Part shown: piece after piece, positions 1-64,000 of the stretch
Numbering within the stretch: the stretch's first letter is position 1
Layout: every line of letters begins with the position of its first letter
Assembly (NCBI RefSeq): GCF_058153355.1
Contig: NZ_CM177019.1
Reading direction: 5' to 3' (one strand)
DNA: 64,000 nucleotides
The notes under the pieces: generated by a model
What the model was told of the DNA's origin: nothing
The model's database searches: none
What the model saw: the letters and a program-made list of their open reading frames with translations, nothing else
Position numbers and translations under genes: made by a program

Positions 1-1560
1 GATCCAGCACCCGTACCTGATAAACGTAGCTGCCGTCGGTCAGCGTGCGGCTGTCAGTGTAAGTCCACTGCGTACCGTTGGTGGTGAGCGTGGTCCAGGT
101 CGCGCCGCCATCGAGGCTAATCTGCGCCACTTCGCCGCTGGCAAGCCCCGCCCCCAGCGAACCGGTCAGCGTGAGCGTGGTATCGCTGGTGATAAAGTCG
201 GTGGCCGAACTCCCCGTATCGGTGCTGATGCTGGCGATGGTGAGCACCTGCACCGGGTTAACGGTGTCAATCTGCGCCGACTGGCTGCCGGTTGCGCCAA
301 CGTTGCCCGCTAAATCAACCACCCGCACCTGCCAGGTGGTGGTGCCGTTGGTCAGCGTACGCCCGTCCACATATGTCCAGTTCAGACCGTCTGCGGCAAC
401 AGTCACGTTCACCCAGGTTGCGCCGTTGTCGGTACTGATTTGCGCGAACTCATTAGCGCCGAGCGCCGCGCCCAGCACGCCGCGCACGGTAAGCGTGGTG
501 TCGCTGGTAATAAAATCGCTGCTGCTGGCTCCGGTGTCATCGCTGATACCGGTAATAGTGATGCTTTTCGCCGCTTCCGGGCTGATGGTGTCGACCACCA
601 CATTTTGCGTCGCGGTCTGCCCGACATTCCCCGCCAGATCCACCACCCGCACCGTGTAGTTCCATGTGCCGTCGGTGAGCGTGCGACTATCGGCATAGCT
701 CCAGCTGGTGCCAATAACGGTTAACGTAGTCCAGGTGACACCGCCGTCGAGGCTGATTTGCGCCCGTTCATCTGCCGCCAGCGCCGCGCCGAGCGTGCCA
801 CGCACGGTCAGCGTAGTGTCACGGGTCACAAAATCGCTGCTGCTTAACCCGGTGTCATCGCTGATGCCCGCAATGACGATGGTTTTGCTCGCCAGCGGCG
901 CGGTGGTATCCACGGTGACTATCTGGCTGGCGGTCGCGCCAATATTTCCGGCGGTGTCGATCACCCGTACCTGATAGTTGTAGTTACCGTCGGTCAGCGT
1001 GCGCCCGTCAAGATAAGTCCAGGTTAATCCATTTACCGCCAGATTCTGCCAGGTGGTGCCGCCATCGATACTGATTTGCGCGAACTCACCAGCAGAGAGC
1101 GCCGCGCCGAGCGTACCACTCACCGCAAGCGTCGTGTCGCTGGTAACAAAATCATTAGTGATCAATCCGGTATCTGTGGTGATCGCGCTGATGGCGATGG
1201 TTTTCACCGCTGGATCTGGCGCGATGGTGTCGATCACCACATTCTGGCTGTCAGTCGCGCCGACGTTGCCCGCCGCGTCAATGACCCGCACCTGATAGAG
1301 ATAATTGCCATCGGTCAGCGTGCGGCTGTCGTTATAGCGCCAGGTCGTGCCGGTAACGGTAAGCGTGGTCCAGGTTACGCCACCGTCGATACTGATTTGC
1401 GCCGTCTCGTTACTGGCAAGCGCGGCGGTGAGCGAGCCGTTGACCGCCACCGGGCTGACGCTGGTGATAAAGTCGCTGGCGCTAAGGCCTGTGTCGGCTT
1501 GCAGGGAATCAATATTAATGCCCATCGCCGGGGCGCTGAGATCGACGGTAATGGTGTGAT
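1..1560 (-). repeat. Second class of roughly 105-aa Ig-like repeats (ISLDGGATW...W.Y.DSRTLTDG.Y type), C-proximal part of the adhesin, continuing off-window
   Basis: Plus-strand alternate-frame ORFs at 78, 708, 1053, 1347 share VVQVxPPSxLICA strings at about 300-330 bp spacing; minus-frame translation at 2-169 and 661-718 gives the motifs. Boundary approximate. Confidence 0.55.
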
Positions 1561-4500
1561 TGCTGCTACCGATGTTGCCAATGGCATTGCTCACCGAAGC
1601 GTTAATCACATAGGCATTGCCGTCCGCCAGCGCGGTGACATCGGCGCTGCCGAGGGTGTAGCTCCAGCTACCACCGGTCTGCACCGTAGTGGTGTAGGTT
1701 TTACCGTTTAAGGTCAGAGTCAGCGTCTGCCCGACTGGGGCGGTGGTGGTGCCGCTGATCACCAAAGACGCGCCGTGTTCCGCCGCGTTCACCACATCAT
1801 CGCCCGCAAAGGTATTGATGGTGACCGTTGGCACGCCGCCATTCAACGTCACGCCACGGCTGGCGCTACCGGGGTTTCCGGCCTGATCGCTGACCGTCGC
1901 GCTGATGGTGTAGCTGCCGTCGCTTAATCCGGCAAACTGCTGCGCCGGAATAAATACCGACCAGCTTCCGCCACTGCCGACCGTTGCGGTCCAGTTTTGT
2001 CCGTTAAAGGTGACGCTCACCGTCTGGCCCGCTTCGGCGGTGGTGGTGCCGCTGATGGTCTGCCCGGCAAGCTGTTCGGCGTTGTTGATAATATCGTCAC
2101 CCGCCACGGTGGCGATGGTCACCGTTGGCGCAACGGTATCGACGGTCAGGGCGTGCGTGGTTTGACCGGGGTTACCCGCACGGTCGTTCACACTGGCGGT
2201 GATGGTCTGCGCGCCTTGCCCGAGTGCTGCCAGATCCGCCACAGGCACGTTCAGCGCCCAGGTGCCATTGGCGGCAACCGTAGCGGTATAGGTTTTGCCG
2301 CCAAAGGTGACAGTGACCGTCTGCCCCACTTCCGCGCTGGTCGAGCCGTTAAGGGTTAACGGCTGCTGCTGTTCGGCGGCGTTGAGTCGATCGTCCGTCG
2401 AAACGGTGTTGATGCTGATAACCGGCGCGGTGAGATCTACCGCCACGCTGCGCGAGGCCGTGGCGCTATTTCCTGCGCTGTCCTGGGCGGAGGCGCTAAC
2501 CGTGTAGCTGGTGCCATCCGCAAGTGCCGCGACGTCTGCCGCCGACACATTCACGCTCCAGCTCCCGTTGTTCTGAATGGTGGCGCTGTAGCCTTTGCCA
2601 TTAAGTAACACGGTCACCACCGTACCTGCGGCAAAGTTCGTTCCGGTGCCGCTCAGGGTCAGCGCACTGCCTGCTTCGGCGGCGTTAATAATATTATCGC
2701 CACTGATGGTGCTGACCGAGAGCGACACCACCGCCGTGTTCACCTGCACGTTGTGCGTCTGCGTGCTGCTGTTGCCTGCGCTATCGGTGATGGTGGCGCT
2801 GATGGTCACCGTGCCGTCCGCAAGGCCGGAAATCACACTGGCTGGCACGCCAACGCTCCAGTTGCCGCTGGCATCGGTGCTGGTAACGTACTGCTGCCCG
2901 GCGATGGTCACCACCAGGCGGTCACCTGCCACCGCGCCCGTGGCGGTGCCGCTGATAATCTGCGCCTGGTTATGTTCGATGTTGTTAATCACATCATCGC
3001 CCGCCACGGTGTTAAAGCTGATGACGGGCGCGGTGGTATCGACGGTGACGCCTTTGCTGGCGCTGCCAGGGTTACCCGCCAGATCGCTGACCGTGGCAGT
3101 CAGGGTGTAGCCGTTATTGGCAAGTGCGGTTAAGTCACTGGCAGGCAGCGTTAAGCTCCAGCTGCCGTCTGCCTGCACCGTGGTCTGGTAGTTAGTGCCG
3201 TTTAGCGTGACGGTGAGCGTTTGCCCGGTTTCCGCCGTGCTGGTGCCGGAAACCGTCACGCCCGCCGCCGCTTCGCTGGCGTTGATGATGTTATCGCTGG
3301 CAATGGTGTTGATGGTCACCGTTGGCGCGGCGCTATCAACGCTGTATTCATGCGTTGTCGTGGCGCTGTTGCCGTTGACGTTAGTCACCCGCACCTGGGC
3401 ACTGGCATCGCCGTCACGCAGAGCCGCCAAATCCGCAGTCGGAACGGTGGTGCTCCAGCTACCGTTAGCCGCCACCGTGGTGGTGTAAGTTTTGCCGCCA
3501 AAGGTAAGGGTAACGGTTTGCCCCGCTTCGACGCCGGATGTGCTACCGGAGAGCGTTAGCGCCGCACCTTTTTCAGTGGCGTTAATCACATCATCGCTGG
3601 TGATGCTGTTCAGGCTGATGGCGACGGTAGTGAGATCAACGGTCAGCGGATGGGTAATGCTGGTTTGTGTTCCGGCACTGTTCGCCCCGCTAACGGTAAT
3701 ATTCAGCGTTCCCGCAGGCCAGTTGCTGACATCCGCCGCCGGAATGCCGACGCTCCAGGTGCCGTTCGCCAACACCGCGGCGGCATAAGTTTGGTTATTT
3801 ATCACCACCGTCAACGCCGTCCCTGGCGCAAAGCCGGAGCTGCTCCCGGTGATCACCTGTGCCTGAGCGTGTTCGATGATATTGACCACATCATCGCCTG
3901 CGACGGTATCTACCCGCAGGCCAGGCAGACTGGCATCTATAGTGATATCGCGCGTGCTGCTGCCGGTATTGCCAACGGCGTTGGTCACCGAGGCGTTAAC
4001 CGTTAATTCACCGTTACCTAACGCCTGCCAGTCAGCGGCTGGTACGCTTACATTCCAGCTTAAATCAGCCTGCACGGTGGCGGTGTAAGTTTTACCGCCC
4101 AGCGTAACGGTGACGGTGCTGCCCGCCGCCGCCCCGGTTACCTGGCCGCTGATGGTTTGTGCGCTACCCGCTTCGGCGGCATTGATAATGTCGTCCGTCG
4201 CCACCGGATTAATGGTGACGCCTGGCAGCGCGGTATTGACCTGCACATTATGGCTGGCAGTACTGCTGTTGCCCTGGGCGTTGGTGACGCTCGCCATCAC
4301 GCTGTAGGTGGCTTCGCCCAGCGCACTGACCGCCGAGGCGGGCACGGTGACGCTCCAGTTGCCGGAGGCATCGGTGGTGGCGCTGTAGTTTTGTCCATTC
4401 AGCGTGACGGTGATCGCCGTGCCCGCAGGCTGATCGCTGGTGCCGGAAAGCGCCAGATTCGATCCTTTTTCCGTCGCGTTGATCACGTCATCGCCCGCGA

Positions 4501-7500
4501 TGGTGTTGATGCTAATCGCTGGCGCGGTGAGGTTAACGGTGACGGTTCGGCTGGCGTCGTCGCTGTTGCCCGCCCGATCGCTGACGCTGGCGGTGATGGT
4601 CTGTGCGCCGCTACTGAGTGCCGCAACATCCGCTGCTGGAACGCCAACGCTCCAGTTGCCGGAGGTATCCAGCGTCGTGGTATACGTTTTGCCATTGAGC
4701 ACAACGCTCACCACATCGCCCGCTTCCCCGCCCGTGCTGGTACCGGAGATCACCAGCGCCTGTGCGTGTTCGGCGTCGTTAATGATGTCATCGCCTGCCA
4801 CGGTGTTAATGGTGAGAACCGGCGCGGTGGTGTCTACCGCCAGATTATGGCTGGCGCTGCCGGGATTGCCCGCTTTGTCGTTGACCGTGGCGCTGACGGT
4901 GTAATTGCTTGCGGTGAGCGCGACCAGGGCTGAAGTGGGAACGCTGACGCTCCAGCTACCGTCCTCCTGTACATTACCGGTGTAAGTTGCGCCGTTAAGG
5001 GTGACGGTGACCGTCTGCCCGGTTTCGGCGGTGCTGGTGCCGCTGATGGTGAGCGGGTTTCCCGCCTCCGTGGCGTTAAGAATATCGTCGCTGGCGATGA
5101 TGTTAATGGTGAGCGTCGGTGCGCTGGCATCAACGCTATACGCATGAGTTGCCGACGCGTTGTTGCCGCTCGCGCTGCTGACACTGGCCTGCACGTTCGC
5201 CGCGCCGTCTGGCAGGCTTGCCAAATCTGCCGCTGGAACGTTCACGCTCCAGCTACCGTTGGCGGCGACGCTTGCGGTGTAGGTTTTGCCGCCAAAAGTG
5301 ACGGTTACGGTTTGCCCGCTTTCAATCCCGCTGGTGCTGCCAGAAAGGGTCAGGTCGGTGCCTTTTTCAGCGGCGTTAATTACGTCATCGCTGGCAACGG
5401 TGTTGATGCTGATTGCCACAGCCGTTAAATCGACGGTGAACGGATGGCTGACGCTGACCGGGTTTCCGGCGCTGCTCTGTCCTGTCACGTCAACGGTTAA
5501 CGGCCCCGCTGGCCAGGCGCTGACGTTTACTGCCGGAATACCGACGCTCCAGCTCCCGTCTGCCTGTACCGTGGCAGAATAAGCCACACTGTTGATGGAA
5601 ACCGTCAGCACAGCACCTGCATTCAGGCCACTACTGCCACCAGTGATCACCAGTGCCTGACCATGCTCGATGCTGTTGACGATATCATCGCCCGCCACGG
5701 TATCCACGCGCAGCCCCGGCAGGTTGGCATCAATGGTGATATCCCGCGTGCCGCTACCGGTGTTGCCATTCGCGTTGGTGACCGAGGCGGTAATGGTCAA
5801 ATCACCATTGCCCAACGCCTGGAGATCGGCTGCCGGAACGCTGACGCTCCAGCTTAAGTTGCCCTGTACCGTAGCGGTGTAAGTGTTACCGCCCAGCGTC
5901 ACGGTGACTGTATCGCCAGCGGCGGCGCGGGTCACCACCCCGCTGATGGTTTGATCGGCCCCGGCTTCGGCGGCGTTGATAATATCGTCGTCCGCCACGG
6001 TATTGATGGTGACGCCTGGCAGGCCGCTGTCGACCAGTAAATTCGCCTGGCTGCTGGCGGTGTTGCCTGCCGCACTGGTGGCGCTGGCGCTGACGGTATA
6101 GTTAGCCTGACCTAAGGCCGCCAGATCGCTCACCGGCACGGTTAAGGTCCAGTTGCCTGCTGCGTCGGTGGTAGCGCTGTAGTTATGACCGTTGAGCGTG
6201 ACGGTAACCTGTGCGCCGGTCGCCAGCCCCGTACTGCTACCGCTGATGGTCAACGGCTGGCCTTTTTCATCGGCGTTCAGGACGTTATCGCTGCTGATGG
6301 CGTTAAAGGTAATGGTCGGCAGCCCGGTATTGACCGTCACCTGATGGGTGGCGCTGCCGCTGTTTCCGGCGGCGTCAGTGACGCTGGCGTTAATGGTCAC
6401 CGTGCCGTTTGCCAGTGCCGAAACAACGCTTGCCGGGACGCCGACGCTCCAGTTGCCGCTGGCATCCAGCACCGTGGTGAAGGTATTTGTGCCGATAGTC
6501 ACCGTCACGGTGTTACCGGTTGCCGCACCAGTGGCAGAGCCGCTGATAATCTGCGCCTGGGCGTGTTCCGTCGCGTTGATCACATCATCACCCGCGACAG
6601 TGTTGATGGTGACGACCGGAACGGAAGTATCCACCGTCAGGTTGTGGTTAACCGAGGTCGGGTTTCCGGCCTTGTCGCTCACCGCCGCGCTGACGGTGTA
6701 GTTGCTGGCGGTCAGAGCGCTTAAGTCGGCTGGCGGTACGCTGATACTCCAACTGCCGTCCGTTTGTACCGTGCCAGTATAGTTTGCGCCATTGAGCGTG
6801 ACGGTCACCGTCTGCCCGGCTTCCGCCGTGCTGCTGCCGGTGATGGTCAGCGCAGCTCCCGCTTCGGCGGCGTTAAGAATGTCGTCGCCCGCGATGGTGT
6901 TGATGGTCACCGTTGGCGCGCTGGCATCGACGCTGTAAGCGTGGGTCGTGGTGGCGCTGTTGCCGTTAACATTACTGACGCTGGCCTGCGCGCTGGCATC
7001 ACCATCACGCAGGGCTGCCATATCTGCCGCCGGAACCGTGGTGCTCCACGAACCATTCGCCGCGACGCTTGCGCTATATGTTTTGCCGCCAAAGGTCACA
7101 GTGACCGTTTGTCCGGCTTCGACACCAGAAGTGCTGCCGGAGAGCGTTAACGCCGCGCCTTTTTCGGCGGCGTTAATCACATCATCGGCGGTAATGGCGT
7201 TGATGCTGACAGCCACCGCCGAGAGATCGACAGTCACCGGATGCGTAACGCTGACCGGGTTTCCGGCGGTAGTGCTGCCGCTCGCCGTAATCGTCACCGC
7301 CCCCGCAGGCCAGGCGCTGACATCCACCGCCGGAACGCCGACGCTCCAGGTGCCATCCGCCAGCACTGCCGCAACATAGGTTTGCCCGTTAATGGTCAGC
7401 GTGACATTGCTACCCACCGCCAGCCCAGAGCTGCTGCCGGTAATCACCAGCGCCTGACCGTGCTCGATAATGTTGACCACATCATCGCCCGCCACGGTAT

Positions 7501-10500
7501 CGACCCGCAGACCGGGGAGATTCGCGTCTATGGTGATTTCGCGCGTGCCGTTACCGGTATTGCCTACGCTGTTCGTTACCGAAGCCGAAATGGTCAGCTC
7601 TCCGTTGCCCAACGCCTGTAACGCCGAAGCCGGAACATCGACACTCCAGCTTAAGTCTGCCTGTACCGTAGCGGTGTACGTCGCCCCACCGAGCGTCACG
7701 GTCACCGTATCGCCCGCCGCGGCCCTCGTGACCTGCCCGCTGATAGTTTGAGTTGCCCCCGCTTCGGCGGCGTTAATAATATCGTCCGTTGCCACAACGT
7801 TAATGGTGACGCCCGGTAGCGCGGTATTAACCTGCACGTTATGGCTGGCGGAACCGCTATTGCCATCAACATCGGTTGCGGCGGCAGTCACCGTATAAGT
7901 CGCTTCACCGAGCGTACCAACCGCAGACGCCGGAACAGTCACGCTCCAGTTCCCGGAAGCATCGGCAGTGGTGGTGTAATTTTGCCCGTTGAGCGTAACA
8001 GTTACCTGCGTGCCCGCAGGCTGGTTGCTGGTGCCGGAAATCGACAGATCCGCGACTTTCTCCGTGGCGTTGATGATGTCATCGACGGCGATGGTGTTAA
8101 TGGCGAGTATCGGTGTACCGAGCGCCACGCTGACAGTGTGCGAGGCCGTGCCGCTGTTGCCTGCGGAGTCGGTAACCGTGGCGGTAATGGTCACATCGCC
8201 CTGGGCCAGCGCGGAAATCACGCTGGCAGGCACGCCGATGCTCCAGTTGCCGTTGGCGTCCAGCACGGTGGTGTAGGTGGTCGTGCCAATCGTCACGGAA
8301 ACCGTGTTACCCGTCGTCGCGCCCGTTGCCGAGCCGCTGATAATCTGCGCCTGAGCATGTTCCGTGGCGTTAATGATGTCATCGCCCGCTACCGTGTTAA
8401 TGGTGACGACCGGAGCGGCAAGATCCACCGTCAGGTTATGCGTTGCCGAGGTTGGGTTGCCCGCTTTGTCGCTGACCGCCGCGCTCACCGTATAGGGGCT
8501 GGCGGTAAGGTCGGCTAAATCGCCAGTTGGTACGCTGACGCTCCAGCTCCCGTCTGCCTGCACGTTGCCGCTGTAATTGATGCCGTTTAGCGTCACGGTC
8601 ACTGTCTGCTCGGCTTCTGCGGTGCTGGTGCCGCTGATGGTCAGCGCCGATCCCGCTTCGGCGGCATTAATAATGTCATCGGTTGCCACTGCGTTAATGG
8701 TAACGCCAGGTAAGGCGCTGTTGACCAGCACATTATGGCTGGCGGAATTACTGTTGCCTGCCGTGTCGGTAACGCTCGCCGTTACCGTGTAGTTGGCTTC
8801 ACCCAACGCGCTAGCTGCCGAGGCTGGAACCGTAGCGCTCCAGTTGCCACTGCTATCGGTGGTAGCGGTGTAATTTTGCCCGTTCAGCGTCACCGTTATT
8901 GTGGTGCCTGCGGGCTGATTACTGGTGCCGGTGATTTGCAGATCCGCGCCTTTTTCTGTGGCGTTAATCACGTCATCGCTGGCGATAGTATTGATACCTA
9001 TCGTTGGCGAGGTGAGATTCACGGTGACCGTACGGCTGGCATCATCGCTGTTGCCTGCTACATCGGTAATTGCCGCAGTGATGGTTTGCGGGCCGCTGCC
9101 CAGCGCAGTGACGTCTGCTGCCGGAACGCCGACGCTCCAGTTGCCGGAGGCGTCCAGCGTGGTAGTGTAGGTTTTACTGTTTAACGTGATGGTGATGACA
9201 TCGCCCGCTTCCCCGCCAGTGCTGGAACCGGAGATCACAAGCGCCTGTCCGTGTTCGGCGGCGTTAATGATGTCATCGCCGGAGACGGTGTTAATGGTTA
9301 AAACTGGCACGGTGAGATCCACCGCCAGGCCGTGAGTGGCGGTCGCCGGGTTACCCGCTTTGTCGCTTACCGAGGCGCTAACCGTGTACGGGCTGGCGGT
9401 CAGATTGCTGAGATCTGTTGTCGGCACGCTGACGCTCCAGCTACCGCCCGCCTGAACGGTGCCGATGTAAGCCACACCATTAAGCGTGACGGTTACCGTT
9501 TGCCCCGCTTCCACGCCGGAAGTACTGCCGGAAAGGGTTAAATCTGCCCCTTTTTCGGCGGCGTTAATCACATCATCGCCGGAAACGGTGTTAATGGAGA
9601 TCGCCACCGCTGCCAGATCGACGGTGACCGGATGGGTGATGGTGGAGGTTGTTCCGGCAGTGTTAGTGCCGCTTACCGTGATATCCACCGTCCCCGCAGG
9701 CCAGTTGCCCACATCTGCTGCCGGAACGCCAAGGCTCCATGTGCCATCGGCTAATACTGTCGCAGCGTAAGTGACCGTGTTAATCACCACCGTCAGCGCC
9801 GCGCCCGCCGCCAGCCCGCTGCTGCTACCGGTTATCACCAGTGCCTGACCGTGCTCGATGCTGTTAACCACATCATCGCCCGCCACGGTATCAACGCGCA
9901 GACCTGGCAGATTGGCATCTATCACAATATCGCGCGCACCGCTGCCGGTATTACCCACGCCGTTGGTTACCGAGGCGTTAACTGTCAGGTCGCCATTACC
10001 GATGGCCTGAATATCCGCCGCCGGAACGTCCACGCTCCAGCTTAAATTGCCCTGCACAGTAGCGGTGTAGGTTTTCCCGCCAAGCGTCACGGTAACCGTA
10101 TCGCCCGCCGCCGCGCCCGTCACCTGGCCGCTGATGGTCTGCGCCACGCCCGATTCCGCCGCGTTAATAATATCGTCGGTCGCCACCGGATTAATGGTGA
10201 CACCCGGCAGCGCGGTATTCACCTGCACGTTATGGCTGGCGGAATTGCTATTGCCCGCGCTGTCGGTGACGTTCGCCGTCACCGTGTAGCTGGCTTCGCC
10301 CAGCGCACCGACGGCAGAGGCTGGCACCGTGGTGCTCCAGTTGCCTGCGGCGTCCGTCGTGGCGGAGTAATTTTGCCCGTTAAGCGTCACCGTAATTGTG
10401 GTGCCTGTTGGCTGATTACTGGTGCCGGAAATTTGCAGATCCGCGCCTTTTTCGGTGGCGTTAATTATGTCATCGGTAGCGATGGTATTAATGCCAATAG

Positions 10501-13500
10501 TCGGCACGGTAAGGTTGACGGTGACCGTATGCGTCTCGTTGTCGCTGTTACCTGCCACATCGGTAACGGTGGCTGTCACGGTTTGCGGGCCGCTGCCCAG
10601 CGCAGAGACATCCGCAGCCGGAACGCCGACGCTCCAGTTTCCGGAGGCATCCAGCGTCGTGGTGTAGGTTTTACTATTTAGCGTGACGCTGACAACATCG
10701 CCCGCTTCTCCGCCGGTGCTGGAACCGGAAATCACCAGCGCCTGCCCGTGTTCGGCGGCGTTAATAATATCATCGCCCGCAATGGTGTTAATGGTCAGTA
10801 CCGGAACGGTGAGATCCACCGCCAGATTATGCGTGGTGCTCGCCGGGTTGCCCGCTTTGTCATTGACCGTCGCCGTCAGGGTATGGCTGCCATCGGTCAG
10901 AGCGGCAAGATCTGCCGCCGGAATATTAATACTCCAGCTGCCGTCGGCCTGTACCGTTGCCTGATAGGTCTGCACAGTTGGGCTGTTAAGCGTTACCGTA
11001 ACAATCTGCCCCGCTTCAGCGGTGGTGCTGCCGCTCACCGTCACGCCCGTATCGGCTTCGCTGGCGTTAACGATATTGTCGCTGGCAACGGTATTGATAA
11101 TGATGGTTGGCGCGCTGCTGTCGACGCTGTAGTTATGCACCGCCGAGGCGCTATTGCCATTGATATTGCTGACGCTGGCCTGCGCGGAGGCGCTGCCCTC
11201 AGGTAATGCTGCCAGATCGGCGGCAGGAACGGTGGCAGTCCAGCTACCATCGCTCGCCACGCTGGCGGTGTAATTTTTCCCGCCAAAGTTGACGGTGACG
11301 GTTTGTCCTGGCTCTACATTAGTGGTGGTGCCGGAAAGGGTTAAATCAGCGCCTTTTTCTGCGGCGTTAATCACGTCGTCCGTGGCGATGGTGTTGATTG
11401 TGATCGCCGCCGGCGTGAGATCCACCGTTACCGGATGCGTAATGCTTATCGGATTTCCGGCGCTACTTTCCCCGGATACAGCAATAGACACCGTCCCCGC
11501 AGGCCAGGCGCTAACCTGCGCCGCCGTGACGCCCACGCTCCAGCTACCATCGGCCTGCACCGCAGTGGTGTATTCCACATTATTAATCGTAACTGTAAGC
11601 GGGGTGCCTTCAGCCAGCCCCGAGCTGCTGCCGGTGACCACCAGCGCCTGCCCGTGTTCGATGATATTGACCACATCATCGCCCGCTACCGTATCGACCC
11701 GCAGACCGGGCAGATTGGCGTCGATGGTGATATCCCGCGTGCCGCTGCCGGTGTTGCCGTTTTGATTGGTGACCGAGGCGCTCACCGTTAAATCACCATT
11801 ACCCAGCGCCTGAATATCCGCCGCCGGAACGCTCACGCTCCAGCTTAAATTGGCCTGCACGGTGGCGGTGTAAGTATTACCGCCCAGCGTAACGGTTACC
11901 GTGTCGCCAACGGCAGCTCCGGTAACCTGCCCGCTGATGGTTTGCGCTACGCCCGCTTCGGCGGCGTTAATAACATCGTCGGCTGCCACCGGGTTAATGG
12001 TCACGCCGGGCAGCGCGCTGTCGACCAGCACGTTATGGCTGGCGGTGGCGCTGTTGCCGATATCGCTGGTCACCGCCGCCGTTACCGTATAGTTGGCCTG
12101 GCCCAGTGCGGTTACCGCCGATGCCGGAACGGTGACGCTCCAGTTGCCGGAGGCGTCGGTCGTGGTGGTGTAATTTTGCCCGTTCAGCGTCACGGTGATG
12201 GCGGTATTAACAGGCTGATCGCTGGTGCCGGTAATCTGGAGATCGGCTCCTTTTTCGCTGGCGTTGATCACATCATCGCCCGCAATGCTGTTAATGCCGA
12301 TAAGGGGCGCAGCGGTATTGACCGTGACAGTCAGTGACTGGCTGCCCGTGTTTCCTGCGCGGTCGGTTACCGAGACGCTGACAGGATAACTGCCGTCCAC
12401 CAGTCCGCTGACAACGGAAGCCGGAACGCCCAGGCTCCAGTTGCCGGAAGCATCTACCACCGTGGTGTAATCCACATCATTCAGCGTAACGGTGACGATA
12501 TCGCCCGCCTGAGCGCCAGTAACCGTGCCGCTGATGATTTGCGCCTGGGTATGTTCCGGCGTGTTAATGACGTTATCGGTCGCCACCGGATTAATGGTTA
12601 CCACCGGCGGCGTGGCATCGACCAGCGCCACGCGTGAAACGTTGCTCGGGTTACCCGCGACATCGTTCACGCTGGCGGTCACCGTGGCGTTGCCGTCAGC
12701 CAGCGCGCCCACGTTGGCGGCGGGAACGGTCACGCTCCAGGTGCCATCTGACTGCACGACGCCCTGATAGGTCTGCCCATTCAGCGTAACGGTCACCGTC
12801 TGCCCCGGCTGAGCGTCGGTGGTGCCCGTGATTTGCAGATCCTGACCACTTTCGGCGGCATTAATGATGTTATCAGCCGTCAGCGAGTCAATGCTTAAGG
12901 CCGGGGCCTGGCTGTCGACGGTAATGGTGCGGGAGGTGTCGCCTGTGTTACCGCTGATATTAGTGACGGTCGCAGTGATTTCCGCCGCACCGTCTGCCAG
13001 GCTACTCACCGCGCTGGCGGGAACGGTCAGGCTCCAGCCGCCACCTGCCTGAACGGTAGTGGTAAAGGTCTGCCCGGCGAATTTCACTACTACGGTTTGC
13101 CCGGTTTCCACCAGCTGCGTGGTACCGGTCAGCGTCAATGGCGCGCCTTTTTCTGCGGCATTGATAATGTCATCGCCGGAGACGGTATTGATGGTAATAA
13201 GCACCGCGCCCGGATTAACCTCCACGTTGCGATCGATAGTAACCGGGTTCCCGGCGGGGTCCGTTGCGCTGGCATTAACCACTATCGTACCCGGCGTCAG
13301 TGCCTGTAGATCTGCCGCAGGCACGCCTACCTGCCAGTTGCCGTTGCTGTCGGTCACCCCCTGGTAGGTGTTGCCGCCGAGCAAAACAGTGACCACTCTT
13401 CCGGCGGGCAAATTAGTACTGCTACCGGTGATAATCAGGTTTTGCTGCTGCTCAACGGCATTGATCACATCATCGCCCGCGATGGTGTCAATGCGCAGCC

Positions 13501-18910: not shown

Positions 18911-19843
18911 TCAGCCCTTAAACACGTTATAGCCGAGTTGCTTAGCGACCGATGCCACCATTTTTTGACCGCGAACACTGTTGCCTTCTTCGTCCAGTGG
19001 TGGTGAAAACGCGGCAATTCCCATCACGCCAGGAACGACCGCCAGAATACCGCCACCTACACCGCTTTTGCCCGGTAAACCAACGCGATACGCCCAGTCA
19101 CCGGAGCGACCATACAGCCCTTCCATCATCATTTCGGCCAGAATGTACGGCACATTGTCGGCCTGAAGAACGCGTTTATGCGTCAGCGGATTCATACCAC
19201 CCGCCGCCAGCGTCGCGCCAAGCGTTGCCAGTTCAATAGTATTGAGGAGCGTGGAGCACTGACGGGTGTACACGTCACAGGCTTCCATTGCATCACAATA
19301 GAGATATCCGGCGGAGTACAGCAGCCAGGCAATGGCCCGGTTATGGAAGTTGGTTGTTTGTTCCGACTGGTTGACTTCATCAGAGAGCGCTACCTGCTCA
19401 CCAGCCAGTTGTTGTTGGATATGTAAAATTCGCTGCCAGCGTTGTTCGGCATTTTCAGCGTTAATCAGGCTGGTGGTGGCAATAGCGCCAGCATTTACCA
19501 GTGGCGAAAGCGGTTTGCCGCCATGCAACTCTAAGGCGATAACCGAGTTAAAGGGCAATCCGGTCGGGTCAGCGCCAATTTTGTCCTGTACCGCCTGCGG
19601 GCCGACATCTTCTAACGCGAGGGCTAACGTACAGACTTTTGAAATGGATTCCAGCGCAAAGCGGTAATCACTGTCACCCGCGCTAAAGACTTTACCATCG
19701 CAGGTCACGATAGCCACTGCCGCCAGTTGACTGGGCACATTCGCCAGAAAGGGAATGTAATCGGCATTTTGTCCGCCGTTAAGTGAGTGAAATTGGGTGT
19801 AAGCCTGATCCACTGCCTGCTGTAATGTGTTTGCATCTAACAT
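18911..19843 (-). CDS. glsA: Glutaminase 1
   Basis: 310-aa ORF with glutaminase-family sequence (LPGKSGVGGGILAVVPG...), upstream of ybaT in the same orientation. Confidence 0.94.
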   Translation of the reverse strand: MLDANTLQQAVDQAYTQFHSLNGGQNADYIPFLANVPSQLAAVAIVTCDGKVFSAGDSDYRFALESISKVCTLALALEDVGPQAVQDKIGADPTGLPFNSVIALELHGGKPLSPLVNAGAIATTSLINAENAEQRWQRILHIQQQLAGEQVALSDEVNQSEQTTNFHNRAIAWLLYSAGYLYCDAMEACDVYTRQCSTLLNTIELATLGATLAAGGMNPLTHKRVLQADNVPYILAEMMMEGLYGRSGDWAYRVGLPGKSGVGGGILAVVPGVMGIAAFSPPLDEEGNSVRGQKMVASVAKQLGYNVFKG

Positions 19844-20034
19844 CTTTTGTTAACTCCTTTTTATAGATGCGGGAGGGGATTCCTCACCCCGGTGCCGATT
19901 TTCAGGCATCCTGATTTAACTTAGCACCCGCGACTTAACTACAGGAAAACAAAGAGATAAATGTCTAATCCTGATGCAAATTGAGCCGATTTTTTAATCT
20001 TTACGGACTTTTACCCGCCTGGTTTATTAATTTC

Positions 20035-20066
20035 TTGACCTTCCCCTTGCTGGAAGGTTTAACCTT
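20035..20066 (+). promoter_or_regulatory. copA promoter with CueR (MerR-family) operator
   Basis: TTGACC at 20035-20040 followed by dyad CCTTCC-N7-GGAAGG at 20039-20057, a long MerR-type spacer and a -10-like element, about 40 bp upstream of the copA ATG. Confidence 0.75.
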
Positions 20067-20104
20067 TAACACAGTCAGTCAACACTGTCTTAAAGGAGTA
20101 CGTT

Positions 20105-22609
20105 ATGTCACAAACTATCGACCTGACCCTGGACGGCCTGTCCTGCGGTCACTGCGTTAAACGCGTGAAAGAAAGTCTCGAACAGCGCCCGGACGTTGAG
20201 CAGGCGGATGTGTCTATCACTGAAGCACACGTTACCGGTACTGCCAGTGCAGAACAGCTGATCGAAACCATCAAACAAGCGGGTTATGACGCATCTGTAA
20301 GCCACCCAAAGGCTAAACCGCTGGCGGAGTCATCAATCCCGTCGGAAGCACTGACAGCGGTTTCTGAGGCGCTTCCGGCAGCAAACGCCGATGACGATGA
20401 CAGTCAGCAGTTGCTGCTGAGCGGCATGAGCTGCGCCAGCTGTGTTACCCGCGTACAAAATGCGCTGCAAAGCGTACCGGGCGTCACTCAGGCACGGGTA
20501 AACCTGGCGGAGCGTACTGCGCTGGTGATGGGCAGTGCCTCCCCACAAGATTTAGTGCTGGCGGTGGAAAAAGCGGGCTACGGCGCGGAAGCGATTGAAG
20601 ATGACGCTAAACGCCGCGAGCGCCAGCAGGAAACCGCCGTCGCTACCATGAAGCGCTTCCGCTGGCAGGCAATTGTCGCGCTGGCGGTAGGTATCCCGGT
20701 GATGGTCTGGGGGATGATCGGCGATAACATGATGGTCACCGCCGACAACCGCAGTCTGTGGTTAGTTATCGGCCTGATAACGCTGGCGGTAATGGTTTTC
20801 GCCGGCGGGCATTTTTACCGTAGCGCATGGAAAAGCCTGCTGAACGGTGCGGCGACAATGGATACGCTGGTGGCGCTGGGTACTGGCGTGGCGTGGCTCT
20901 ATTCAATGAGCGTCAACCTGTGGCCGCAGTGGTTCCCGATGGAAGCGCGACATCTTTATTACGAAGCCAGTGCGATGATTATCGGTCTGATTAATCTCGG
21001 TCATATGCTGGAAGCGCGCGCACGTCAGCGTTCTTCAAAGGCGCTGGAGAAATTACTCGATTTAACCCCGCCGACGGCGCGCCTGGTTACTGACGAAGGT
21101 GAAAAAAGCGTGCCACTGGCAGATGTTCAGCCTGGTATGTTACTACGCCTGACGACCGGCGATCGCGTACCGGTAGATGGTGAAATTACCCAGGGCGAAG
21201 CGTGGCTGGATGAAGCAATGCTGACGGGCGAACCTATCCCACAGCAAAAAGGCGAAGGCGATAGTGTTCATGCAGGTACCGTGGTGCAGGACGGTAGCGT
21301 GCTGTTTCGTGCCAGTGCGGTTGGCAGCCATACTACGCTGTCACGGATCATTCGTATGGTGCGCCAGGCCCAGAGCAGTAAACCGGAAATCGGCCAGTTG
21401 GCGGATAAAATCTCTGCCGTATTTGTGCCGGTAGTGGTGGTGATTGCGCTAGTCAGTGCGGCCATCTGGTACTTCTTTGGTCCGGCACCGCAAATTGTTT
21501 ATACCCTGGTGATTGCCACTACGGTACTGATTATCGCCTGCCCGTGTGCGCTGGGGCTGGCAACGCCAATGTCGATTATTTCCGGCGTCGGGCGTGCGGC
21601 TGAATTTGGCGTGCTGGTACGGGACGCCGACGCGCTGCAACGCGCCAGTACGCTCGACACCGTAGTGTTCGATAAAACCGGGACGCTGACCGAAGGGAAG
21701 CCGCAGGTTGTCGCAGTAAAAACATTTGCTGATGTTGATGAAGCGCAAGCATTGCGTCTGGCGGCGGCACTGGAACAAGGTTCCAGCCATCCGCTGGCAC
21801 GGGCGATCCTCGATAAAGCAGGCGATATGCAGCTGCCGCAGGTCAACAGCTTCCGTACATTGCGTGGGCTGGGCGTGAGCGGTGAAGCAGAAGGTCATGC
21901 GTTATTGCTGGGTAATCAGGCGTTGTTAAATGACCAGCAAGTCGATACTAAAGCGATTGAAGCAGATATTTCAGCCCAGGCATCGCAAGGGGCAACGCCT
22001 GTGCTGCTGGCGGTTGACGGGAAAGCGGTAGCCCTGCTGGCTGTACGCGATCCATTGCGTAGTGATAGCGTGGCGGCGCTGCAACGTCTGCATAAAGCGG
22101 GATATCGTCTGGTGATGCTAACCGGGGATAACCCGACCACCGCCAATGCGATCGCCAAAGAGGCAGGGATTGATGAGGTGATAGCCGGGGTGCTGCCAGA
22201 CGGTAAAGCCGAAGCGATCAAACGTCTGCAAAGTGAAGGACGTCAGGTGGCAATGGTGGGTGACGGCATTAACGACGCGCCAGCACTGGCTCAGGCGGAT
22301 GTCGGTATTGCTATGGGTGGCGGCAGTGATGTTGCCATTGAAACCGCGGCGATTACCCTGATGCGCCATAGCCTGATGGGTGTTGCGGATGCGCTCGCAA
22401 TTTCCCGCGCAACGCTGCGCAACATGAAGCAGAACCTGCTCGGTGCGTTTATCTACAACAGCATTGGTATTCCGGTCGCCGCCGGTATTTTGTGGCCGTT
22501 CACGGGAACACTGCTTAACCCGGTAGTAGCCGGGGCAGCAATGGCACTCTCGTCGATTACCGTAGTGAGTAACGCCAACCGGTTGCTGCGGTTTAAACCG
22601 AAGGAATAA
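20105..22609 (+). CDS. copA: Cu(I)-translocating P1B-type ATPase
   Basis: 834-aa ORF; two N-terminal CxxC metal-binding domains (GLSCGHC, GMSCASC), CPC motif, DKTGT phosphorylation site, GDGINDAP. Confidence 0.97.
20305..20316 (+). other. copA: Programmed -1 ribosomal frameshift site in copA, producing the short CopA(Z) chaperone
   Basis: Slippery heptamer C_CCA_AAG at 20305-20311 at codons 68-70 (verified in frame: ...SHPKAKP). The -1 frame reads CCC AAA GGC TAA, with the stop at 20314-20316. The frameshift itself is established literature, not shown by sequence alone. Confidence 0.7.
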
Positions 22610-22659
22610 GTATGTCATTGCGGATGCGCTGCTTTAGGGTGGCGCATCTGGCATCGACG

Positions 22660-22805
22660 CATGCCTGCCGGATGCGGCATAAACGCCTTATCCGGCCTAC
22701 GATTCAGGCACAGGGTTGTAGGCCTGATAAGACGCGTAAGCGTCGCATCAGGCAATGGTGCTCGGATGCCGGATGCGGCGTGAACGCCTTATCCGGCATC
22801 CGAGA
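22660..22805. repeat. REP/BIME cluster (three REP units) in the copA-ybaP intergenic region
   Basis: Canonical REP palindromes (gcctgccggatgcggcataaacgccttatccggcctac and variants) in alternating orientation; the ORF-track 85-aa ORF at 22612-22869 is the typical REP translation artefact (RMRHKRLIRP). Confidence 0.8.
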
Positions 22806-22937
22806 TGAAGCGAATTTTTGGCCTTACGCGACCTTTTTGCACGTTATTCCCGGCGTGCCAAATATTTAATCCGTCCCAACTCCATTTGCGCCATCCCTCA
22901 CCGCGCGCTAGCATGATATTTCACAAAGGGAGGTCGT

Positions 22938-23732
22938 ATGGATCTGTTGTACCGGGTAAAAACGCTTTGGGCCGCGCTGCGCGGCAATCATTACACCTGG
23001 CCTGCTATCGATATCTCTCTTCCCGACCATCGCCATTTTCATCTGATCGGCAGTATTCATATGGGTAGCCACGATATGGCTCCCCTGCCCACCCGTTTGC
23101 TCAAAAAGCTCAAAAACGCCGATGCGCTGATCGTCGAGGCGGATGTTTCCACCAGCGATACGCCTTTTGCTAATTTGCCTGCCTGCGAGGCGCTGGAAGA
23201 GCGCATTAGCGAGGAGCAATTACAAAATCTGCAACACATAAGCCAGGAGATGGGTATTTCTCCATCGCTCTTTTCTACCCAACCACTATGGCAAATCGCG
23301 ATGGTTCTTCAGGCAACGCAAGCGCAAAAACTGGGGCTGCGGGCAGAATATGGTATCGATTACCAGCTATTGCAGGCGGCGAAGCAACAACATAAACCCG
23401 TGATTGAACTGGAAGGGGCAGAAAACCAGATTGCCATGTTGCTCCAGCTCCCTGACAAAGGACTGGCGCTGCTGGACGATACGCTGACCCACTGGCACAC
23501 CAATGCACGGTTGCTGCAACAAATGATGAGCTGGTGGCTGAATACGCCGCCGCAAAATAATGAAATAACGCTGCCCAATACGTTCAGTCAGTCGCTGTAC
23601 GATGTGCTGATGCATCAGCGAAATCTCGCCTGGCGGGATAAACTGCATGCTATGCCGCCGGGGCGCTATGTGGTCGCGGTCGGAGCTTTACATCTGTATG
23701 GAGAAGGGAATTTGCCGCAGATGTTGCGCTAA
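22938..23732 (+). CDS. ybaP: TraB-family protein YbaP
   Basis: 264-aa ORF matching YbaP by sequence recall and position. Confidence 0.9.
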   Translation: MDLLYRVKTLWAALRGNHYTWPAIDISLPDHRHFHLIGSIHMGSHDMAPLPTRLLKKLKNADALIVEADVSTSDTPFANLPACEALEERISEEQLQNLQHISQEMGISPSLFSTQPLWQIAMVLQATQAQKLGLRAEYGIDYQLLQAAKQQHKPVIELEGAENQIAMLLQLPDKGLALLDDTLTHWHTNARLLQQMMSWWLNTPPQNNEITLPNTFSQSLYDVLMHQRNLAWRDKLHAMPPGRYVVAVGALHLYGEGNLPQMLR

Positions 23733-23814
23733 AAAAATGGCCAATATCGCTATTGGCCCGTCAAAGAGGAATTTCATTTTTTTATTATTATGCCGTCACT
23801 TTAAGCGACGGTGT
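23733..23814 (-). ncRNA. chiX: ChiX (MicM/SroB) Hfq-dependent small RNA
   Basis: Minus-strand sequence ACACCGTCGCTTAAAGTGACGGCATAATAATAAAAAAATGAAATTCCTCTTTGACGGGCCAATAGCGATATTGGCCATTTTTTT matches my recollection of ChiX, including the terminator hairpin (GGCCAATAGCGATATTGGCC) and U-tract. Lies in the ybaP-ybaK intergenic region, antisense to both, as in K-12. Ends are approximate. Confidence 0.8.
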
Positions 23815-23935
23815 AACTCGATTGTCGCTCAATCTCACCATCCTGCCAATACTCTTAGGCAAGATGACTCTTTTTTTTGGACCGCCATCAGGCGTATGCT
23901 TGCTTCGTTTTTTTGTTTAAGGCAGGAAAATTACC

Positions 23936-24415
23936 ATGACACCCGCAGTTAAATTACTCGAAAAAAACAAGATTTCGTTTCAAATCCATACCTACGAGCA
24001 CGATCCGGCTGAAACCAATTTTGGCGATGAAGTCGTCAAAAAATTAGGTTTGAATCCGGATCAGGTCTACAAAACGCTGCTGGTGGCAGTGAACGGTGAT
24101 ATGAAGCACCTTGCCGTGGCCGTTACGCCGGTCGCAGGTCTACTGGATCTTAAAAAAGTAGCAAAAGCGCTGGGTGCCAAGAAAGTTGAGATGGCCGATC
24201 CGATGGTCGCGCAGCGTTCGACGGGATATCTGGTTGGGGGGATTAGCCCACTGGGGCAGAAAAAACGCCTGCCGACGATTATCGACGCCCCCGCGCAAGA
24301 GTTTGCCACTATTTTTGTTTCTGGCGGCAAGCGCGGGCTGGACATCGAACTGGCGGCAAGCGACCTGGCGAAGATCCTCGATGCCAAATTTGCTGATATC
24401 GCTCGTCGCGATTAA
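23936..24415 (+). CDS. ybaK: Cys-tRNA(Pro)/Cys-tRNA(Cys) deacylase YbaK
   Basis: 159-aa ORF, YbaK sequence recall. Confidence 0.95.
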
Positions 24416-24420
24416 GCATT

Positions 24421-24444
24421 GTGCCGGATGCGAACATCCGGCAC
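24421..24444. terminator. Hairpin between the convergent ybaK and ushA genes (likely bidirectional terminator)
   Basis: Inverted repeat gtgccggatg/catccggcac with 4-nt loop, immediately after the ybaK stop and before the ushA stop. Confidence 0.5.
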
Positions 24445-24451
24445 TTTCGGA

Positions 24452-26104
24452 TTACTGCCAGCTCACCTCACCTTTCGGTTCATAGACACTCACATCCAGC
24501 GGCGAGTTTTTCTGGATATACGCTTTCAGCACTTCAGCATCAATAAAGCCGGTATTCACATAGCCCGGTTTGTTATCCAGACGCGGATAGCCATCACCGC
24601 CAGTGGCATTGAAGTTTAATGTCGCCATACGGTAAGTTTTCGCCGGATCGACCGGTTCGCCTTTGATTTTCAGGTCGTTCAGTTTGCCGTCTTTCGCCAC
24701 AAAGCTAACGTTGGCAAATTGCGGATAGGCACCAGAATCAGGCTTCATTTGTGCGACGGCGGTCAGGTAATCAATCACCTCTTTACCGGTCATGTCGGCA
24801 TACACCACCACATTGCCGAATGGCTGCACTTTCAGCACATTTTTATAGCTGATATCACCTGCTTCGATAGAATCACGAATTCCGCCTCCGCTCATCACCG
24901 CAAAGTCGGCACCAGTGCGATCCATTTGTGCTGCCAGAATCAACCGCCCCATATTGGTCTGTACAAAACGCACTTTGCTGCGGTCGCCTTCCAGACGACC
25001 ATTGGTTTCGCCTATTTTCACTTCCAGCTGCGCTTTGCCTTTGTTCTGGAACGGCGATAACAGCGAAATAATTTGCTGGTTTTCGGCGATTTCAGGGGTG
25101 TAAAGCACACGCTCGCTTTTCCCGTCTTCCCAGGTCACTTTCTTCTTCAGGTTTACCGGAATCAACTGGTAGTTGACCATTTTCATTTCGCCGTTGCGAA
25201 ACTCAAAGTCGGCCCGACCAACGTACTTGCCCCACTCATGCGCCTGTACAATCCAGATGCCATTTTGTTGATCCGGTTTGCATGGCGTACCAGGAACGTA
25301 ATCGACCTGTTTTTTATTTTCTGCCGCCATACAGACTGGATCTTGCGAGTGACCTCCGACGATCATCGCCAGCGATCCGGCAGGCAGCGCGCGTGCCATC
25401 TCCACATCGCCCGGTGCATTAGAGCCGTGCTCACCGTTGTCGTAATGCCCCATATGGGTCGCCGCGATAATAATGTCTGGCTTTTCTGTCTGTTGCAGCT
25501 CCTGAATCACCAGCTTCGCTTCATCAGCGGGCTTACGAAATTCGATATCAGTGAAGTATTCCGGGTTACCAATTTTGGCTGTGTCATCGGTTGTCAGCCC
25601 AATAACGGCAATTTTCAGATCCTGACGCTTAAACAACGCCCATGGTTTAAACAGGCGCTCACCAGTGCTTTTTTGGTAGATATTGGCGGAAAGCAACGGG
25701 AACTTAGCCCACTTTTCCTGCTGGCGTAATACGGTGAGCGGGTTATCAAATTCATGATTACCGATTGCCATCGCATCATAGCCCACCAGATTCATACCGC
25801 GAAAATCAGGTTCGGCATCCTGTAAGTCGGACTCGGGCACGCCAGTATTAATGTCGCCACCGGAAAGTAGCAGCACGCTACCGCCTTCAGCTGCAACCTC
25901 TTTGCGGATACCATCCACCAGCGTTTTTTGCGCCGCCAGACCATATTCGCCATATTCATTGCGCCAAAAATGCCCATGATGATCATTGGTATGCAGAACT
26001 GTAATTTTGTAGGTTTTATCCTGCTCATAAGCCAGAGCAGTTTCACTCGCCAGTGTAAATGTGGTTAACAGTGCTAACGCCACGCCCCGCTGCAATAATT
26101 TCAT
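24452..26104 (-). CDS. ushA: UDP-sugar hydrolase / 5'-nucleotidase (periplasmic)
   Basis: 550-aa ORF with signal peptide and metallophosphatase motifs (HTNDHHGH, GNHEFD). Confidence 0.96.
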   Translation of the reverse strand: MKLLQRGVALALLTTFTLASETALAYEQDKTYKITVLHTNDHHGHFWRNEYGEYGLAAQKTLVDGIRKEVAAEGGSVLLLSGGDINTGVPESDLQDAEPDFRGMNLVGYDAMAIGNHEFDNPLTVLRQQEKWAKFPLLSANIYQKSTGERLFKPWALFKRQDLKIAVIGLTTDDTAKIGNPEYFTDIEFRKPADEAKLVIQELQQTEKPDIIIAATHMGHYDNGEHGSNAPGDVEMARALPAGSLAMIVGGHSQDPVCMAAENKKQVDYVPGTPCKPDQQNGIWIVQAHEWGKYVGRADFEFRNGEMKMVNYQLIPVNLKKKVTWEDGKSERVLYTPEIAENQQIISLLSPFQNKGKAQLEVKIGETNGRLEGDRSKVRFVQTNMGRLILAAQMDRTGADFAVMSGGGIRDSIEAGDISYKNVLKVQPFGNVVVYADMTGKEVIDYLTAVAQMKPDSGAYPQFANVSFVAKDGKLNDLKIKGEPVDPAKTYRMATLNFNATGGDGYPRLDNKPGYVNTGFIDAEVLKAYIQKNSPLDVSVYEPKGEVSWQ

Positions 26105-26321
26105 ACTTCTCTCCCTGATCAGATTTCAACGTGTTGAAAAATAGTATGACGCGACATCATAGACAAGTCTGCGTCCGGTGAAGATAAATCTGCATCCAGA
26201 TTAGAAATTCTGTATTCAGCGTTGAGACTTCCTTCAGGCGGCGCATACAGGTATGTTAGTCGGGTAATAATCACAAATAAGATCATTCTTTACATCGCAA
26301 CCCTGAAAAAGTGACTTTCCT

Positions 26322-27542
26322 ATGGCAATGAGTGAACAAACCCAGCCAGTGGCTGGCGCTGCTGCGTCAACGACCAAGGCCCGAACATCGTTTGGTATTT
26401 TAGGTGCTATCAGCCTCTCACATCTGCTGAACGACATGATCCAATCGCTGATTCTGGCGATTTATCCCCTGCTTCAGTCAGAATTTTCTCTGACATTTAT
26501 GCAAATTGGCATGATAACCCTCACCTTCCAGCTCGCCTCTTCACTATTGCAACCGGTGGTCGGCTACTGGACGGATAAATATCCGATGCCGTGGTCGTTG
26601 CCGATTAGCATGTGCTTTACCTTGAGCGGTCTGGTGCTGCTGGCGCTGGCGGGCAGTTTTGGCGCAGTTCTGCTGGCGGCGGCGTTGGTCGGCACTGGTT
26701 CGTCGGTCTTTCATCCGGAATCCTCACGCGTGGCCCGAATGGCGTCTGGTGGCCGTCATGGTCTGGCGCAATCTATCTTCCAGGTCGGCGGAAACTTTGG
26801 CAGTTCACTTGGGCCCTTGCTGGCGGCAGTAATTATCGCACCTTATGGCAAAGGTAACGTGGCGTGGTTTGTACTGGCTGCTCTGTTAGCTATCGTGGTG
26901 CTGGCGCAAATCAGCCGTTGGTACTCTGCACAGCACCGAATGAATAAGGGCAAACCCAAAGCAACGATTATCAATCCACTGCCGCGCAACAAAGTGGTAC
27001 TGGCGGTCAGCATTCTGTTAATCCTGATTTTCTCGAAATATTTCTATATGGCGAGCATCAGCAGCTATTACACCTTTTATCTGATGCAAAAATTCGGATT
27101 ATCTATCCAGAATGCCCAGCTTCATCTGTTTGCATTCCTGTTTGCCGTTGCGGCAGGTACGGTGATCGGCGGGCCTGTAGGGGATAAAATTGGACGGAAA
27201 TATGTGATTTGGGGCTCTATCCTCGGCGTTGCGCCGTTTACGCTGATTTTACCCTACGCCACCCTGCACTGGACGGGGGTTTTGACGGTGATTATTGGAT
27301 TTATCCTCGCTTCGGCGTTCTCTGCCATTCTGGTCTACGCTCAGGAGCTACTTCCAGGACGTATCGGTATGGTTTCTGGACTCTTTTTCGGTTTTGCTTT
27401 CGGCATGGGGGGTCTGGGAGCGGCAGTTCTGGGGCTTATCGCCGACCACACCAGCATCGAGTTAGTCTATAAAATCTGTGCTTTCCTGCCACTATTGGGG
27501 ATGTTGACCATATTCCTGCCTGATAACCGGCATAAAGACTGA
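26322..27542 (+). CDS. fsr: Fosmidomycin resistance MFS transporter
   Basis: 406-aa polytopic MFS ORF; sequence recall and position. Confidence 0.92.
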   Translation: MAMSEQTQPVAGAAASTTKARTSFGILGAISLSHLLNDMIQSLILAIYPLLQSEFSLTFMQIGMITLTFQLASSLLQPVVGYWTDKYPMPWSLPISMCFTLSGLVLLALAGSFGAVLLAAALVGTGSSVFHPESSRVARMASGGRHGLAQSIFQVGGNFGSSLGPLLAAVIIAPYGKGNVAWFVLAALLAIVVLAQISRWYSAQHRMNKGKPKATIINPLPRNKVVLAVSILLILIFSKYFYMASISSYYTFYLMQKFGLSIQNAQLHLFAFLFAVAAGTVIGGPVGDKIGRKYVIWGSILGVAPFTLILPYATLHWTGVLTVIIGFILASAFSAILVYAQELLPGRIGMVSGLFFGFAFGMGGLGAAVLGLIADHTSIELVYKICAFLPLLGMLTIFLPDNRHKD

Positions 27543-27779
27543 TTTCATTGCAGCCAAAGGCAAACTTTGGCTGCATCGTTTTACAGTCGCCATAAGCCTT
27601 TCCTCTGTTAAACCGCCTTCTGTTTTCCGATCCGTGCTTTTTTTGCCGCTAATTCCATTTTTCTGCAAAATTCAACAATTATTCATAAACATCATCAATG
27701 AAATTGTCATAAACTATTACCTGTAATTTTGGTTTTCCCGGCCAAAAATGGACAATAACCACCAGGAAAAGGAGACGGA

Positions 27780-29456
27780 ATGCATCACGCCACCCCGCTT
27801 ATCACCACCATTGTTGGCGGCCTTGTGCTCGCCTTTATCCTCGGCATGCTGGCCAATAAACTACGCATTTCTCCTCTGGTGGGATACCTGTTAGCAGGTG
27901 TGCTGGCGGGACCATTCACTCCTGGCTTTGTTGCCGATACCAAGCTCGCGCCGGAACTGGCGGAGCTGGGCGTTATTCTGCTGATGTTCGGCGTCGGTTT
28001 GCACTTTTCGCTGAAGGATTTGATGGCGGTAAAGGCCATCGCCATTCCCGGCGCGATCGCCCAGATAGCCGTGGCGACGCTGCTGGGTATGGCGCTCTCC
28101 GCCGTGCTGGGATGGTCGTTAATGACCGGTATCGTGTTCGGTTTATGTCTTTCCACCGCCAGTACCGTGGTGTTACTACGCGCACTTGAAGAACGGCAAT
28201 TAATAGACAGCCAGCGTGGGCAAATCGCCATCGGTTGGTTGATTGTGGAAGACCTGGTCATGGTTCTGACGCTGGTATTGCTGCCCGCAGTAGCAGGAAT
28301 GATGGAACAGGGTGATGTGGGCTTTGCGACGCTGGCCGTTGATATGGGGATCACCATCGGCAAGGTGATCGCATTTATTGCCATTATGATGCTGGTAGGT
28401 CGCCGTCTGGTGCCGTGGATTATGGCACGCAGCGCGGCAACCGGTTCCCGCGAGCTATTTACCCTGTCGGTGCTGACGCTAGCGTTAGGGATTGCTTTTG
28501 GCGCGGTGGAACTGTTTGACGTCTCCTTTGCGCTGGGCGCGTTCTTCGCCGGGATGGTACTGAACGAGTCTGAACTGAGTCACCGTGCTGCCCACGATAC
28601 GCTGCCATTGCGCGACGCGTTTGCGGTGCTGTTTTTTGTCTCCGTCGGAATGCTGTTTGATCCGTTAATTCTGATTCAGCAACCACTGGCGGTGCTAGCG
28701 ACGCTGGCGATTATTCTGTTTGGTAAGTCATTAGCCGCGTTTTTCCTGGTGCGACTGTTTGGTCACTCTCAACGTACGGCATTAACTATCGCCGCCAGCC
28801 TGGCGCAAATTGGTGAGTTCGCTTTTATCCTGGCGGGGCTGGGGATGGCGCTGGATCTGTTGCCGCAGGCCGGACAAAACCTGGTGCTGGCAGGGGCAAT
28901 CCTGTCGATTATGCTTAACCCGGTGCTGTTCGCGCTGCTGGAGAAATATCTGGCGAAGACCGAAACGCTGGAAGAGCAGACGCTGGAAGAAGCTATCGAA
29001 GAGGAGAAGCAGATTCCGGTGGATATCTGCAACCATGCGCTGCTGGTAGGTTATGGTCGTGTGGGCAGCCTGCTGGGGGAGAAGTTGCTCGCCTCTGATA
29101 TTCCTTTAGTGGTGATTGAGACGTCACGTACTCGCGTCGATGAACTGCGCGAGCGCGGGGTCCGCGCAGTATTGGGCAATGCGGCGAACGAAGAAATTAT
29201 GCAACTGGCGCATCTGGAATGTGCAAAATGGCTGATCCTGACGATTCCCAATGGTTATGAAGCGGGCGAGATTGTGGCGTCTGCCCGCGCGAAAAACCCG
29301 GATATTGAGATTATCGCCCGCGCCCATTATGACGACGAGGTAGCATATATTACCGAGCGCGGGGCGAATCAGGTGGTAATGGGCGAGCGTGAAATCGCCC
29401 GTACTATGCTGGAACTGCTGGAAACGCCACCGGCGGGTGAAGTGGTGACGGGGTAA
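27780..29456 (+). CDS. ybaL: CPA2-family cation/proton antiporter with C-terminal TrkA-N (Rossmann) domain
   Basis: 558-aa ORF; membrane domain followed by GYGRVG NAD-binding motif. Confidence 0.92.
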   Translation: MHHATPLITTIVGGLVLAFILGMLANKLRISPLVGYLLAGVLAGPFTPGFVADTKLAPELAELGVILLMFGVGLHFSLKDLMAVKAIAIPGAIAQIAVATLLGMALSAVLGWSLMTGIVFGLCLSTASTVVLLRALEERQLIDSQRGQIAIGWLIVEDLVMVLTLVLLPAVAGMMEQGDVGFATLAVDMGITIGKVIAFIAIMMLVGRRLVPWIMARSAATGSRELFTLSVLTLALGIAFGAVELFDVSFALGAFFAGMVLNESELSHRAAHDTLPLRDAFAVLFFVSVGMLFDPLILIQQPLAVLATLAIILFGKSLAAFFLVRLFGHSQRTALTIAASLAQIGEFAFILAGLGMALDLLPQAGQNLVLAGAILSIMLNPVLFALLEKYLAKTETLEEQTLEEAIEEEKQIPVDICNHALLVGYGRVGSLLGEKLLASDIPLVVIETSRTRVDELRERGVRAVLGNAANEEIMQLAHLECAKWLILTIPNGYEAGEIVASARAKNPDIEIIARAHYDDEVAYITERGANQVVMGEREIARTMLELLETPPAGEVVTG

Positions 29457-29467
29457 GACATTGATTC

Positions 29468-29650
29468 CATTGCCGGATGCGATGCTGACGCATCTTATCC
29501 GGCCTACAGGTGCCACCTTCCGAAGGTCGGATAAGGCGTTTATGTCGCATCCGACTGTCATTGCCGGATGCGATGTTGACACATCTTATCCAGCATACAG
29601 GTGCCATCTTTCGTAGGTCGGATAAGGCGTTTATGCCGCATCCGACTGTC
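29468..29650. repeat. BIME: tandem duplication of a roughly 90-bp unit containing paired REP elements
   Basis: cattgccggatgcgatg(c/t)tgac(g/a)catcttatcc...gtcggataaggcgtttatg(t/c)cgcatccgactgtc occurs twice in direct tandem between ybaL and gsk. Confidence 0.8.
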
Positions 29651-29664
29651 ATCAGTCCGATAAC

Positions 29665-30969
29665 TTAACGATCCCAGTAAGACTCTTCCAGACTGTCTTC
29701 ACGCTCCGGTAAGCCGCGCGTTAAACGAGGTGAATGCTGGTTCAGTACCTGATAGCTCACACGGTTAGCATATTTACACACCTGCGCTAACGATGAATAA
29801 GTCAGCCAGGTGAATTTATGTTTGCTGGAGTTTGGTACGTTGCTACGGTGGTAGCTGTTGGCGGTAATGTCATGCAGCAATGCTGCCAGTGCGCCATCCC
29901 CGGCACCGTTGGTGTTCATGATCTTTTCCGGCCCGCCCATGTACGGCGCAATGTGAGAATAGACGCGCAGCGGGTTCTGGCAATCTTTATGGCGCATGGC
30001 GCGGCTAAACTCATACTGGTTAAATTCCGCTATAGCGCCCGGCAGCAGCGGATGCTGGGTTTTACGTTTCGCTTCGTCTTCAGTAAAGCCCGCCATATAC
30101 AAGCCGATTGGCCCGGCGGTGCACAGCACCAGATCAACCCAGTCCAGCGCCTTGTCAGATGCCAACAACGGATCGCTTTCTCCGGTCAACGCTTCGGCCT
30201 CATCTTCGTTCATCGCAAGGATAGAGACGTGATCTTTGAGGAATTGCTGCCACCACTGCGGATTCTCGGCAATGACAAACTTGGTGCCCAGCGTCAGCAC
30301 CACCGGTACGTTATATTTCGTCGCGTACTCAATGGCTTTCATGGTTGCTTCCGGCATGGGTTCACCCGGCTTACAACGCACCAGATAAGAAGTGAGAACC
30401 AGTGCCGAGGCTCCGGCAATCACATCTTCCGGAATACTTTCAGCCCGCAGCTGGTTCATGTGGCCAGGGCTGATAGCAAAGGTACGTTCCCCGGACTCGC
30501 CAATCAGGGTAAAGCAGCGACCAATCGGGCCGTCCACGCCTTGCAGATAGTTAAGATCGGTACGGCTGGAGGTGTTACACAGGTAACGATAGGCATAGCT
30601 GCCAATTTCAATATTGCTGCACATGACGCCCAGCAGCACCGAACGGTCGTCCGCGAGCACCGAGTAGTTGTGCATGGTGTTACCAATGGTGCCACCCGCA
30701 AACTGGTGAGTAATCAGGTTTTTCTGTTTCAGCTCCTGATAAAGTGCTTCGGCAACATCATCCTCAATCACCAGTGAATGCCCGGCGCTTAATCCATAAC
30801 GCTCAATGAACTCATCATCCACTTTCGCTTCAATATCGACCAGCGTTTGATCGATACCCACTACCCAGGCAGCGCTGGTTTCGTTTTCTGGCTGGAATTG
30901 CTGAAGCAGCGGATCGCGTGCGTTTACGGGAAAATAATGTTTGGATTTACGTTTGCCGGGAAATTTCAT
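29665..30969 (-). CDS. gsk: Inosine-guanosine kinase
   Basis: 434-aa ORF, PfkB-family sequence; Gsk recall. Confidence 0.96.
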   Translation of the reverse strand: MKFPGKRKSKHYFPVNARDPLLQQFQPENETSAAWVVGIDQTLVDIEAKVDDEFIERYGLSAGHSLVIEDDVAEALYQELKQKNLITHQFAGGTIGNTMHNYSVLADDRSVLLGVMCSNIEIGSYAYRYLCNTSSRTDLNYLQGVDGPIGRCFTLIGESGERTFAISPGHMNQLRAESIPEDVIAGASALVLTSYLVRCKPGEPMPEATMKAIEYATKYNVPVVLTLGTKFVIAENPQWWQQFLKDHVSILAMNEDEAEALTGESDPLLASDKALDWVDLVLCTAGPIGLYMAGFTEDEAKRKTQHPLLPGAIAEFNQYEFSRAMRHKDCQNPLRVYSHIAPYMGGPEKIMNTNGAGDGALAALLHDITANSYHRSNVPNSSKHKFTWLTYSSLAQVCKYANRVSYQVLNQHSPRLTRGLPEREDSLEESYWDR

Positions 30970-31120
30970 GGTTGTTTTTACGGGTGGTTAACTGAGCGGC
31001 GAATGTTAACACAATCAGACGGGAGCGCGCGAGACGCAGCCAGTTTCAATATCAGCAGGCGGGATCGCATTTTCATGGCAGTGGTTCCTTACAATGACGT
31101 AATTTGAAAGGAGTTTTTGC

Positions 31121-32080
31121 ATGAAGCCGGAAAACAAATTACCCGTTCTGGACCTTATTTCTGCTGAAATGAAGACCGTTGTGAATACTCTTCAGCCGGA
31201 TTTACCGCCCTGGCCCGCAACGGGAACGATTGCTGAGCAACGACAGTATTACACACTTGAGCGCCGATTCTGGAATGCGGGCGCTCCAGAAATGGCAACC
31301 AGCGCTTACATGGTTCCCACACCTTATGGTCAGGTCGAGACTCGCCTCTACTCACCCAAAAGTCACAGCCCAGCGACACTATTTTATCTGCATGGTGGTG
31401 GTTTTATTCTCGGCAATCTTGATACCCACGATCGGATTATGCGACTGCTGGCAAATTACACCCAATGTACAGTGATTGGTATTGCTTACACTCTTTCGCC
31501 GGAAGCACGTTTTCCGCAGGCAATAGAGGAAATTGTGGCTGCCTGTTGCCACTTCCACCAGCAGGCAGAGGATTATCAAATCAATATGTCACGCATTGGT
31601 TTTGCTGGTGATTCTGCAGGCGCAATGCTGGCGCTCGCCGGTGCGTTGTGGTTACGTGATAAACAGATAGATTGCGGTGAAGTTGCGGGCGTTTTGCTGT
31701 GGTATGGGCTTTACGGATTACGGGATTCCGTGACTCGTCGTCTGTTGGGCGGTGTTTGGGATGGCTTAACGCAAGAGGATTTACAGATGTATGAAGAGGC
31801 GTATTTAAGCAACGACGCTGACCGCGAGTCGCCGTATTACTGCCTGTTTAATAATGATCTCACTCGTGAGGTTCCGCCCTGTTTTATTGCCGGAGCGGAG
31901 TTCGATCCGCTGCTGGATGACAGCCGTCTGCTTTACCAGACGTTAGCGGCGCATCAGCAGCCCTGTGAGTTCAAACTCTACCCAGGCACGCTGCACGCCT
32001 TTTTGCATTATTCACGGATGATGAAAGCCGCCGACGAGGCTCTTCGCGACGGCGCTCAGTTCTTTACCGCTCAGCTTTAG
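31121..32080 (+). CDS. aes: Acetyl esterase
   Basis: 319-aa ORF with HGGG oxyanion motif and GDSAG nucleophile elbow; 3' end overlaps the convergent hemH by 4 nt. Confidence 0.95.
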
Positions 32081-33039
32081 CGATACGCGGCAACAAGATT
32101 AGCCATCATTTCGATATGTTCCGGTGTGGCATTAAGCGCCGGAATATATTCGTATTTTTTCCCGCCCGCACCGAGGAAGACCTCACGGTTTTGCTCGGCA
32201 ATCTCTTCCAGCGTCTCCAGACAATCTGCAGCAAAGCCCGGGCACATCACCTGAATATGACCTACGCCTTTTTCTCCGAGCATTTTCAGTGTTTCGTCGG
32301 TATAAGGCATCAACCAGGGTTCCCGACCAAAGCGTGACTGATAGGTCATCATCACTTTTTCCGGTGCCATCCCCAGCGCGGAAGCCAGTTCGCGAGTCGT
32401 TGTGCGACAACGTTGCGGGTAATCATCGCCTTCATCGGCATAACGCTGGGGAATACCGTGATAAGAGAGCAGCACTAGATCAGGTTCGCCATGTTTAGCA
32501 AAAGAAGCACGTACGCTGTTCGCCAGTGCATTAATGTAATCGTGATTATCGGCGTAATCACGAATAAACGATATCCCCGGAACGCTACGTTTGCGCGCCA
32601 GAATGCGTGCCAGCTCATCCCATACCGCACCGACCGTTGAACAGGAGTATTGCGGATAAAGCGGCAGCACCACGATATGATCTACATGTTCTGCCAGTAG
32701 TTCATCTACGGCGCTTTCCAGTGATGGCGAGCCGTAGCTCATTCCCAGCGCTACGGGCGTCTCCGGTAAACGTTGTGCCAGCGCCTGCTGTTGCTGGCGG
32801 CTGTAAACCATCAGTGGCGAGCCACCTTCCATCCAGACAGAGGCATACAACTTCGCCACACGCGGCGAGCGCAGCGGCAAAATCACGCCGCGCAGCAACG
32901 GCCACCACAACAGCCGTGAGGTATCAACCACGCGTCTGTCGCTTAAAAATTGTTTCAGGTAGCGTTTTACCGCTTCAGGAGTGGGGGCATCGGGTGTACC
33001 CAGGTTTGCCAGCAGAATACCGGTTTTAGTTTGACGCAT
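32077..33039 (-). CDS. hemH: Ferrochelatase
   Basis: 320-aa ORF, ferrochelatase sequence recall. Confidence 0.96.
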
Positions 33040-33190
33040 TACCGCCTCTTATCGATTCAACTTGTTGATAATTGTAGCGGAAAAGTGAAGAAGAAGAACT
33101 AATTGCTGTGAGAGGCTAAATCAGAAAATATCATAAGGCGCTGTATCTTTAATGAGAGATTTTTGCCAGCGCCAGATTTTCCAGAAGGTG

Positions 33191-33694
33191 CTATTGCGTC
33201 ACGGGGGTACCATTGACGTTAAGTGTATATGGCCAGATTAAATTTGATGCCCTACCACACATTGGTGTAGGCGTTCTGAAAGTGGTCCTGATCGTATACT
33301 CTCCGGCTTTCTGGGGAGTGCCTGAAAATTTTACCCACGCCTCTTCGGTCAGAGAATCTGTATTCTTTTTCAGAAACTCTGCATTTTCTTCCGTGATGGG
33401 GAAAAGTTCACCCTCTTTGTTTTTTGCCCACAATGACATTTGTATGCCTTCAGGCAAAGTTTCAGGCTTTTCGGGACGAATGTCCGGGGCTTCATACCAA
33501 CTTATGGTCGTTTTTACGACGGTTTCGTAATACTGGCCCACCTGAGCATCAGGAAGCTCTTGTTTTTCATTAACTTTATCATTACTTGTAACATGAGAAA
33601 GAGCTACACCGACGTAACACATAGGCATTTCACACCCTGTCAGCAATGACGCAAGCAATAAAATACCTGTTGGTAATAAACAGCGATAACGCAT
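33191..33694 (-). CDS. Small predicted lipoprotein with one putative Ig-like (He_PIG-like) domain; not part of K-12 adk-hemH spacing as recalled
   Basis: Preferred start is the internal Met at 33694 (MRYRCLLPTGILLLASLLTGC, lipobox LTGC, AAGGA about 8 nt upstream); the longer ORF-track start at 33763 lies inside a REP element. Mature part contains LPEGI...SGTPQKAGEYTIRTTF. Visibly AT-richer than flanking genes (not computed). Confidence 0.6.
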   Translation of the reverse strand: MRYRCLLPTGILLLASLLTGCEMPMCYVGVALSHVTSNDKVNEKQELPDAQVGQYYETVVKTTISWYEAPDIRPEKPETLPEGIQMSLWAKNKEGELFPITEENAEFLKKNTDSLTEEAWVKFSGTPQKAGEYTIRTTFRTPTPMCGRASNLIWPYTLNVNGTPVTQ

Positions 33695-33760
33695 ATTTAC
33701 GTCCTTGTTAAAGGCCGGAAGCGTATCCAGCCTCCAGTTGCTGGCAAAGTGCGCTTTGTT

Positions 33761-33820
33761 CATGCCGGATGCGGCGCGAACGCCTTATCCGGCCTACAAA
33801 CTGACAAGTTTGTAGGCCTG
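33761..33820. repeat. REP element pair between the lipoprotein gene and adk
   Basis: catgccggatgcggcgcgaacgccttatccggcctacaaactgacaagtttgtaggcctg. Confidence 0.7.
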
Positions 33821-33875
33821 TTCCCCTCACCCTCTCCCCGAAGGAGCGAAGGGACTGTCCGTGCGCGCTTTCGAA

Positions 33876-34592
<717 letters not shown>

Positions 34593-34700
34593 TCAAGAAA
34601 GGCACCTGAGGCTGAAACGGTTAATGGCGAGATAATTTGCGGAAAGGACAGATGATGAAAAGAAAAATGCCGGATGACACGAGGGTCATCCGGCATTACA

Positions 34701-36575
34701 TCAGGAAACCAGCAGCTGGTTCATACGACGAATAAACAGGTTCGGATCTTCCAGCGTACCGCGCTCTGCCAGCAGCGCCTGATCCAACAGTAATTCTACC
34801 CACTCGCTGAACTTCGCTTCATCTTCAGTATCTGCCGCACGTTTCACCAGTACGTGATCCGGGTTCAGTTCGAAGATGTATTTCACTTCTGGTACTTTCT
34901 GGCCCGCCGCAGCGAACAGTTTCGCCATCTGGGTGCTCATTTCGTCCGCGTCGGTAGAGACAATCGCTGGCGTATCAGTCAGACGGTGAGTCAGACGGAC
35001 ATCTTTCACGCGCTCGCCGAGCAGGGCTTTCACACGGTCGATGAACGGAGTCAGTGCTTTCTCCGCTTCTTTCGCGCTCTCATCAACTTCGTCAGCCAGT
35101 TTTTCCAGCGACTCGTCAACTTTAGACACAGACTGGAACGGTTTACCGTCAAACTCAGTCAGATAGTTCATCATCCACTCATCGATGCGGTCGGAAAGCA
35201 GCAGAACTTCGATGCCTTTCTTACGCAGCAGTTCCAGGTGCGGGCTGCTCTTCGCTGCCGCATAGCTGTCTGCGGTGATGTAGTAGATTTTCTCCTGCCC
35301 TTCTTTCATGCGGGAAACGTAGTCTTCCAGAGACACGGTCTGCGCAGAAGAGTCGGTATGGGTAGAAGCAAACCGCAGCAGTTTGGCGATCGCTTCCTGG
35401 TTAGCGAAATCTTCCGCCGGACCTTCTTTCAGTACCAGGCCAAACTGTTGCCAGAAGGTCTGGTATTTTTCCGCGTCATCTTTCGCCAGTTTTTCCAGCA
35501 TTTGCAGTACACGCTTGGTCAGCGCATTGCGCAGGTTGCGGGTTACGGTGCTGTCCTGGAGGATTTCACGGGAAACGTTCAGCGGCAGATCGCTGGAGTC
35601 AATCAGACCACGCACGAAGCGCAGATAGTTCGGCATGAACTGTTCTGCGTCGTCCATGATGAACACACGCTGAACATACAGTTTCAGGCCGTGTTTATGA
35701 TCGCGGTTCCACATATCCCACGGTGCCTGCGACGGAATATACAGCAGGCTGGTGTACTCCTGCTTACCTTCAACGCGGTTGTGGCTCCAGGTCAGCGGAT
35801 CGTTAAAGTCGTGGGCGATGTGTTTGTAGAACTCTTTGTACTCTTCGTCGGTGATTTCCGACTTGTTACGGGTCCACAGAGCCTGCGCTTTGTTGATTTT
35901 CTCCCAGGAAATAACGGTTTCGCCGTCTTTCTCTTCGCGTTTTTCGATCTCTACCGGCAGCGCGATATGGTCGGAGTATTTGCTGATGATAGAGCGCACG
36001 CGCCAGTCATCGAGGAACTCGTCTTCGCCTTCACGCAGATGCAGGGTGATTTCAGTACCACGATCTTCTTTGGTGATGTCGGCAACGGTGTATTCACCTT
36101 CACCCGCCGATTCCCAGAACACGCCGTTTTCTGGTTTTTCGCCTGCCGCGCGAGTACGCACGGTCACTTTGTCGGCCACGATAAACGCAGAGTAGAAACC
36201 AACACCGAACTGACCGATCAGCTGGCTGTCTTTCGCCTGGTCAGAACCCAAGGATTCGAGGAATGATTTGGTGCCGGATTTAGCGATAGTCCCCAGATGG
36301 TCAATTACTTCGTCGCGGGTCATCCCCACGCCGTTGTCGGAAATGGTCAGCGTGCGCTTGTCTTTATTGAAAGAAACACGAACGCGCAGTTCGCCATCAC
36401 CTTCGTACAGGTCCGGATTAGAGAGCGCACGGAAACGCAGCTTGTCCGCCGCATCGGAGGCGTTAGAGATAAGCTCACGCAGGAAGATTTCTTTATTGGA
36501 ATAGAGAGAATGGATCATCAGGTGCAGAAGCTGTTTCACTTCTGACTGAAAACCACGAGTTTCTTGTCCTTTCAT
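34701..36575 (-). CDS. htpG: Hsp90-family chaperone HtpG
   Basis: 624-aa ORF, GHKL ATPase N-terminus ([18 protein letters not shown]). Confidence 0.97.
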
Positions 36576-36626
36576 GTAGGTCTACCTCAATAATGCCATT
36601 TTAAGGTTAAAAACAGGATGAGGGAG

Positions 36627-36655
36627 AGATGGGGACAAGGGAGAATAATTTCAAG
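36627..36655 (-). promoter_or_regulatory. Sigma-32 (heat-shock) promoter of htpG
   Basis: Minus strand reads CTTGAAA (-35, 36649-36655), 14-bp spacer, CCCCATCT (-10, 36627-36634), about 50 bp upstream of the htpG ATG. Confidence 0.6.
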
Positions 36656-36684
36656 CGAGAGCAGGTGATCCTGCTCTCGTTTGC

Positions 36685-37289
36685 TTAAAAACGAATCTTA
36701 TGACGCCCGGCAAGGGAGTGTGACAGCGTGGTGCCATCGACCATTTCCAGCTCGCCGCCAACCGGTACGCCATGAGCGATTCGGCTGGCTTCCACGTCAT
36801 ATTGCGCGCAAAGCTCGGCAATGTAGTTAGCGGTAGCTTCACCTTCAACCGTGGGGTTGGTGGCGAGGATCACTTCAGTGATTTTTTCCTCTGCCAGACG
36901 CTGTTCCAGACGATCAAGGCCGATATCATCCGGACCGATGCCGTCCAGCGGTGACAGATGTCCCATCAACACAAAATAACGACCTGAAAACTGCCCCGTC
37001 TGCTCAATGGCGTAAATGTCCGCCGGACTCTCCACCACGCAGATTTGACCGTTTTCCTGACGACGCGGATTCGAACAGATGTTACAGACTTCCTGTTCGG
37101 TGAAGGTGCGGCAATCGGCGCAGTGGCCGATTTCCGACATCGCCCGGGTGAGCGCCTGCGCCAGACGCATCCCGCCGCTACGATCGCGCTGAAGCAGCGT
37201 GAACGCCATACGCTGCGCCGACTTCGGGCCAACGCCCGGCAGACAGCGCAGTGCTTCCATAAGCTGTGTTAACAGCGGGCTGGTTTGCA

Positions 37290-37290
<1 letters not shown>
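36685..37290 (-). CDS. recR: Recombination protein RecR
   Basis: 201-aa ORF with C4 zinc finger ([16 protein letters not shown]) and Toprim region. Confidence 0.96.
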
Positions 37291-37634
<344 letters not shown>

Positions 37635-37671
37635 TCACGTTAAGGATGACGAACGTAAGCTGTGCTTACGA

Positions 37672-39603
37672 TCAAATGGGGCGGATACTTTCTTCATCCA
37701 GCTCCGCATCGAAGAATCGACGCAGGGTCTGAATATTATTATCCGCAATAATGGACTCGCGCGCCTGCGCAAGTTTTTCTTCGTATATCGCCTGACGCCA
37801 TTCCAGCGGCGTGCGCACCGCGGGATTATCATCTTCAACGATAGTCAGTTCAACCGTTGAACCTTTTAACGTGCTCAACGCTTCAGCCAGTTTTTGCTGT
37901 GCACCGCGGTTGTTTAAATGCCGCTGAGAGGAGCGCAAATGCAGACATACTGCGTTGTCGCTCTCCTCTTTCCAGGCATTTAACGCCACCTGTTCAACCA
38001 GTTTTGGTAGCGAAAGTTGGCTCACCTGTGCCGCCCAAGGATCGCGCTCAATGGCTTCTGCCGCCAGCTTTGCCGCCAGTTCCGGCGTTTTTTCATGTTC
38101 CAGCGCTTTTTTTAGCGCCTTCGGCGTGGCGACCACTTCTTTTTGCTGCATCACTGGAGTGGTAGCCTTCCAGCGATACGCTTCTTTTTTGGCTGGTGCT
38201 TTTTCCAGCGCCGATGGCACCGGACGCGCCTGAACGCGATCGGTGACCGAAGCCAGTCTTTCCAGCGCAGCGTTATTCACCGGCCGCGCGCGGGTAGCGG
38301 CTGCCGGTTCACTCTTTTTTGCTTTGGTTGCTCCCTGCACGCGCTGCAACTGCTGGCGCGCCGCCAGCACCTGGCTGGTGGTTTCCGGGAGCGGTACAGT
38401 CGGTGCCTGCTGCGGCGCTGATTGCGGTTGCGGCGGCACCTGGGTTGGCGTCATTACAGCCGTTGGCGCGACGGGCGCAAAGGACTGGCGTGGCACTTCT
38501 GGCTCAGGCAGCGGCATACGCGGATGGAACGCCAGCGCGCGAAGCAGCGTCATCTCAACACCCATACGGCGGTCTGGCGCATACGGTAATTCTTTGCGAC
38601 CAATCAACAGCGTCTGGTAGTAAAGCTGAATATCCGTCGGCGGTATGGTGCGCGCCAGTTCACGCATCCGCAGCTCGATAGCGGCCATGTCGTTGCCCAG
38701 CGCAGCAGGGGAAAGTTGCACCATTGCAATGCGGTGCAACAGGCCGAGCATTTCTACCAGCAACGCTTCCCACTCAATACCACGAGCGGCGGCTTCATTA
38801 ATCAGCGACATTACACGCTCGCCGTTGGCTTCAACCATCGCTTCAACCAGCGACAGCGCCTGATCGTCGTCAAGCGTACCCAGCATCGCACTGACCGCCT
38901 GGGTTGAAACCTGGCCGTCACCGCTGGCAATTGCCTGGTCGGTTAAACTTAGGGCATCTCGCAAGCTGCCTTCAGCGGCGCGCGCCAGCAGTTGCAGCGC
39001 CCGCGGCTCGTGAGCGATATGTTCTTCGTTGAGGATGTGCTCAAGCTGATGGCGAATTTGCTCGACATCCAGCGCCTTGAGATGAAATTGCAGGCAGCGT
39101 GACAAAATCGTCACCGGCAATTTCTGCGGATCGGTCGTCGCCAGCAGAAACTTGACGTGCTCCGGCGGTTCTTCAAGGGTTTTTAACAGTGCGTTAAAGC
39201 TGTGGCGCGACAGCATATGCACTTCGTCGATCAGATAAACTTTAAAACGACCACGCGCTGGCGCGTACTGGACGTTATCCAGCAGGTCGCGGGTATCTTC
39301 GACTTTGGTGCGCGAGGCGGCGTCGATTTCAATCAGATCGACAAAGCGCCCCTGCTCAATTTCACGACAGTTATCGCACACGCCGCACGGCGTCGCGGTA
39401 ATGCCGGTTTCGCAGTTTAGCCCCTTCGCCAGCAGTCGGGCGATAGAGGTTTTTCCGACGCCACGGGTGCCGGAAAAAAGATAAGCATGATGAATACGCC
39501 CTAACGACAAGCCGTTCGCCAGTGCGGTCAGCACATGTTCCTGGCCGACGACGTCAGCAAAGGTTTGTGGGCGCCATTTTCGGGCTAAGACCTGATAACT
39601 CAT
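37672..39603 (-). CDS. dnaX: DNA polymerase III subunits tau (full length) and gamma (frameshift product)
   Basis: 643-aa ORF with AAA+ motifs (GTRGVGKTS) and a C-terminal tau-specific region. Confidence 0.97.
   Translation of the reverse strand: MSYQVLARKWRPQTFADVVGQEHVLTALANGLSLGRIHHAYLFSGTRGVGKTSIARLLAKGLNCETGITATPCGVCDNCREIEQGRFVDLIEIDAASRTKVEDTRDLLDNVQYAPARGRFKVYLIDEVHMLSRHSFNALLKTLEEPPEHVKFLLATTDPQKLPVTILSRCLQFHLKALDVEQIRHQLEHILNEEHIAHEPRALQLLARAAEGSLRDALSLTDQAIASGDGQVSTQAVSAMLGTLDDDQALSLVEAMVEANGERVMSLINEAAARGIEWEALLVEMLGLLHRIAMVQLSPAALGNDMAAIELRMRELARTIPPTDIQLYYQTLLIGRKELPYAPDRRMGVEMTLLRALAFHPRMPLPEPEVPRQSFAPVAPTAVMTPTQVPPQPQSAPQQAPTVPLPETTSQVLAARQQLQRVQGATKAKKSEPAAATRARPVNNAALERLASVTDRVQARPVPSALEKAPAKKEAYRWKATTPVMQQKEVVATPKALKKALEHEKTPELAAKLAAEAIERDPWAAQVSQLSLPKLVEQVALNAWKEESDNAVCLHLRSSQRHLNNRGAQQKLAEALSTLKGSTVELTIVEDDNPAVRTPLEWRQAIYEEKLAQARESIIADNNIQTLRRFFDAELDEESIRPI
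38309..38320 (-). other. dnaX: dnaX programmed -1 frameshift site (A_AAA_AAG) with immediate -1-frame UGA, producing gamma
   Basis: Plus-strand ctttttt at 38314-38320 is the complement of AAAAAAG at codons AKK of ...GATKAKKSEPAA (0-frame verified by hand). The -1 frame reads AAA AAA GAG UGA, with the stop at plus 38309-38311. A GC-rich potential stem follows on the mRNA (plus 38281-38307). Confidence 0.85.
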
Positions 39604-39731
39604 TGGCAGGCTCTGAAACGCTGGAAGGTGGATTCACGAAGGGGTAATGCTAACACAGCCCCGTCAGAACGGCGAGGCTGAATGCACATCTTGTGCTGTC
39701 CGTAGCGTGGACAGCACAAGACTGGCGATAA

Positions 39732-40283
39732 TTAATGGCCCGGGAACGGGACAAGGCTGTAGCTGGTAATGCCCTGTTTTTCCAGACGCTGTTCGCCGCC
39801 GAGATCGAACAGGTTGATAATGAACGCAGCGTCAGCCACTTCACCACCCAGACGACGGATCAGTTTAACCGTCGCTTCGATAGTGCCGCCGGTTGCCAGC
39901 AGGTCGTCCACCACCAGAACTTTGTCGCCCGGTTTGATGGCATCAACGTGGATTTCCAGCTGATCGGTGCCGTATTCCAGATCGTAAGTTTCACTGATGG
40001 TCTCACGCGGCAGTTTGCCCGGTTTACGGACCGGTACAAAGCCAACGCCCAGACCCAGAGCTACCGGAGCGCCAAACAAGAAGCCACGCGCTTCGGTGCC
40101 GACAACTTTGGTAATGCCCGCATTTTTGTAACGCTCAACCAGCAAGTCGATGCTGAGAGCGTAAGCTTTCGGGTCTTCCAGTAAGCTGGTGACATCACGG
40201 AAAAGAATGCCGGGTTTTGGGTAGTCCTGAATGCTTTTGATGCTATTTTTGAGATACTCAAGCTGCTGTGCAGTCGCGGTCAT
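39732..40283 (-). CDS. apt: Adenine phosphoribosyltransferase
   Basis: 183 aa from the internal start [16 protein letters not shown]-binding motif [13 protein letters not shown]. Confidence 0.96.
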
Positions 40284-40435
40284 AAGTGTATGCCTGCTTG
40301 TTACGGTGGTACTCACGGCGCGTTTTAAACGTATCAAAAGTAACAGTTGTTTAACCTTTGACCGCCTGCGCCTGTGCTCGAAAACGCCAGAATGTACTGG
40401 CTGTACGCAATAATTGCAACTGCGATTGTTGTGCT

Positions 40436-40813
40436 TCAGTGCTTTTCTTGCTTTTCATCAATCACCGGAATTCGCCACATATAAAAAAGCAAACAGGCGA
40501 GAATTACCAGCAACATGATGCGCACCCATGGCATCTGGACGAACCACAGAGAAATGGCAAACGTGAGCAAAATAAGCAAAATCGCCCGCGGTTTGACGCC
40601 GCGCGGCATCGCATGATGTTTCTGCCAGAAACGTAGATAGCTGCCAAACCATGAGCGGTACAGCAACCAGGCGTGAAAGCGCGGGGAAGAACGGGCAAAG
40701 CACCAGGCCGCCAGCAGGATAAACGGCGTCGTCGGTAATACCGGTAATACCACGCCCAGCGTACCCAGCACTACCGCCAGCCAGCCAATGATGATTAAAA
40801 TGATTCGTTGCAT
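40436..40813 (-). CDS. ybaN: Inner membrane protein YbaN (DUF454)
   Basis: 125-aa hydrophobic ORF; sequence recall and position. Confidence 0.9.
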
Positions 40814-40882
40814 ATTGAGTGTTGTCAGCTTACAGAGTTGCTACTTTAGCATAACAATTATCATTTTCATTGAGGTCTTATC

Positions 40883-41410
40883 GTGAAAACCGCCCTGCTG
40901 CTGGAAAAACTGGAAGGACAGCTCGCCACGCTGCGTCAGCGTTGTGCCCCGGTAGCGCAATTTGCCACGCTAAGTGCCCGTTTTGACAGGCACCTTTTTC
41001 AGACCCGTGCGACAACACTACAGGCTTGTCTCGATGAGGCGGGCGATAATCTGGCTGCGCTTCGTCATGCGGTTGAGCAGCAACAGATGCCGCAAGTGGC
41101 CTGGCTGGCGGAACATCTGGCTGCACAACTGGAAGCCATCGCGCGTGAAGCCTCCGCCTGGTCATTGCGCGAGTGGGACAGTGCGCCACCGAAAATTGCC
41201 CGCTGGCAGCGTAAACGTATTCAGCATCAGGATTTTGAGCGGCGGCTACGTGAGATGGTAGCCGAACGTCGAGCCCGCCTGGCGCGGGTGACCGATCTCG
41301 TGGAACAACAAACGCTGCATCGTGAAGTGGAAGCCTATGAAGCGCGCCTTGCGCGGTGTCGCCATGCGCTGGAAAAAATCGAAAACAGGTTAGCGCGTTT
41401 AACCCGCTAA
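40883..41410 (+). CDS. priC: Primosomal replication protein N'' (PriC)
   Basis: 175-aa ORF; sequence recall and position. Confidence 0.92.
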
Positions 41411-41423
41411 CAATGGAGAGAAT

Positions 41424-41585
41424 ATGTCACTGGAAAATGCCCCTGACGATGTCAAACTGGCCGTCGATTTGATTGTGCTGCTGGAAGAAAATCAGATCCC
41501 AGCGCGCACCGTGCTGCGTGCGCTGGATATTGTAAAACGCGATTATGAAAAGAAATTAACGCGCGATGATGAGGCGGAAAAGTGA
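41424..41585 (+). CDS. ybaM: Small protein YbaM (53 aa)
   Basis: Below the ORF-track size cutoff. Hand translation gives [53 protein letters not shown]; starts 14 bp after the priC stop. Confidence 0.75.
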
Positions 41586-41637
41586 GAAATAAATGGGGCC
41601 GCTAAATGTCCCCTAAGATTGCGGGCAAACGCAAAAC

Positions 41638-41739
41638 TGCCTGATGCGCTACGCTTATCAGGCCTACACCGCTCCTGCAATATATTGAATTCTTGCGGTT
41701 TCGTAGGCCGGATAAGGCGGTCACGCCGCATCCGGCATG
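41638..41739. repeat. REP element pair downstream of ybaM and mscK (convergent gene ends)
   Basis: gcctgatgcgctacgcttatcaggcctaca and cgtaggccggataaggcggtcacgccgcatccggcatg. Confidence 0.7.
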
Positions 41740-41796
41740 AACAACGCACACTTTGTCAGTAATCTCGGGGCAACTAAATGTCGCCCCCTTTGGTTA

Positions 41797-44700
41797 TTAC
41801 CCTACCGCTGGTGTCGGATCGTCGCCTTTGTACTCGCGTTTGACTTCCGTCACCTCATCGCCCTTCTCGTTGTGCAGATGCACTTCAAGCTGGTTAAAGG
41901 CAATGTTGATGTCGTTTTCACGGCACAGCTGATCGATAGTACGGTTCAGCTCATCGACAGTACGGCTACGGTCACGCAGTTCACGCACATACAGACGCAG
42001 CTCATGATCCAACGTGCTGGCACCAAATGCCGTAAAGAAGACTTCCGGCATGGGTTCGTGCATCACCCTTGGGTGCTCAGTCGCCGCCTTCAGCAACACT
42101 TTACGCACTTTTTCCAGATCGGAGCCATAGGCCACGCCCAGGCGGATCACCAGACGTGTGGTGGTGTCGGTTAACGACCAGTTGATCAGACGCTCGGTAA
42201 CAAACGCTTTGTTCGGGATGATCACTTCTTTGCGATCGAAATCGGTAATCGTTGTCGCACGAATACGGATCTTACTGACCGTCCCAGAGTAGGTACCAAT
42301 GGTTACCGTGTCGCCAATGCGCACCGGACGTTCGAACAGGATAATCAAACCGGAGACGAAGTTACCGAAGATCTCTTGTAAACCAAAACCAAGACCTACG
42401 GATAATGCCGCCGCCAGCCACTGGAGTTTATCCCACGAGACGCCCAGCGATCCGAACACCGTCATCGCACCAACGGCAATGATGATGTAGTTAAGGATGG
42501 TAGTAATGGCATACGACGCGCCCTGGCGCATATTCAGTCGCGAGAGCACCAATACTTCCAGCAAACCAGGCAGGTTGCGAATCAACGCCCAGGCTACCAT
42601 TGAGGCGATAATCGCAAACAACAGACTGCCCATGGTGACGTTTTTCACCACCGCAGCGCCAGCTTCAGTGCCGTTGTAATGCCAGAGCGTGATGCTGTCG
42701 AGATAGCTGAACACGGTGATCAAATCTGACCAAATTGCCCAGAACATGACACCGAACAGCGCAAACATCAGCAACATAGTAATACGCAGCGTCTGTTGGT
42801 TAACCTGCTCCAGTGCAATGGTTGGTTCTTCCGGCGGTTCGGCACCTTCTGCGCCCTCTTTCACCAGATTCTGTCGACGCGCGAGCGCACGACGCCAGGC
42901 GATACGCCGCGCCGCTACGCTTAAGCCGCGCAATACCGTCTGGTACAGCAGGTTCCAGATGATCACCAAATAAACGGTTTCAATCCAACGCCCGGAGAGG
43001 CGCAGCGTGGTGTAGAAATAACCCGTGGCGGTCAGCACCATCAACGCAATCGGGATAATCGACAGCACGGTAATGGTGACCAGTCGCATGGTATGCGACT
43101 CTTTATCACGCCAGCTTTCGCGGCACATCGGCCATACCAGGAAGGCAATCAGCAGCAGGTTGAAGAAAATCATCGCCTGCCCCAGCACATCATCCATCAG
43201 ATGCAGCGGGGAAAGTTCTGCCACCACAGACCAGAAATGGATAGGCAGCAACGCGAGACTGATGCGGACAATTTGCCGACGCCAGTGGCTGGTCTGCTGT
43301 TCCGGCATGCCGAAGTGACGCACGGCAACACCGTTTTTCTCCAGTACCTTCCAGCACAGGCCAAACACCAGCCAGAAAATCGCCAGTTTTTTGCTGAACG
43401 ACCATAGCAGTTCGCTGATGTTGAGTTGCATGGTCAACAGAATCAGACCAACCGCAAGAATAATCAGACATACCGGCAGTGCGCGAATCAGGTCGATAAG
43501 GATCGCTTTTGGTGTGTTGAGCTGACTGTCGTTACGCAGGGAACCCACAGCGGAAGCCAGTTTTTGTTGATACGCTTTCAGCCAGCCCAGACGCCAGTGG
43601 ATCAGCCCGGCAATTAATAGCAGTGGCAAACCAGCGAGGAAAGCGATAAAGACGGCAGGCCAGGCTTTTTCCCAGTTTACCGTGATCTTCATCGACTTAA
43701 ATTCATCTTTCAGCGTTTGTGGGAACGCTTTGATCCAGTCCCAGTCCATTGGACGGTTACTGTTCACCCAAAAGATTTGCTGAGTCAGGATCGATTTCAG
43801 GTTTTTCGACACGCTCATTAACTGCTGCTGGTTGATTTGCAGGTTAATGGCCATCATCAGCTGGTTACCCAACTGTTTATTAAGCTGATCCAGCAGTTCG
43901 CGACGCATATCCACAACCTGGAGTAATGCGTCATGAACTTCACTGTTAACTTCGTTGGCGTGGCCTTCTTCCAGCTTGTTAACGAACGCATCACTCTGGA
44001 AGAGCGCATCACGCTGCTGGTTGACTTCAAACTGTTCGAGACGCAAATCCGCGATGCGGTTGGTCATGTTTTCCAGTTCATCCGCCGAGGGCAGCGTTTG
44101 TTGTTGCTGGTAAAGGATACGAGACAACAGCAGACTGCCCTTCAGGACGGCAATCTGCTCTTTAATATTGCGTTCCGATTGCAGCGCCCGCTCCAGCCAG
44201 TTTTTGACTTTAATGTTTTGCTGCATCAACTGATTACCGTTTTCAGTCGCGGTAATCAGACGCTGACTTAACTGCTGGTTAATTTCCAGTTCCTGCTTCA
44301 CCAGCGGATTAGCCTGAATACGCGCGGCTTCATCCGGGGAGACGGCTTCCTGCGCCGTTTTTTCGGTTAAAGTCAGGCGCTTGCTGTTTACTGCTTCTTG
44401 CAACAGCTGCAACTGGTGTTCCAGACGAGCACTGTTCGCCGTCACGTAATCCCGTTGCTTTTGCAAGGTATCCTGTAAGACTGTGTTCCCTTCCAGGCTT
44501 TTACGCTGCTGGTCAATCTCGGCATTCAGCAAAGCCTGCTGAGCCTGCATTAACACTTTCTGGCTGGGACGTAAGGCAGTCTCGCCGACATCAGTGCCAT
44601 CCAGGCGGCTGCGAATTTGTTGCAGCTGCTGCGAAGCGTTATACATCGCATTTTGCACGCGTTCGGGCTGCGTCTGTAACGAAACCAGCTGGCTGTTATA

Positions 44701-45159
44701 AGACGCCAGATCGTTTTGTGCGTTTTGCAAATCGTCCAGCGCCTGGGCAACGCGAGTTTCCAGCTGGCGCAACGAAAGCGTGCTCAGAATTTTGCGCGTT
44801 TCTTCGTCGTTATCGACATCGCTAAGTGCTGTTAACGCCGCGGTCGCCTGACGCATTTTTTCCGGCGCTTCAGCGACTTTTTGCCGTAGCTGAACTGTCT
44901 CTTCTTTTATGCGATCGATTTTATCGAGGGTGGCTAATGTATCTGTCAGATCCTGCTGCACCAGTTTGTCCTGAGCAGAAAGATCTTTTTGTTTATTCAG
45001 TGAGTCAAGTTGTGCCTGCAGGTCCGCTTTTGTCGGCAGATCACCATTCGATGGCGCCCGCGCAAACGCCGCATTCTGGCATAACAAGACCAAAACAAAA
45101 GCAATGAATGCTGAAAAAACAAAATGCCGTGATCGTTTGTAATACTGGAACATAGTCAT
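41797..45159 (-). CDS. mscK: Potassium-dependent mechanosensitive channel MscK (KefA)
   Basis: 1120-aa ORF; signal peptide, long coiled-coil periplasmic region, multi-TM domain and MscS-like C-terminus. Confidence 0.96.
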   Translation of the reverse strand: MTMFQYYKRSRHFVFSAFIAFVLVLLCQNAAFARAPSNGDLPTKADLQAQLDSLNKQKDLSAQDKLVQQDLTDTLATLDKIDRIKEETVQLRQKVAEAPEKMRQATAALTALSDVDNDEETRKILSTLSLRQLETRVAQALDDLQNAQNDLASYNSQLVSLQTQPERVQNAMYNASQQLQQIRSRLDGTDVGETALRPSQKVLMQAQQALLNAEIDQQRKSLEGNTVLQDTLQKQRDYVTANSARLEHQLQLLQEAVNSKRLTLTEKTAQEAVSPDEAARIQANPLVKQELEINQQLSQRLITATENGNQLMQQNIKVKNWLERALQSERNIKEQIAVLKGSLLLSRILYQQQQTLPSADELENMTNRIADLRLEQFEVNQQRDALFQSDAFVNKLEEGHANEVNSEVHDALLQVVDMRRELLDQLNKQLGNQLMMAINLQINQQQLMSVSKNLKSILTQQIFWVNSNRPMDWDWIKAFPQTLKDEFKSMKITVNWEKAWPAVFIAFLAGLPLLLIAGLIHWRLGWLKAYQQKLASAVGSLRNDSQLNTPKAILIDLIRALPVCLIILAVGLILLTMQLNISELLWSFSKKLAIFWLVFGLCWKVLEKNGVAVRHFGMPEQQTSHWRRQIVRISLALLPIHFWSVVAELSPLHLMDDVLGQAMIFFNLLLIAFLVWPMCRESWRDKESHTMRLVTITVLSIIPIALMVLTATGYFYTTLRLSGRWIETVYLVIIWNLLYQTVLRGLSVAARRIAWRRALARRQNLVKEGAEGAEPPEEPTIALEQVNQQTLRITMLLMFALFGVMFWAIWSDLITVFSYLDSITLWHYNGTEAGAAVVKNVTMGSLLFAIIASMVAWALIRNLPGLLEVLVLSRLNMRQGASYAITTILNYIIIAVGAMTVFGSLGVSWDKLQWLAAALSVGLGFGLQEIFGNFVSGLIILFERPVRIGDTVTIGTYSGTVSKIRIRATTITDFDRKEVIIPNKAFVTERLINWSLTDTTTRLVIRLGVAYGSDLEKVRKVLLKAATEHPRVMHEPMPEVFFTAFGASTLDHELRLYVRELRDRSRTVDELNRTIDQLCRENDINIAFNQLEVHLHNEKGDEVTEVKREYKGDDPTPAVG

Positions 45160-45286
45160 GATGAATGAAGGTTTCTGAACCTGAAGAACGACCTGAAAAA
45201 GTCAAACCGCAAGAATATCACGACGCAATGAACCAGAATAGCAACGGCGAAAATGTCCAGGAAAAATCCTGGAGTCAGATTCAGGG

Positions 45287-45934
45287 TTATTCGTTAGTGG
45301 CAGGGTAACGAAGCGTGGGGCACAGGAGATACATCTCCAGTAAGATGGCGACGTAATCGCGAGCTTCTTTTTTAAGATCAAAAGATTGCGGGGCAAAGAG
45401 CCAGTTTTCCATCAGGCCGGAAATATAGCCACGCATAATAATTGCTGCGCGACGTGTCATTAAATCCGCAGGCAACATTTTTGCTTCAATACAATGTTTT
45501 AACGTTTGTTCTATACGGTCATAACTTTCCAGACAGAGATTACGTTGTGCCTGTTGCACAACAGCCATTTCTCCGACAAATTCGCATTTGTGGAATATAA
45601 TCTCCATCAATAATCGACGCCGTTCTTCTGTCACCGTGGATTCAAGAACATGAATTAATATCTCTCTTAATACTGAGAGTGGATCGCCAGGGAATTTTGC
45701 CTGATACTCAAGCTCTAGTTCACCAATATTGGATTCTGACAGTTCCCAGATCTCACTGAACAAATCCGACTTGTCTTTAAAATGCCAATAGATTGCACCG
45801 CGCGTAACGCCAGCTGCTTTTGCAATCTCGCCCAGCGAGGTGGATGATACCCCCTGCTGTGAGAAAAGACGTAAAGCCACATCGAGGATGTGTTGGCGCG
45901 TTTCCTGCGCTTCTTGTTTGGTTTTTCGTGCCAT
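45287..45934 (-). CDS. acrR: TetR-family repressor AcrR
   Basis: 215-aa ORF divergent from acrA; N-terminal HTH. Confidence 0.96.
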
Positions 45935-45962
45935 ATGTTCGTGAATTTACAGGCGTTAGATT

Positions 45963-45986
45963 TACATACATTTGTGAATGTATGTA
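45963..45986. promoter_or_regulatory. AcrR operator palindrome in the acrR-acrA divergent promoter region
   Basis: 24-bp perfect inverted repeat tacatacatttgtgaatgtatgta between the acrR and acrA starts. Confidence 0.7.
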
Positions 45987-46075
45987 CCATAGCACGACGA
46001 TAATATAAACGCAGCAATGGGTTTATTAACTTTTGACCATTGACCAATTTGAAATCGGACACTCGAGGTTTACAT

Positions 46076-47269
46076 ATGAACAAAAACAGAGGGTTTACGC
46101 CTCTGGCGGTCGTTCTGATGCTCTCAGGCAGCTTAGCCCTAACAGGATGTGACGACAAACAGGCCCAACAAGGTGGCCAGCAGATGCCCGCCGTTGGCGT
46201 AGTTACAGTCAAAACTGAACCTCTGCAGATCACAACCGAGCTTCCGGGTCGCACCAGTGCCTACCGGATCGCAGAAGTTCGTCCTCAAGTTAGCGGGATT
46301 ATCCTGAAGCGTAATTTCAAAGAAGGTAGCGACATCGAAGCAGGTGTCTCTCTCTATCAGATTGATCCTGCGACCTATCAGGCGACATACGACAGTGCGA
46401 AAGGCGATTTAGCGAAAGCCCAGGCTGCAGCCAATATCGCGCAATTGACGGTGAATCGCTATCAGAAACTGCTGGGTACGCAGTACATCAGTAAGCAAGA
46501 GTACGATCAGGCTCTGGCTGATGCGCAACAGGCGAATGCCGCGGTCACTGCGGCGAAAGCTGCCGTTGAAACTGCGCGTATCAATCTGGCTTACACCAAA
46601 GTCACCTCTCCAATTAGCGGCCGCATTGGTAAGTCAAACGTGACGGAAGGTGCCCTGGTGCAAAACGGTCAGGCGACTGCGCTGGCAACCGTGCAGCAAC
46701 TTGATCCGATCTACGTTGATGTGACTCAGTCCAGCAACGACTTCCTGCGCCTGAAACAGGAACTGGCAAATGGCACGCTGAAACAAGAGAACGGCAAAGC
46801 CAAAGTGTCGCTGATCACCAGTGACGGCATTAAGTTCCCACAGGACGGTACGCTGGAGTTCTCTGACGTTACTGTCGATCAGACCACCGGGTCTATCACC
46901 CTACGCGCTATCTTCCCGAACCCGGATCACACTCTGCTGCCGGGTATGTTCGTGCGCGCACGTCTGGAAGAAGGGCTTAATCCAAACGCCATTTTAGTCC
47001 CGCAACAGGGTGTAACCCGTACGCCGCGTGGCGATGCTACCGTACTGGTGGTTGGCGCGGATGACAAAGTGGAAACCCGTCCGATCGTTGCAAGCCAGGC
47101 TATTGGCGATAAGTGGCTGGTGACAGAAGGTCTGAAAGCAGGCGATCGCGTAGTAATAAGTGGGCTGCAGAAAGTGCGTCCTGGTGTCCAGGTAAAAGCA
47201 CAAGAAGTTACCGCTGATAATAACCAGCAAGCCGCAAGCGGTACTCAGCCTGAACAGTCCAAGTCTTAA
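46076..47269 (+). CDS. acrA: Multidrug efflux periplasmic adaptor (membrane fusion lipoprotein) AcrA
   Basis: 397 aa from MNKNRGFTPLAVVLMLSGSLALTGC (lipobox); the ORF track extends 12 codons upstream. Confidence 0.97.
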   Translation: MNKNRGFTPLAVVLMLSGSLALTGCDDKQAQQGGQQMPAVGVVTVKTEPLQITTELPGRTSAYRIAEVRPQVSGIILKRNFKEGSDIEAGVSLYQIDPATYQATYDSAKGDLAKAQAAANIAQLTVNRYQKLLGTQYISKQEYDQALADAQQANAAVTAAKAAVETARINLAYTKVTSPISGRIGKSNVTEGALVQNGQATALATVQQLDPIYVDVTQSSNDFLRLKQELANGTLKQENGKAKVSLITSDGIKFPQDGTLEFSDVTVDQTTGSITLRAIFPNPDHTLLPGMFVRARLEEGLNPNAILVPQQGVTRTPRGDATVLVVGADDKVETRPIVASQAIGDKWLVTEGLKAGDRVVISGLQKVRPGVQVKAQEVTADNNQQAASGTQPEQSKS

Positions 47270-47288
47270 CTTAAACAGGAGCCGTTAA

Positions 47289-50441
<3,153 letters not shown>

Positions 50442-50458
50442 TACAACGTGTAATCACT

Positions 50459-50486
50459 AAGGCCGCGCAAGCGGCCTTTTTTAGAT
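50459..50486 (+). terminator. Rho-independent terminator of acrAB
   Basis: aaggccgcgcaagcggcc stem-loop followed by tttttt, 18 bp after the acrB stop. Confidence 0.7.
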
Positions 50487-50987
50487 GCATAACCTACGAG
50501 TTGAATGGGGAACTGAACAATCAACTCAGAATCTCATATGAAAACCAGTATTAACTTCGCATAAAATTCATAAAAAATACTGATTGTTAGTTAATTTATA
50601 TTAAGCAGGGCTAATAGATTTAATAATCCATAATCATTTAGAGGCTTTTCTTAATTATTTGCGGTAATTCTTTATTCATTCCTCGGTTATTACGACATAT
50701 TCAGAGCATTCCTGGTATTAGTGTGACCAATTTCATCTGGCGATAATCTTGAAATGTTATGAACAGTTCGAGCAAACTGCTTTTACCTGCAGCGGGTTGG
50801 TGCTAGTATGAAAAAGTGAGTCCTATCCCGCTTCCTTCCTATTTGTAATTTTTCGTAATAATGCGATGAAAACCTGCAAAGAGTGGCTTATAGTTAAGCT
50901 AACAAACGAGAGGGCAAGTCCAGGTCAGTAAGTTTTTTCCATCCCGAAAGGTGTCCGTTAGTTCAACCGCTAAGAAGGGGACGCGTT

Positions 50988-51362
50988 ATGGATGAATACT
51001 CACCCAAAAGACATGATATCGCACAGCTTAAGTTTCTCTGTGAAACCCTGTATCATGATTGCCTTGCAAACCTTGAAGAAAGCAACCATGGCTGGGTTAA
51101 CGACCCAACCTCGGCGATCAACCTCCAGTTGAATGAACTGATTGAGCATATTGCGACCTTCGCACTTAATTACAAAATTAAGTATAATGAAGACAATAAG
51201 CTCATTGAGCAGATCGACGAATATCTGGATGACACCTTTATGTTGTTCAGTAGTTATGGTATTAATATGCAGGATCTTCAAAAATGGCGGAAGTCAGGTA
51301 ATCGACTATTCCGTTGTTTTGTCAATGCGACGAAAGAGAATCCTGCGAGTTTATCTTGTTAG
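50988..51362 (+). CDS. tomB: Hha toxicity modulator TomB (YbaJ)
   Basis: 124-aa ORF, TomB sequence recall; immediately upstream of hha. Confidence 0.94.
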
Positions 51363-51387
51363 AATTATTACAACCATGGGTAGAAGT

Positions 51388-51606
51388 ATGTCCGAAAAAC
51401 CTTTAACCAAAACCGATTATTTAATGCGTTTACGTCGTTGCCAGACAATTGACACGCTGGAGCGTGTTATCGAGAAAAATAAATACGAATTATCAGATAA
51501 TGAACTGGCGGTATTTTACTCAGCCGCAGATCACCGCCTCGCCGAATTGACTATGAATAAACTGTACGACAAGATCCCTTCCTCAGTATGGAAATTTATT
51601 CGCTAA
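51388..51606 (+). CDS. hha: Haemolysin expression modulator Hha
   Basis: 72 aa from [35 protein letters not shown]...; the ORF track merges it into a longer upstream-extended ORF. Confidence 0.96.
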
Positions 51607-51777
51607 TAAATAATTGGCTTTCGGAGCTATAACCAGCTGTTTATTAAGAATTTTATACTTTATCGCCATGAAGGCGCACCCTATGTGATCTTCATCACAC
51701 AGACGTAATGGGAACGTTCTCTTCACTGACTTTTCGTCTTACTGTGTTGCCGCATTTTCAGCAACCGGAGGTCAGTA

Positions 51778-52329
51778 ATGAGCACAGAAAAAGAAAAGAT
51801 GATTGCTGGTGAGTTGTATCGCTCGGCAGATGAGACGTTATCTCGCGATCGCATGCGCGCTCGTCAGCTTATTCACCGATACAATCATTCCCTGGCGGAA
51901 GAGGAAACATTACGCCAGCAAATTCTCGCTGATTTATTCGGTCAGGTGACAGAGGCTTATATTGAGCCAACGTTTCGCTGTGACTATGGCTATAACATTT
52001 TTCTCGGCAATAATTTTTTCGCCAACTTCGATTGCGTGATGCTTGATGTCTGCCCTATTCGCATCGGTGATAACTGTATGTTAGCGCCAGGTGTTCATAT
52101 CTACACGGCAACACATCCCATCGACCCTGTAGCACGTAATAGCGGTGTTGAACTGGGGAAACCCGTCACCATCGGTAATAACGTCTGGATTGGCGGACGC
52201 GCAGTCATTAACCCTGGTGTGACCATTGGTGATAACGTCGTGGTAGCCTCAGGTGCAGTTGTCACAAAAGATGTCCCGGACAATGTTGTCGTGGGCGGTA
52301 ATCCAGCCAGAACCATTAAAAAATTGTAA
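51778..52329 (+). CDS. maa: Maltose O-acetyltransferase
   Basis: 183-aa ORF with hexapeptide-repeat acyltransferase sequence. Confidence 0.95.
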
Positions 52330-52444
52330 CCTGTTTTTCGCAACTGTTATGCAAAATCGTGGCAAATCTGTTACTTTCCCTCTACTATTCCCACGTTAAA
52401 ATAGGGTGTTCCCTGGAAAGTTGCAGATACCACGAAGGCAAACG

Positions 52445-52915
52445 ATGACCGAAATACAACGCCTGCTGACCGAAACGATTGAGTCTCTGAATACCCGCGA
52501 AAAACGCGACAACAAACCCCGCTTTAGTATCAGTTTTATCCGTAAACATCCGGGGCTGTTTATTGGTATGTACGTTGCTTTTTTTGCCACCCTGGCGGTG
52601 ATGTTGCAGTCCGAAACGCTGTCAGGTTCTGTCTGGCTACTGGTTGTATTATTTATCCTGCTTAATGGTTTCTTCTTTTTCGATGTCTACCCACGCTACC
52701 GCTATGAAGATATCGACGTGCTGGATTTCCGCGTTTGCTATAACGGCGAATGGTACAACACGCGCTTTGTACCTGCCGCGCTGGTTGAAGCCATCTTGAA
52801 CTCTCCGCGTGTCGCGGATGTTCATAAAGAACAACTGCAAAAAATGATCGTCCGTAAAGGTGAACTGTCTTTTTACGATATTTTTACCCTCGCTCGCGCC
52901 GAATCAACATCTTAA
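52445..52915 (+). CDS. ylaC: Inner membrane protein YlaC
   Basis: 156 aa from [15 protein letters not shown]; the ORF track extends 13 codons upstream. Confidence 0.9.
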
Positions 52916-53072
52916 GTTAGGGTTACATACCAGGCGTAAAGCTCTACGCCTGGTCAAATGACAACGATCGTTTCCACCCATCGCTTCATGAAATACCAGC
53001 TCTACCTCCTTATCTCCTGCCTGCCTTTTTCCACAATCAGATATACTTTCCCTACACTGTGTTAATGAGGAT

Positions 53073-54629
53073 ATGCTGGTGAGAACACGACATCTGGTCA
53101 GCCTGATTTCGGGAGTACTGATTCTTTCAGTATTACTGCCTGTCGGCTTAAGCATCTGGCTGGCCCATCAGCAAGTACAAACATCGTTTATTGAAGAGCT
53201 GAATACTTATTCCTCCCGCGTCGCTATTCGGGCCAATAAGGTGGCGATACAAGGGAAAGATGCTCTGCAGGAGCTGGAAAGGTGGCAAGGTGCGGCCTGT
53301 AGCGCAGCCCATCTCATGAAAATGCGTCGGGTATCTTACAGTTATCGCTATATTCAGGAAGTGGTTTATATCGATAACAACGTTCCCCAGTGTTCGTCTC
53401 TGGAGCATGAAAGCCCGCCCGATACCTTCCCCGAGCCAGGTAAAATTTCGAAAGATGGTTATCGTGTCTGGTTAACATCGCATAACGATTTAGGCATTAT
53501 CCGTTACATGGTCGCCATAGGAACGGCACATTATGTCGTCATGATCGACCCCGCTTCCTTTATTGATGTCATTCCCTATAGCTCATGGCAAATTGATGCC
53601 GCCATTATTGGCAATGCCCATAATGTTGTCATAACCAGCAGCGATGAAATTGCTCAGGGAATTATTACCAGGCTACAAAAAACACCCGGTGAGCATATCG
53701 AAAATAATGGAATTATTTACGATATCCAGCCCTTCCCGGAGATGAATATTTCGATCATAACCTGGGCTTCAACGAAAATGTTGCAGAAAGGCTGGCATCG
53801 GCAAGTCTTTATTTGGTTACCGCTCGGGTTGGTGATTGGCCTGCTGGCAGCGATGTTTGTGCTGCGTATTTTGCGCCGTATCCAGTCACCGCATCATCGG
53901 CTGCAGGATGCTATCGAAAATCGTGATATTTGCGTGCACTATCAGCCGATTGTCTCCTTAGCCAATGGCAAAATTGTCGGTGCTGAGGCACTGGCGCGCT
54001 GGCCGCAGACAGACGGTAGTTGGTTGTCACCAGATAGTTTTATTCCGCTGGCACAGCAAACGGGGCTTTCTGAGCCGTTGACGCTACTGATTATAAAAAG
54101 TGTCTTTGAAGATATGGGCGACTGGCTGCGTCAGCATCCGCAGCAGCATATTTCGATCAATCTTGAATCCACCGTACTCACCTCGGAAAAAATCCCGCAA
54201 TTGCTGCGTGAAATGATCAATCACTATCAGGTTAATCCCAGACAGATCGCGCTTGAACTCACTGAACGCGAGTTTGCCGATCCGAAAACCAGCGCCCCGA
54301 TAATTTCTCGCTACCGGGAGGCGGGCCATGAAATTTATCTCGATGATTTTGGTACGGGGTATTCAAGTTTAAGCTATTTACAGGATCTGGATGTCGACAT
54401 TCTGAAGATCGATAAATCTTTCGTTGATGCGCTGGAATATAAAAATGTCACGCCACATATCATCGAAATGGCAAAAACACTGAAACTGAAAATGGTAGCG
54501 GAGGGAATCGAAACCAGTAAACAAGAAGAGTGGCTACGCCAGCATGGCGTGCACTACGGCCAGGGCTGGCTCTACAGCAAGGCATTACCGAAAGAGGATT
54601 TCTTACGCTGGGCCGAGCAACATTTGTGA
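53073..54629 (+). CDS. pdeB: c-di-GMP phosphodiesterase PdeB (YlaB), CSS-motif sensor plus EAL domain
   Basis: 518-aa ORF; N-terminal TM, periplasmic domain, second TM, EAL domain (QPIVSL...EALARW, DDFGTGYSSL). Exact start uncertain by a few codons. Confidence 0.92.
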   Translation: MLVRTRHLVSLISGVLILSVLLPVGLSIWLAHQQVQTSFIEELNTYSSRVAIRANKVAIQGKDALQELERWQGAACSAAHLMKMRRVSYSYRYIQEVVYIDNNVPQCSSLEHESPPDTFPEPGKISKDGYRVWLTSHNDLGIIRYMVAIGTAHYVVMIDPASFIDVIPYSSWQIDAAIIGNAHNVVITSSDEIAQGIITRLQKTPGEHIENNGIIYDIQPFPEMNISIITWASTKMLQKGWHRQVFIWLPLGLVIGLLAAMFVLRILRRIQSPHHRLQDAIENRDICVHYQPIVSLANGKIVGAEALARWPQTDGSWLSPDSFIPLAQQTGLSEPLTLLIIKSVFEDMGDWLRQHPQQHISINLESTVLTSEKIPQLLREMINHYQVNPRQIALELTEREFADPKTSAPIISRYREAGHEIYLDDFGTGYSSLSYLQDLDVDILKIDKSFVDALEYKNVTPHIIEMAKTLKLKMVAEGIETSKQEEWLRQHGVHYGQGWLYSKALPKEDFLRWAEQHL

Positions 54630-54670
54630 ATTTTTGGGCTGACGGCACGCCGCACAGCCCGTCACGCTAC

Positions 54671-55024
54671 CTATTCGTCGATGATTGACTCGAATCCGCC
54701 ATAGATCATTCGCTTGCCATCAAACGGCATGGACTCGCCGAACTCCTTCATCCGTGGGTCCGACATCATCTTTTGATTAGCAGCGTCGCGGACCTCTTTT
54801 GAAGGGTATTCAATCCAGCTAAAGACAACCTCTTCATTCTCTTCCGCTTTCACCGCCATACGAAAATCGGTCACTTTGCCATCCGGTACATCGCTGGCCC
54901 AGCATTCGACAATACGAAGCGCGCCAAACTCTTTAAACAATGGCGCGGCCTTAGCGGCCATTTCCCGATAGGCATCCTTTTTATCGGCAGGAACGGCAAC
55001 CACAAAACCATCAACATACTTCAT
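54671..55024 (-). CDS. ybaA: DUF1428-family protein YbaA
   Basis: 117-aa ORF, sequence recall and position. Confidence 0.92.
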   Translation of the reverse strand: MKYVDGFVVAVPADKKDAYREMAAKAAPLFKEFGALRIVECWASDVPDGKVTDFRMAVKAEENEEVVFSWIEYPSKEVRDAANQKMMSDPRMKEFGESMPFDGKRMIYGGFESIIDE

Positions 55025-55134
55025 CAGACATACCTCCGAAGCGTACTGCGCAGCCAGACAATTCTTGCGACGTCAGTTGTGGTTAAAGTTTAGCCATGTT
55101 GGGATTTTTTGACGAAACGGGGGGAGGCAGAAAT

Positions 55135-55248
55135 GGGTGGGGGCCCTGCCAGCTACATCCCGGCACACGCGTCATCTGCCTTGGCTGCTTCCTTCCGGAC
55201 CTGACCTGGTAAACAGAGTAGCGTTGCGGGAGAACCAACAGAGCCCCC
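55135..55248 (-). ncRNA. ffs: 4.5S RNA (signal recognition particle RNA)
   Basis: Minus strand reads GGGGGCTCTGTTGGTTCTCCCGCAACGCTACTCTGTTTACCAGGTCAGGTCCGGAAGGAAGCAGCCAAGGCAGATGACGCGTGTGCCGGGATGTAGCTGGCAGGGCCCCCACCC, 114 nt, matching the E. coli 4.5S RNA as recalled. Confidence 0.95.
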
Positions 55249-55324
55249 ATTGAGAGCGTTGAGAACCAACGCGCAGGCGCATTATCACTGCTGCCCCGGC
55301 TAATTGCAACCCATTGCGTGCCAG

Positions 55325-55714
55325 ATGCTGGTTTCTTGCGCAATGCGGCTTCACTCGGGCGTTTTTCCAGATTATGCTGAAAAATTACCTCAGGAAGAAA
55401 AGATGGAAAAAGAAGATTCATTTCCCCAACGCGTCTGGCAAATCGTAGCCGCTATTCCCGAAGGCTATGTCACCACTTACGGTGATGTGGCGAAACTGGC
55501 GGGATCGCCCCGCGCCGCGCGCCAGGTGGGTGGTGTGTTAAAGCGTCTCCCGGAAGGCAGCACCTTGCCCTGGCATCGGGTGGTTAATCGCCACGGCACC
55601 ATTTCGCTAACCGGACCGGATTTACAGCGTCAGCGACAGGCATTACTGGCAGAAGGTGTGATGGTGTCAGGAAGAGGGCAAATCGACTTGCAGCGTTATC
55701 GCTGGAACTACTAA
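55325..55714 (+). CDS. atl: Alkyltransferase-like DNA base-flipping protein Atl (YbaZ)
   Basis: 129 aa from MLVSCAMRLHSGVFPDYAEK; MGMT-like DNA-binding fold lacking the PCHR cysteine (PWHRVV). Confidence 0.9.
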   Translation: MLVSCAMRLHSGVFPDYAEKLPQEEKMEKEDSFPQRVWQIVAAIPEGYVTTYGDVAKLAGSPRAARQVGGVLKRLPEGSTLPWHRVVNRHGTISLTGPDLQRQRQALLAEGVMVSGRGQIDLQRYRWNY

Positions 55715-55734
55715 CCCTCTCCGGGCGGAGAGGG
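55715..55734. terminator. Hairpin between the convergent atl and ybaY genes
   Basis: ccctctccgggcggagaggg, perfect 8-bp stem. Confidence 0.5.
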
Positions 55735-55744
55735 TTAACTTCGC

Positions 55745-64000: not shown

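Follow-up and report, generated by a model that had tools for sequence, protein, structure and literature searches.

The copA gene of the analysed DNA, a stretch of 64,000 nucleotides (hereafter the window), very probably carries the known programmed −1 ribosomal frameshift site that gives rise to the copper chaperone CopA(Z). As judged from its sequence, the feature is already known and not new, being the same as the type example in Escherichia coli K-12, with which it shares the gene, the position within the gene, 143 nucleotides and the product (Meydan et al. 2017 Mol Cell 65:207; Drees et al. 2017 Mol Microbiol 106:635). The same frameshifting would therefore be expected in the strain from which the window was derived. 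The coordinates of the host gene, the recoding signals and the predicted RNA structure are listed in Table 1.

Table 1 Host gene, recoding signals and predicted RNA structure of the copA frameshift site (positions of the window)
Feature	Position	Strand	Detail and basis
copA promoter with CueR operator	20035-20065	+	sequence reading; same as K-12 here
Shine-Dalgarno AAGGAG of copA	20093-20098	+	6 nt 5' of the ATG; sequence reading
copA ORF	20105-22609	+	834 codons, ATG at 20105
copA zero-frame product	20105-22609	+	834-aa Cu(I)-exporting P1B-type ATPase; ORF and Pfam
CopA(Z) coding region	20105-20316	+	frame 0 at 20105-20311, then −1 frame at 20311-20316
First HMA domain (MBD1)	20126-20290	+	residues 8-62; Pfam PF00403, E=1.2e-13 on the 70-aa product
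Slippery heptamer C_CCA_AAG	20305-20311	+	last base of His67, then Pro68 and Lys69
Spacer GCUAAA	20312-20317	+	6 nt, heptamer to stem 1; holds the −1 stop
−1 frame stop TAA	20314-20316	+	translation of the window
Stem 1 5' arm CCGCUG-G-CGG	20318-20327	+	predicted partner 20351-20360
Stem 2 5' arm GUCGGAAGC	20341-20349	+	predicted partner 20371-20379
Stem 1 3' arm CUG-A-CAGCGG	20351-20360	+	predicted partner 20318-20327
Stem 2 3' arm GCUUCCGGC	20371-20379	+	predicted partner 20341-20349
Second HMA domain (MBD2)	20417-20581	+	residues 105-159; Pfam, best HMA stretch

The host gene of the cassette was identified as a CueR-regulated P1B-type ATPase by its domain architecture, by a promoter and operator equal to those of K-12, and by the glsA-ybaT / copA / ybaP synteny, which was retained relative to K-12. 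The Pfam search of full-length CopA returned two HMA domains together with E1-E2_ATPase and Hydrolase (HAD), and the matching gene was annotated as copA in 5,421 complete E. coli genomes. The first metal-binding domain carries the CGHC motif at residues 14-17 and matched solved structures of HMA, CopZ-like and ATP7B metal-binding domains; the second is found in full-length CopA only and not in CopA(Z). The promoter consists of a −35 box TTGACC (20035-20040) and a −10 box TAACCT (20060-20065) with a 19-bp spacer, inside which lies the CueR dyad ACCTTCC-N7-GGAAGGT (20038-20058), and from established knowledge of PcopA we take it to be a MerR-type promoter controlled by CueR. A sigma-70 scan with spacings of 16-18 nt found no match at this promoter, as expected because the spacer is 19 bp long. 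Since the promoter and its dyad are the same as in K-12, the pump and CopA(Z) should both be copper-induced. The interval between the Shine-Dalgarno sequence and the ATG differs in three bases, which read ACG here and GTT in K-12.

In the zero frame the site reads CAC (His67) CCA (Pro68) AAG (Lys69) GCT (Ala70) AAA (Lys71), while a reading in the −1 frame, starting at 20305, gives CCC AAA GGC TAA. The heptamer is in phase with the ORF starting at 20105 and lies past the end of the Pfam HMA domain at residue 62. With G20311 read twice in the two-piece frame and the −1 TAA following immediately, the predicted product is 70 aa long and ends in ...SHPKG, the last residue being glycine. The first-pass annotation had described an intact frameshift signal directly behind the first metal-binding domain, with a TAA two codons on in the −1 frame and a chaperone of roughly 70 aa made from the 5' end of copA, and had matched it to the published CopA(Z) case. 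These points agree with the window sequence, in which neither the heptamer nor the stop is mutated or lost. Its assignment of the heptamer to codons 68-70 holds for the −1 frame reading only, whereas in the zero frame the heptamer is made up of the last base of codon 67 and codons 68-69.

C_CCA_AAG was the sole in-phase heptamer of the form X_XXY_YYZ within copA. Across the 27 large ORFs of the window (17,578 codons), 18 in-phase heptamers with X different from Y were counted, or about one per 1,000 codons, a tally which leaves out homopolymer types such as A_AAA_AAG of dnaX; the copA site was the only X_XXA_AAG among these 18. The window contains three copies of the string CCCAAAG itself, whereas 7.8 would be expected. 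The motif by itself is thus no better than chance, and the surrounding context is decisive.

This context is the same as in K-12. Over the whole gene, copA of the window showed 94.8% nucleotide identity to that of K-12 MG1655 (5.2% divergence) with 10 amino acid differences, but the cassette itself is without differences: a run of 143 nt (20240-20382; CDS 136-278), the longest identical run in copA, matches MG1655 exactly, and heptamer, −1 stop and predicted pseudoknot all lie entirely within it. Residues 1-93 of CopA, including all 69 before the slip, are also the same as in K-12, so that an equal effect of the nascent chain would be expected. The predicted 70-aa peptide is exactly identical to YP_009518752.1 of K-12 and to the CopA(Z) isoform in UniProt, and the K-12 RefSeq record contains the same 212-nt two-piece CDS under the name 'soluble Cu(+) chaperone'. 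Among the 5,422 complete E. coli genomes carrying the cassette, an exact copy of its 81 nt (20300-20380) was present in 5,344, and the remaining 78 had a cassette that was 95-99% identical. A control 81-mer taken from the same gene 140 nt upstream was found exactly in one genome, with 3,306 genomes at 90-95% identity. The copA allele of the window reached 99% identity in only one complete RefSeq E. coli genome, and the dnaX of the window in none (best 98.8%, against a threshold of at least 99%).

Downstream of the heptamer, an H-type pseudoknot of about 62 nt (20318-20379) was predicted, which starts 6 nt past the heptamer and reaches about 68 nt downstream. The first-pass annotation had proposed a structure prediction for the 30 nt downstream; a stimulatory structure was indeed predicted, but with a span of about 62 nt. 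Stem 1 joins 20318-20323 to 20355-20360 and 20325-20327 to 20351-20353. The energies computed for each stem alone were −11.1 kcal/mol for stem 1 and −14.2 kcal/mol for stem 2. In an alignment of 72 distinct cassettes (A3), standard pairs occupied 96% of the pseudoknot cells, compared with 18-45% in slid controls, and changes on both sides were seen at five pairs, a number matched by none of 500 shuffles. Stem 1 was paired in 98.9% of the cells. Its pair 20321-20357 was C-G in 54 cassettes, U-A in 17 and U-G in one, the outermost pair was C-G in 70 and A-U in one, and the pair 20326-20352 was A-U in 61 and G-U in 10, the window being among the latter. All 17 U-A cells of pair 20321-20357 belong to one clade and probably reflect one or two events, so that the number of independent compensatory events is small, about two or three. 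Stem 2 was paired in 93% of the cells; its outer five pairs reached 97-100%, and the inner four were broken in up to 16 sequences from one divergent clade.

A plain minimum free energy fold of 96 nt gave a nested structure that was not significant (z=−1.19). The nested helix, which uses the 3' arm of stem 1, was paired in 43.6% of the cells, equal to the shuffled controls, and was rejected. Because this helix is not conserved and the two-stem arrangement is, the comparison points to the H-type pseudoknot as the conserved fold at 20318-20379. Its 6-nt spacing from the heptamer is proper for such an element, the exact match to K-12 continues up to 20382, and the 72 relatives show compensatory changes.

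To cover wider relatives, metagenome contigs were scanned with a degenerate pattern of the MBD1 CxxC motif, which lies about 170 nt upstream of the site, so that the resulting sample was unselected for the frameshift site itself. Together with the genomes in hand, the matches gave 108 distinct copA 5' regions. A contig scan with full-length CopA yielded only three Enterobacterales loci and was dominated by the generic P-type ATPase motif MVGDGIND. In 106 of the 108 regions C_CCA_AAR was in phase, with exactly one sense codon between it and a stop in the −1 frame, and the two exceptions (L107 and L130) carry assembly indels. The second slippery codon was AAG in 104 and AAA in two of the 106, and the stop was TAA in 66 and TGA in 40. 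The protein sequence around the site varied: the residue before Pro-Lys was H, S, R, F, Y, L or P, and the residues after it were A, P, S, T or L and then K, D, E or N. Despite this turnover, the codon before Pro-Lys always ended in C and the next two codons were always NNT RAN, a pattern which would be expected for selection on the heptamer and the −1 stop and not on the protein.

Synonymous diversity was calculated from a codon alignment of 100 sequences. It was 0.14 over codons 66-92, compared with 0.48 in the MBD1 codons 24-65 and 0.39 in codons 97-150 (Mann-Whitney p=6e-10). It fell to 0.00 at Pro68 and 0.04 at Lys69, and to 0.00-0.08 at codons 89-92, which cover the 3' arm of stem 2. The cassette is under strong purifying selection at synonymous sites, with conservation far beyond chance. 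An upstream Shine-Dalgarno-like stimulator in the style of dnaX was also considered as a part of the cassette. A GGAG 10-13 nt upstream occurs in many relatives but is absent from E. coli and from the window, and this candidate was rejected as not conserved.

Frameshifting at copA of K-12 has been demonstrated experimentally, supported by ribosome profiling and confirmed independently (PMC9548414, PMC7558416, PMC6771820, PMC5009743, citing Meydan 2017 and Drees 2017), and further literature also counts in favour of this reading (PMC10861913). It has been reported that the frameshift in E. coli is efficient, with a ribosome-profiling drop-off that fits the −1 stop (PMC9548414), and that it is stimulated by the nascent chain as well as by the pseudoknot and the slippery sequence (PMC7558416, citing Meydan 2017 for the nascent chain). 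The copA pseudoknot stalled ribosomes in single-molecule assays (PMC6182138), and the truncated CopA product protects cells from copper (PMC6771820). In the strain of the window, a ribosome on the CueR-controlled copA mRNA would likewise arrive at C_CCA_AAG with CCA in its P site, paired with tRNA-Pro, and AAG in its A site, paired with tRNA-Lys, and there the pseudoknot 6 nt downstream would hinder unwinding. Some ribosomes would then slip one base back, placing the tandem tRNAs onto CCC and AAA, decode GGC as glycine and terminate at TAA. The released 70-residue CopA(Z), consisting of the first metal-binding domain, would serve as a soluble Cu(I) chaperone, and the ribosomes that do not slip would produce the full 834-residue Cu(I) export pump.

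Frameshifting may not be the sole route to the chaperone in this gene. Going by the title of the work of Drees and colleagues, a separate short transcript reportedly exists besides frameshifting. One alternative reading is that the chaperone, or a free MBD1, arises mainly from such a transcript or from proteolysis, with slippage being minor and the RNA structure serving 3'-end formation or stability. That title, which appears among the references of PMC9548414 and PMC7558416, names 'differential transcript formation' beside frameshifting, and a stable structure does lie immediately 3' of the site. However, no intrinsic-terminator-like site was found on the + strand between 20300 and 20700, and the profiling drop-off falls at the −1 stop (PMC9548414). 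A short transcript would also have no need for an in-phase heptamer with a −1 stop one codon on, yet 106 of 108 relatives retain both although the codons vary. We therefore regard this alternative as improbable. Even less probable is that the conservation has nothing to do with recoding and slippage is incidental, the sequence being held by constraint on the linker between MBD1 and MBD2 or by a pause for MBD1 folding or membrane targeting. The linker motif PK..PL...P(S/P)EALTA is indeed conserved at the protein level, and the pseudoknot by itself could be a pause site. The constraint, however, falls on synonymous positions, and the flanks of Pro-Lys vary while the C-ending prior codon and the −1 stop are invariably kept. 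CCA for proline and AAG for lysine are minority codons in E. coli, and both are essentially invariant all the same. No relative with an intact pseudoknot and a lost heptamer or −1 stop was found among the 106 clean sequences.

That the heptamer is a functionless chance occurrence could be argued from the motif counts given above, as CCCAAAG is not over-represented and in-phase heptamers occur about once per 1,000 codons; the comparative conservation and the experiments on the identical K-12 sequence rule this out for practical purposes. The probability is lower still, and practically nil, that RNA polymerase slips on the A run instead of the ribosome. Transcriptional slippage is a known alternative source of frameshifted products, with nothing specific to this site (reviewed in PMC5009743). 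CCCAAAG contains only three A's, and a conserved pseudoknot at 6-nt spacing behind an X_XXY_YYZ heptamer is a hallmark of ribosomal slippage. Productive transcriptional slippage requires much longer homopolymer runs.

Programmed −1 ribosomal frameshifting at copA can be compared with other known systems, one of which is found in the same window. The dnaX element (RF00382) was detected at 38275-38339 on the − strand with 96.8 bits. The tau/gamma shift of dnaX and the shift of copA are both chromosomal −1 shifts at a heptamer of the X_XXA_AAG type, decoded with the single tRNA-Lys of E. coli, and both have a downstream RNA structure and a near-immediate −1 stop, which makes the frameshift product truncated and functional. 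The two differ in that dnaX uses A_AAA_AAG, an upstream Shine-Dalgarno-like AGGGAG and a simple stem-loop, whereas in copA the heptamer is C_CCA_AAG, the structure is a pseudoknot, no Shine-Dalgarno-like element is conserved upstream and the nascent chain reportedly contributes (PMC7558416). The −1 pseudoknot sites of viruses and insertion sequences (coronavirus ORF1a/1b; orfA-orfB of the IS3 family) likewise have an H-type pseudoknot placed 5-8 nt after a heptamer, but there the shift lengthens the protein into a new long frame, while the copA shift truncates it.

At the protein level, stand-alone chaperones of the CopZ/Atx1 type, such as CopZ of Enterococcus hirae and Bacillus subtilis, also have about 70 aa, a single HMA domain and a CxxC motif, and deliver Cu(I) to CopA (PMC7558416). 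They are encoded by a gene of their own, whereas CopA(Z) arises by recoding of the pump gene. Ten distant copA loci were found to start with a separate CopZ-type ORF of 50-96 aa. A different arrangement was observed in Photorhabdus caribbeanensis (Morganellaceae), where the cassette stands after the second of three metal-binding (HMA) domains (L005, 1911-1922). It reads C_CCA_AAA followed by TGA and shows the same pseudoknot topology, with a compensatory C-G in stem 2. If slippage occurs there, a two-domain chaperone of 140 aa is predicted.

The first-pass annotation had also expected the site to be easily overlooked, and the public records agree. Genomes of E. coli annotated by PGAP list copA alone at the site and leave the 70-aa product unannotated, and in a collection of about 15 billion proteins the exact 70-aa sequence was on record from only two contigs. 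Since automatic pipelines list copA alone, hardly any genome record contains the 70-aa protein. In a search of 20250-20450 against Rfam 15, no family rose above noise (best hit 14.4 bits; gathering score 46), because a copA model is lacking and not because the site is defective. The dnaX element, in contrast, has both an Rfam model and a PGAP mark, and the copA element has neither.

For the strain itself the result is routine, in that it would retain the way in which E. coli obtains a cytosolic copper chaperone. In practice the finding is of use for annotation, as no Rfam model flags the copA element, unlike that of dnaX. The geometry shared by 106 of 108 relatives, the alternation of TAA and TGA, the covariation in stem 1 and the conservation of the stem 2 core could serve as a seed for such a model. 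It is possible, though we put this forward tentatively and at somewhat less than even chances, that the cassette of heptamer, one codon, −1 stop and two-stem pseudoknot is an RNA element found throughout the Enterobacterales that has no curated model and exists in architectural variants.

The copA cassette in Photorhabdus caribbeanensis (locus L005, 1911-1990) is located 3' of the second HMA domain, of which this protein has three. A reading from an early alignment, that Photorhabdus lacked the cassette, was rejected, since the site is present after the second domain. The heptamer is C_CCA_AAA, and the -1 frame then continues with ATC TGA. The pseudoknot has the same topology as in the E. coli-type copA cassette, with stem 1 formed by GCCGCUG/CAGCGGC (-11.7 kcal/mol) and stem 2 by CCGGAAC/GUUCCGG (-9.0 kcal/mol). 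From this sequence, the frameshift product was predicted to be a 140-aa protein with two CxxC domains.

In a copA-like gene of Propionigenium maris (L068, 1678-1692), A_AAA_AAA lies 56 codons 3' of the CxxC motif and is followed after one codon by a -1 TGA; the geometry and position of the site are the same as for the frameshift site in E. coli copA. This site could be due to chance because the genome is AT-rich, and inspection by eye of the downstream RNA structure gave none that was convincing. Two metagenome contigs carry Enterobacteriaceae-like copA genes with changes near the heptamer. One of them (L107) has an additional C past the heptamer (AAAGGCCTAAA) that places TAA in the 0 frame; the extra base reflects either a mistake in the assembly or a naturally occurring allele that truncates the protein. 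In the other (L119), CAC of His67 is replaced by CCC and the C run is thereby lengthened to CCCCCCAAAG.

Besides copA, the other classic chromosomal -1 frameshift site of E. coli is in dnaX. Its element in the window is ordered as an SD-like AGGGAG, A_AAA_AAG, a -1 TGA and a stem-loop. In E. coli genomes annotated by PGAP the dnaX element is marked, whereas the copA site carries no mark.

Features of the window around copA and dnaX
Feature	Position	Strand	Remarks
Giant ORF	2-15814	-	>5,270 codons open; continues past the left end of the window
TolC-family ORF	15923-17278	-	451 aa; adjoins giant ORF, upstream of ybaT
copA-ybaP spacer	22610-22937		328 nt; REP-like repeats
naRNA4	22721-22798	both	Rfam match; inside copA-ybaP spacer
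sroB (ChiX) small RNA	23731-23814	-	Rfam; expected place
dnaX frameshift element	38275-38339	-	Rfam RF00382, 96.8 bits; inside 643-codon ORF 37672-39603 (-)
SRP RNA (ffs)	55144-55240	-	Rfam; expected place

Several differences from K-12 were found around copA. Three bases between the Shine-Dalgarno sequence and the ATG (20099-20101) are ACG instead of GTT, but the promoter, operator and Shine-Dalgarno sequence are otherwise identical. The copA-ybaP spacer of K-12 is longer (794 nt) and holds the regulator gene ybaQ, which appears to be missing from the window and from strain Z0117EC0005. In K-12, ybaT is immediately followed by cueR in place of the giant and TolC-family ORFs. The frame of the giant ORF is unbroken in the window, whereas its homologue in the closest E. 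coli genome is annotated as a 21.7-kb Ig-like-domain pseudogene with a frameshift.

The lineage was compared on two regions, copA (19850-22700) and dnaX (37672-39603), against the complete RefSeq E. coli genomes. Identity to dnaX was 95-99% in all 5,424 genomes, none of which reached 99% (best 98.8%), and the copA region was only 90-95% identical in most of them. Judged from these sequences, the source of the window seems to be a lineage of Escherichia without close representatives among complete genomes.

Follow-up and report, generated by a model that had tools for sequence, protein, structure and literature searches.

The gene ybaQ of Escherichia coli K-12 (b0483) codes for an orphan HigA-family antitoxin / transcription factor. 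YbaQ was one of the transcription-factor candidates examined with ChIP-exo, and a binding motif was derived from its peaks (Gao et al., bioRxiv 10.1101/343913). In strains of phylogroups B2 and F the gene belongs to the type II module higB-1/ybaQ, in which YbaQ is the repressor of higB-1 and its antitoxin, and the region upstream of the operon is the YbaQ-bound operator; ybaQ is essential only in strains with higB-1 upstream of it, the higB-1 toxin has been lost in most phylogroups, and both higB-1 and ybaQ have been lost in phylogroup D (Rousset et al., bioRxiv 10.1101/2020.05.25.114553). A second class of described elements, the BIME-2 clusters, consists of y and z2 REPs in inverse orientation joined by short linkers, and their copy number is strain-variable (Ton-Hoang et al., PMC3333891). 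In the present study, the spacer between copA and ybaP in a stretch of 64,000 nucleotides of E. coli-like DNA (the window) was compared with these systems.

In the window, the gene for the copper-exporting P-type ATPase, copA, is an ORF of 834 aa on the plus strand (20105..22609), and ybaP, encoding a protein of the TraB/GumN family (Pfam TraB_PrgY_gumN, E 3e-43), is an ORF of 264 aa on the same strand (22938..23732). Both names follow the annotation of the matching loci in RefSeq genomes of E. coli, and for YbaP the assignment was also made with Pfam. According to these ORF coordinates the spacer comprises 328 bp (22610-22937), and ybaP is followed by ybaK (23936..24415, plus strand) and ushA (24452..26104, minus strand). 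The original prediction, according to which this interval holds neither ybaQ nor any HTH-like translation, was correct in its coordinates and in its content: the spacer ORFs of 85, 87 and 41 aa gave no Pfam match, while YbaQ itself matches HTH_3. The gene order given there for K-12, with a ybaQ of about 113 codons in the spacer, agrees with the K-12-type locus of strain CJ236, in which copA and ybaP are 794 bp apart and a ybaQ gene of 342 nt (113 aa), annotated as 'HigA family addiction module antitoxin', is located on the strand opposite to copA. That ybaQ is antitoxin-like, belongs to the XRE family and varies between strains is confirmed by the HTH_3 match in Pfam, by the RefSeq annotation and by Rousset et al. 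The tblastn search with YbaQ that had been proposed was run within the 64-kb window and returned a single weak match, which is the spacer itself, and no homologue elsewhere. With the HigB-like toxin of strain AR_0089 as query, tblastn and blastn gave chance-level matches only in the same 64 kb.

The alignment of the interval, likewise proposed beforehand, was carried out against the K-12-type and the toxin-antitoxin-type alleles and exposed the 3′-end of ybaQ at a deletion. By alignment and blastn, a minus-strand ybaQ remnant of 56 nt that still contains the stop codon was located at 22824..22879; its counterpart in K-12 ybaQ is the final 69 nt. In the blastn comparison, nt 299-342 of ybaQ including the stop codon matched 22866..22824 (91%, E 7e-8) and nt 274-285 matched 22879..22868 (12/12). 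The lesions of the remnant are an in-frame deletion of 12 nt, the nonsense change GAA>TAA and the frameshift T6>T5, and its translation reads LGRIKYLARRE followed by the stop, compared with LGRIETVAEYLARREERAKKVA and the stop at the end of YbaQ. A chance or REP-related similarity at 22824-22879 is unlikely, because the stop codon of the remnant has the same distance to the REP cluster as in K-12. As in a pseudogene or a deletion scar, significant DNA homology is combined with disabling lesions, and relatives have an intact gene at the orthologous site.

At the deletion junction (22879-22880, AATCCGTCCCAA-CTCCATTTGCG) the remnant is fused directly to the ybaP upstream block (22880..22937, plus strand), which is identical or nearly identical in all Escherichia alleles and partly kept in Citrobacter and Salmonella. 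Compared to the K-12-type allele, 352 bp are gone, namely 273 nt of ybaQ and 79 nt upstream of it, and CCAA microhomology is present at both breakpoints; compared to the toxin-antitoxin allele, the gap amounts to 685 bp with CAA at both ends. Since a ybaQ stump of 56 nt has been kept, the absence of the gene is due to a deletion in this lineage and not to a never-occupied site. The spacer is thus very probably the scar of an old deletion of ybaQ, a HigA-family antitoxin gene formerly present there, with the BIME-2 cluster retained and the allele shared by a minority of E. coli. With the K-12 ybaQ locus it has in common the flanks, the hairpin after copA, the BIME-2 cluster, the ybaP upstream block and the position of the ybaQ 3′-end; it differs from it in being 352 bp short and in carrying a decayed stump of 56 nt in place of the intact 342-nt gene, and K-12 additionally has one more 101-bp y-z2 unit.

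The comparison with the higB-1/ybaQ module of phylogroup B2/F strains revealed the same chromosomal site, the same antitoxin gene family and a likewise clade-wise loss. However, AR_0089 carries a toxin gene (Pfam HigB-like_toxin, PF05015), whereas the window has neither a toxin gene nor a functional antitoxin, and the toxin-antitoxin allele of the AR_0089 type has no REP cluster, unlike the window. Instead of an intact HTH (XRE/HTH_3) antitoxin ORF only the 56-nt stump with its nonsense change and frameshift was found, a RelE/HigB-like toxin ORF upstream of the antitoxin is missing, and the region which in the toxin-antitoxin allele contains the palindromes GCACTGTGC / TGCACAAGTGCA is absent, as the junction abuts CTCCATTTGCG.

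The original prediction had described the spacer as filled by nothing but three REPs and the ybaP promoter. This holds for the REPs; the ybaQ remnant has to be added, and the promoter scan was empty. Scanning of 22500-23050 for promoter and terminator consensus sequences gave no sigma-70-like site at the threshold and no T-run terminator. The Shine-Dalgarno sequence of ybaP, AAGGGAGG, lies within the upstream block 22880..22937, and the conservation of this block makes the weak promoter candidate TTGCGC-17-TAGCAT in it possible. Directly 3′ of the copA stop codon, RNA folding predicts a hairpin with a 12-bp stem and a 4-nt loop (22622..22649, plus strand), whose sequence is common to all Escherichia alleles, including the REP-less ones. 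It may be the 3′ end structure of copA, for which a terminator role is only surmised. For the copA 3′ region as RNA (22607-22830) the fold prediction gave a minimum free energy of -120 kcal/mol with z = -7.96.

The first of the three predicted REPs is of the y type (22667..22700, plus strand; 2 mismatches to the y consensus) with inverted-repeat arms, the second is of the z2 type in inverse orientation (22718..22753, minus strand; 1 mismatch to the z2 consensus), and the third is again of the y type (22768..22801, plus strand; 2 mismatches to the y consensus) and ends with CATCC, not CCTAC. The types were assigned by a Hamming scan against the y/z2 consensus of Bachellier/Gilson. A direct repeat of 60 nt with a spacing of 101 nt was found in the cluster. 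The Rfam model naRNA4 (RF02564), which was built on the REP pair of REP325, matched at 22721-22798, with the z2 unit inside the match, and reached 84.6 bits at a gathering score of 59.5; beyond this REP-derived model the Rfam search of the spacer gave no match. The imperfect palindromes of ~35 nt fit the y and z2 consensus with a GTAG/CTAC foot and alternate in the order +, -, + with a 101-nt period and short linkers in the extragenic copA-ybaP position, where their number differs by strain. Three REPs are present in the window, five in the K-12-type allele, none in the toxin-antitoxin type and two each in SMS-3-5, with (GCCGGAT)2, and AR_0013, with (GCCGGAT)4. The cluster thereby resembles BIME-2 clusters such as REP325 / naRNA4 in its alternating inverse y and z2 units, its extragenic position 3′ of a gene and its variable copy number, but it comprises just 1.5 units and is known here as predicted stable hairpins. 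The tandem heptamer GCCGGAT replaces the third REP in SMS-3-5 (1316-1625 of the locus sequence) and AR_0013 (1308-1631), which both share the junction of the window; the array derives from the stem of the REP and forms a small repeat of variable number. Other REPs of the window are located at 29472-29646 (a degenerate cluster downstream of ybaL), at 33764-33797 and at 41639-41736 (a BIME-1-like z1 + y pair).

Among 5426 complete E. coli genomes, ybaQ was present at a coverage of at least 80% in 4831, a HigB-like toxin gene was found beside it in 1266, and no ybaQ match whatever was obtained in 592, so that about one genome in nine lacks the gene. With 4838 places in 4834 E. coli genomes, it is essentially a single-copy gene. 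The junction of the window was recovered as one contiguous match in 44 of the 5426 genomes, including WL297, SMS-3-5, CE10 and AR_0013. The strains SMS-3-5 and CE10 presumably belong to phylogroup F, which sits awkwardly with the F strains described to carry higB-1 and ybaQ. TW10590 and Z570, two of initially 46 junction matches, were rejected because each match consists of two pieces that span a ybaQ which is intact or poorly assembled; homopolymer frameshifts are numerous in TW10590. The bases of the remnant vary among the carriers of the junction (GTTATTCCC in the window, GTTTTTCCC in WL297 and GTTTTCCCC in SMS-3-5), from which it follows that the deletion is old and that the stump is drifting, as expected for neutrally evolving DNA.

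At least two further alleles resemble the window in having no ybaQ between copA and ybaP, but their spacers and junctions are different and they represent independent events. The STO_Bone2-type allele (347 genomes) has a 428-bp spacer without ybaQ remnant, with an E. albertii-like right flank and with a GC-rich RRS/TRIP1-like repeat of ~270 bp, and the SCU-482-type allele, whose spacer measures 171 bp, is joined at a different point, retains only 22 nt from the 3′-end of ybaQ and lacks REPs. The SCU-482 type was left uncounted, because split matches were joined by the search, and ~200 ybaQ-less genomes fall outside the classed alleles. The GC-rich repeat (1545-1815 in the locus sequence of STO_Bone2, 11745-12015 in that of R32_14_1F) is 94.5% identical to the aqpZ-lysO element of a K-12-like strain, and the aqpZ-lysO position is one of the RRS/TRIP1 'replication risk sequences' (Pham et al., PMC10592627); the 347 STO_Bone2-type genomes thus seem to hold an extra RRS-like copy near copA. 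The absence of ybaQ in the window is an instance of an already known and published polymorphism, in which a degenerating toxin-antitoxin locus of the chromosome is present in some strains and absent from others. The present analysis adds the precise scar, how frequent it is, and the finding that there are several independent loss alleles.

The window around copA-ybaP is 95-97.5% identical to most E. coli; for 10000-34000 the best values among the 5426 complete genomes were 97-98%, with ~95% to K-12. The adk gene is 99.7-99.8% identical to that of 18 genomes, and only these 18 share an allele of at least 99% identity. Due to this high divergence and the small number of genomes with a similar adk, the source seems to belong to an E. 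coli lineage that has seldom been sequenced. By their flanks, R32_14_1F and EC42405 are nearest to the window (97-99.5%) and have the 428-bp spacer of the STO_Bone2 type; the spacer of the window is ~99% identical to that of WL297 (3 of 331 bases differ), yet the flanks of WL297 reach only 96-97%. As flanks and spacer have different closest relatives, the locus is mosaic, and the import of one or the other spacer allele by recombination is plausible. A transfer of the scar allele by homologous recombination from an SMS-3-5/WL297-like E. coli lineage, with which the adk identity of 99.7-99.8% to both groups is compatible, would refine the explanation by deletion and not replace it. Its chance is placed somewhat short of even, as the comparison covers only a few kb per genome and the reverse, an import of the STO-type allele by the relatives, is equally possible.

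Further variation was observed in the neighbourhood. Between ybaK and ushA a gene with DUF6896 is present in WL297 (3840-4401 of the locus sequence), in AR_0089 (4381-4942) and, together with a hypothetical gene, in EC42405 (13646-14946), and the window has, like K-12, only a spacer of 36 bp (24416-24451), so that this interval, 1.5 kb from the ybaQ site, is a second place where the presence of genes is polymorphic. A gene for an outer-membrane protein of the TolC family (15923..17278, minus strand) is located upstream of ybaT, and beyond it, in the region 1-17278, a giant minus-strand ORF runs off the start of the window. In the closest relatives this ORF is annotated as BapA-related adhesin SiiEA (~20.8 kb), and in matching genomes as SiiEA or as Ig-like domain protein.

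The polarity of the change was assessed with outgroups and other Escherichia. In 40 species representatives (Citrobacter, Salmonella, Klebsiella, Enterobacter, Trabulsiella and others; the type genomes of E. fergusonii, E. marmotae and E. ruysiae are absent by name) copA and ybaP are ~100-150 bp apart without a YbaQ match, and E. albertii has a spacer of 265 bp with neither ybaQ nor a detectable remnant. These genomes would also suit a window that had kept the ancestral, never-occupied site, with ybaQ inserted in K-12 and most E. coli. This reading is very improbable, as an unoccupied site would contain nothing of the 56 nt of ybaQ 3′-end and stop codon that the window retains, and the genuinely empty right flank of the STO_Bone2 type of E. 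coli, which resembles that of E. albertii, looks unlike the window. From the lack of ybaQ in the outgroups and E. albertii it is therefore concluded that ybaQ was acquired within Escherichia, with its loss here coming later. Hence, the two possibilities left side by side in the original prediction can be separated: a lineage-specific deletion is supported by the ybaQ 3′ remnant, and an insertion in K-12 is true only on the deeper time scale of the outgroups. An assembly or sequencing artefact, e.g. a collapse across the REP clusters, which are repetitive and differ in copy number between alleles, has a negligible probability, since the identical junction was seen in 44 independently assembled complete genomes, sits in unique sequence outside the REPs and is flanked by intact ORFs.

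E. whittamii has no ybaQ, and beside its REPs the promoter-proximal sequence known from the toxin-antitoxin allele is kept at 29 of 30 nt; judged by its sequence it is another, independent deletion, and it provides evidence that a form with REPs and toxin-antitoxin genes once existed. The ybaQ of the species representative Escherichia sp. E1V33 (3315-4000 of the locus sequence) carries a separate small deletion close to its 3′-end, so that the YbaQ match is restricted to residues 1-93, and it shows the T5 / GTT..CCC 3′ variant also found in the remnant of the window. It may represent an intermediate, pseudogenised state.

For the deletion of ybaQ in the window the following course is proposed. 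The ancestral locus would have carried ybaQ, coding for a HigA-family HTH antitoxin / transcription factor, convergent with copA, and may also have carried the partner toxin gene higB-1. One deletion between the CCAA/CAA microhomologies would have removed 273 nt from the 5′ part of ybaQ together with all sequence upstream of it, as far as a point ~58 bp from the ybaP start codon, possibly by replication slippage or illegitimate recombination, as suggested by no more than the 4 nt of microhomology. The last ~69 nt of ybaQ would have been left behind and would later have decayed by the 12-nt deletion, the nonsense change and the loss of 1 nt. The y-z2-y BIME-2, once flanked by the 3′-ends of the convergent genes copA and ybaQ, was presumably kept and would now form part of a strongly structured copA 3′ region. 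The scar allele is old and may have entered this genome via homologous recombination, not by strict vertical descent. The parent allele could have been the orphan ybaQ form (352-bp deletion) or the toxin plus antitoxin form (685-bp deletion), and the REP cluster favours a K-12-like parent. The loss of an antitoxin by deletion can be tolerated only when the toxin has disappeared before or disappears with it, and both scenarios fit. The outcome would be the absence of the YbaQ regulator with no toxin remaining to control. As the ybaP upstream block and the REP hairpins 3′ of copA are intact, no effect on the neighbouring genes would be expected.

For annotation, ybaQ is not to be expected between copA and ybaP here, and the 85-aa ORF running through the REPs should not be called. 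The junction, present in less than 1% of the complete E. coli genomes, is usable as a lineage marker. The locus is a small and clean example of the decay of a toxin-antitoxin system, in which the toxin is lost first and the antitoxin next, with scars beside a REP cluster. Tentatively, and with rather more doubt than confidence, the copA-ybaP spacer may be regarded as a recurrent rearrangement hotspot in Escherichia, with at least four independent losses of higB-1/ybaQ (the window type, the SCU-482 type, E. whittamii and possibly the STO_Bone2 type), with shifts in REP number and with an extra RRS/TRIP1-like element in one allele. If true, the repeated loss of orphan ybaQ would argue against a conserved toxin-independent function of YbaQ and would oppose the suggestion that the retention of ybaQ in K-12 implies another role.

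Follow-up and report, generated by a model that had tools for sequence, protein, structure and literature searches.

The window analysed here is a stretch of 64,000 nucleotides from contig NZ_CM177019.1 (NCBI RefSeq assembly GCF_058153355.1), and coordinates refer to it unless K-12 is named. Within it, the small RNA gene chiX lies on the minus strand between two protein-coding genes of the plus strand, ybaP and ybaK, and its 3′ end runs into the stop codon of ybaP.

22938–23732, plus strand: ybaP (TraB/GumN family, 264 aa), convergent with chiX; from the ORF list and from RefSeq annotation, both of K-12 and of the identical stretch
23731–23814, minus strand: chiX gene (ChiX/SroB/MicM/RybC small RNA, 84 nt), with +1 at 23814 and the 3′ end at 23731; from the RF00368 match, identity with K-12 and the K-12 Term-seq end at the equivalent of 23731
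23731–23732, no strand assigned: overlap of the ChiX 3′ end and the ybaP stop, 2 nt; from the ybaP TAA at 23730–23732 and the A-run at 23731–23737
23936–24415, plus strand: ybaK (Cys-tRNA(Pro)/Cys-tRNA(Cys) deacylase), divergent from chiX; from the ORF list and the RefSeq annotation

ChiX is among the best-studied small RNAs of enterobacteria, and chiX is already known as a gene, in this place and with this overlap of ybaP; the locus matters mainly for correct annotation. In strain R32_14_1F, 551 nt are matched at 100%, and the automated RefSeq (PGAP) annotation of this identical segment contains ybaP and ybaK only. It omits chiX, which comes to light only with a covariance-model search.

An earlier note on this DNA, made from the letters alone, had recognized a ChiX-like sequence on the minus strand and proposed a covariance-model search as a check. 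When the whole 64-kb window was scanned with the covariance-model set of Rfam 15 (cmscan), positions 23731–23814 on the minus strand gave a full-length match to RF00368 (sroB), covering model positions 1–83 of 83 and scoring 82.1 bits, well over the gathering score of 44, with an E-value of 1.8e-10. The name sroB is the one that Rfam uses for ChiX/MicM/RybC. The minus strand of this segment reads ACACCGUCGCUUAAAGUGACGGCAUAAUAAUAAAAAAAUGAAAUUCCUCUUUGACGGGCCAAUAGCGAUAUUGGCCAUUUUUUU and is identical at 84 of 84 nt to K-12 chiX (b4585, K-12 507204–507287), which confirms what the note had seen. The seed CUCUUUGACGGG, in which a mutation had been named as evidence against the identification, is unmutated and present as the complement of 23757–23768. 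There is a single copy of the 10-mer GTCAAAGAGG in the window, that of chiX itself, against a chance expectation of 0.08. It could be supposed that the resemblance is accidental, or that the segment is a decayed, non-functional remnant of chiX; an E-value of this size with the entire model covered, and a gene and promoter that are 100% identical to the experimentally characterized chiX of K-12, leave such readings a negligible probability. From its sequence, we hold it almost certain that 23731–23814 is the intact chromosomal chiX of an E. coli strain, encoding an 84-nt RNA with a sigma-70-type promoter and an intrinsic terminator. Two plus-strand open reading frames also cross this region, at 23647–23952 (101 aa) and 23753–23920 (55 aa); these are mechanical ORFs over a conserved RNA gene and are unsupported.

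The RNA folds into two hairpins, with a minimum free energy (MFE) of −24.1 kcal/mol and a z-score of −3.9 against dinucleotide shuffles, and the parts of the gene can be assigned as follows.

23821–23849, minus strand: promoter-like site of chiX, with −35 TTGGCA at 23849–23844, a 17-nt spacer and −10 GACAAT at 23826–23821; from a consensus scan, with a presumptive function
23793–23811, minus strand: 5′ stem-loop of ChiX, nt 4–22, 8 bp with loop UAA; from the MFE and centroid folds
23771–23792, minus strand: A-rich single-stranded linker, nt 23–44, CAUAAUAAUAAAAAAAUGAAAU; identical to K-12
23757–23770, minus strand: seed or target-pairing region, nt 45–58, UCCUCUUUGACGGG; from 12-nt complementarity to K-12 targets
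23739–23758, minus strand: terminator stem-loop GGCCAAUA-GCGA-UAUUGGCC, nt 57–76, 8 bp; from a terminator scan and the fold
23731–23737, minus strand: U7 tail, nt 78–84, with roles in termination and in binding the proximal face of Hfq (PMC7987339); from the sequence and the K-12 Term-seq end on the final U

The TTGGCA-17-GACAAT element, on the minus strand, is the sole promoter-like site that the consensus scan returned in 23500–24100. The +1 at 23814 lies 6 nt past GACAAT, in agreement with the annotated 5′ end in K-12; the promoter region has no differences from that of K-12, and the GACAAT motif is seen again upstream of ChiX at many Enterobacteriaceae loci. The seed typical of the family, UCCUCUUUGAC(G/U)GG directly 5′ of the terminator, is present at nt 45–58 in a form identical to K-12, and the terminal two G of this region are the start of the terminator stem. 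The stem contains four GC pairs and is followed by an A and then by U7.

ChiX has been described as a class II small RNA, with its poly-U tail on Hfq’s proximal face and its AAN motifs on the distal face, and deletion of the AAN motifs weakens its competition for Hfq at the distal face (PMC7987339). The features of this class, multiple AAN motifs upstream of the seed together with a U-tail, are found in the present sequence, and the AAN motifs of the linker probably bind the distal face of Hfq in this strain too. MgrR and other class II small RNAs share this mode, with the U-tail proximal and AAN distal (PMC7987339), but in sequence, targets and regulation they are unrelated to ChiX; the likeness is one of function, not of family membership.

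The expression, 3′ end, Hfq-binding mode and target regulation of ChiX are known from the K-12 literature, and we infer that they hold in the present strain; the identity, anatomy, seed complementarity and conservation of chiX are established here. ChiX pairs with the chiP leader, promoting Rho-dependent regulation of chiP; ChiX itself is sponged and driven towards decay by the chbBC intergenic sequence, and ChiZ, which derives from the chiP leader, acts as a further sponge (PMC7815308). In RIL-seq, the most abundant chimeras on Hfq include chiX:::chbC.chbB.IGT, chiX:::chiZ and chiX:::proQ (PMC10954441). Neither chiP nor chbBC falls within the 64-kb window, and pairing was checked with K-12 target sequences. 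Nucleotides 45–56 of ChiX are perfectly complementary to CGUCAAAGAGGA, a 12-nt segment covering the Shine–Dalgarno sequence of K-12 chiP, and nt 47–58 are perfectly complementary to the 12-nt segment CCCGUCAAAGAG in the K-12 chbB–chbC spacer. The chiP target segment is found in 5424 of 5426 complete E. coli genomes and the chbBC segment in 5404 of 5426, a near-universal presence from which we infer that this genome carries both targets. Whole-length duplex energies, which ignore intramolecular structure, were equalled by 8 of 500 shuffles for the chiP leader and 4 of 500 for chbBC. This is only modestly better than the shuffles, and the argument for pairing therefore leans on the two 12-mers and on published compensatory-mutation work.

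The following scheme may be proposed for this strain. Transcription would start at 23814 on the minus strand, driven by TTGGCA-17-GACAAT, and would be stopped at 23731 by the 8-bp GC-capped stem and U7. The single-stranded seed, nt 45–58, would pair with the Shine–Dalgarno region of chiP mRNA, blocking translation and letting Rho terminate within chiPQ, with the chitoporin kept silent when chitosugars are lacking. On induction of the chb operon by chitobiose, the chbB–chbC spacer would act as a decoy, pairing with ChiX and favouring its decay, and ChiZ would likewise be expected to sponge ChiX.

The earlier note had placed the ChiX 3′ end at 23733, with the terminator abutting the ybaP stop codon. 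The closeness of the two is real, but they do not abut. The A-run at 23731–23737, the complement of the U-tract, takes in the last two bases of the stop, so that the U-tract overlaps the TAA by 2 nt, and the correct boundary is 23731, 2 nt further on. The context is that expected of chiX, between ybaK and ybaP and convergent with the latter, and the K-12 annotation has an equal 2-nt overlap (chiX 507204–507287, plus strand; ybaP 507286–508080, minus strand). The mapping of 3′ ends by RNA sequencing, which had also been suggested as a check, is already published for K-12, whose sequence is identical here, and places the dominant end of ChiX at 507287. This end (plus strand) was recorded by Term-seq of MG1655 in three conditions, with scores of 445279, 552306 and 955394, and was classed as ‘primary chiX, antisense ybaP’ (Adams et al. 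2021, PMC7815308, Supplementary file 1). Its flank, ...GGCCATTTTTTT|AGCGCAACAT, is identical in the window; K-12 507287 is the last U of U7 and corresponds to 23731, within the ybaP stop codon. Given convergence without a spacer, the last two U of ChiX are the complement of the AA in the ybaP TAA. The overlap can thus be read from the K-12 annotation and from published 3′-end maps; our search of the literature for the chiX–ybaP overlap or a shared terminator returned tables and a RIL-seq relabelling note, and no dedicated description.

Within E. coli, 5422 of 5426 complete genomes have the ybaP–chiX–ybaK stretch, and in 5213 of these 5422 the identity of chiX with its promoter is 99% or higher. 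The chiX of K-12 has the same 84 nt, promoter region, neighbours, orientation and ybaP stop overlap as that of the window. The 205-nt spacer between ybaP and ybaK, which comprises chiX, its promoter and the ybaK leader, has no differences from K-12, whereas the flanking genes have diverged, ybaP by 39 differences in 795 nt (4.9%) and ybaK by 16 in 480 nt (3.3%). This contrast argues that chiX is far more strongly constrained than the protein-coding genes beside it. The two strains also differ upstream of ybaP, where ybaQ is missing; this gene, which lies between ybaP and copA in K-12, was not found anywhere in the window by blastn. No difference from K-12 is seen either in the remaining 71 nt of the spacer, at 23865–23935 upstream of ybaK. 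These contain, immediately ahead of the ybaK ribosome-binding site, a weak terminator-like element (23889–23902, plus strand), with a 5-bp stem and then CTTCGTTTTTTTGTTT, which could be an attenuator, the ybaP 3′ end or a product of chance. On a larger scale, the best complete E. coli genome is 97.4–97.6% identical over the 24 kb of 12000–36000, a segment that includes a giant BapA/SiiE-like adhesin region; with identity no higher than 97.6%, the E. coli lineage sampled here is not closely represented among complete RefSeq genomes.

Beyond E. coli, a scan of species-representative genomes with AAATTCCTCTTTGACNGGCC gave at least 120 loci, nearly all of them in Enterobacterales (one, L060, is a chance match); seed invariance among them is partly built in by the search pattern and cannot count as independent evidence. 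Full-length sroB matches of 63–89 bits were obtained at all 13 of 13 diverse loci, from Yersinia, Serratia, Proteus, Pantoea, Rahnella, Hafnia, Phytobacter, Klebsiella, Enterobacter, Citrobacter, E. albertii, Edaphovirga and Buttiauxella. The terminator stem carries compensatory changes from A-U to G-C in 7 of 27 homologues, and its six outer pairs are never broken. It was the sole structure recovered when the 27 homologues were aligned and folded with MAFFT and RNAalifold; the 5′ hairpin varies too much for alignment and was instead folded sequence by sequence. Across 93 distinct homologous segments the mean MFE of this hairpin is −10.4 kcal/mol, versus −4.7 kcal/mol for shuffles, and the stem sequences differ: the 5′ hairpin of ChiX is conserved as a structure, not as a sequence. 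The ChiX RNAs of other Enterobacterales (Salmonella-type MicM/ChiX, and those of Serratia, Yersinia, Rahnella, Pantoea and Proteus) share the seed AAAUUCCUCUUUGAC(G/U)GGCC, the terminator architecture and the A-rich linker with that of the window. They are mostly convergent with ybaP with a 2-nt overlap, and the sequence of their 5′ hairpin is lineage-specific.

The overlap was surveyed at 115 loci that, among the matches listed, have a convergent ybaP homologue at a distance of up to 400 nt. The counts below are likewise among the matches listed.

2-nt overlap, stop TAA: 87 of 115 loci (Escherichia, Citrobacter, Enterobacter, Klebsiella, Kluyvera, Serratia, Yersinia, Rahnella and some Erwiniaceae)
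1-nt overlap, stop TGA: 4 of 115 loci
17-nt overlap, ybaP stop in the terminator loop: 4 of 115 loci (Phytobacter-like; L041, L048, L066 and L094; YbaP ends ...QKNGQ*)
87-nt overlap: 1 of 115 loci (Phytobacter massiliensis, L026, 824–910; ybaP ORF antisense through all of chiX)
Gap of 3–230 nt: 19 of 115 loci

In P. massiliensis, a difference of 1 nt lets the ybaP ORF traverse the entire chiX gene. At two Proteus loci (L065 and L091), no ybaP lies at a distance of up to 400 nt. The 2-nt overlap at 87 of the 115 loci marks the arrangement in the window as the common and old state, not a peculiarity of this strain, and its distribution indicates that the overlap of stop codon and U-tract goes back to the ancestor shared by Enterobacteriaceae, Yersiniaceae and some Erwiniaceae. 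The breadth of this conservation is new, as is the finding of an identical spacer beside diverged ybaP and ybaK genes.

Why the two genes should meet in this manner can be considered in terms of termination and of regulation. The earlier note had held that the termination of ybaP and the 3′ end of ChiX share the same few nucleotides, which is correct for the translation stop codon of ybaP but not for a transcription terminator. Convergent genes without a spacer often share one terminator for both, and the stem at 23739–23758 is nearly palindromic and forms on either strand, as would suit a bidirectional intrinsic terminator serving ChiX and ybaP mRNA alike. Such a double role is nevertheless very unlikely. 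The ybaP-sense strand reads A7, the stem and then CGTCAAAGAG, with one T in ten and no U-tract; the terminator scan calls the minus strand only; and K-12 Term-seq has no ybaP-sense 3′ end in 507000–507499, although low expression of ybaP could hide one. Neither a U-tract on each strand nor mapped 3′ ends on both were found at the hairpin, which is not a canonical bidirectional terminator. Since only the ChiX strand has a U-tract and no ybaP-sense 3′ end is seen, what the genes share is the ybaP translation stop and not a transcription terminator, and ybaP transcripts probably continue antisense across chiX.

Convergence without a spacer might itself be functional, with ybaP read-through RNA acting as a sponge for ChiX, with polymerases colliding, or with ChiX read-through lowering the expression of ybaP. 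We consider this unlikely. It is quite unlikely, too, that the conservation of the arrangement reflects a regulatory coupling in which the ybaP 3′ UTR, as a perfect anti-ChiX, titrates ChiX or causes collision while Rho-stopped ChiX read-through dampens ybaP. The plus strand does lack a terminator between the ybaP stop and chiX, and bicyclomycin Term-seq in K-12 has a Rho-dependent end at 507468 on the plus strand (window approximately 23550, minus strand), approximately 180 nt into ybaP and antisense to it (PMC7815308), so that some read-through of the ChiX terminator exists and runs antisense into ybaP. RIL-seq has also recovered Hfq-bound fragments in the ybaP sense, named ‘ybaP.EST3UTR’ (K-12 507215–507289, minus strand; window 23729–23803, plus strand), as chimeras with ArcZ and SdsR (PMC10954441), and if there were coupling these fragments would be real. 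Their signal, however, is approximately 0.2% of the ChiX counts, the odds ratio of the chimeras is 2.6 versus 164 for MicA–ompA, and the partners ArcZ and SdsR are the most abundant small RNAs. The best matches of ArcZ and SdsR to the ybaP-sense strand are A/U-tail pairings, with no specific complementarity found. The overlap of ChiX and ybaP confuses interactome labels, and the authors of the RIL-seq study relabelled ‘ybaP.EST3UTR’ as ChiX (PMC10954441). The fragments more probably reflect a strand artefact, arising from an RNA of great abundance, or non-specific proximity on Hfq than a real anti-ChiX transcript. The layout is kept in 87 of 115 species among the matches listed, which would accord with coupling; this conservation is explained equally well by two constrained features that leave no room for insertion, and gaps of 3–230 nt are tolerated in 19 lineages among the matches listed. 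In the reading that we favour, the ybaP–chiX boundary is compact and ancestral, held by selection on both features with no shared transcription terminator. The overlap of stop codon and U-tract illustrates how a gene boundary can become fixed between two features under constraint.

A comparable geometry is found at arcZ and arcB in K-12, where arcZ (3350577–3350697, plus strand) overlaps arcB (3350689–3353025, minus strand) by 9 nt. Here also the terminator end of an Hfq-dependent small RNA lies over the 3′ end of a convergent protein gene, and the arrangement of chiX and ybaP is accordingly not unusual. ArcZ differs from ChiX in that it belongs to another RNA family, has a larger overlap, is processed and has no sequence relationship to ChiX.

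On the other side of ybaK, ushA and ybaK are convergent too, with 24415–24452 running from the ybaK stop to the ushA stop. In K-12, Term-seq places the 3′ end of ushA mRNA at 506602, where it abuts the ybaK stop at 506603; tight convergent boundaries thus recur at this locus. The spacer between copA and ybaP (22610–22937, 328 nt) contains a cluster of REP elements, with matches to Rfam naRNA4 on both strands at 22721–22798. The cluster lies approximately 38 bp past the copA stop and 124 bp before the ybaP start, a position that matches the published TRIP1e repeat (PMC10888264). Elsewhere in the window, the Rfam scan returned the programmed frameshift element of dnaX at 38275–38339 (minus strand, 96.8 bits) and the 4.5S/SRP RNA gene ffs at 55144–55240 (minus strand, 68.1 bits).

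Follow-up and report, generated by a model that had tools for sequence, protein, structure and literature searches.

REP and BIME arrays, together with polymorphism in their copy number, have been on record since the 1980s-1990s. Classes of BIME have been defined, and BIME copy number at one locus varies between strains (PMC3333891). In this scheme, BIME-1 (RIB/RIP) is a single-copy z1-L-y unit with a long L linker that contains an IHF site, and BIME-2 is composed of y and z2 REPs with a short (S) head-to-head linker and occurs as tandem copies in variable number (PMC3333891). TnpAREP (RAYT), which requires the GTAG tetranucleotide, assembles tandem BIMEs in vitro (PMC3333891). The Rfam model of naRNA4 represents a Y-l-Z2 unit (PMC4550694). 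In the mRNA context, REPs have been summarised as stabilisers (PMC12306157), and a REP located <16 nt past a stop codon is reported to stall ribosomes and lower translation (Liang, Rudd and Deutscher 2015, as relayed in PMC12306157).

The array analysed here is an ordinary, already known kind of element, a member of this long-known class of E. coli intergenic repeats. It lies in the window, by which we mean the whole 64,000-nucleotide stretch of DNA that was analysed, between ybaL (27780-29456, + strand) and gsk (29665-30969, − strand). The ybaL ORF encodes a YbaL family putative K+ efflux transporter of 558 aa, which matched the NCBIfam equivalog NF007950 with 1100.9 bits and is annotated as ybaL in matching E. 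coli records, and the gsk ORF encodes an inosine/guanosine kinase of 434 aa, which matched NF011655 with 912.5 bits. The two genes are convergent and are separated by a 208-bp spacer, most of which is filled by the two-copy array; the array is extragenic, bounded at one end by the ybaL stop codon (TAA, 29454-29456) and at the other by that of gsk (29665-29667). The gsk sequence of the window is 96.5% identical to that of K-12 and 99.5% identical to that of a two-unit carrier. When window positions 24000-34000 were compared with the complete E. coli genomes of RefSeq (5426), no identical sequence was found, and the closest 10-kb matches reached 98.3-98.8% identity; the window may come from a lineage outside this set. 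The MG1655 RefSeq annotation lists no named REP feature at the ybaL-gsk locus, and, judging by titles and abstracts, no literature specific to the ybaL-gsk REPs is evident. Elsewhere in the window, Rfam matches were found, all on the − strand, to the sroB sRNA (23731-23814), the dnaX frameshift element (38275-38339) and the small SRP RNA (55144-55240).

Tandem Repeats Finder reported a single array at 29468-29652 with a period of 91, 2.0 copies, 91% matches, no indels and a score of 314. Unit 1 (29468-29558, 91 nt) comprises REP a1, a head-to-head linker and REP b1, and unit 2 (29559-29649, 91 nt) is identical to it at 83 of 91 positions, the eight differences being located at unit positions 18, 23, 34, 37, 49, 53, 56 and 78. 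The repeat continues for three bases past unit 2 (CAT, 29650-29652). By chance, 83/91 matches would arise with a probability of ~1e-40, or ~3e-33 when corrected for all positions and periods, and this value, together with the occurrence of the repeat in other species, rules out a chance repeat. Nor is the duplication an assembly artefact, since 15 complete E. coli genomes, each assembled independently, carry the two-unit allele. The initial annotation had placed here, between convergent ybaL and gsk, a unit of ~90 bp with two REP palindromes, repeated in direct tandem with few substitutions. The location holds, as judged from the ORFs and NCBIfam matches, the unit measures 91 bp and carries its two REPs in opposite orientation, and the substitutions number eight; Tandem Repeats Finder and the repeat search agree on both description and coordinates. 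The tandem duplication is confirmed.

The four REPs alternate in orientation, in the order a1(−), 14 nt, b1(+), 7 nt, a2(−), 14 nt, b2(+). The REP a palindrome, GCCGGATGCGATGCTGACGCATCTTATCCGGC (32 nt), is followed by CTAC and has its GTAG-first orientation on the − strand; the REP b palindrome, GTCGGATAAGGCGTTTATGYCGCATCCGAC (30 nt), is preceded by GTAG, or by GAAG in unit 1. REP a1 (29472-29507, − strand) consists of a Z2-like 32-nt stem-loop (29472-29503) and CTAC (29504-29507), which constitutes an intact GTAG on the − strand. Its stem begins 15 nt past the ybaL stop codon, its hairpin has a folding energy of −21.5/−22.0 kcal/mol, and it matches, at 27/32 positions and with no indels, the canonical Z2 REP located at 22722-22753 of the window. 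Head-to-head linker 1, AGGTGCCACCTTCC (29508-29521, 14 nt), has no IHF core motif and leads into REP b1 (29522-29555, + strand), in which GAAG, a degenerate GTAG, precedes a Y-like 30-nt stem-loop (29526-29555; −15.0/−12.0 kcal/mol) that shares 27/30 positions with the Y REP at 22667-22696 of the window. The 7-nt tail-to-tail linker TGTCATT (29556-29562) joins the two units, and this junction, CCGAC(T/A)GTCATTGCCGG, is identical in all multi-unit alleles, those of other Escherichia included. In unit 2, the stem-loop of REP a2 (29563-29598, − strand; Z2-like stem-loop at 29563-29594) is followed by ATAC, so that the − strand reads GTAT, again a degenerate GTAG; the stem contains a compensatory C-G to U-A change at 29576/29581 and one mismatch (C·A) at 29592. 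Head-to-head linker 2, AGGTGCCATCTTTC (29599-29612, 14 nt), is followed by REP b2 (29613-29646, + strand), which has an intact GTAG (29613-29616) and a Y-like 30-nt stem-loop (29617-29646; −17.7/−17.6 kcal/mol) that is 28/30 identical to the in-window Y REP and is separated from the gsk stop codon by 18 nt. Thus, GTAG is intact in the outer a1 and b2 and altered by one base in b1 and a2, that is, in two of the four REPs. These losses, with the stem mismatch of a2, suggest relaxed constraint on the inner REPs.

On either strand, each of the four REPs (30-32 nt, in the 30-40-nt range of such imperfect palindromes) forms a hairpin with a folding energy between −12 and −22 kcal/mol, its stem interrupted by an internal loop or a mismatch. 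The spacer as a whole is far more stable than shuffled sequences (z = −5.6 for the + strand, −5.2 for the − strand). The minimum-energy folds also permit long-range pairing of oppositely oriented REPs. In an alignment of 12 units, drawn from the window, the E. coli carriers and other Escherichia, 98.3% of stem cells were paired, and one compensatory pair was found, the C-G to U-A change at unit positions 18/23 in second copies. Variable columns made up 7/48 of the stems, whereas outside the stems they made up 18/43 (Fisher p = 0.005). The palindromes are therefore kept up while the linkers drift. Either selection or REP-to-REP gene conversion could be sufficient to produce this pattern.

The array belongs to a dispersed family: in E. 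coli genomes, the median number of sites that its 182 nt match is at least 36. A single unit between loiP and speB in K-12, for instance, is 85% identical. Further REPs are present in the window at 22667-22797, 33764 and 41707. The first of these stretches (22667-22797) is a canonical BIME with the order Y, inverted Z2, Y, and reaches the naRNA4 gathering score on both strands, with 84.6 and 62.3 bits. The Y-type REP at 33764-33797 directly adjoins a 190-aa ORF (33191-33763, − strand) that has no Pfam match and is located in the hemH-adk spacer (33040-33875), which measures ~836 bp here and 131 bp in strain Z0117EC0005; at the corresponding hemH-adk position, strain 2017-02-2CC carries a hypothetical gene.

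Across the 5426 complete E. coli genomes, the ybaL-gsk spacer takes several distinct forms. The two-unit allele of the window, with its 208-bp spacer, occurs in 15 genomes, in which it is 98.4-99.1% identical, and a one-unit allele with a spacer of 116 bp occurs in one, strain AR_0077. An allele with REP a only (spacer 82-83 bp) is present in at most 582 genomes (~10%), a count that may include the 16 two- and one-unit genomes. Most genomes (4654, ~86%) carry instead an unrelated REP pair of the K-12 type in a spacer of 129-132 bp. Since ~86% of genomes have the unrelated pair and ~10% have only REP a, strains can do without the second unit, and even without REP b. An insertion allele of 970-991 bp with two unannotated small ORFs is found in strain 2017-02-2CC and in Escherichia sp. 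E1V33; these ORFs are 150 and 94 aa long, and their sole Pfam match is a sub-threshold one to DUF7336. In strain 2017-02-2CC (positions 5458-6427 of the extracted stretch), a second, degenerate copy of the 3′ end of ybaL and one BIME unit come after the insert. Given such large inserts, the REP-containing ybaL-gsk spacer looks like a hotspot of insertion or replacement.

One scan of species-representative genomes, with spacer lengths taken as extracted, extended this series. E. albertii has one REP in a 78-bp spacer, 'E. coli' E69 one unit (117 bp), 'E. coli' SCPM-O-B-8794 two units (207 bp) and E. whittamii three units (299 bp). Citrobacter species, with spacers of 45-119 bp, mostly have one unrelated palindrome, none being recognised in one species and two being found in two. 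The initial annotation had proposed that such units can vary in copy number between strains, and at this very locus they do: one REP and one, two or three units occur among E. coli and other Escherichia, and most E. coli carry another REP pair. In E. whittamii a private substitution is common to all three copies, which suggests, from the sequences compared, either a separate amplification or concerted evolution in that species. A distance matrix of the copies, used to seek copy-by-copy orthology between species and so to date the duplication, showed no clear pattern outside the E. coli carriers.

Within the E. coli carriers, the signal is consistent with a single event. Among the carriers compared, first copies differ from one another by two bases and second copies by 0-1, whereas first and second copies differ by 7-10; thus, the carriers appear to have inherited one old duplication rather than to have undergone repeated recent ones. 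For the change in copy number, slippage or unequal exchange is the simplest explanation. One-unit alleles are flanked on both sides by CATT(G), and a one-unit allele of this kind may have been duplicated by slippage or unequal exchange at the microhomology. A TnpAREP (RAYT)-type strand transfer would be an alternative cause. Once two units were present, unequal homologous exchange over the 91-bp homology would be able to shift the copy number among one, two and three. The CATT(G) direct repeat brackets one-unit and multi-unit alleles and is located in the window at 29459-29472 and 29647-29652. It could represent the microhomology of the first duplication, or a target-site duplication from the original insertion of the REP pair.

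We read the array as a four-REP BIME that derives from duplication of a one-unit allele, the hairpins of which would serve as exonuclease barriers in the 3′ UTRs, with the extra unit close to neutral; for this joint reading we estimate a probability of roughly 85%. A terminator scan revealed no hairpin-plus-U-tract terminator in 29457-29664 on either strand. Because neither gene has such a terminator, transcripts from both sides presumably run into the array, where the REP hairpins would block 3′-to-5′ exonucleases on both convergent mRNAs and thereby set and stabilise the mRNA 3′ ends. The most likely role of the array, on this analysis, is thus that of exonuclease-blocking 3′-UTR hairpins for the ybaL and gsk mRNAs. 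The initial annotation had suggested, with reserve, that such units can serve as terminators or mRNA stabilisers, which is general knowledge on REPs. The same scan bears on whether both genes share the array as an intrinsic (Rho-independent) terminator that works in the two directions, as might be expected of strong GC-rich hairpins that are present on both strands and lie exactly between the convergent stop codons in a spacer with no other terminator candidate. However, a T/U run follows none of the four hairpins on either strand, and with no terminator pattern in the spacer, a stabiliser or exonuclease-barrier role is favoured over classical intrinsic termination, which we consider improbable here. 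With respect to the <16-nt limit for ribosome stalling, the distance from the ybaL stop codon to REP a1 is 15 nt, a borderline value that depends on the counting convention, and the 18 nt between the gsk stop codon and REP b2 fall outside the limit. The one-REP, one-unit and two-unit alleles all carry REP a1, and its proximity to the stop codon is therefore unaffected by the duplication. The second unit is missing in 99.7% of complete E. coli genomes, and the duplication is therefore probably near neutral.

Neutrality might extend to the entire array, which would then be a purely selfish or neutral repeat, a locally amplified REPIN-like doublet with no effect on ybaL/gsk expression. The restriction of the two-unit allele to just 15/5426 genomes, the quite different spacers of most strains, the decay of the inner REPs (loss of GTAG, stem mismatch) and the ability of TnpAREP to build tandem BIMEs in vitro (PMC3333891) are all in keeping with this explanation. 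Yet across species conservation is significantly higher in the REP stems than in the linkers, with one compensated change in a stem, a pattern for which gene conversion could also account, and at least one palindrome directly follows ybaL in the Escherichia and Citrobacter alleles examined that have no large insertion, apart from one Citrobacter with none recognised. We therefore regard a wholly selfish or neutral array as unlikely, though a serious contender. Other explanations centre on the two-hairpin module that spans the unit junction (REP b1, TGTCATT and REP a2; 29525-29595, + strand) and resembles Rfam naRNA4. The junction could encode an naRNA4-type nucleoid-associated RNA, or the array could be a strong gyrase site that relieves supercoiling. 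Indeed, the module is the best match to RF02564 (57.4 bits, E = 5e-9), gyrase cleavage is enriched in BIME-2 elements with a preference for y-type REPs (PMC6379681), and convergent genes are where positive supercoils accumulate. Against this, the match falls short of the 59.5-bit gathering threshold, its tail-to-tail linker lacks 6 nt relative to the RF02564 model, and gyrase binds only a subset of BIME-2 elements (PMC6379681); the canonical in-window unit, by comparison, scores 84.6. A scan of the window at the Rfam gathering threshold did not list 29525-29595 but listed 22721-22798 at 84.6 bits. Membership of an Rfam family was rejected for the array, its sole match, to naRNA4, being under threshold. 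An naRNA4-type RNA or strong gyrase site is accordingly very improbable. We place just as little weight on a related proposal of a non-neutral duplication, in which the junction module, new with the duplication and located in the ybaL 3′ UTR, would bind HU or recruit gyrase, and copy number would tune local DNA topology or the expression balance of ybaL and gsk; the tail-to-tail two-hairpin module is missing from the one-unit allele. Finally, the program-made ORF list includes three ORFs in the repeat (29404-29652, − strand, 82 aa; 29461-29616, + strand, 51 aa; 29510-29668, + strand, 52 aa), any of which might encode a small protein, but they consist of REP sequence and overlap one another and ybaL. 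In the one-REP, one-unit and K-12-type alleles they are broken or missing, and we consider a coding role scarcely conceivable.

The main import of these findings is correct annotation, as the locus behaves as expected for its class. The ybaL-gsk spacer also provides a clean natural allelic series, from one REP through one, two and three units to an unrelated pair and a two-ORF insertion, on which the effects of REP number on mRNA stability, on the formation of 3′ ends and on supercoiling between convergent genes could be tested. A further modest use is that of the rare two-unit allele as a simple lineage marker.

Among known systems, the REP pair at the K-12 ybaL-gsk locus shares with the window allele its intergenic position, its REP palindromes and the convergent genes. 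It differs in its REPs and their arrangement, the 132-bp spacer containing an inverted Z2-type REP and one of the GCCAGATG type, and it is alignable with the window allele in one REP core only. The likeness to REPIN/RAYT (TnpAREP) elements resides in the inverted REP doublet, the GTAG tetranucleotides and the conserved internal mismatch, which together constitute the type of substrate that TnpAREP cleaves and recombines (PMC3333891); only two of the four REPs here retain GTAG. With REP325/naRNA4 (RF02564), the array shares a tandemly repeated two-hairpin Y-linker-Z2 module on one strand, but its linker is 6 nt shorter, its match scores 57.4 bits, and it has two units as opposed to six. A BIME-1 or IHF element was ruled out by the 14-nt linker, the tandem repetition and the lack of an IHF core, a motif scan having found WATCAANNNNTTR on neither strand of 29457-29664.

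The closest relatives are the BIME-2 elements of Gilson, Bachellier and Hofnung, with which the array has in common the alternation of Y-type REPs with REPs of Z2 length, a short head-to-head linker with no IHF site, tandem REP pairs and strain-variable copy number. Indeed, its REPs alternate and are joined by linkers, as in any BIME, and its 14-nt head-to-head linker and 1-3 copies at the orthologous locus are those of BIME-2. The identities given above place REP b (27-28/30) with the in-window Y REP and REP a (27/32) with the in-window Z2 REP, but REP a has a Y-like G/C foot pair, GCCGGATG...CCGGC. Because this diagnostic foot position, which separates Y from Z REPs, is G and not T (Z being T...A), the array cannot be assigned cleanly to BIME-2 proper. 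The REP b foot is GTCGG...CCGAC, the tail-to-tail linker is only 7 nt, and the copies are 9% diverged, so that, strictly, units of this kind are 'atypical BIMEs'. The element is therefore a BIME of four alternating REPs in two tandem 91-bp units, BIME-2-like or an 'atypical BIME' in the nomenclature of Bachellier and Gilson.

Follow-up and report, generated by a model that had tools for sequence, protein, structure and literature searches.

A lipoprotein gene between adk and hemH in Escherichia, probably an ancestral resident of the locus that has been lost repeatedly

Between adk and hemH, the window (the whole stretch of 64,000 nucleotides that was analysed) holds an open reading frame for a 167-residue predicted lipoprotein precursor. 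The minus strand carries, in order, htpG, adk, this ORF and hemH; the ORF is thus co-directional with all three neighbours, as a first-pass annotation of this DNA had stated. The coordinates also bear out its distance of 836 bp between adk and hemH (33040-33875), an interval that contains just the coding sequence and short spacers (Table 1). The ORF that it had delimited, beginning MRYRCLLPTGILLLASLLTG-C, agrees with the CDS of PGAP, which annotates an identical CDS in strain 2017-02-2CC under the label “hypothetical protein”. The annotated version in strain 2013C-4282 is 190 aa long. Its start, at 33763 within the REP element, had been raised as an alternative, but it cannot be a conserved one, given that only 45 nt separate the adk stop from the ATG in E. 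whittamii. The homologues start with MR(N/K/Y), and the start at 33694 lines up with theirs. For K-12, the annotation had given a gap of about 130 bp and no gene. The gene is indeed absent there; the gap in W3110, however, is 235 bp, and the figure of about 130 bp fits the other major E. coli allele, of 131 bp, and not K-12.

Table 1. Coordinates of the genes and sequence elements at the adk-hemH locus of the window
Feature	Position	Strand	Remarks
hemH (downstream neighbour)	32077..33039	-	
hemH leader/promoter-proximal block	33040..33115	-	common to 3/3 E. coli spacer alleles (alignment)
Segment missing from the K-12-type spacer	33165..33706		542 bp: Shine-Dalgarno, whole CDS and 26 nt after the stop
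CDS, 167-aa lipoprotein precursor	33191..33694	-	stop codon included
Signal peptide and lipobox (MRYRCLLPTGILLLASLLTG-C)	33632..33694	-	PS51257-type pattern; Cys in at least 90% of the family alignment
Shine-Dalgarno AAGGA	33702..33706	-	7 nt upstream of the ATG
GC-rich hairpin and short T-run (GGAGGCTGGATACGCTTCCGGCC TTTAAC)	33707..33737	-	directly upstream of the Shine-Dalgarno; conserved adk terminator-type hairpin
REP element	33764..33793	-	4 copies in the window at <=3 mismatches, 0 in shuffles; naRNA4/REP Rfam match sub-threshold
28-nt perfect palindrome	33781-33808		adjoins the REP
G+C-rich palindromic element (CCCTCACCC...GGGGAGAGGG type)	33809..33872	-	beside the adk stop; from alignments, hairpin in fold
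adk (upstream neighbour)	33876..34520	-	protein identical to K-12 Adk
htpG	34701-36575	-	precedes adk on the minus strand
aes		+	

Four lineages other than that of the window have the gene between adk and hemH: Salmonella (locus L003), Enterobacteriaceae bacterium LSJC7 (L025), E. whittamii (L027) and a 1-kb metagenome contig (L035), whose upstream fragment translates to the C-terminus of Adk and whose downstream fragment encodes a ferrochelatase. The layout is the same in all five: the adk stop, a GC hairpin, TTT(T)(T)AC, (A/G)GGATGT, 5-8 nt and the ATG. The (A/G)GGATGT equivalent of the window's Shine-Dalgarno is conserved in E. whittamii, LSJC7, the metagenome contig and most Salmonella copies, for which it was read back from a translated upstream KDV; L003, the single Salmonella locus for which the DNA itself was read, has AAGTATGT at this site. 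The hairpin precedes the gene in 5/5 lineages (z -1.7 to -5.5) and is present in K-12 too; that of the window folds with -17.1 kcal/mol (z -3.6). Its stems differ by lineage (GGCCGGA/TCCGGCC, GCCGGG/CCCGGC, CCGGGGA/TCCCCGG and CCAGGCC/GGCCTGG); it is the structure that is conserved here, not the stem sequence. T-runs of 4-6 follow the hairpin in E. whittamii, Salmonella, LSJC7 and the metagenome contig. The window has TTT only, and because of this short run its hairpin was not called as a terminator in a promoter/terminator scan.

The ATG of the gene is found 12-20 nt after this conserved hairpin and T-run. A simple scan of the gene's strand from adk to the ATG revealed no sigma-70-like promoter. 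Because none is detectable between hairpin and ATG, transcription most likely reads through from adk and would continue into hemH. No terminator was found after the gene, and the region past its stop is without significant structure (z 0.2).

Closer to adk, the spacer is occupied by repeats. The REP element reported earlier on this side of the gene is there; the window has three others, and shuffled sequences have none. It matches the GCCGGATG...CATCCGGC-type consensus of REPs, which are imperfect palindromes of about 30-35 nt repeated in intergenic DNA. Positions 671-761 of the spacer, used as a query, also match elsewhere in E. coli genomes. The REP is absent from both E. whittamii and the K-12 allele; together with the adjoining 28-nt palindrome it makes up an extra, E. 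coli-specific insertion that lengthens the window-type allele by about 57 nt. Since E. whittamii carries the gene without it, the REP is a later addition to the adk-proximal spacer and no part of a cassette. The G+C-rich palindrome beside the adk stop, which we take to be BoxC-like, is common to the K-12-type and window-type spacers and absent from E. whittamii. With its REP and G+C-rich palindrome, and with a REP cluster in a Salmonella non-carrier, the adk-hemH spacer is akin to the spacers of E. coli and Salmonella that REP/BIME and other small palindromic repeats have remodelled. It differs from these in that one allele still holds a protein-coding gene, to which the repeats are additions or replacements and not the origin of the ORF.

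The precursor has the charged n-region (MRYR), hydrophobic core (CLLPTGILLLASL) and lipobox (of the form [LVI][ASTVI][GAS]C) of a bacterial lipoprotein. The match to a PROSITE PS51257-type pattern, with LTGC as the lipobox and Cys21 as the predicted lipidated residue, together with the conservation of this cysteine in the family, upholds the earlier prediction that the product is a lipoprotein. The Sec pathway would export the precursor, which would then be lipidated at Cys21 and processed by signal peptidase II. Residue +2 is Glu, so that the Asp retention signal is missing, and no member of the family has Asp at this position. Because +2 is Glu and not Asp, the Lol system would probably sort the protein to the outer membrane.

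The mature protein has 147 residues and is predicted to be one Ig/cadherin-like beta-sandwich. An AlphaFold2 model built from a 15-sequence alignment, which shows this fold, has a mean pLDDT of 79; 10-residue blocks between residues 41 and 140 average 81-96, and the N-terminal tether (residues 19-35) falls below 50. The earlier guess of a single Ig-like domain is thus supported at the level of the fold, and by sequence the domain belongs to no named family. A helical insertion at about residues 100-114 is variable in the family. Members that pass the lipobox pattern have exactly two further cysteines, which in the window protein are Cys26 and Cys146, the latter within an MCG motif. These two probably form a disulfide that would tie the N-terminal tether to the last hairpin.

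Searches of 5.8 billion proteins with the window protein returned only two close clusters, one of Escherichia (32 members) and one of Salmonella enterica (13 members, 51-55% identical to the window protein). About a dozen further proteins of 118-173 aa, from Proteus, Affinibrenneria salicis, Enterobacteriaceae bacterium LSJC7 and metagenome organisms, emerged when 1.84 billion cluster representatives were searched exhaustively with an HMM, and a later profile search added a Providencia homologue. The lipobox cysteine is found in all full-length members, which share the motifs LPxAxVGxYY, LPxG, W..SGTPxKAGxY and MCGxS. Among the homologues located at adk-hemH, amino-acid identity to the window protein declines from 93% in E. 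whittamii to 55% in Salmonella, 36% in the metagenome contig and 29% in LSJC7. A profile of four sequences, searched against genome contigs, found E. whittamii, LSJC7 and an unrelated Streptococcus repeat protein only; distant members such as that of Proteus are out of reach for this profile. Elsewhere in the family the gene has other surroundings. The Proteus homologue lies between sodB and a TauE gene, two further copies adjoin a YdjC-GtrA-GT2-PMT cluster, and no conserved gene neighbour was found across the family. At the Proteus locus (L022), a 119-aa ORF at 3561-3920 with no Pfam match stands on the same strand, directly upstream of the homologue. This ORF may be a partner gene, but the adk-hemH loci do not have it.

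The proposed BLASTP and HMM searches had a mixed outcome: the gene belongs to a real family with homologues, but this family matches no curated one. Pfam gave no hit to the window protein at a threshold as loose as E<=10, and sequence searches of Pfam, NCBIfam, PHROGs, PADLOC and the PDB, with both the protein itself and the profile of its family as queries, gave nothing significant. PHROG and PADLOC models likewise had no significant match to six family members. We found no literature on the protein's WP accessions or on a lipoprotein encoded between adk and hemH. The nearest named family is that of the He_PIG/dystroglycan-type cadherin-like Ig domains (PF05345; the N-terminal domain of alpha-dystroglycan and the cadherin-like modules of SraP), which are also beta-sandwiches of about 100 residues. 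The family motifs LPxAxxGxxY and (S/T)GTPxxxGxY resemble the He_PIG signature. Multi-repeat surface proteins are also matched by the family HMM, through the SGTPxKAG motif; one of them (P0034) consists of Cadherin_4/Big_9 repeats. No significant He_PIG match was obtained, the best being a weak one (E=0.017) in 1 of the 15 family members. The window protein also differs from these proteins in being a single domain on a lipid anchor instead of a tandem array in a large adhesin, and its family has a cysteine pair and a variable helical insertion of its own.

At the level of structure, Foldseek matched the model to small, uncharacterised lipoproteins of Morganella, Proteus, Aggregatibacter, Kluyvera, Xenorhabdus and Serratia in AFDB50, and to generic Ig folds with low TM-scores in the PDB. 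The AFDB/UniProt entries named “Lipoprotein” from these genera, and from Providencia and Affinibrenneria, are of similar size (about 125-170 aa) and have a lipobox and the same predicted fold (Foldseek E 3e-10 to 1e-4), at 21-30% sequence identity; those of Proteus, Providencia and Affinibrenneria are detectable as homologues by sequence. Chagasin-type cysteine-protease inhibitors (MEROPS I42), which are small Ig-like sandwiches as well, appear among the low-ranking matches (ranks 22, 44 and 48 in AFDB50; 19 and 22 in the PDB). With no match of the window protein to Pfam or to the family's HMM, and with TM-scores of 0.22-0.43, the likeness is one of generic fold, and this assignment was rejected. 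The immunity-type role guessed in the first-pass annotation was abandoned, as neither a partner gene nor a family match for an immunity protein of a toxin pair was found. A prophage moron was also rejected, there being no prophage context and no family match. Nor does the gene belong with anti-phage defence or phage lipoproteins, for PADLOC and PHROG searches gave no significant hit and the neighbours are housekeeping genes. Given the Ig fold, the lack of catalytic motifs and the lack of a conserved gene partner, the protein looks like a stand-alone binding module for a putative ligand.

The gene is rare in E. coli and Salmonella. Of 5426 complete E. coli genomes, the K-12-type spacer occurs in 2913, the 131-bp spacer in 2410 (ST131 included) and the gene in only 3 (2013C-4282, WL297 and 2017-02-2CC), which makes it accessory in E. 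coli. None of these genomes matches the window exactly. Strain 2013C-4282 belongs to cryptic clade I (PMC10100065), as does another carrier, TW10509 (PMC7716201). A further clade I strain, EC42405, has the 131-bp allele; clade I is thus polymorphic at adk-hemH. E. whittamii is cryptic clade II. Over the aes-hemH segment, the best identity to the window is 98.5%, and only 94 genomes exceed 95%. Because EC42405 is among these 94, we infer that the window is clade-I-like at this locus. The Salmonella carriers are of rare serovars (Lexington, Portland, Dortmund, Kotte and Claibornei), and no homologue was found in Klebsiella, Citrobacter or Enterobacter.

Comparison of the spacers indicates how the gene may have disappeared. 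Positions 1-76 or 1-89 of the spacer, which include the hemH leader, are matched in nearly all E. coli genomes by megablast. The K-12-type spacer reads hairpin-TTTTAC followed by AAAAACCTC..., a jump straight to sequence that aligns from window position 33164 downward; the 38 nt downstream match window positions 33117-33164 at 31/38, a score reached by 0/2000 shuffles. As this spacer keeps the hairpin on one side and the downstream sequence on the other, and hence both borders, it reads as a 542-bp deletion of the gene segment. The G+C-rich palindrome that it shares with the window-type allele, and that E. whittamii lacks, points to an origin of the deletion in a window-type E. coli allele. 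The 131-bp spacer is unrelated sequence with a hairpin of its own. In a Salmonella non-carrier, whose flanks are 98-99% identical to those of a carrier, a REP cluster takes the place of hairpin and gene. The htpG-adk spacer of Salmonella is length-polymorphic too, with 473 bp in a non-carrier (L020, 4437-4911) and 240 bp in a carrier (L003, 4103-4344).

As the first-pass annotation observed, the gene is AT-richer than its neighbours: its GC content is 43.8% (GC3 40.5%), against 51.8% for adk and 53.5% for hemH, and lies at the 4th percentile of 504-bp windows across the 64 kb. Such atypical composition is one mark of a genomic island. Yet the Salmonella and E. whittamii orthologues are equally AT-rich, and the LSJC7 copy matches the GC of its host. 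As the bias is shared by Escherichia and Salmonella, it is old and does not date a recent transfer. Other stretches of the window with a GC content of 43.8% or less in 504-bp windows are 15651-17904, 45051-46104 and 50201-52054.

Divergence at synonymous sites was compared with that of the flanking genes. Between the window and Salmonella, dS is 1.29 for the gene, 0.77 for adk, 0.81 for htpG and 1.47 for hemH. Between the window and E. whittamii, it is 0.076 for the gene and 0.17-0.33 for the flanks (adk 0.17, hemH 0.33). The dN/dS of the gene (0.27 to Salmonella and 0.42 to E. whittamii), set against 0.03-0.05 for the neighbours, shows purifying selection on a gene that evolves some 5-10 times faster than adk, htpG and hemH. 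The E. coli carriers are 99.3-99.8% identical within about 1 kb of the gene, as opposed to about 98% over 24 kb. This low diversity, together with the low dS to E. whittamii, makes it plausible that homologous recombination has carried the allele from one Escherichia lineage to another as well.

Other parts of the window are likewise uneven in their relationships. Relative to K-12, the hemH side (17588-33128) is 95.4-95.7% identical and the adk side (33824-64000) 97.3%, and the number of mismatches to the compared genomes in 17588-64000 varies patchily from 0 to 48 per 500 bp, as is typical of a recombination mosaic. Positions 1-17600 encode a giant SiiEA/BapA-related Ig-repeat adhesin and a TolC-family outer-membrane protein. 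This part has no counterpart in the compared K-12 region (W3110 455,000-545,000); it is about 87% identical to the best of the 5426 complete E. coli genomes, and only 4 of these cover at least 80% of it.

How should these observations be reconciled? We consider it likely that a small envelope lipoprotein gene, vertically old and ancestral at adk-hemH, has been lost repeatedly, its product being a read-through-expressed binding module. The arrangement adk-hairpin-gene-hemH would predate the split of Escherichia and Salmonella. The gene would have left E. coli either through the 542-bp deletion that yielded the K-12-type allele or through replacement by the unrelated 131-bp spacer, and most Salmonella through the REP cluster; the window would keep the ancestral state, with a REP added later. 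This reading rests on the shared slot and hairpin/Shine-Dalgarno/ATG layout of the orthologues, a dS that tracks the flanks, the deletion scar in K-12 and the apparent immobility of the gene. Several points weigh against it: the gene is still AT-rich (GC3 about 41%) despite its supposedly long residence; the lack of homologues in Klebsiella, Citrobacter and Enterobacter requires many independent losses; the low diversity around the gene and its low dS to E. whittamii hint at exchange between Escherichia lineages; and the scan called neither a promoter on the gene's strand nor a terminator at the window's hairpin. The first-pass annotation had instead proposed a horizontally acquired cargo gene, that is, foreign AT-rich DNA inserted recently between adk and hemH in a few E. 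coli. The composition of the gene, its presence in a mere 3/5426 complete genomes and the near-identical tract around it in carriers whose surroundings differ by about 2% would all be expected of such an event. We nevertheless hold it to be very improbable. It is already largely refuted by the syntenic orthologues, for the same slot and the same hairpin/Shine-Dalgarno/ATG layout recur in E. whittamii, Salmonella, LSJC7 and the metagenome contig. Further, the dS to Salmonella equals that of the flanks, and on both sides of the gene segment the border is still present in the K-12 allele. The borders of the locus have no mobility genes, integrase, transposase, target duplication or att/tRNA site; those of the gene segment consist of the conserved hairpin and unique sequence, with no repeats bounding a cassette. 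No copy of the gene was found by tblastn in 72,556 plasmids and 50,697 phages. Two other marks of an island, absence from the same site in related genera and copies on mobile elements, are thus missing. The same-slot orthologues and the K-12 scar in fact reverse the polarity of the original claim: the window represents the old state, and it is K-12 that lost the gene.

The main rival concerns how the present carriers came by the gene, and it accepts that the locus is ancient. A sister lineage that never lost the gene, resembling cryptic clades I/II, may have returned it to the E. coli carriers by homologous recombination, with crossovers in the flanking adk and hemH homology. This route is plausible, if on balance unlikely. 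It would explain why the gene is less diverged from E. whittamii (dS 0.076) than adk and hemH are, why carriers with diverged backgrounds share an almost identical tract of about 1.5-3 kb, and why clade I is polymorphic, with the 131-bp allele in EC42405 and the gene in 2013C-4282. But the palindrome beside adk is common to the window and K-12-type alleles and is not found in E. whittamii, which marks the window allele as native to E. coli sensu lato. In addition, adk evolves slowly anyway, so that low diversity there is weak evidence, and 167 codons offer few synonymous sites. A more radical alternative denies that there is a functional gene at all, and sees in the ORF a chance or decaying frame within a REP-rich spacer. 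The want of any match to a curated family, the lack of a detectable promoter, the loss from nearly all E. coli and Salmonella and a dN/dS above that of the neighbours could be cited in its favour, yet it is scarcely credible. Five lineages keep the frame intact, at identities as low as 29%, and with it the lipobox, cysteines and motifs; a dN/dS of 0.27 is well below 1; the fold is predicted confidently from a shallow alignment; and the Shine-Dalgarno is conserved. Because homologues at 93, 55, 36 and 29% identity keep the lipobox, the two cysteines and the motifs, and in light of the dN/dS and the confident core of the AlphaFold2 model, the lipoprotein of the adk-hemH spacer is a real gene.

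If the ancestral origin is correct, the short adk-hemH junction of K-12 arose by deletion, and the rare allele found in cryptic clade I/II Escherichia and a few Salmonella serovars preserves an older arrangement of three genes. The case also cautions against reading recent horizontal acquisition from AT-richness and within-species rarity alone. A speculative and rather improbable extension is that selection acting in two directions on a surface-exposed or periplasmic Ig-like lipoprotein maintains the polymorphism of this slot in E. coli sensu lato and Salmonella enterica. As, for example, a receptor or target for a phage, a colicin or a host factor, the protein could be an advantage in certain niches and a cost in others. 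Such selection would also account for both the fast evolution and the repeated clean loss of the gene, whose expression would then depend on read-through of the adk terminator. The biological pay-off will be modest unless a ligand or a phenotype is found. The analysis defines a family of small lipoproteins with a single Ig domain in Enterobacterales and other Gammaproteobacteria that is covered by no Pfam, NCBIfam, PHROG or PADLOC model. The main interest of the locus lies in this undescribed family, and in a presence/absence polymorphism that is common to two genera.

Follow-up and report, generated by a model that had tools for sequence, protein, structure and literature searches.

Known dnaX Systems and the Present Locus

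The closest described system is the dnaX frameshift cassette of Escherichia coli K-12 (Rfam RF00382). In dnaX, 50% of the ribosomes shift and terminate one codon later, an internal Shine-Dalgarno (SD) element located 10 nt 5' of the shift site pairs with 16S rRNA, and the native stem is 11 bp long (review by Atkins et al., PMC5009743). The single tRNA-Lys of E. coli (mnm5s2U34) pairs better with AAA than with AAG, and A_AAA_AAG is therefore especially shift-prone (PMC5009743). According to Kim et al., the hairpin acts as a block when EF-G translocates the two Lys codons, and the SD promotes futile EF-G cycling (PMC5389563). In their in vitro system the efficiency of 84% dropped to 50% when the SD was missing, to 20% when the hairpin was missing, and to 2% when the site was non-slippery (PMC5389563).

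The dnaX genes of Thermus thermophilus and Caulobacter crescentus have the same outcome, in that one gene gives a shorter gamma without the C-terminal domains of tau. However, the mechanisms differ, namely transcriptional slippage in T. thermophilus and proteolysis in C. crescentus, whereas the site in our window (the whole stretch of 64,000 nt of contig NZ_CM177019.1 that was analysed) has no A9 run and carries RNA-level frameshift stimulators. The -1 sites of the IS3 family and IS911 likewise combine a heptamer of the A_AAA_AAG type with an SD-like stimulator on the 5' side and an RNA structure on the 3' side (PMC5009743). In those mobile elements the shift yields a longer fusion protein, the transposase, whereas in the window a ribosome that slips would terminate after one more codon, and the gene concerned is one of core replication.

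Compared with the K-12 cassette, the present locus has the same heptamer in the same phase, AGGGAG at 10 nt, an 11-bp stem-loop, a GAG-UGA terminator, and products of 431 and 643 aa, and no difference was found within the cassette. A dnaX frameshift element is already known in E. coli and is the ordinary, expected state for this species. The features of the locus are as follows.

37672..39603, minus strand: zero-frame ORF of dnaX, encoding tau (643 aa, 71.1 kDa; from the ORF list)
38309..39603, minus strand: predicted gamma coding region (computed translation: codons 1–430 in frame 0, -1 slip, GAG, UGA)
38331..38336, minus strand: internal Shine-Dalgarno-like AGGGAG (sequence, and pattern match at 38309–38336)
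38314..38320, minus strand: slippery heptamer A_AAA_AAG (phase computed from the gene start; AG and UGA come next)
38309..38311, minus strand: -1-frame UGA stop ending gamma (-1-frame translation 'E*')
38279..38308, minus strand: predicted 3' stimulatory stem-loop (11 bp; minimum free energy (MFE) and centroid structure, -19.7 kcal/mol)
38275..38339, minus strand: Rfam RF00382 'DnaX ribosomal frameshifting element' (cmscan, 65 of 65 model positions)

The dnaX Gene and Its Lineage

The zero-frame ORF belongs to the NCBIfam equivalog NF005942, 'DNA polymerase III subunit gamma/tau', with 982 bits over residues 1–643 against a cut-off of 613. Pfam analysis recovered tau domains I–V in the product. 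Domains I–III are the ATPase domains; domain IV (residues 417–498) binds DnaB, and domain V (residues 500–640) binds alpha. The product also matched PDB 8gj0_B, a tau chain of 643 aa. Another chain, PDB 8giy_B, has the length of gamma (431 aa) and was deposited as subunit tau; its alignment to tau spans residues 1–430 only.

The neighbourhood is collinear with mscK–ybaM–priC–ybaN–apt–dnaX–ybaB–recR–htpG of K-12, with 97.45% identity over 8 kb. Within dnaX itself the nucleotide identity to K-12 was 97.1% (56 of 1932 nt differ), and the differences comprised 54 synonymous and 2 non-synonymous changes (A266S and M578T). The closest complete RefSeq E. coli genome reached at most 98.8% identity for the dnaX gene, and the closest ones over 24 kb reached about 98.5–98.7%. 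With no closer complete RefSeq E. coli genome, the window therefore represents an Escherichia lineage that is poorly represented among complete genomes. No tRNA genes were found in the window, and the Rfam scan of the window gave no match to 16S rRNA.

Slippery Site, Stop, and Stimulatory Elements

An earlier note on this DNA had placed an intact frameshift cassette at 38309-38320, and these coordinates proved exact, although the strand was left unstated. The plus strand at 38309–38320 reads tcactctttttt, and the cassette lies on the minus strand, which reads AAAAAAGAGTGA from 38320 to 38309. Tandem -1 slippage requires that a heptamer stand in the X_XXY_YYZ phase. The A_AAA_AAG claimed in the note is indeed in this phase of dnaX: it begins at gene offset 1283 (phase 2), is read as GC[A AAA AAG], and takes in codons 428–430, that is, the last base of Ala428 (GCA), Lys429 (AAA), and Lys430 (AAG).

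A -1-frame UGA described as immediate was also part of that claim. The stop is present, but it is not immediate, since one GAG codon (38312–38314, minus strand) intervenes and the UGA is the second -1 codon. Reading frames other than zero are closed near the heptamer in both registers, after 1 codon in the -1 frame and after 11 codons in the +1 frame. When the G at 38314 is used twice, as a -1 slip would do, the computed gamma has 431 aa and 47.6 kDa and ends in …KAKKE. This length matches the joined two-piece gamma CDS of K-12 (1295 nt, 431 aa), and the K-12 annotation carries both the tau CDS and this gamma CDS, the latter ending at the position equivalent to the gamma end in the window. On the Pfam boundaries of domains IV (417–498) and V (500–640), both domains would therefore be lost in gamma.

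The elements of the classical system that the note had named were all recovered, whereas the SD-like AGGGAG upstream of the heptamer had been left out. Its pairing partner is presumably the 3' end of 16S rRNA (3'-UUCCUC-5'). The spacer between AGGGAG and the heptamer is CAACCAAAGC, and its length of 10 nt agrees with the spacing expected from the literature (PMC5009743).

On the 3' side, the GC-rich stem that the note had proposed to check by RNA folding was found as the 11-bp stem-loop at 38279–38308, on which the MFE and centroid predictions agree. It starts 5 nt past the heptamer. Two helices of 6 and 5 bp are predicted, with one unpaired A between them on the 5' side. The 3' arm leaves two bases unpaired, and the loop consists of the 5 nt UACCC. 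This structure is identical to the consensus structure of Rfam RF00382, with zero non-canonical pairs. The energy of the fold was unexceptional against dinucleotide shuffles: z was -1.67 for the 44-nt segment, where 11 of 200 shuffles folded as well, and -0.11 in a 106-nt context. The stem was therefore judged by its covariance-model score and by covariation.

The Composite Cassette Compared with Chance

The window contains 15 copies of bare AAAAAAG where 9.5±3.2 would be expected, an enrichment that is not significant. Of these, only the dnaX copy at 38314–38320 is placed in shift phase within a long ORF, an open stretch of 653 codons. This copy is also preceded by an SD-like element, reaches a -1 stop within two codons, and is followed by the most stable fold of all 15. 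Two further copies within dnaX, at 38184–38190 and 38106–38112, were considered as parts of the cassette and rejected; their phase is AAA_AAA_G, and they have neither an SD-like element nor a nearby -1 stop.

The combined pattern AGGGAG-N10-AAAAAAGAGTGA has a single occurrence in the window, and 100 shuffles yielded none, even when 2 mismatches were allowed. Consistent with this, the cmscan match to RF00382 reached 96.8 bits (E-value 5.8e-20), where the gathering score is 35. The parts are thus weak when taken singly, and the composite is decisive and lies far beyond chance.

Evolutionary Constraint in Enterobacterales

A scan for AGGGAG-N10-AAAAAAGAGTGA with one genome per species returned at least 120 loci, and about 75 enterobacterial dnaX genes were among the matches listed. 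The stem was absent from the search pattern, and the subsequent filter constrained no part of it other than the beginning of the 5' arm (CCG[GA]C). The 3' arm and the inner helix therefore provide an unbiased test. The Enterobacterales cassettes (Citrobacter, Enterobacter, Pantoea, Erwinia, Serratia, and others) share the SD-like element, the spacing, the heptamer, and GAG-UGA with the window, and the lower helix CCGGC/GCCGG is common to them and to the window cassette.

Covariation was assessed in 50 distinct enterobacterial cassettes that fitted the lower-stem parse among the matches listed. The closing pair was A-U in 30, G-C in 18, A·C in 2, and G·U in none of these 50 listed cassettes. 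The pair is A-U in the window, whereas Pantoea and Erwinia have G-C. The lower helix was CCGGC/GCCGG in 48 of the 50 among the matches listed, and one Mixta cassette among them carried the double compensatory change CCGAC/GTCGG. The upper helix was rebuilt in several architectures among the matches listed, including GCCGC…GCG-CG, GCGCC…GCGC, and GCGCG…CGCGC, and the compensatory variants of this helix also included GCCAC/GTG. The upper helix of the window is of the Escherichia/Citrobacter type, whereas other enterobacterial genera differ from it in both the upper helix and the loop, one example being GCGCC…GCGC with loops of 5 to 8 nt.

Synonymous variation was scanned in a codon alignment of 60 full-length enterobacterial dnaX genes from 60 species among the matches listed, and its minimum fell on the cassette in these listed genes. 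The low values at codons 423–433 are partly an artefact, as these codons were fixed by the search pattern and the filter, and only codons 439–441 therefore count as independent evidence. These three codons (GCG CGG CCG) lie in the 3' arm, and their synonymous variation was 0 against a gene-wide mean of 0.44. CGG is a rare Arg codon. Taken together, the synonymous invariance of the 3' arm and the compensatory changes in the stem indicate selection at the RNA level and not on the protein alone.

About 40 of the matches listed for the 28-nt pattern came from Collinsella, and they were rejected as a second frameshift system. The Collinsella site is a genuine SD together with the start region of the principal sigma factor gene, and a search for a downstream hairpin beyond chance at these sites found none. 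The likeliest explanation of these matches is a chance resemblance that was counted many times over, because Collinsella comprises so many species clusters.

Mechanism and Alternative Explanations

With its sequence, phase, spacing, product sizes, family membership, and evolutionary constraint as given above, together with the predicted structure, the site is almost certainly a canonical E. coli-type dnaX cassette for programmed -1 ribosomal frameshifting that gives two clamp-loader subunits from one mRNA. No evidence contradicting this explanation was met in the sequence, structure, or comparative analyses.

Ribosomes translating the dnaX mRNA would reach A_AAA_AAG with tRNA-Lys on both AAA and AAG. 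Their translocation would be impeded by the 11-bp stem-loop at the mRNA entrance, and a second impediment would come from the anti-SD of 16S rRNA paired with AGGGAG, 10 nt upstream. Both tRNA-Lys could then move back by one base and pair anew with AAA_AAA. Some half of the ribosomes would slip in this way, read GAG, and release gamma (431 aa) at the UGA, and those that do not slip would go on to complete tau (643 aa), so that tau and gamma would be made at about 1:1. Gamma would keep the clamp-loader domains I–III and a linker but lack domains IV and V, and with them the contacts to DnaB and to the polymerase alpha subunit. Published E. coli work argues strongly for the slip, its efficiency of about 50%, and the roles of the stimulators at this locus, because the cassette is identical to the K-12 sequence studied experimentally. 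Decoding of AAA and AAG by a single tRNA-Lys (mnm5s2UUU), together with the canonical anti-SD, is likewise to be expected in an Escherichia genome.

Two other routes to a shorter product are known from other bacteria, and each would bypass the frameshift. RNA polymerase might slip on the A-run, as for T. thermophilus dnaX (PMC5009743), so that mRNAs with an inserted or deleted A would be read by standard translation to an out-of-frame stop. The homopolymeric A6 at the site would suit such slippage, and so would the stops close by in both alternative frames (after 1 codon in -1 and after 11 in +1). However, efficient bacterial slippage takes about 9 A or T, against only A6 here (PMC5009743). 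It would also leave unexplained the conserved SD-like element at its fixed 10-nt spacing and the covarying stem-loop, and the identical K-12 cassette frameshifts on a defined mRNA in purified translation systems (PMC5389563). Transcriptional slippage is thus very unlikely as the source of gamma. Cleavage of tau, which would make the motif incidental, has its precedent in C. crescentus, where gamma is a cleavage product of tau (PMC5009743). For the present gene it is extremely unlikely: the synonymous-site invariance of the 3' arm and the compensatory stem changes speak for selection on the RNA, and the E. coli literature ascribes gamma to frameshifting (PMC5009743, PMC5389563). In addition, the -1 product would end in Glu431, a residue absent from tau at the same position, and its length of 431 aa agrees with the two-piece gamma CDS of K-12 and with PDB 8giy_B.

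It could also be argued that the motif is a passive by-product of coding constraint on Lys-Lys-Ser-Glu-Pro-Ala and has no frameshift function in this lineage, given that the heptamer alone is common in the window and that the fold energy is ordinary for a GC-rich sequence. Protein constraint, however, permits synonymous change, yet AAA_AAG, the rare CGG, and the neighbouring codons are fixed, while the rest of dnaX differs from K-12 at 54 synonymous sites. The paired positions covary, and the cassette is identical to the experimentally validated sequence of K-12. A purely passive origin is accordingly scarcely credible, and programmed -1 frameshifting is the preferred reading of the site.

Comparison with K-12 and Other E. 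coli Genomes

The earlier note had stated that the elements were present exactly as in the classical system and had suggested a comparison with K-12. This was borne out, as the 70 nt around the frameshift site are identical to those of K-12 MG1655, and so is the 65-nt cassette. Of 5423 complete E. coli genomes with a match, 5372 carry the 65-nt cassette at an identity of 99% or more, and RefSeq labels these 65 nt in E. coli genomes as 'DnaX frameshifting element'. In strain N96, variation reaches to 17 nt upstream of the heptamer.

The lack of K-12 differences in the 65 nt is not significant by itself, about 1.9 being expected at 2.9% divergence. Long stretches without any difference from K-12 cover gene nt 1–245 and 1147–1406 (260 nt), and the substitutions in dnaX are clustered in a mosaic-like pattern. 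The identity to K-12 around the cassette was therefore set aside as weak evidence of constraint, given the similar difference-free stretch at nt 1–245 and the clustering of the substitutions. Sequence beyond the 65-nt cassette could conceivably give this divergent lineage of Escherichia a different tau:gamma ratio, a reading prompted by the 54 synonymous differences and by the identity of no more than about 98.5–98.8% to the nearest complete RefSeq E. coli genomes. Candidates for such tuning could be local codon usage, ribosome spacing, or a longer-range RNA structure in nt 1147–1406. No positive evidence for altered tuning was found in these comparisons, with a second difference-free stretch of like length at nt 1–245, and we regard it as very improbable.

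By its sequence, the strain should be able to produce the two subunits: tau, through which the polymerase core is connected to the DnaB helicase, and gamma, the subunit confined to the clamp loader. The use of the cassette as a positive control for frame assignments, as the note had advised, is appropriate. Three points are confirmed by it: this part of the window belongs to an Escherichia chromosome read on the minus strand, the frames were assigned correctly around 37.6–39.6 kb, and no indel error has entered the sequence at a homopolymer-rich, error-prone site.

Cassette-like motifs within and beyond dnaX

In addition to the heptamer of the frameshift cassette, two further AAAAAAG heptamers are present in the dnaX gene of the window:
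38184-38190, minus strand, extra AAAAAAG heptamer in dnaX
38106-38112, minus strand, extra AAAAAAG heptamer in dnaX
Both are located in the tau-specific part of the gene and are read in the phase AAA_AAA_G (Lys-Lys), and neither an SD-like element nor a nearby -1 stop was found in their surroundings. They are not expected to function as programmed shift sites.

The exact 28-nt pattern AGGGAG-N10-AAAAAAGAGTGA was also observed in Collinsella, at 9769-9796 on the minus strand of locus L035 and at about 40 other Collinsella loci among the matches listed, including L003, L004, and L013. In these bacteria it is located at the extreme 5' end of the principal sigma factor gene, where AGGGAG is a real SD followed by a GTG start, and CC[A_AAA_AAG] forms codons 2–4 in the shift phase, followed by a -1 UGA. 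This arrangement is similar to that of synthetic dnaX constructs employed in single-molecule work. The dnaX-like pattern in the sigma factor gene is probably a coincidence, since no hairpin beyond chance was found downstream of it (z = +0.77).

Among the dnaX cassettes of other Enterobacterales, that of the symbiont Candidatus Pantoea persica (L053, match 3006-3033, minus strand) retains the SD-like element, the heptamer and GAG-UGA, and its stem-loop lacks the canonical 3' arm and upper helix, apparently owing to a deletion. A different hairpin further downstream was predicted by ViennaRNA, and this symbiont may have a weakened or remodelled cassette. In Citrobacter koseri NCTC10786 (L062), the in-frame open stretch of the cassette stops short of the normal MSYQVLARK N-terminus, which points to an upstream frameshift, a stop or an assembly error in this dnaX record.

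Divergence of the window from complete E. coli genomes

No complete RefSeq genome of E. coli exceeded about 98.5–98.7% identity to the window over 24 kb (27000-51000), or 98.8% over dnaX (37672-39603), and the identity of K-12 over these two regions was 97.1–97.5%. The differences between the dnaX genes of the window and the nearest strain, N96, are clustered at gene nt 924–1266, a pattern suggestive of a recombination mosaic. The window seems to originate from an Escherichia lineage with few representatives among the complete genomes.

An insert is located between adk and hemH:
33116-33874, insert of 759 bp, about 44% GC
33191-33763, minus strand, 190-aa ORF inside the insert
The ORF carries a lipoprotein-like signal (…LLLASLLTGC…), and its Pfam search gave no match. 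Of the 5426 complete E. coli genomes, only 3 carry the insert at full length (strains 2017-02-2CC, 2013C-4282, and WL297), and their annotation labels it hypothetical. At this site, E. albertii has about 55 bp.

The Rfam scan of the window gave further matches at the gathering threshold:
22721-22798, both strands scoring, naRNA4/CssrE, a REP-type palindromic element
23731-23814, minus strand, sRNA sroB
55144-55240, minus strand, 4.5S SRP RNA gene ffs

Another Escherichia record (L025), titled Escherichia coli strain SCPM-O-B-8794, showed about 94.9% identity to the window over dnaX–htpG and about 90% beyond it. Because this level equals that of E. albertii (L008), the record may be mislabelled or may represent a non-coli Escherichia species.
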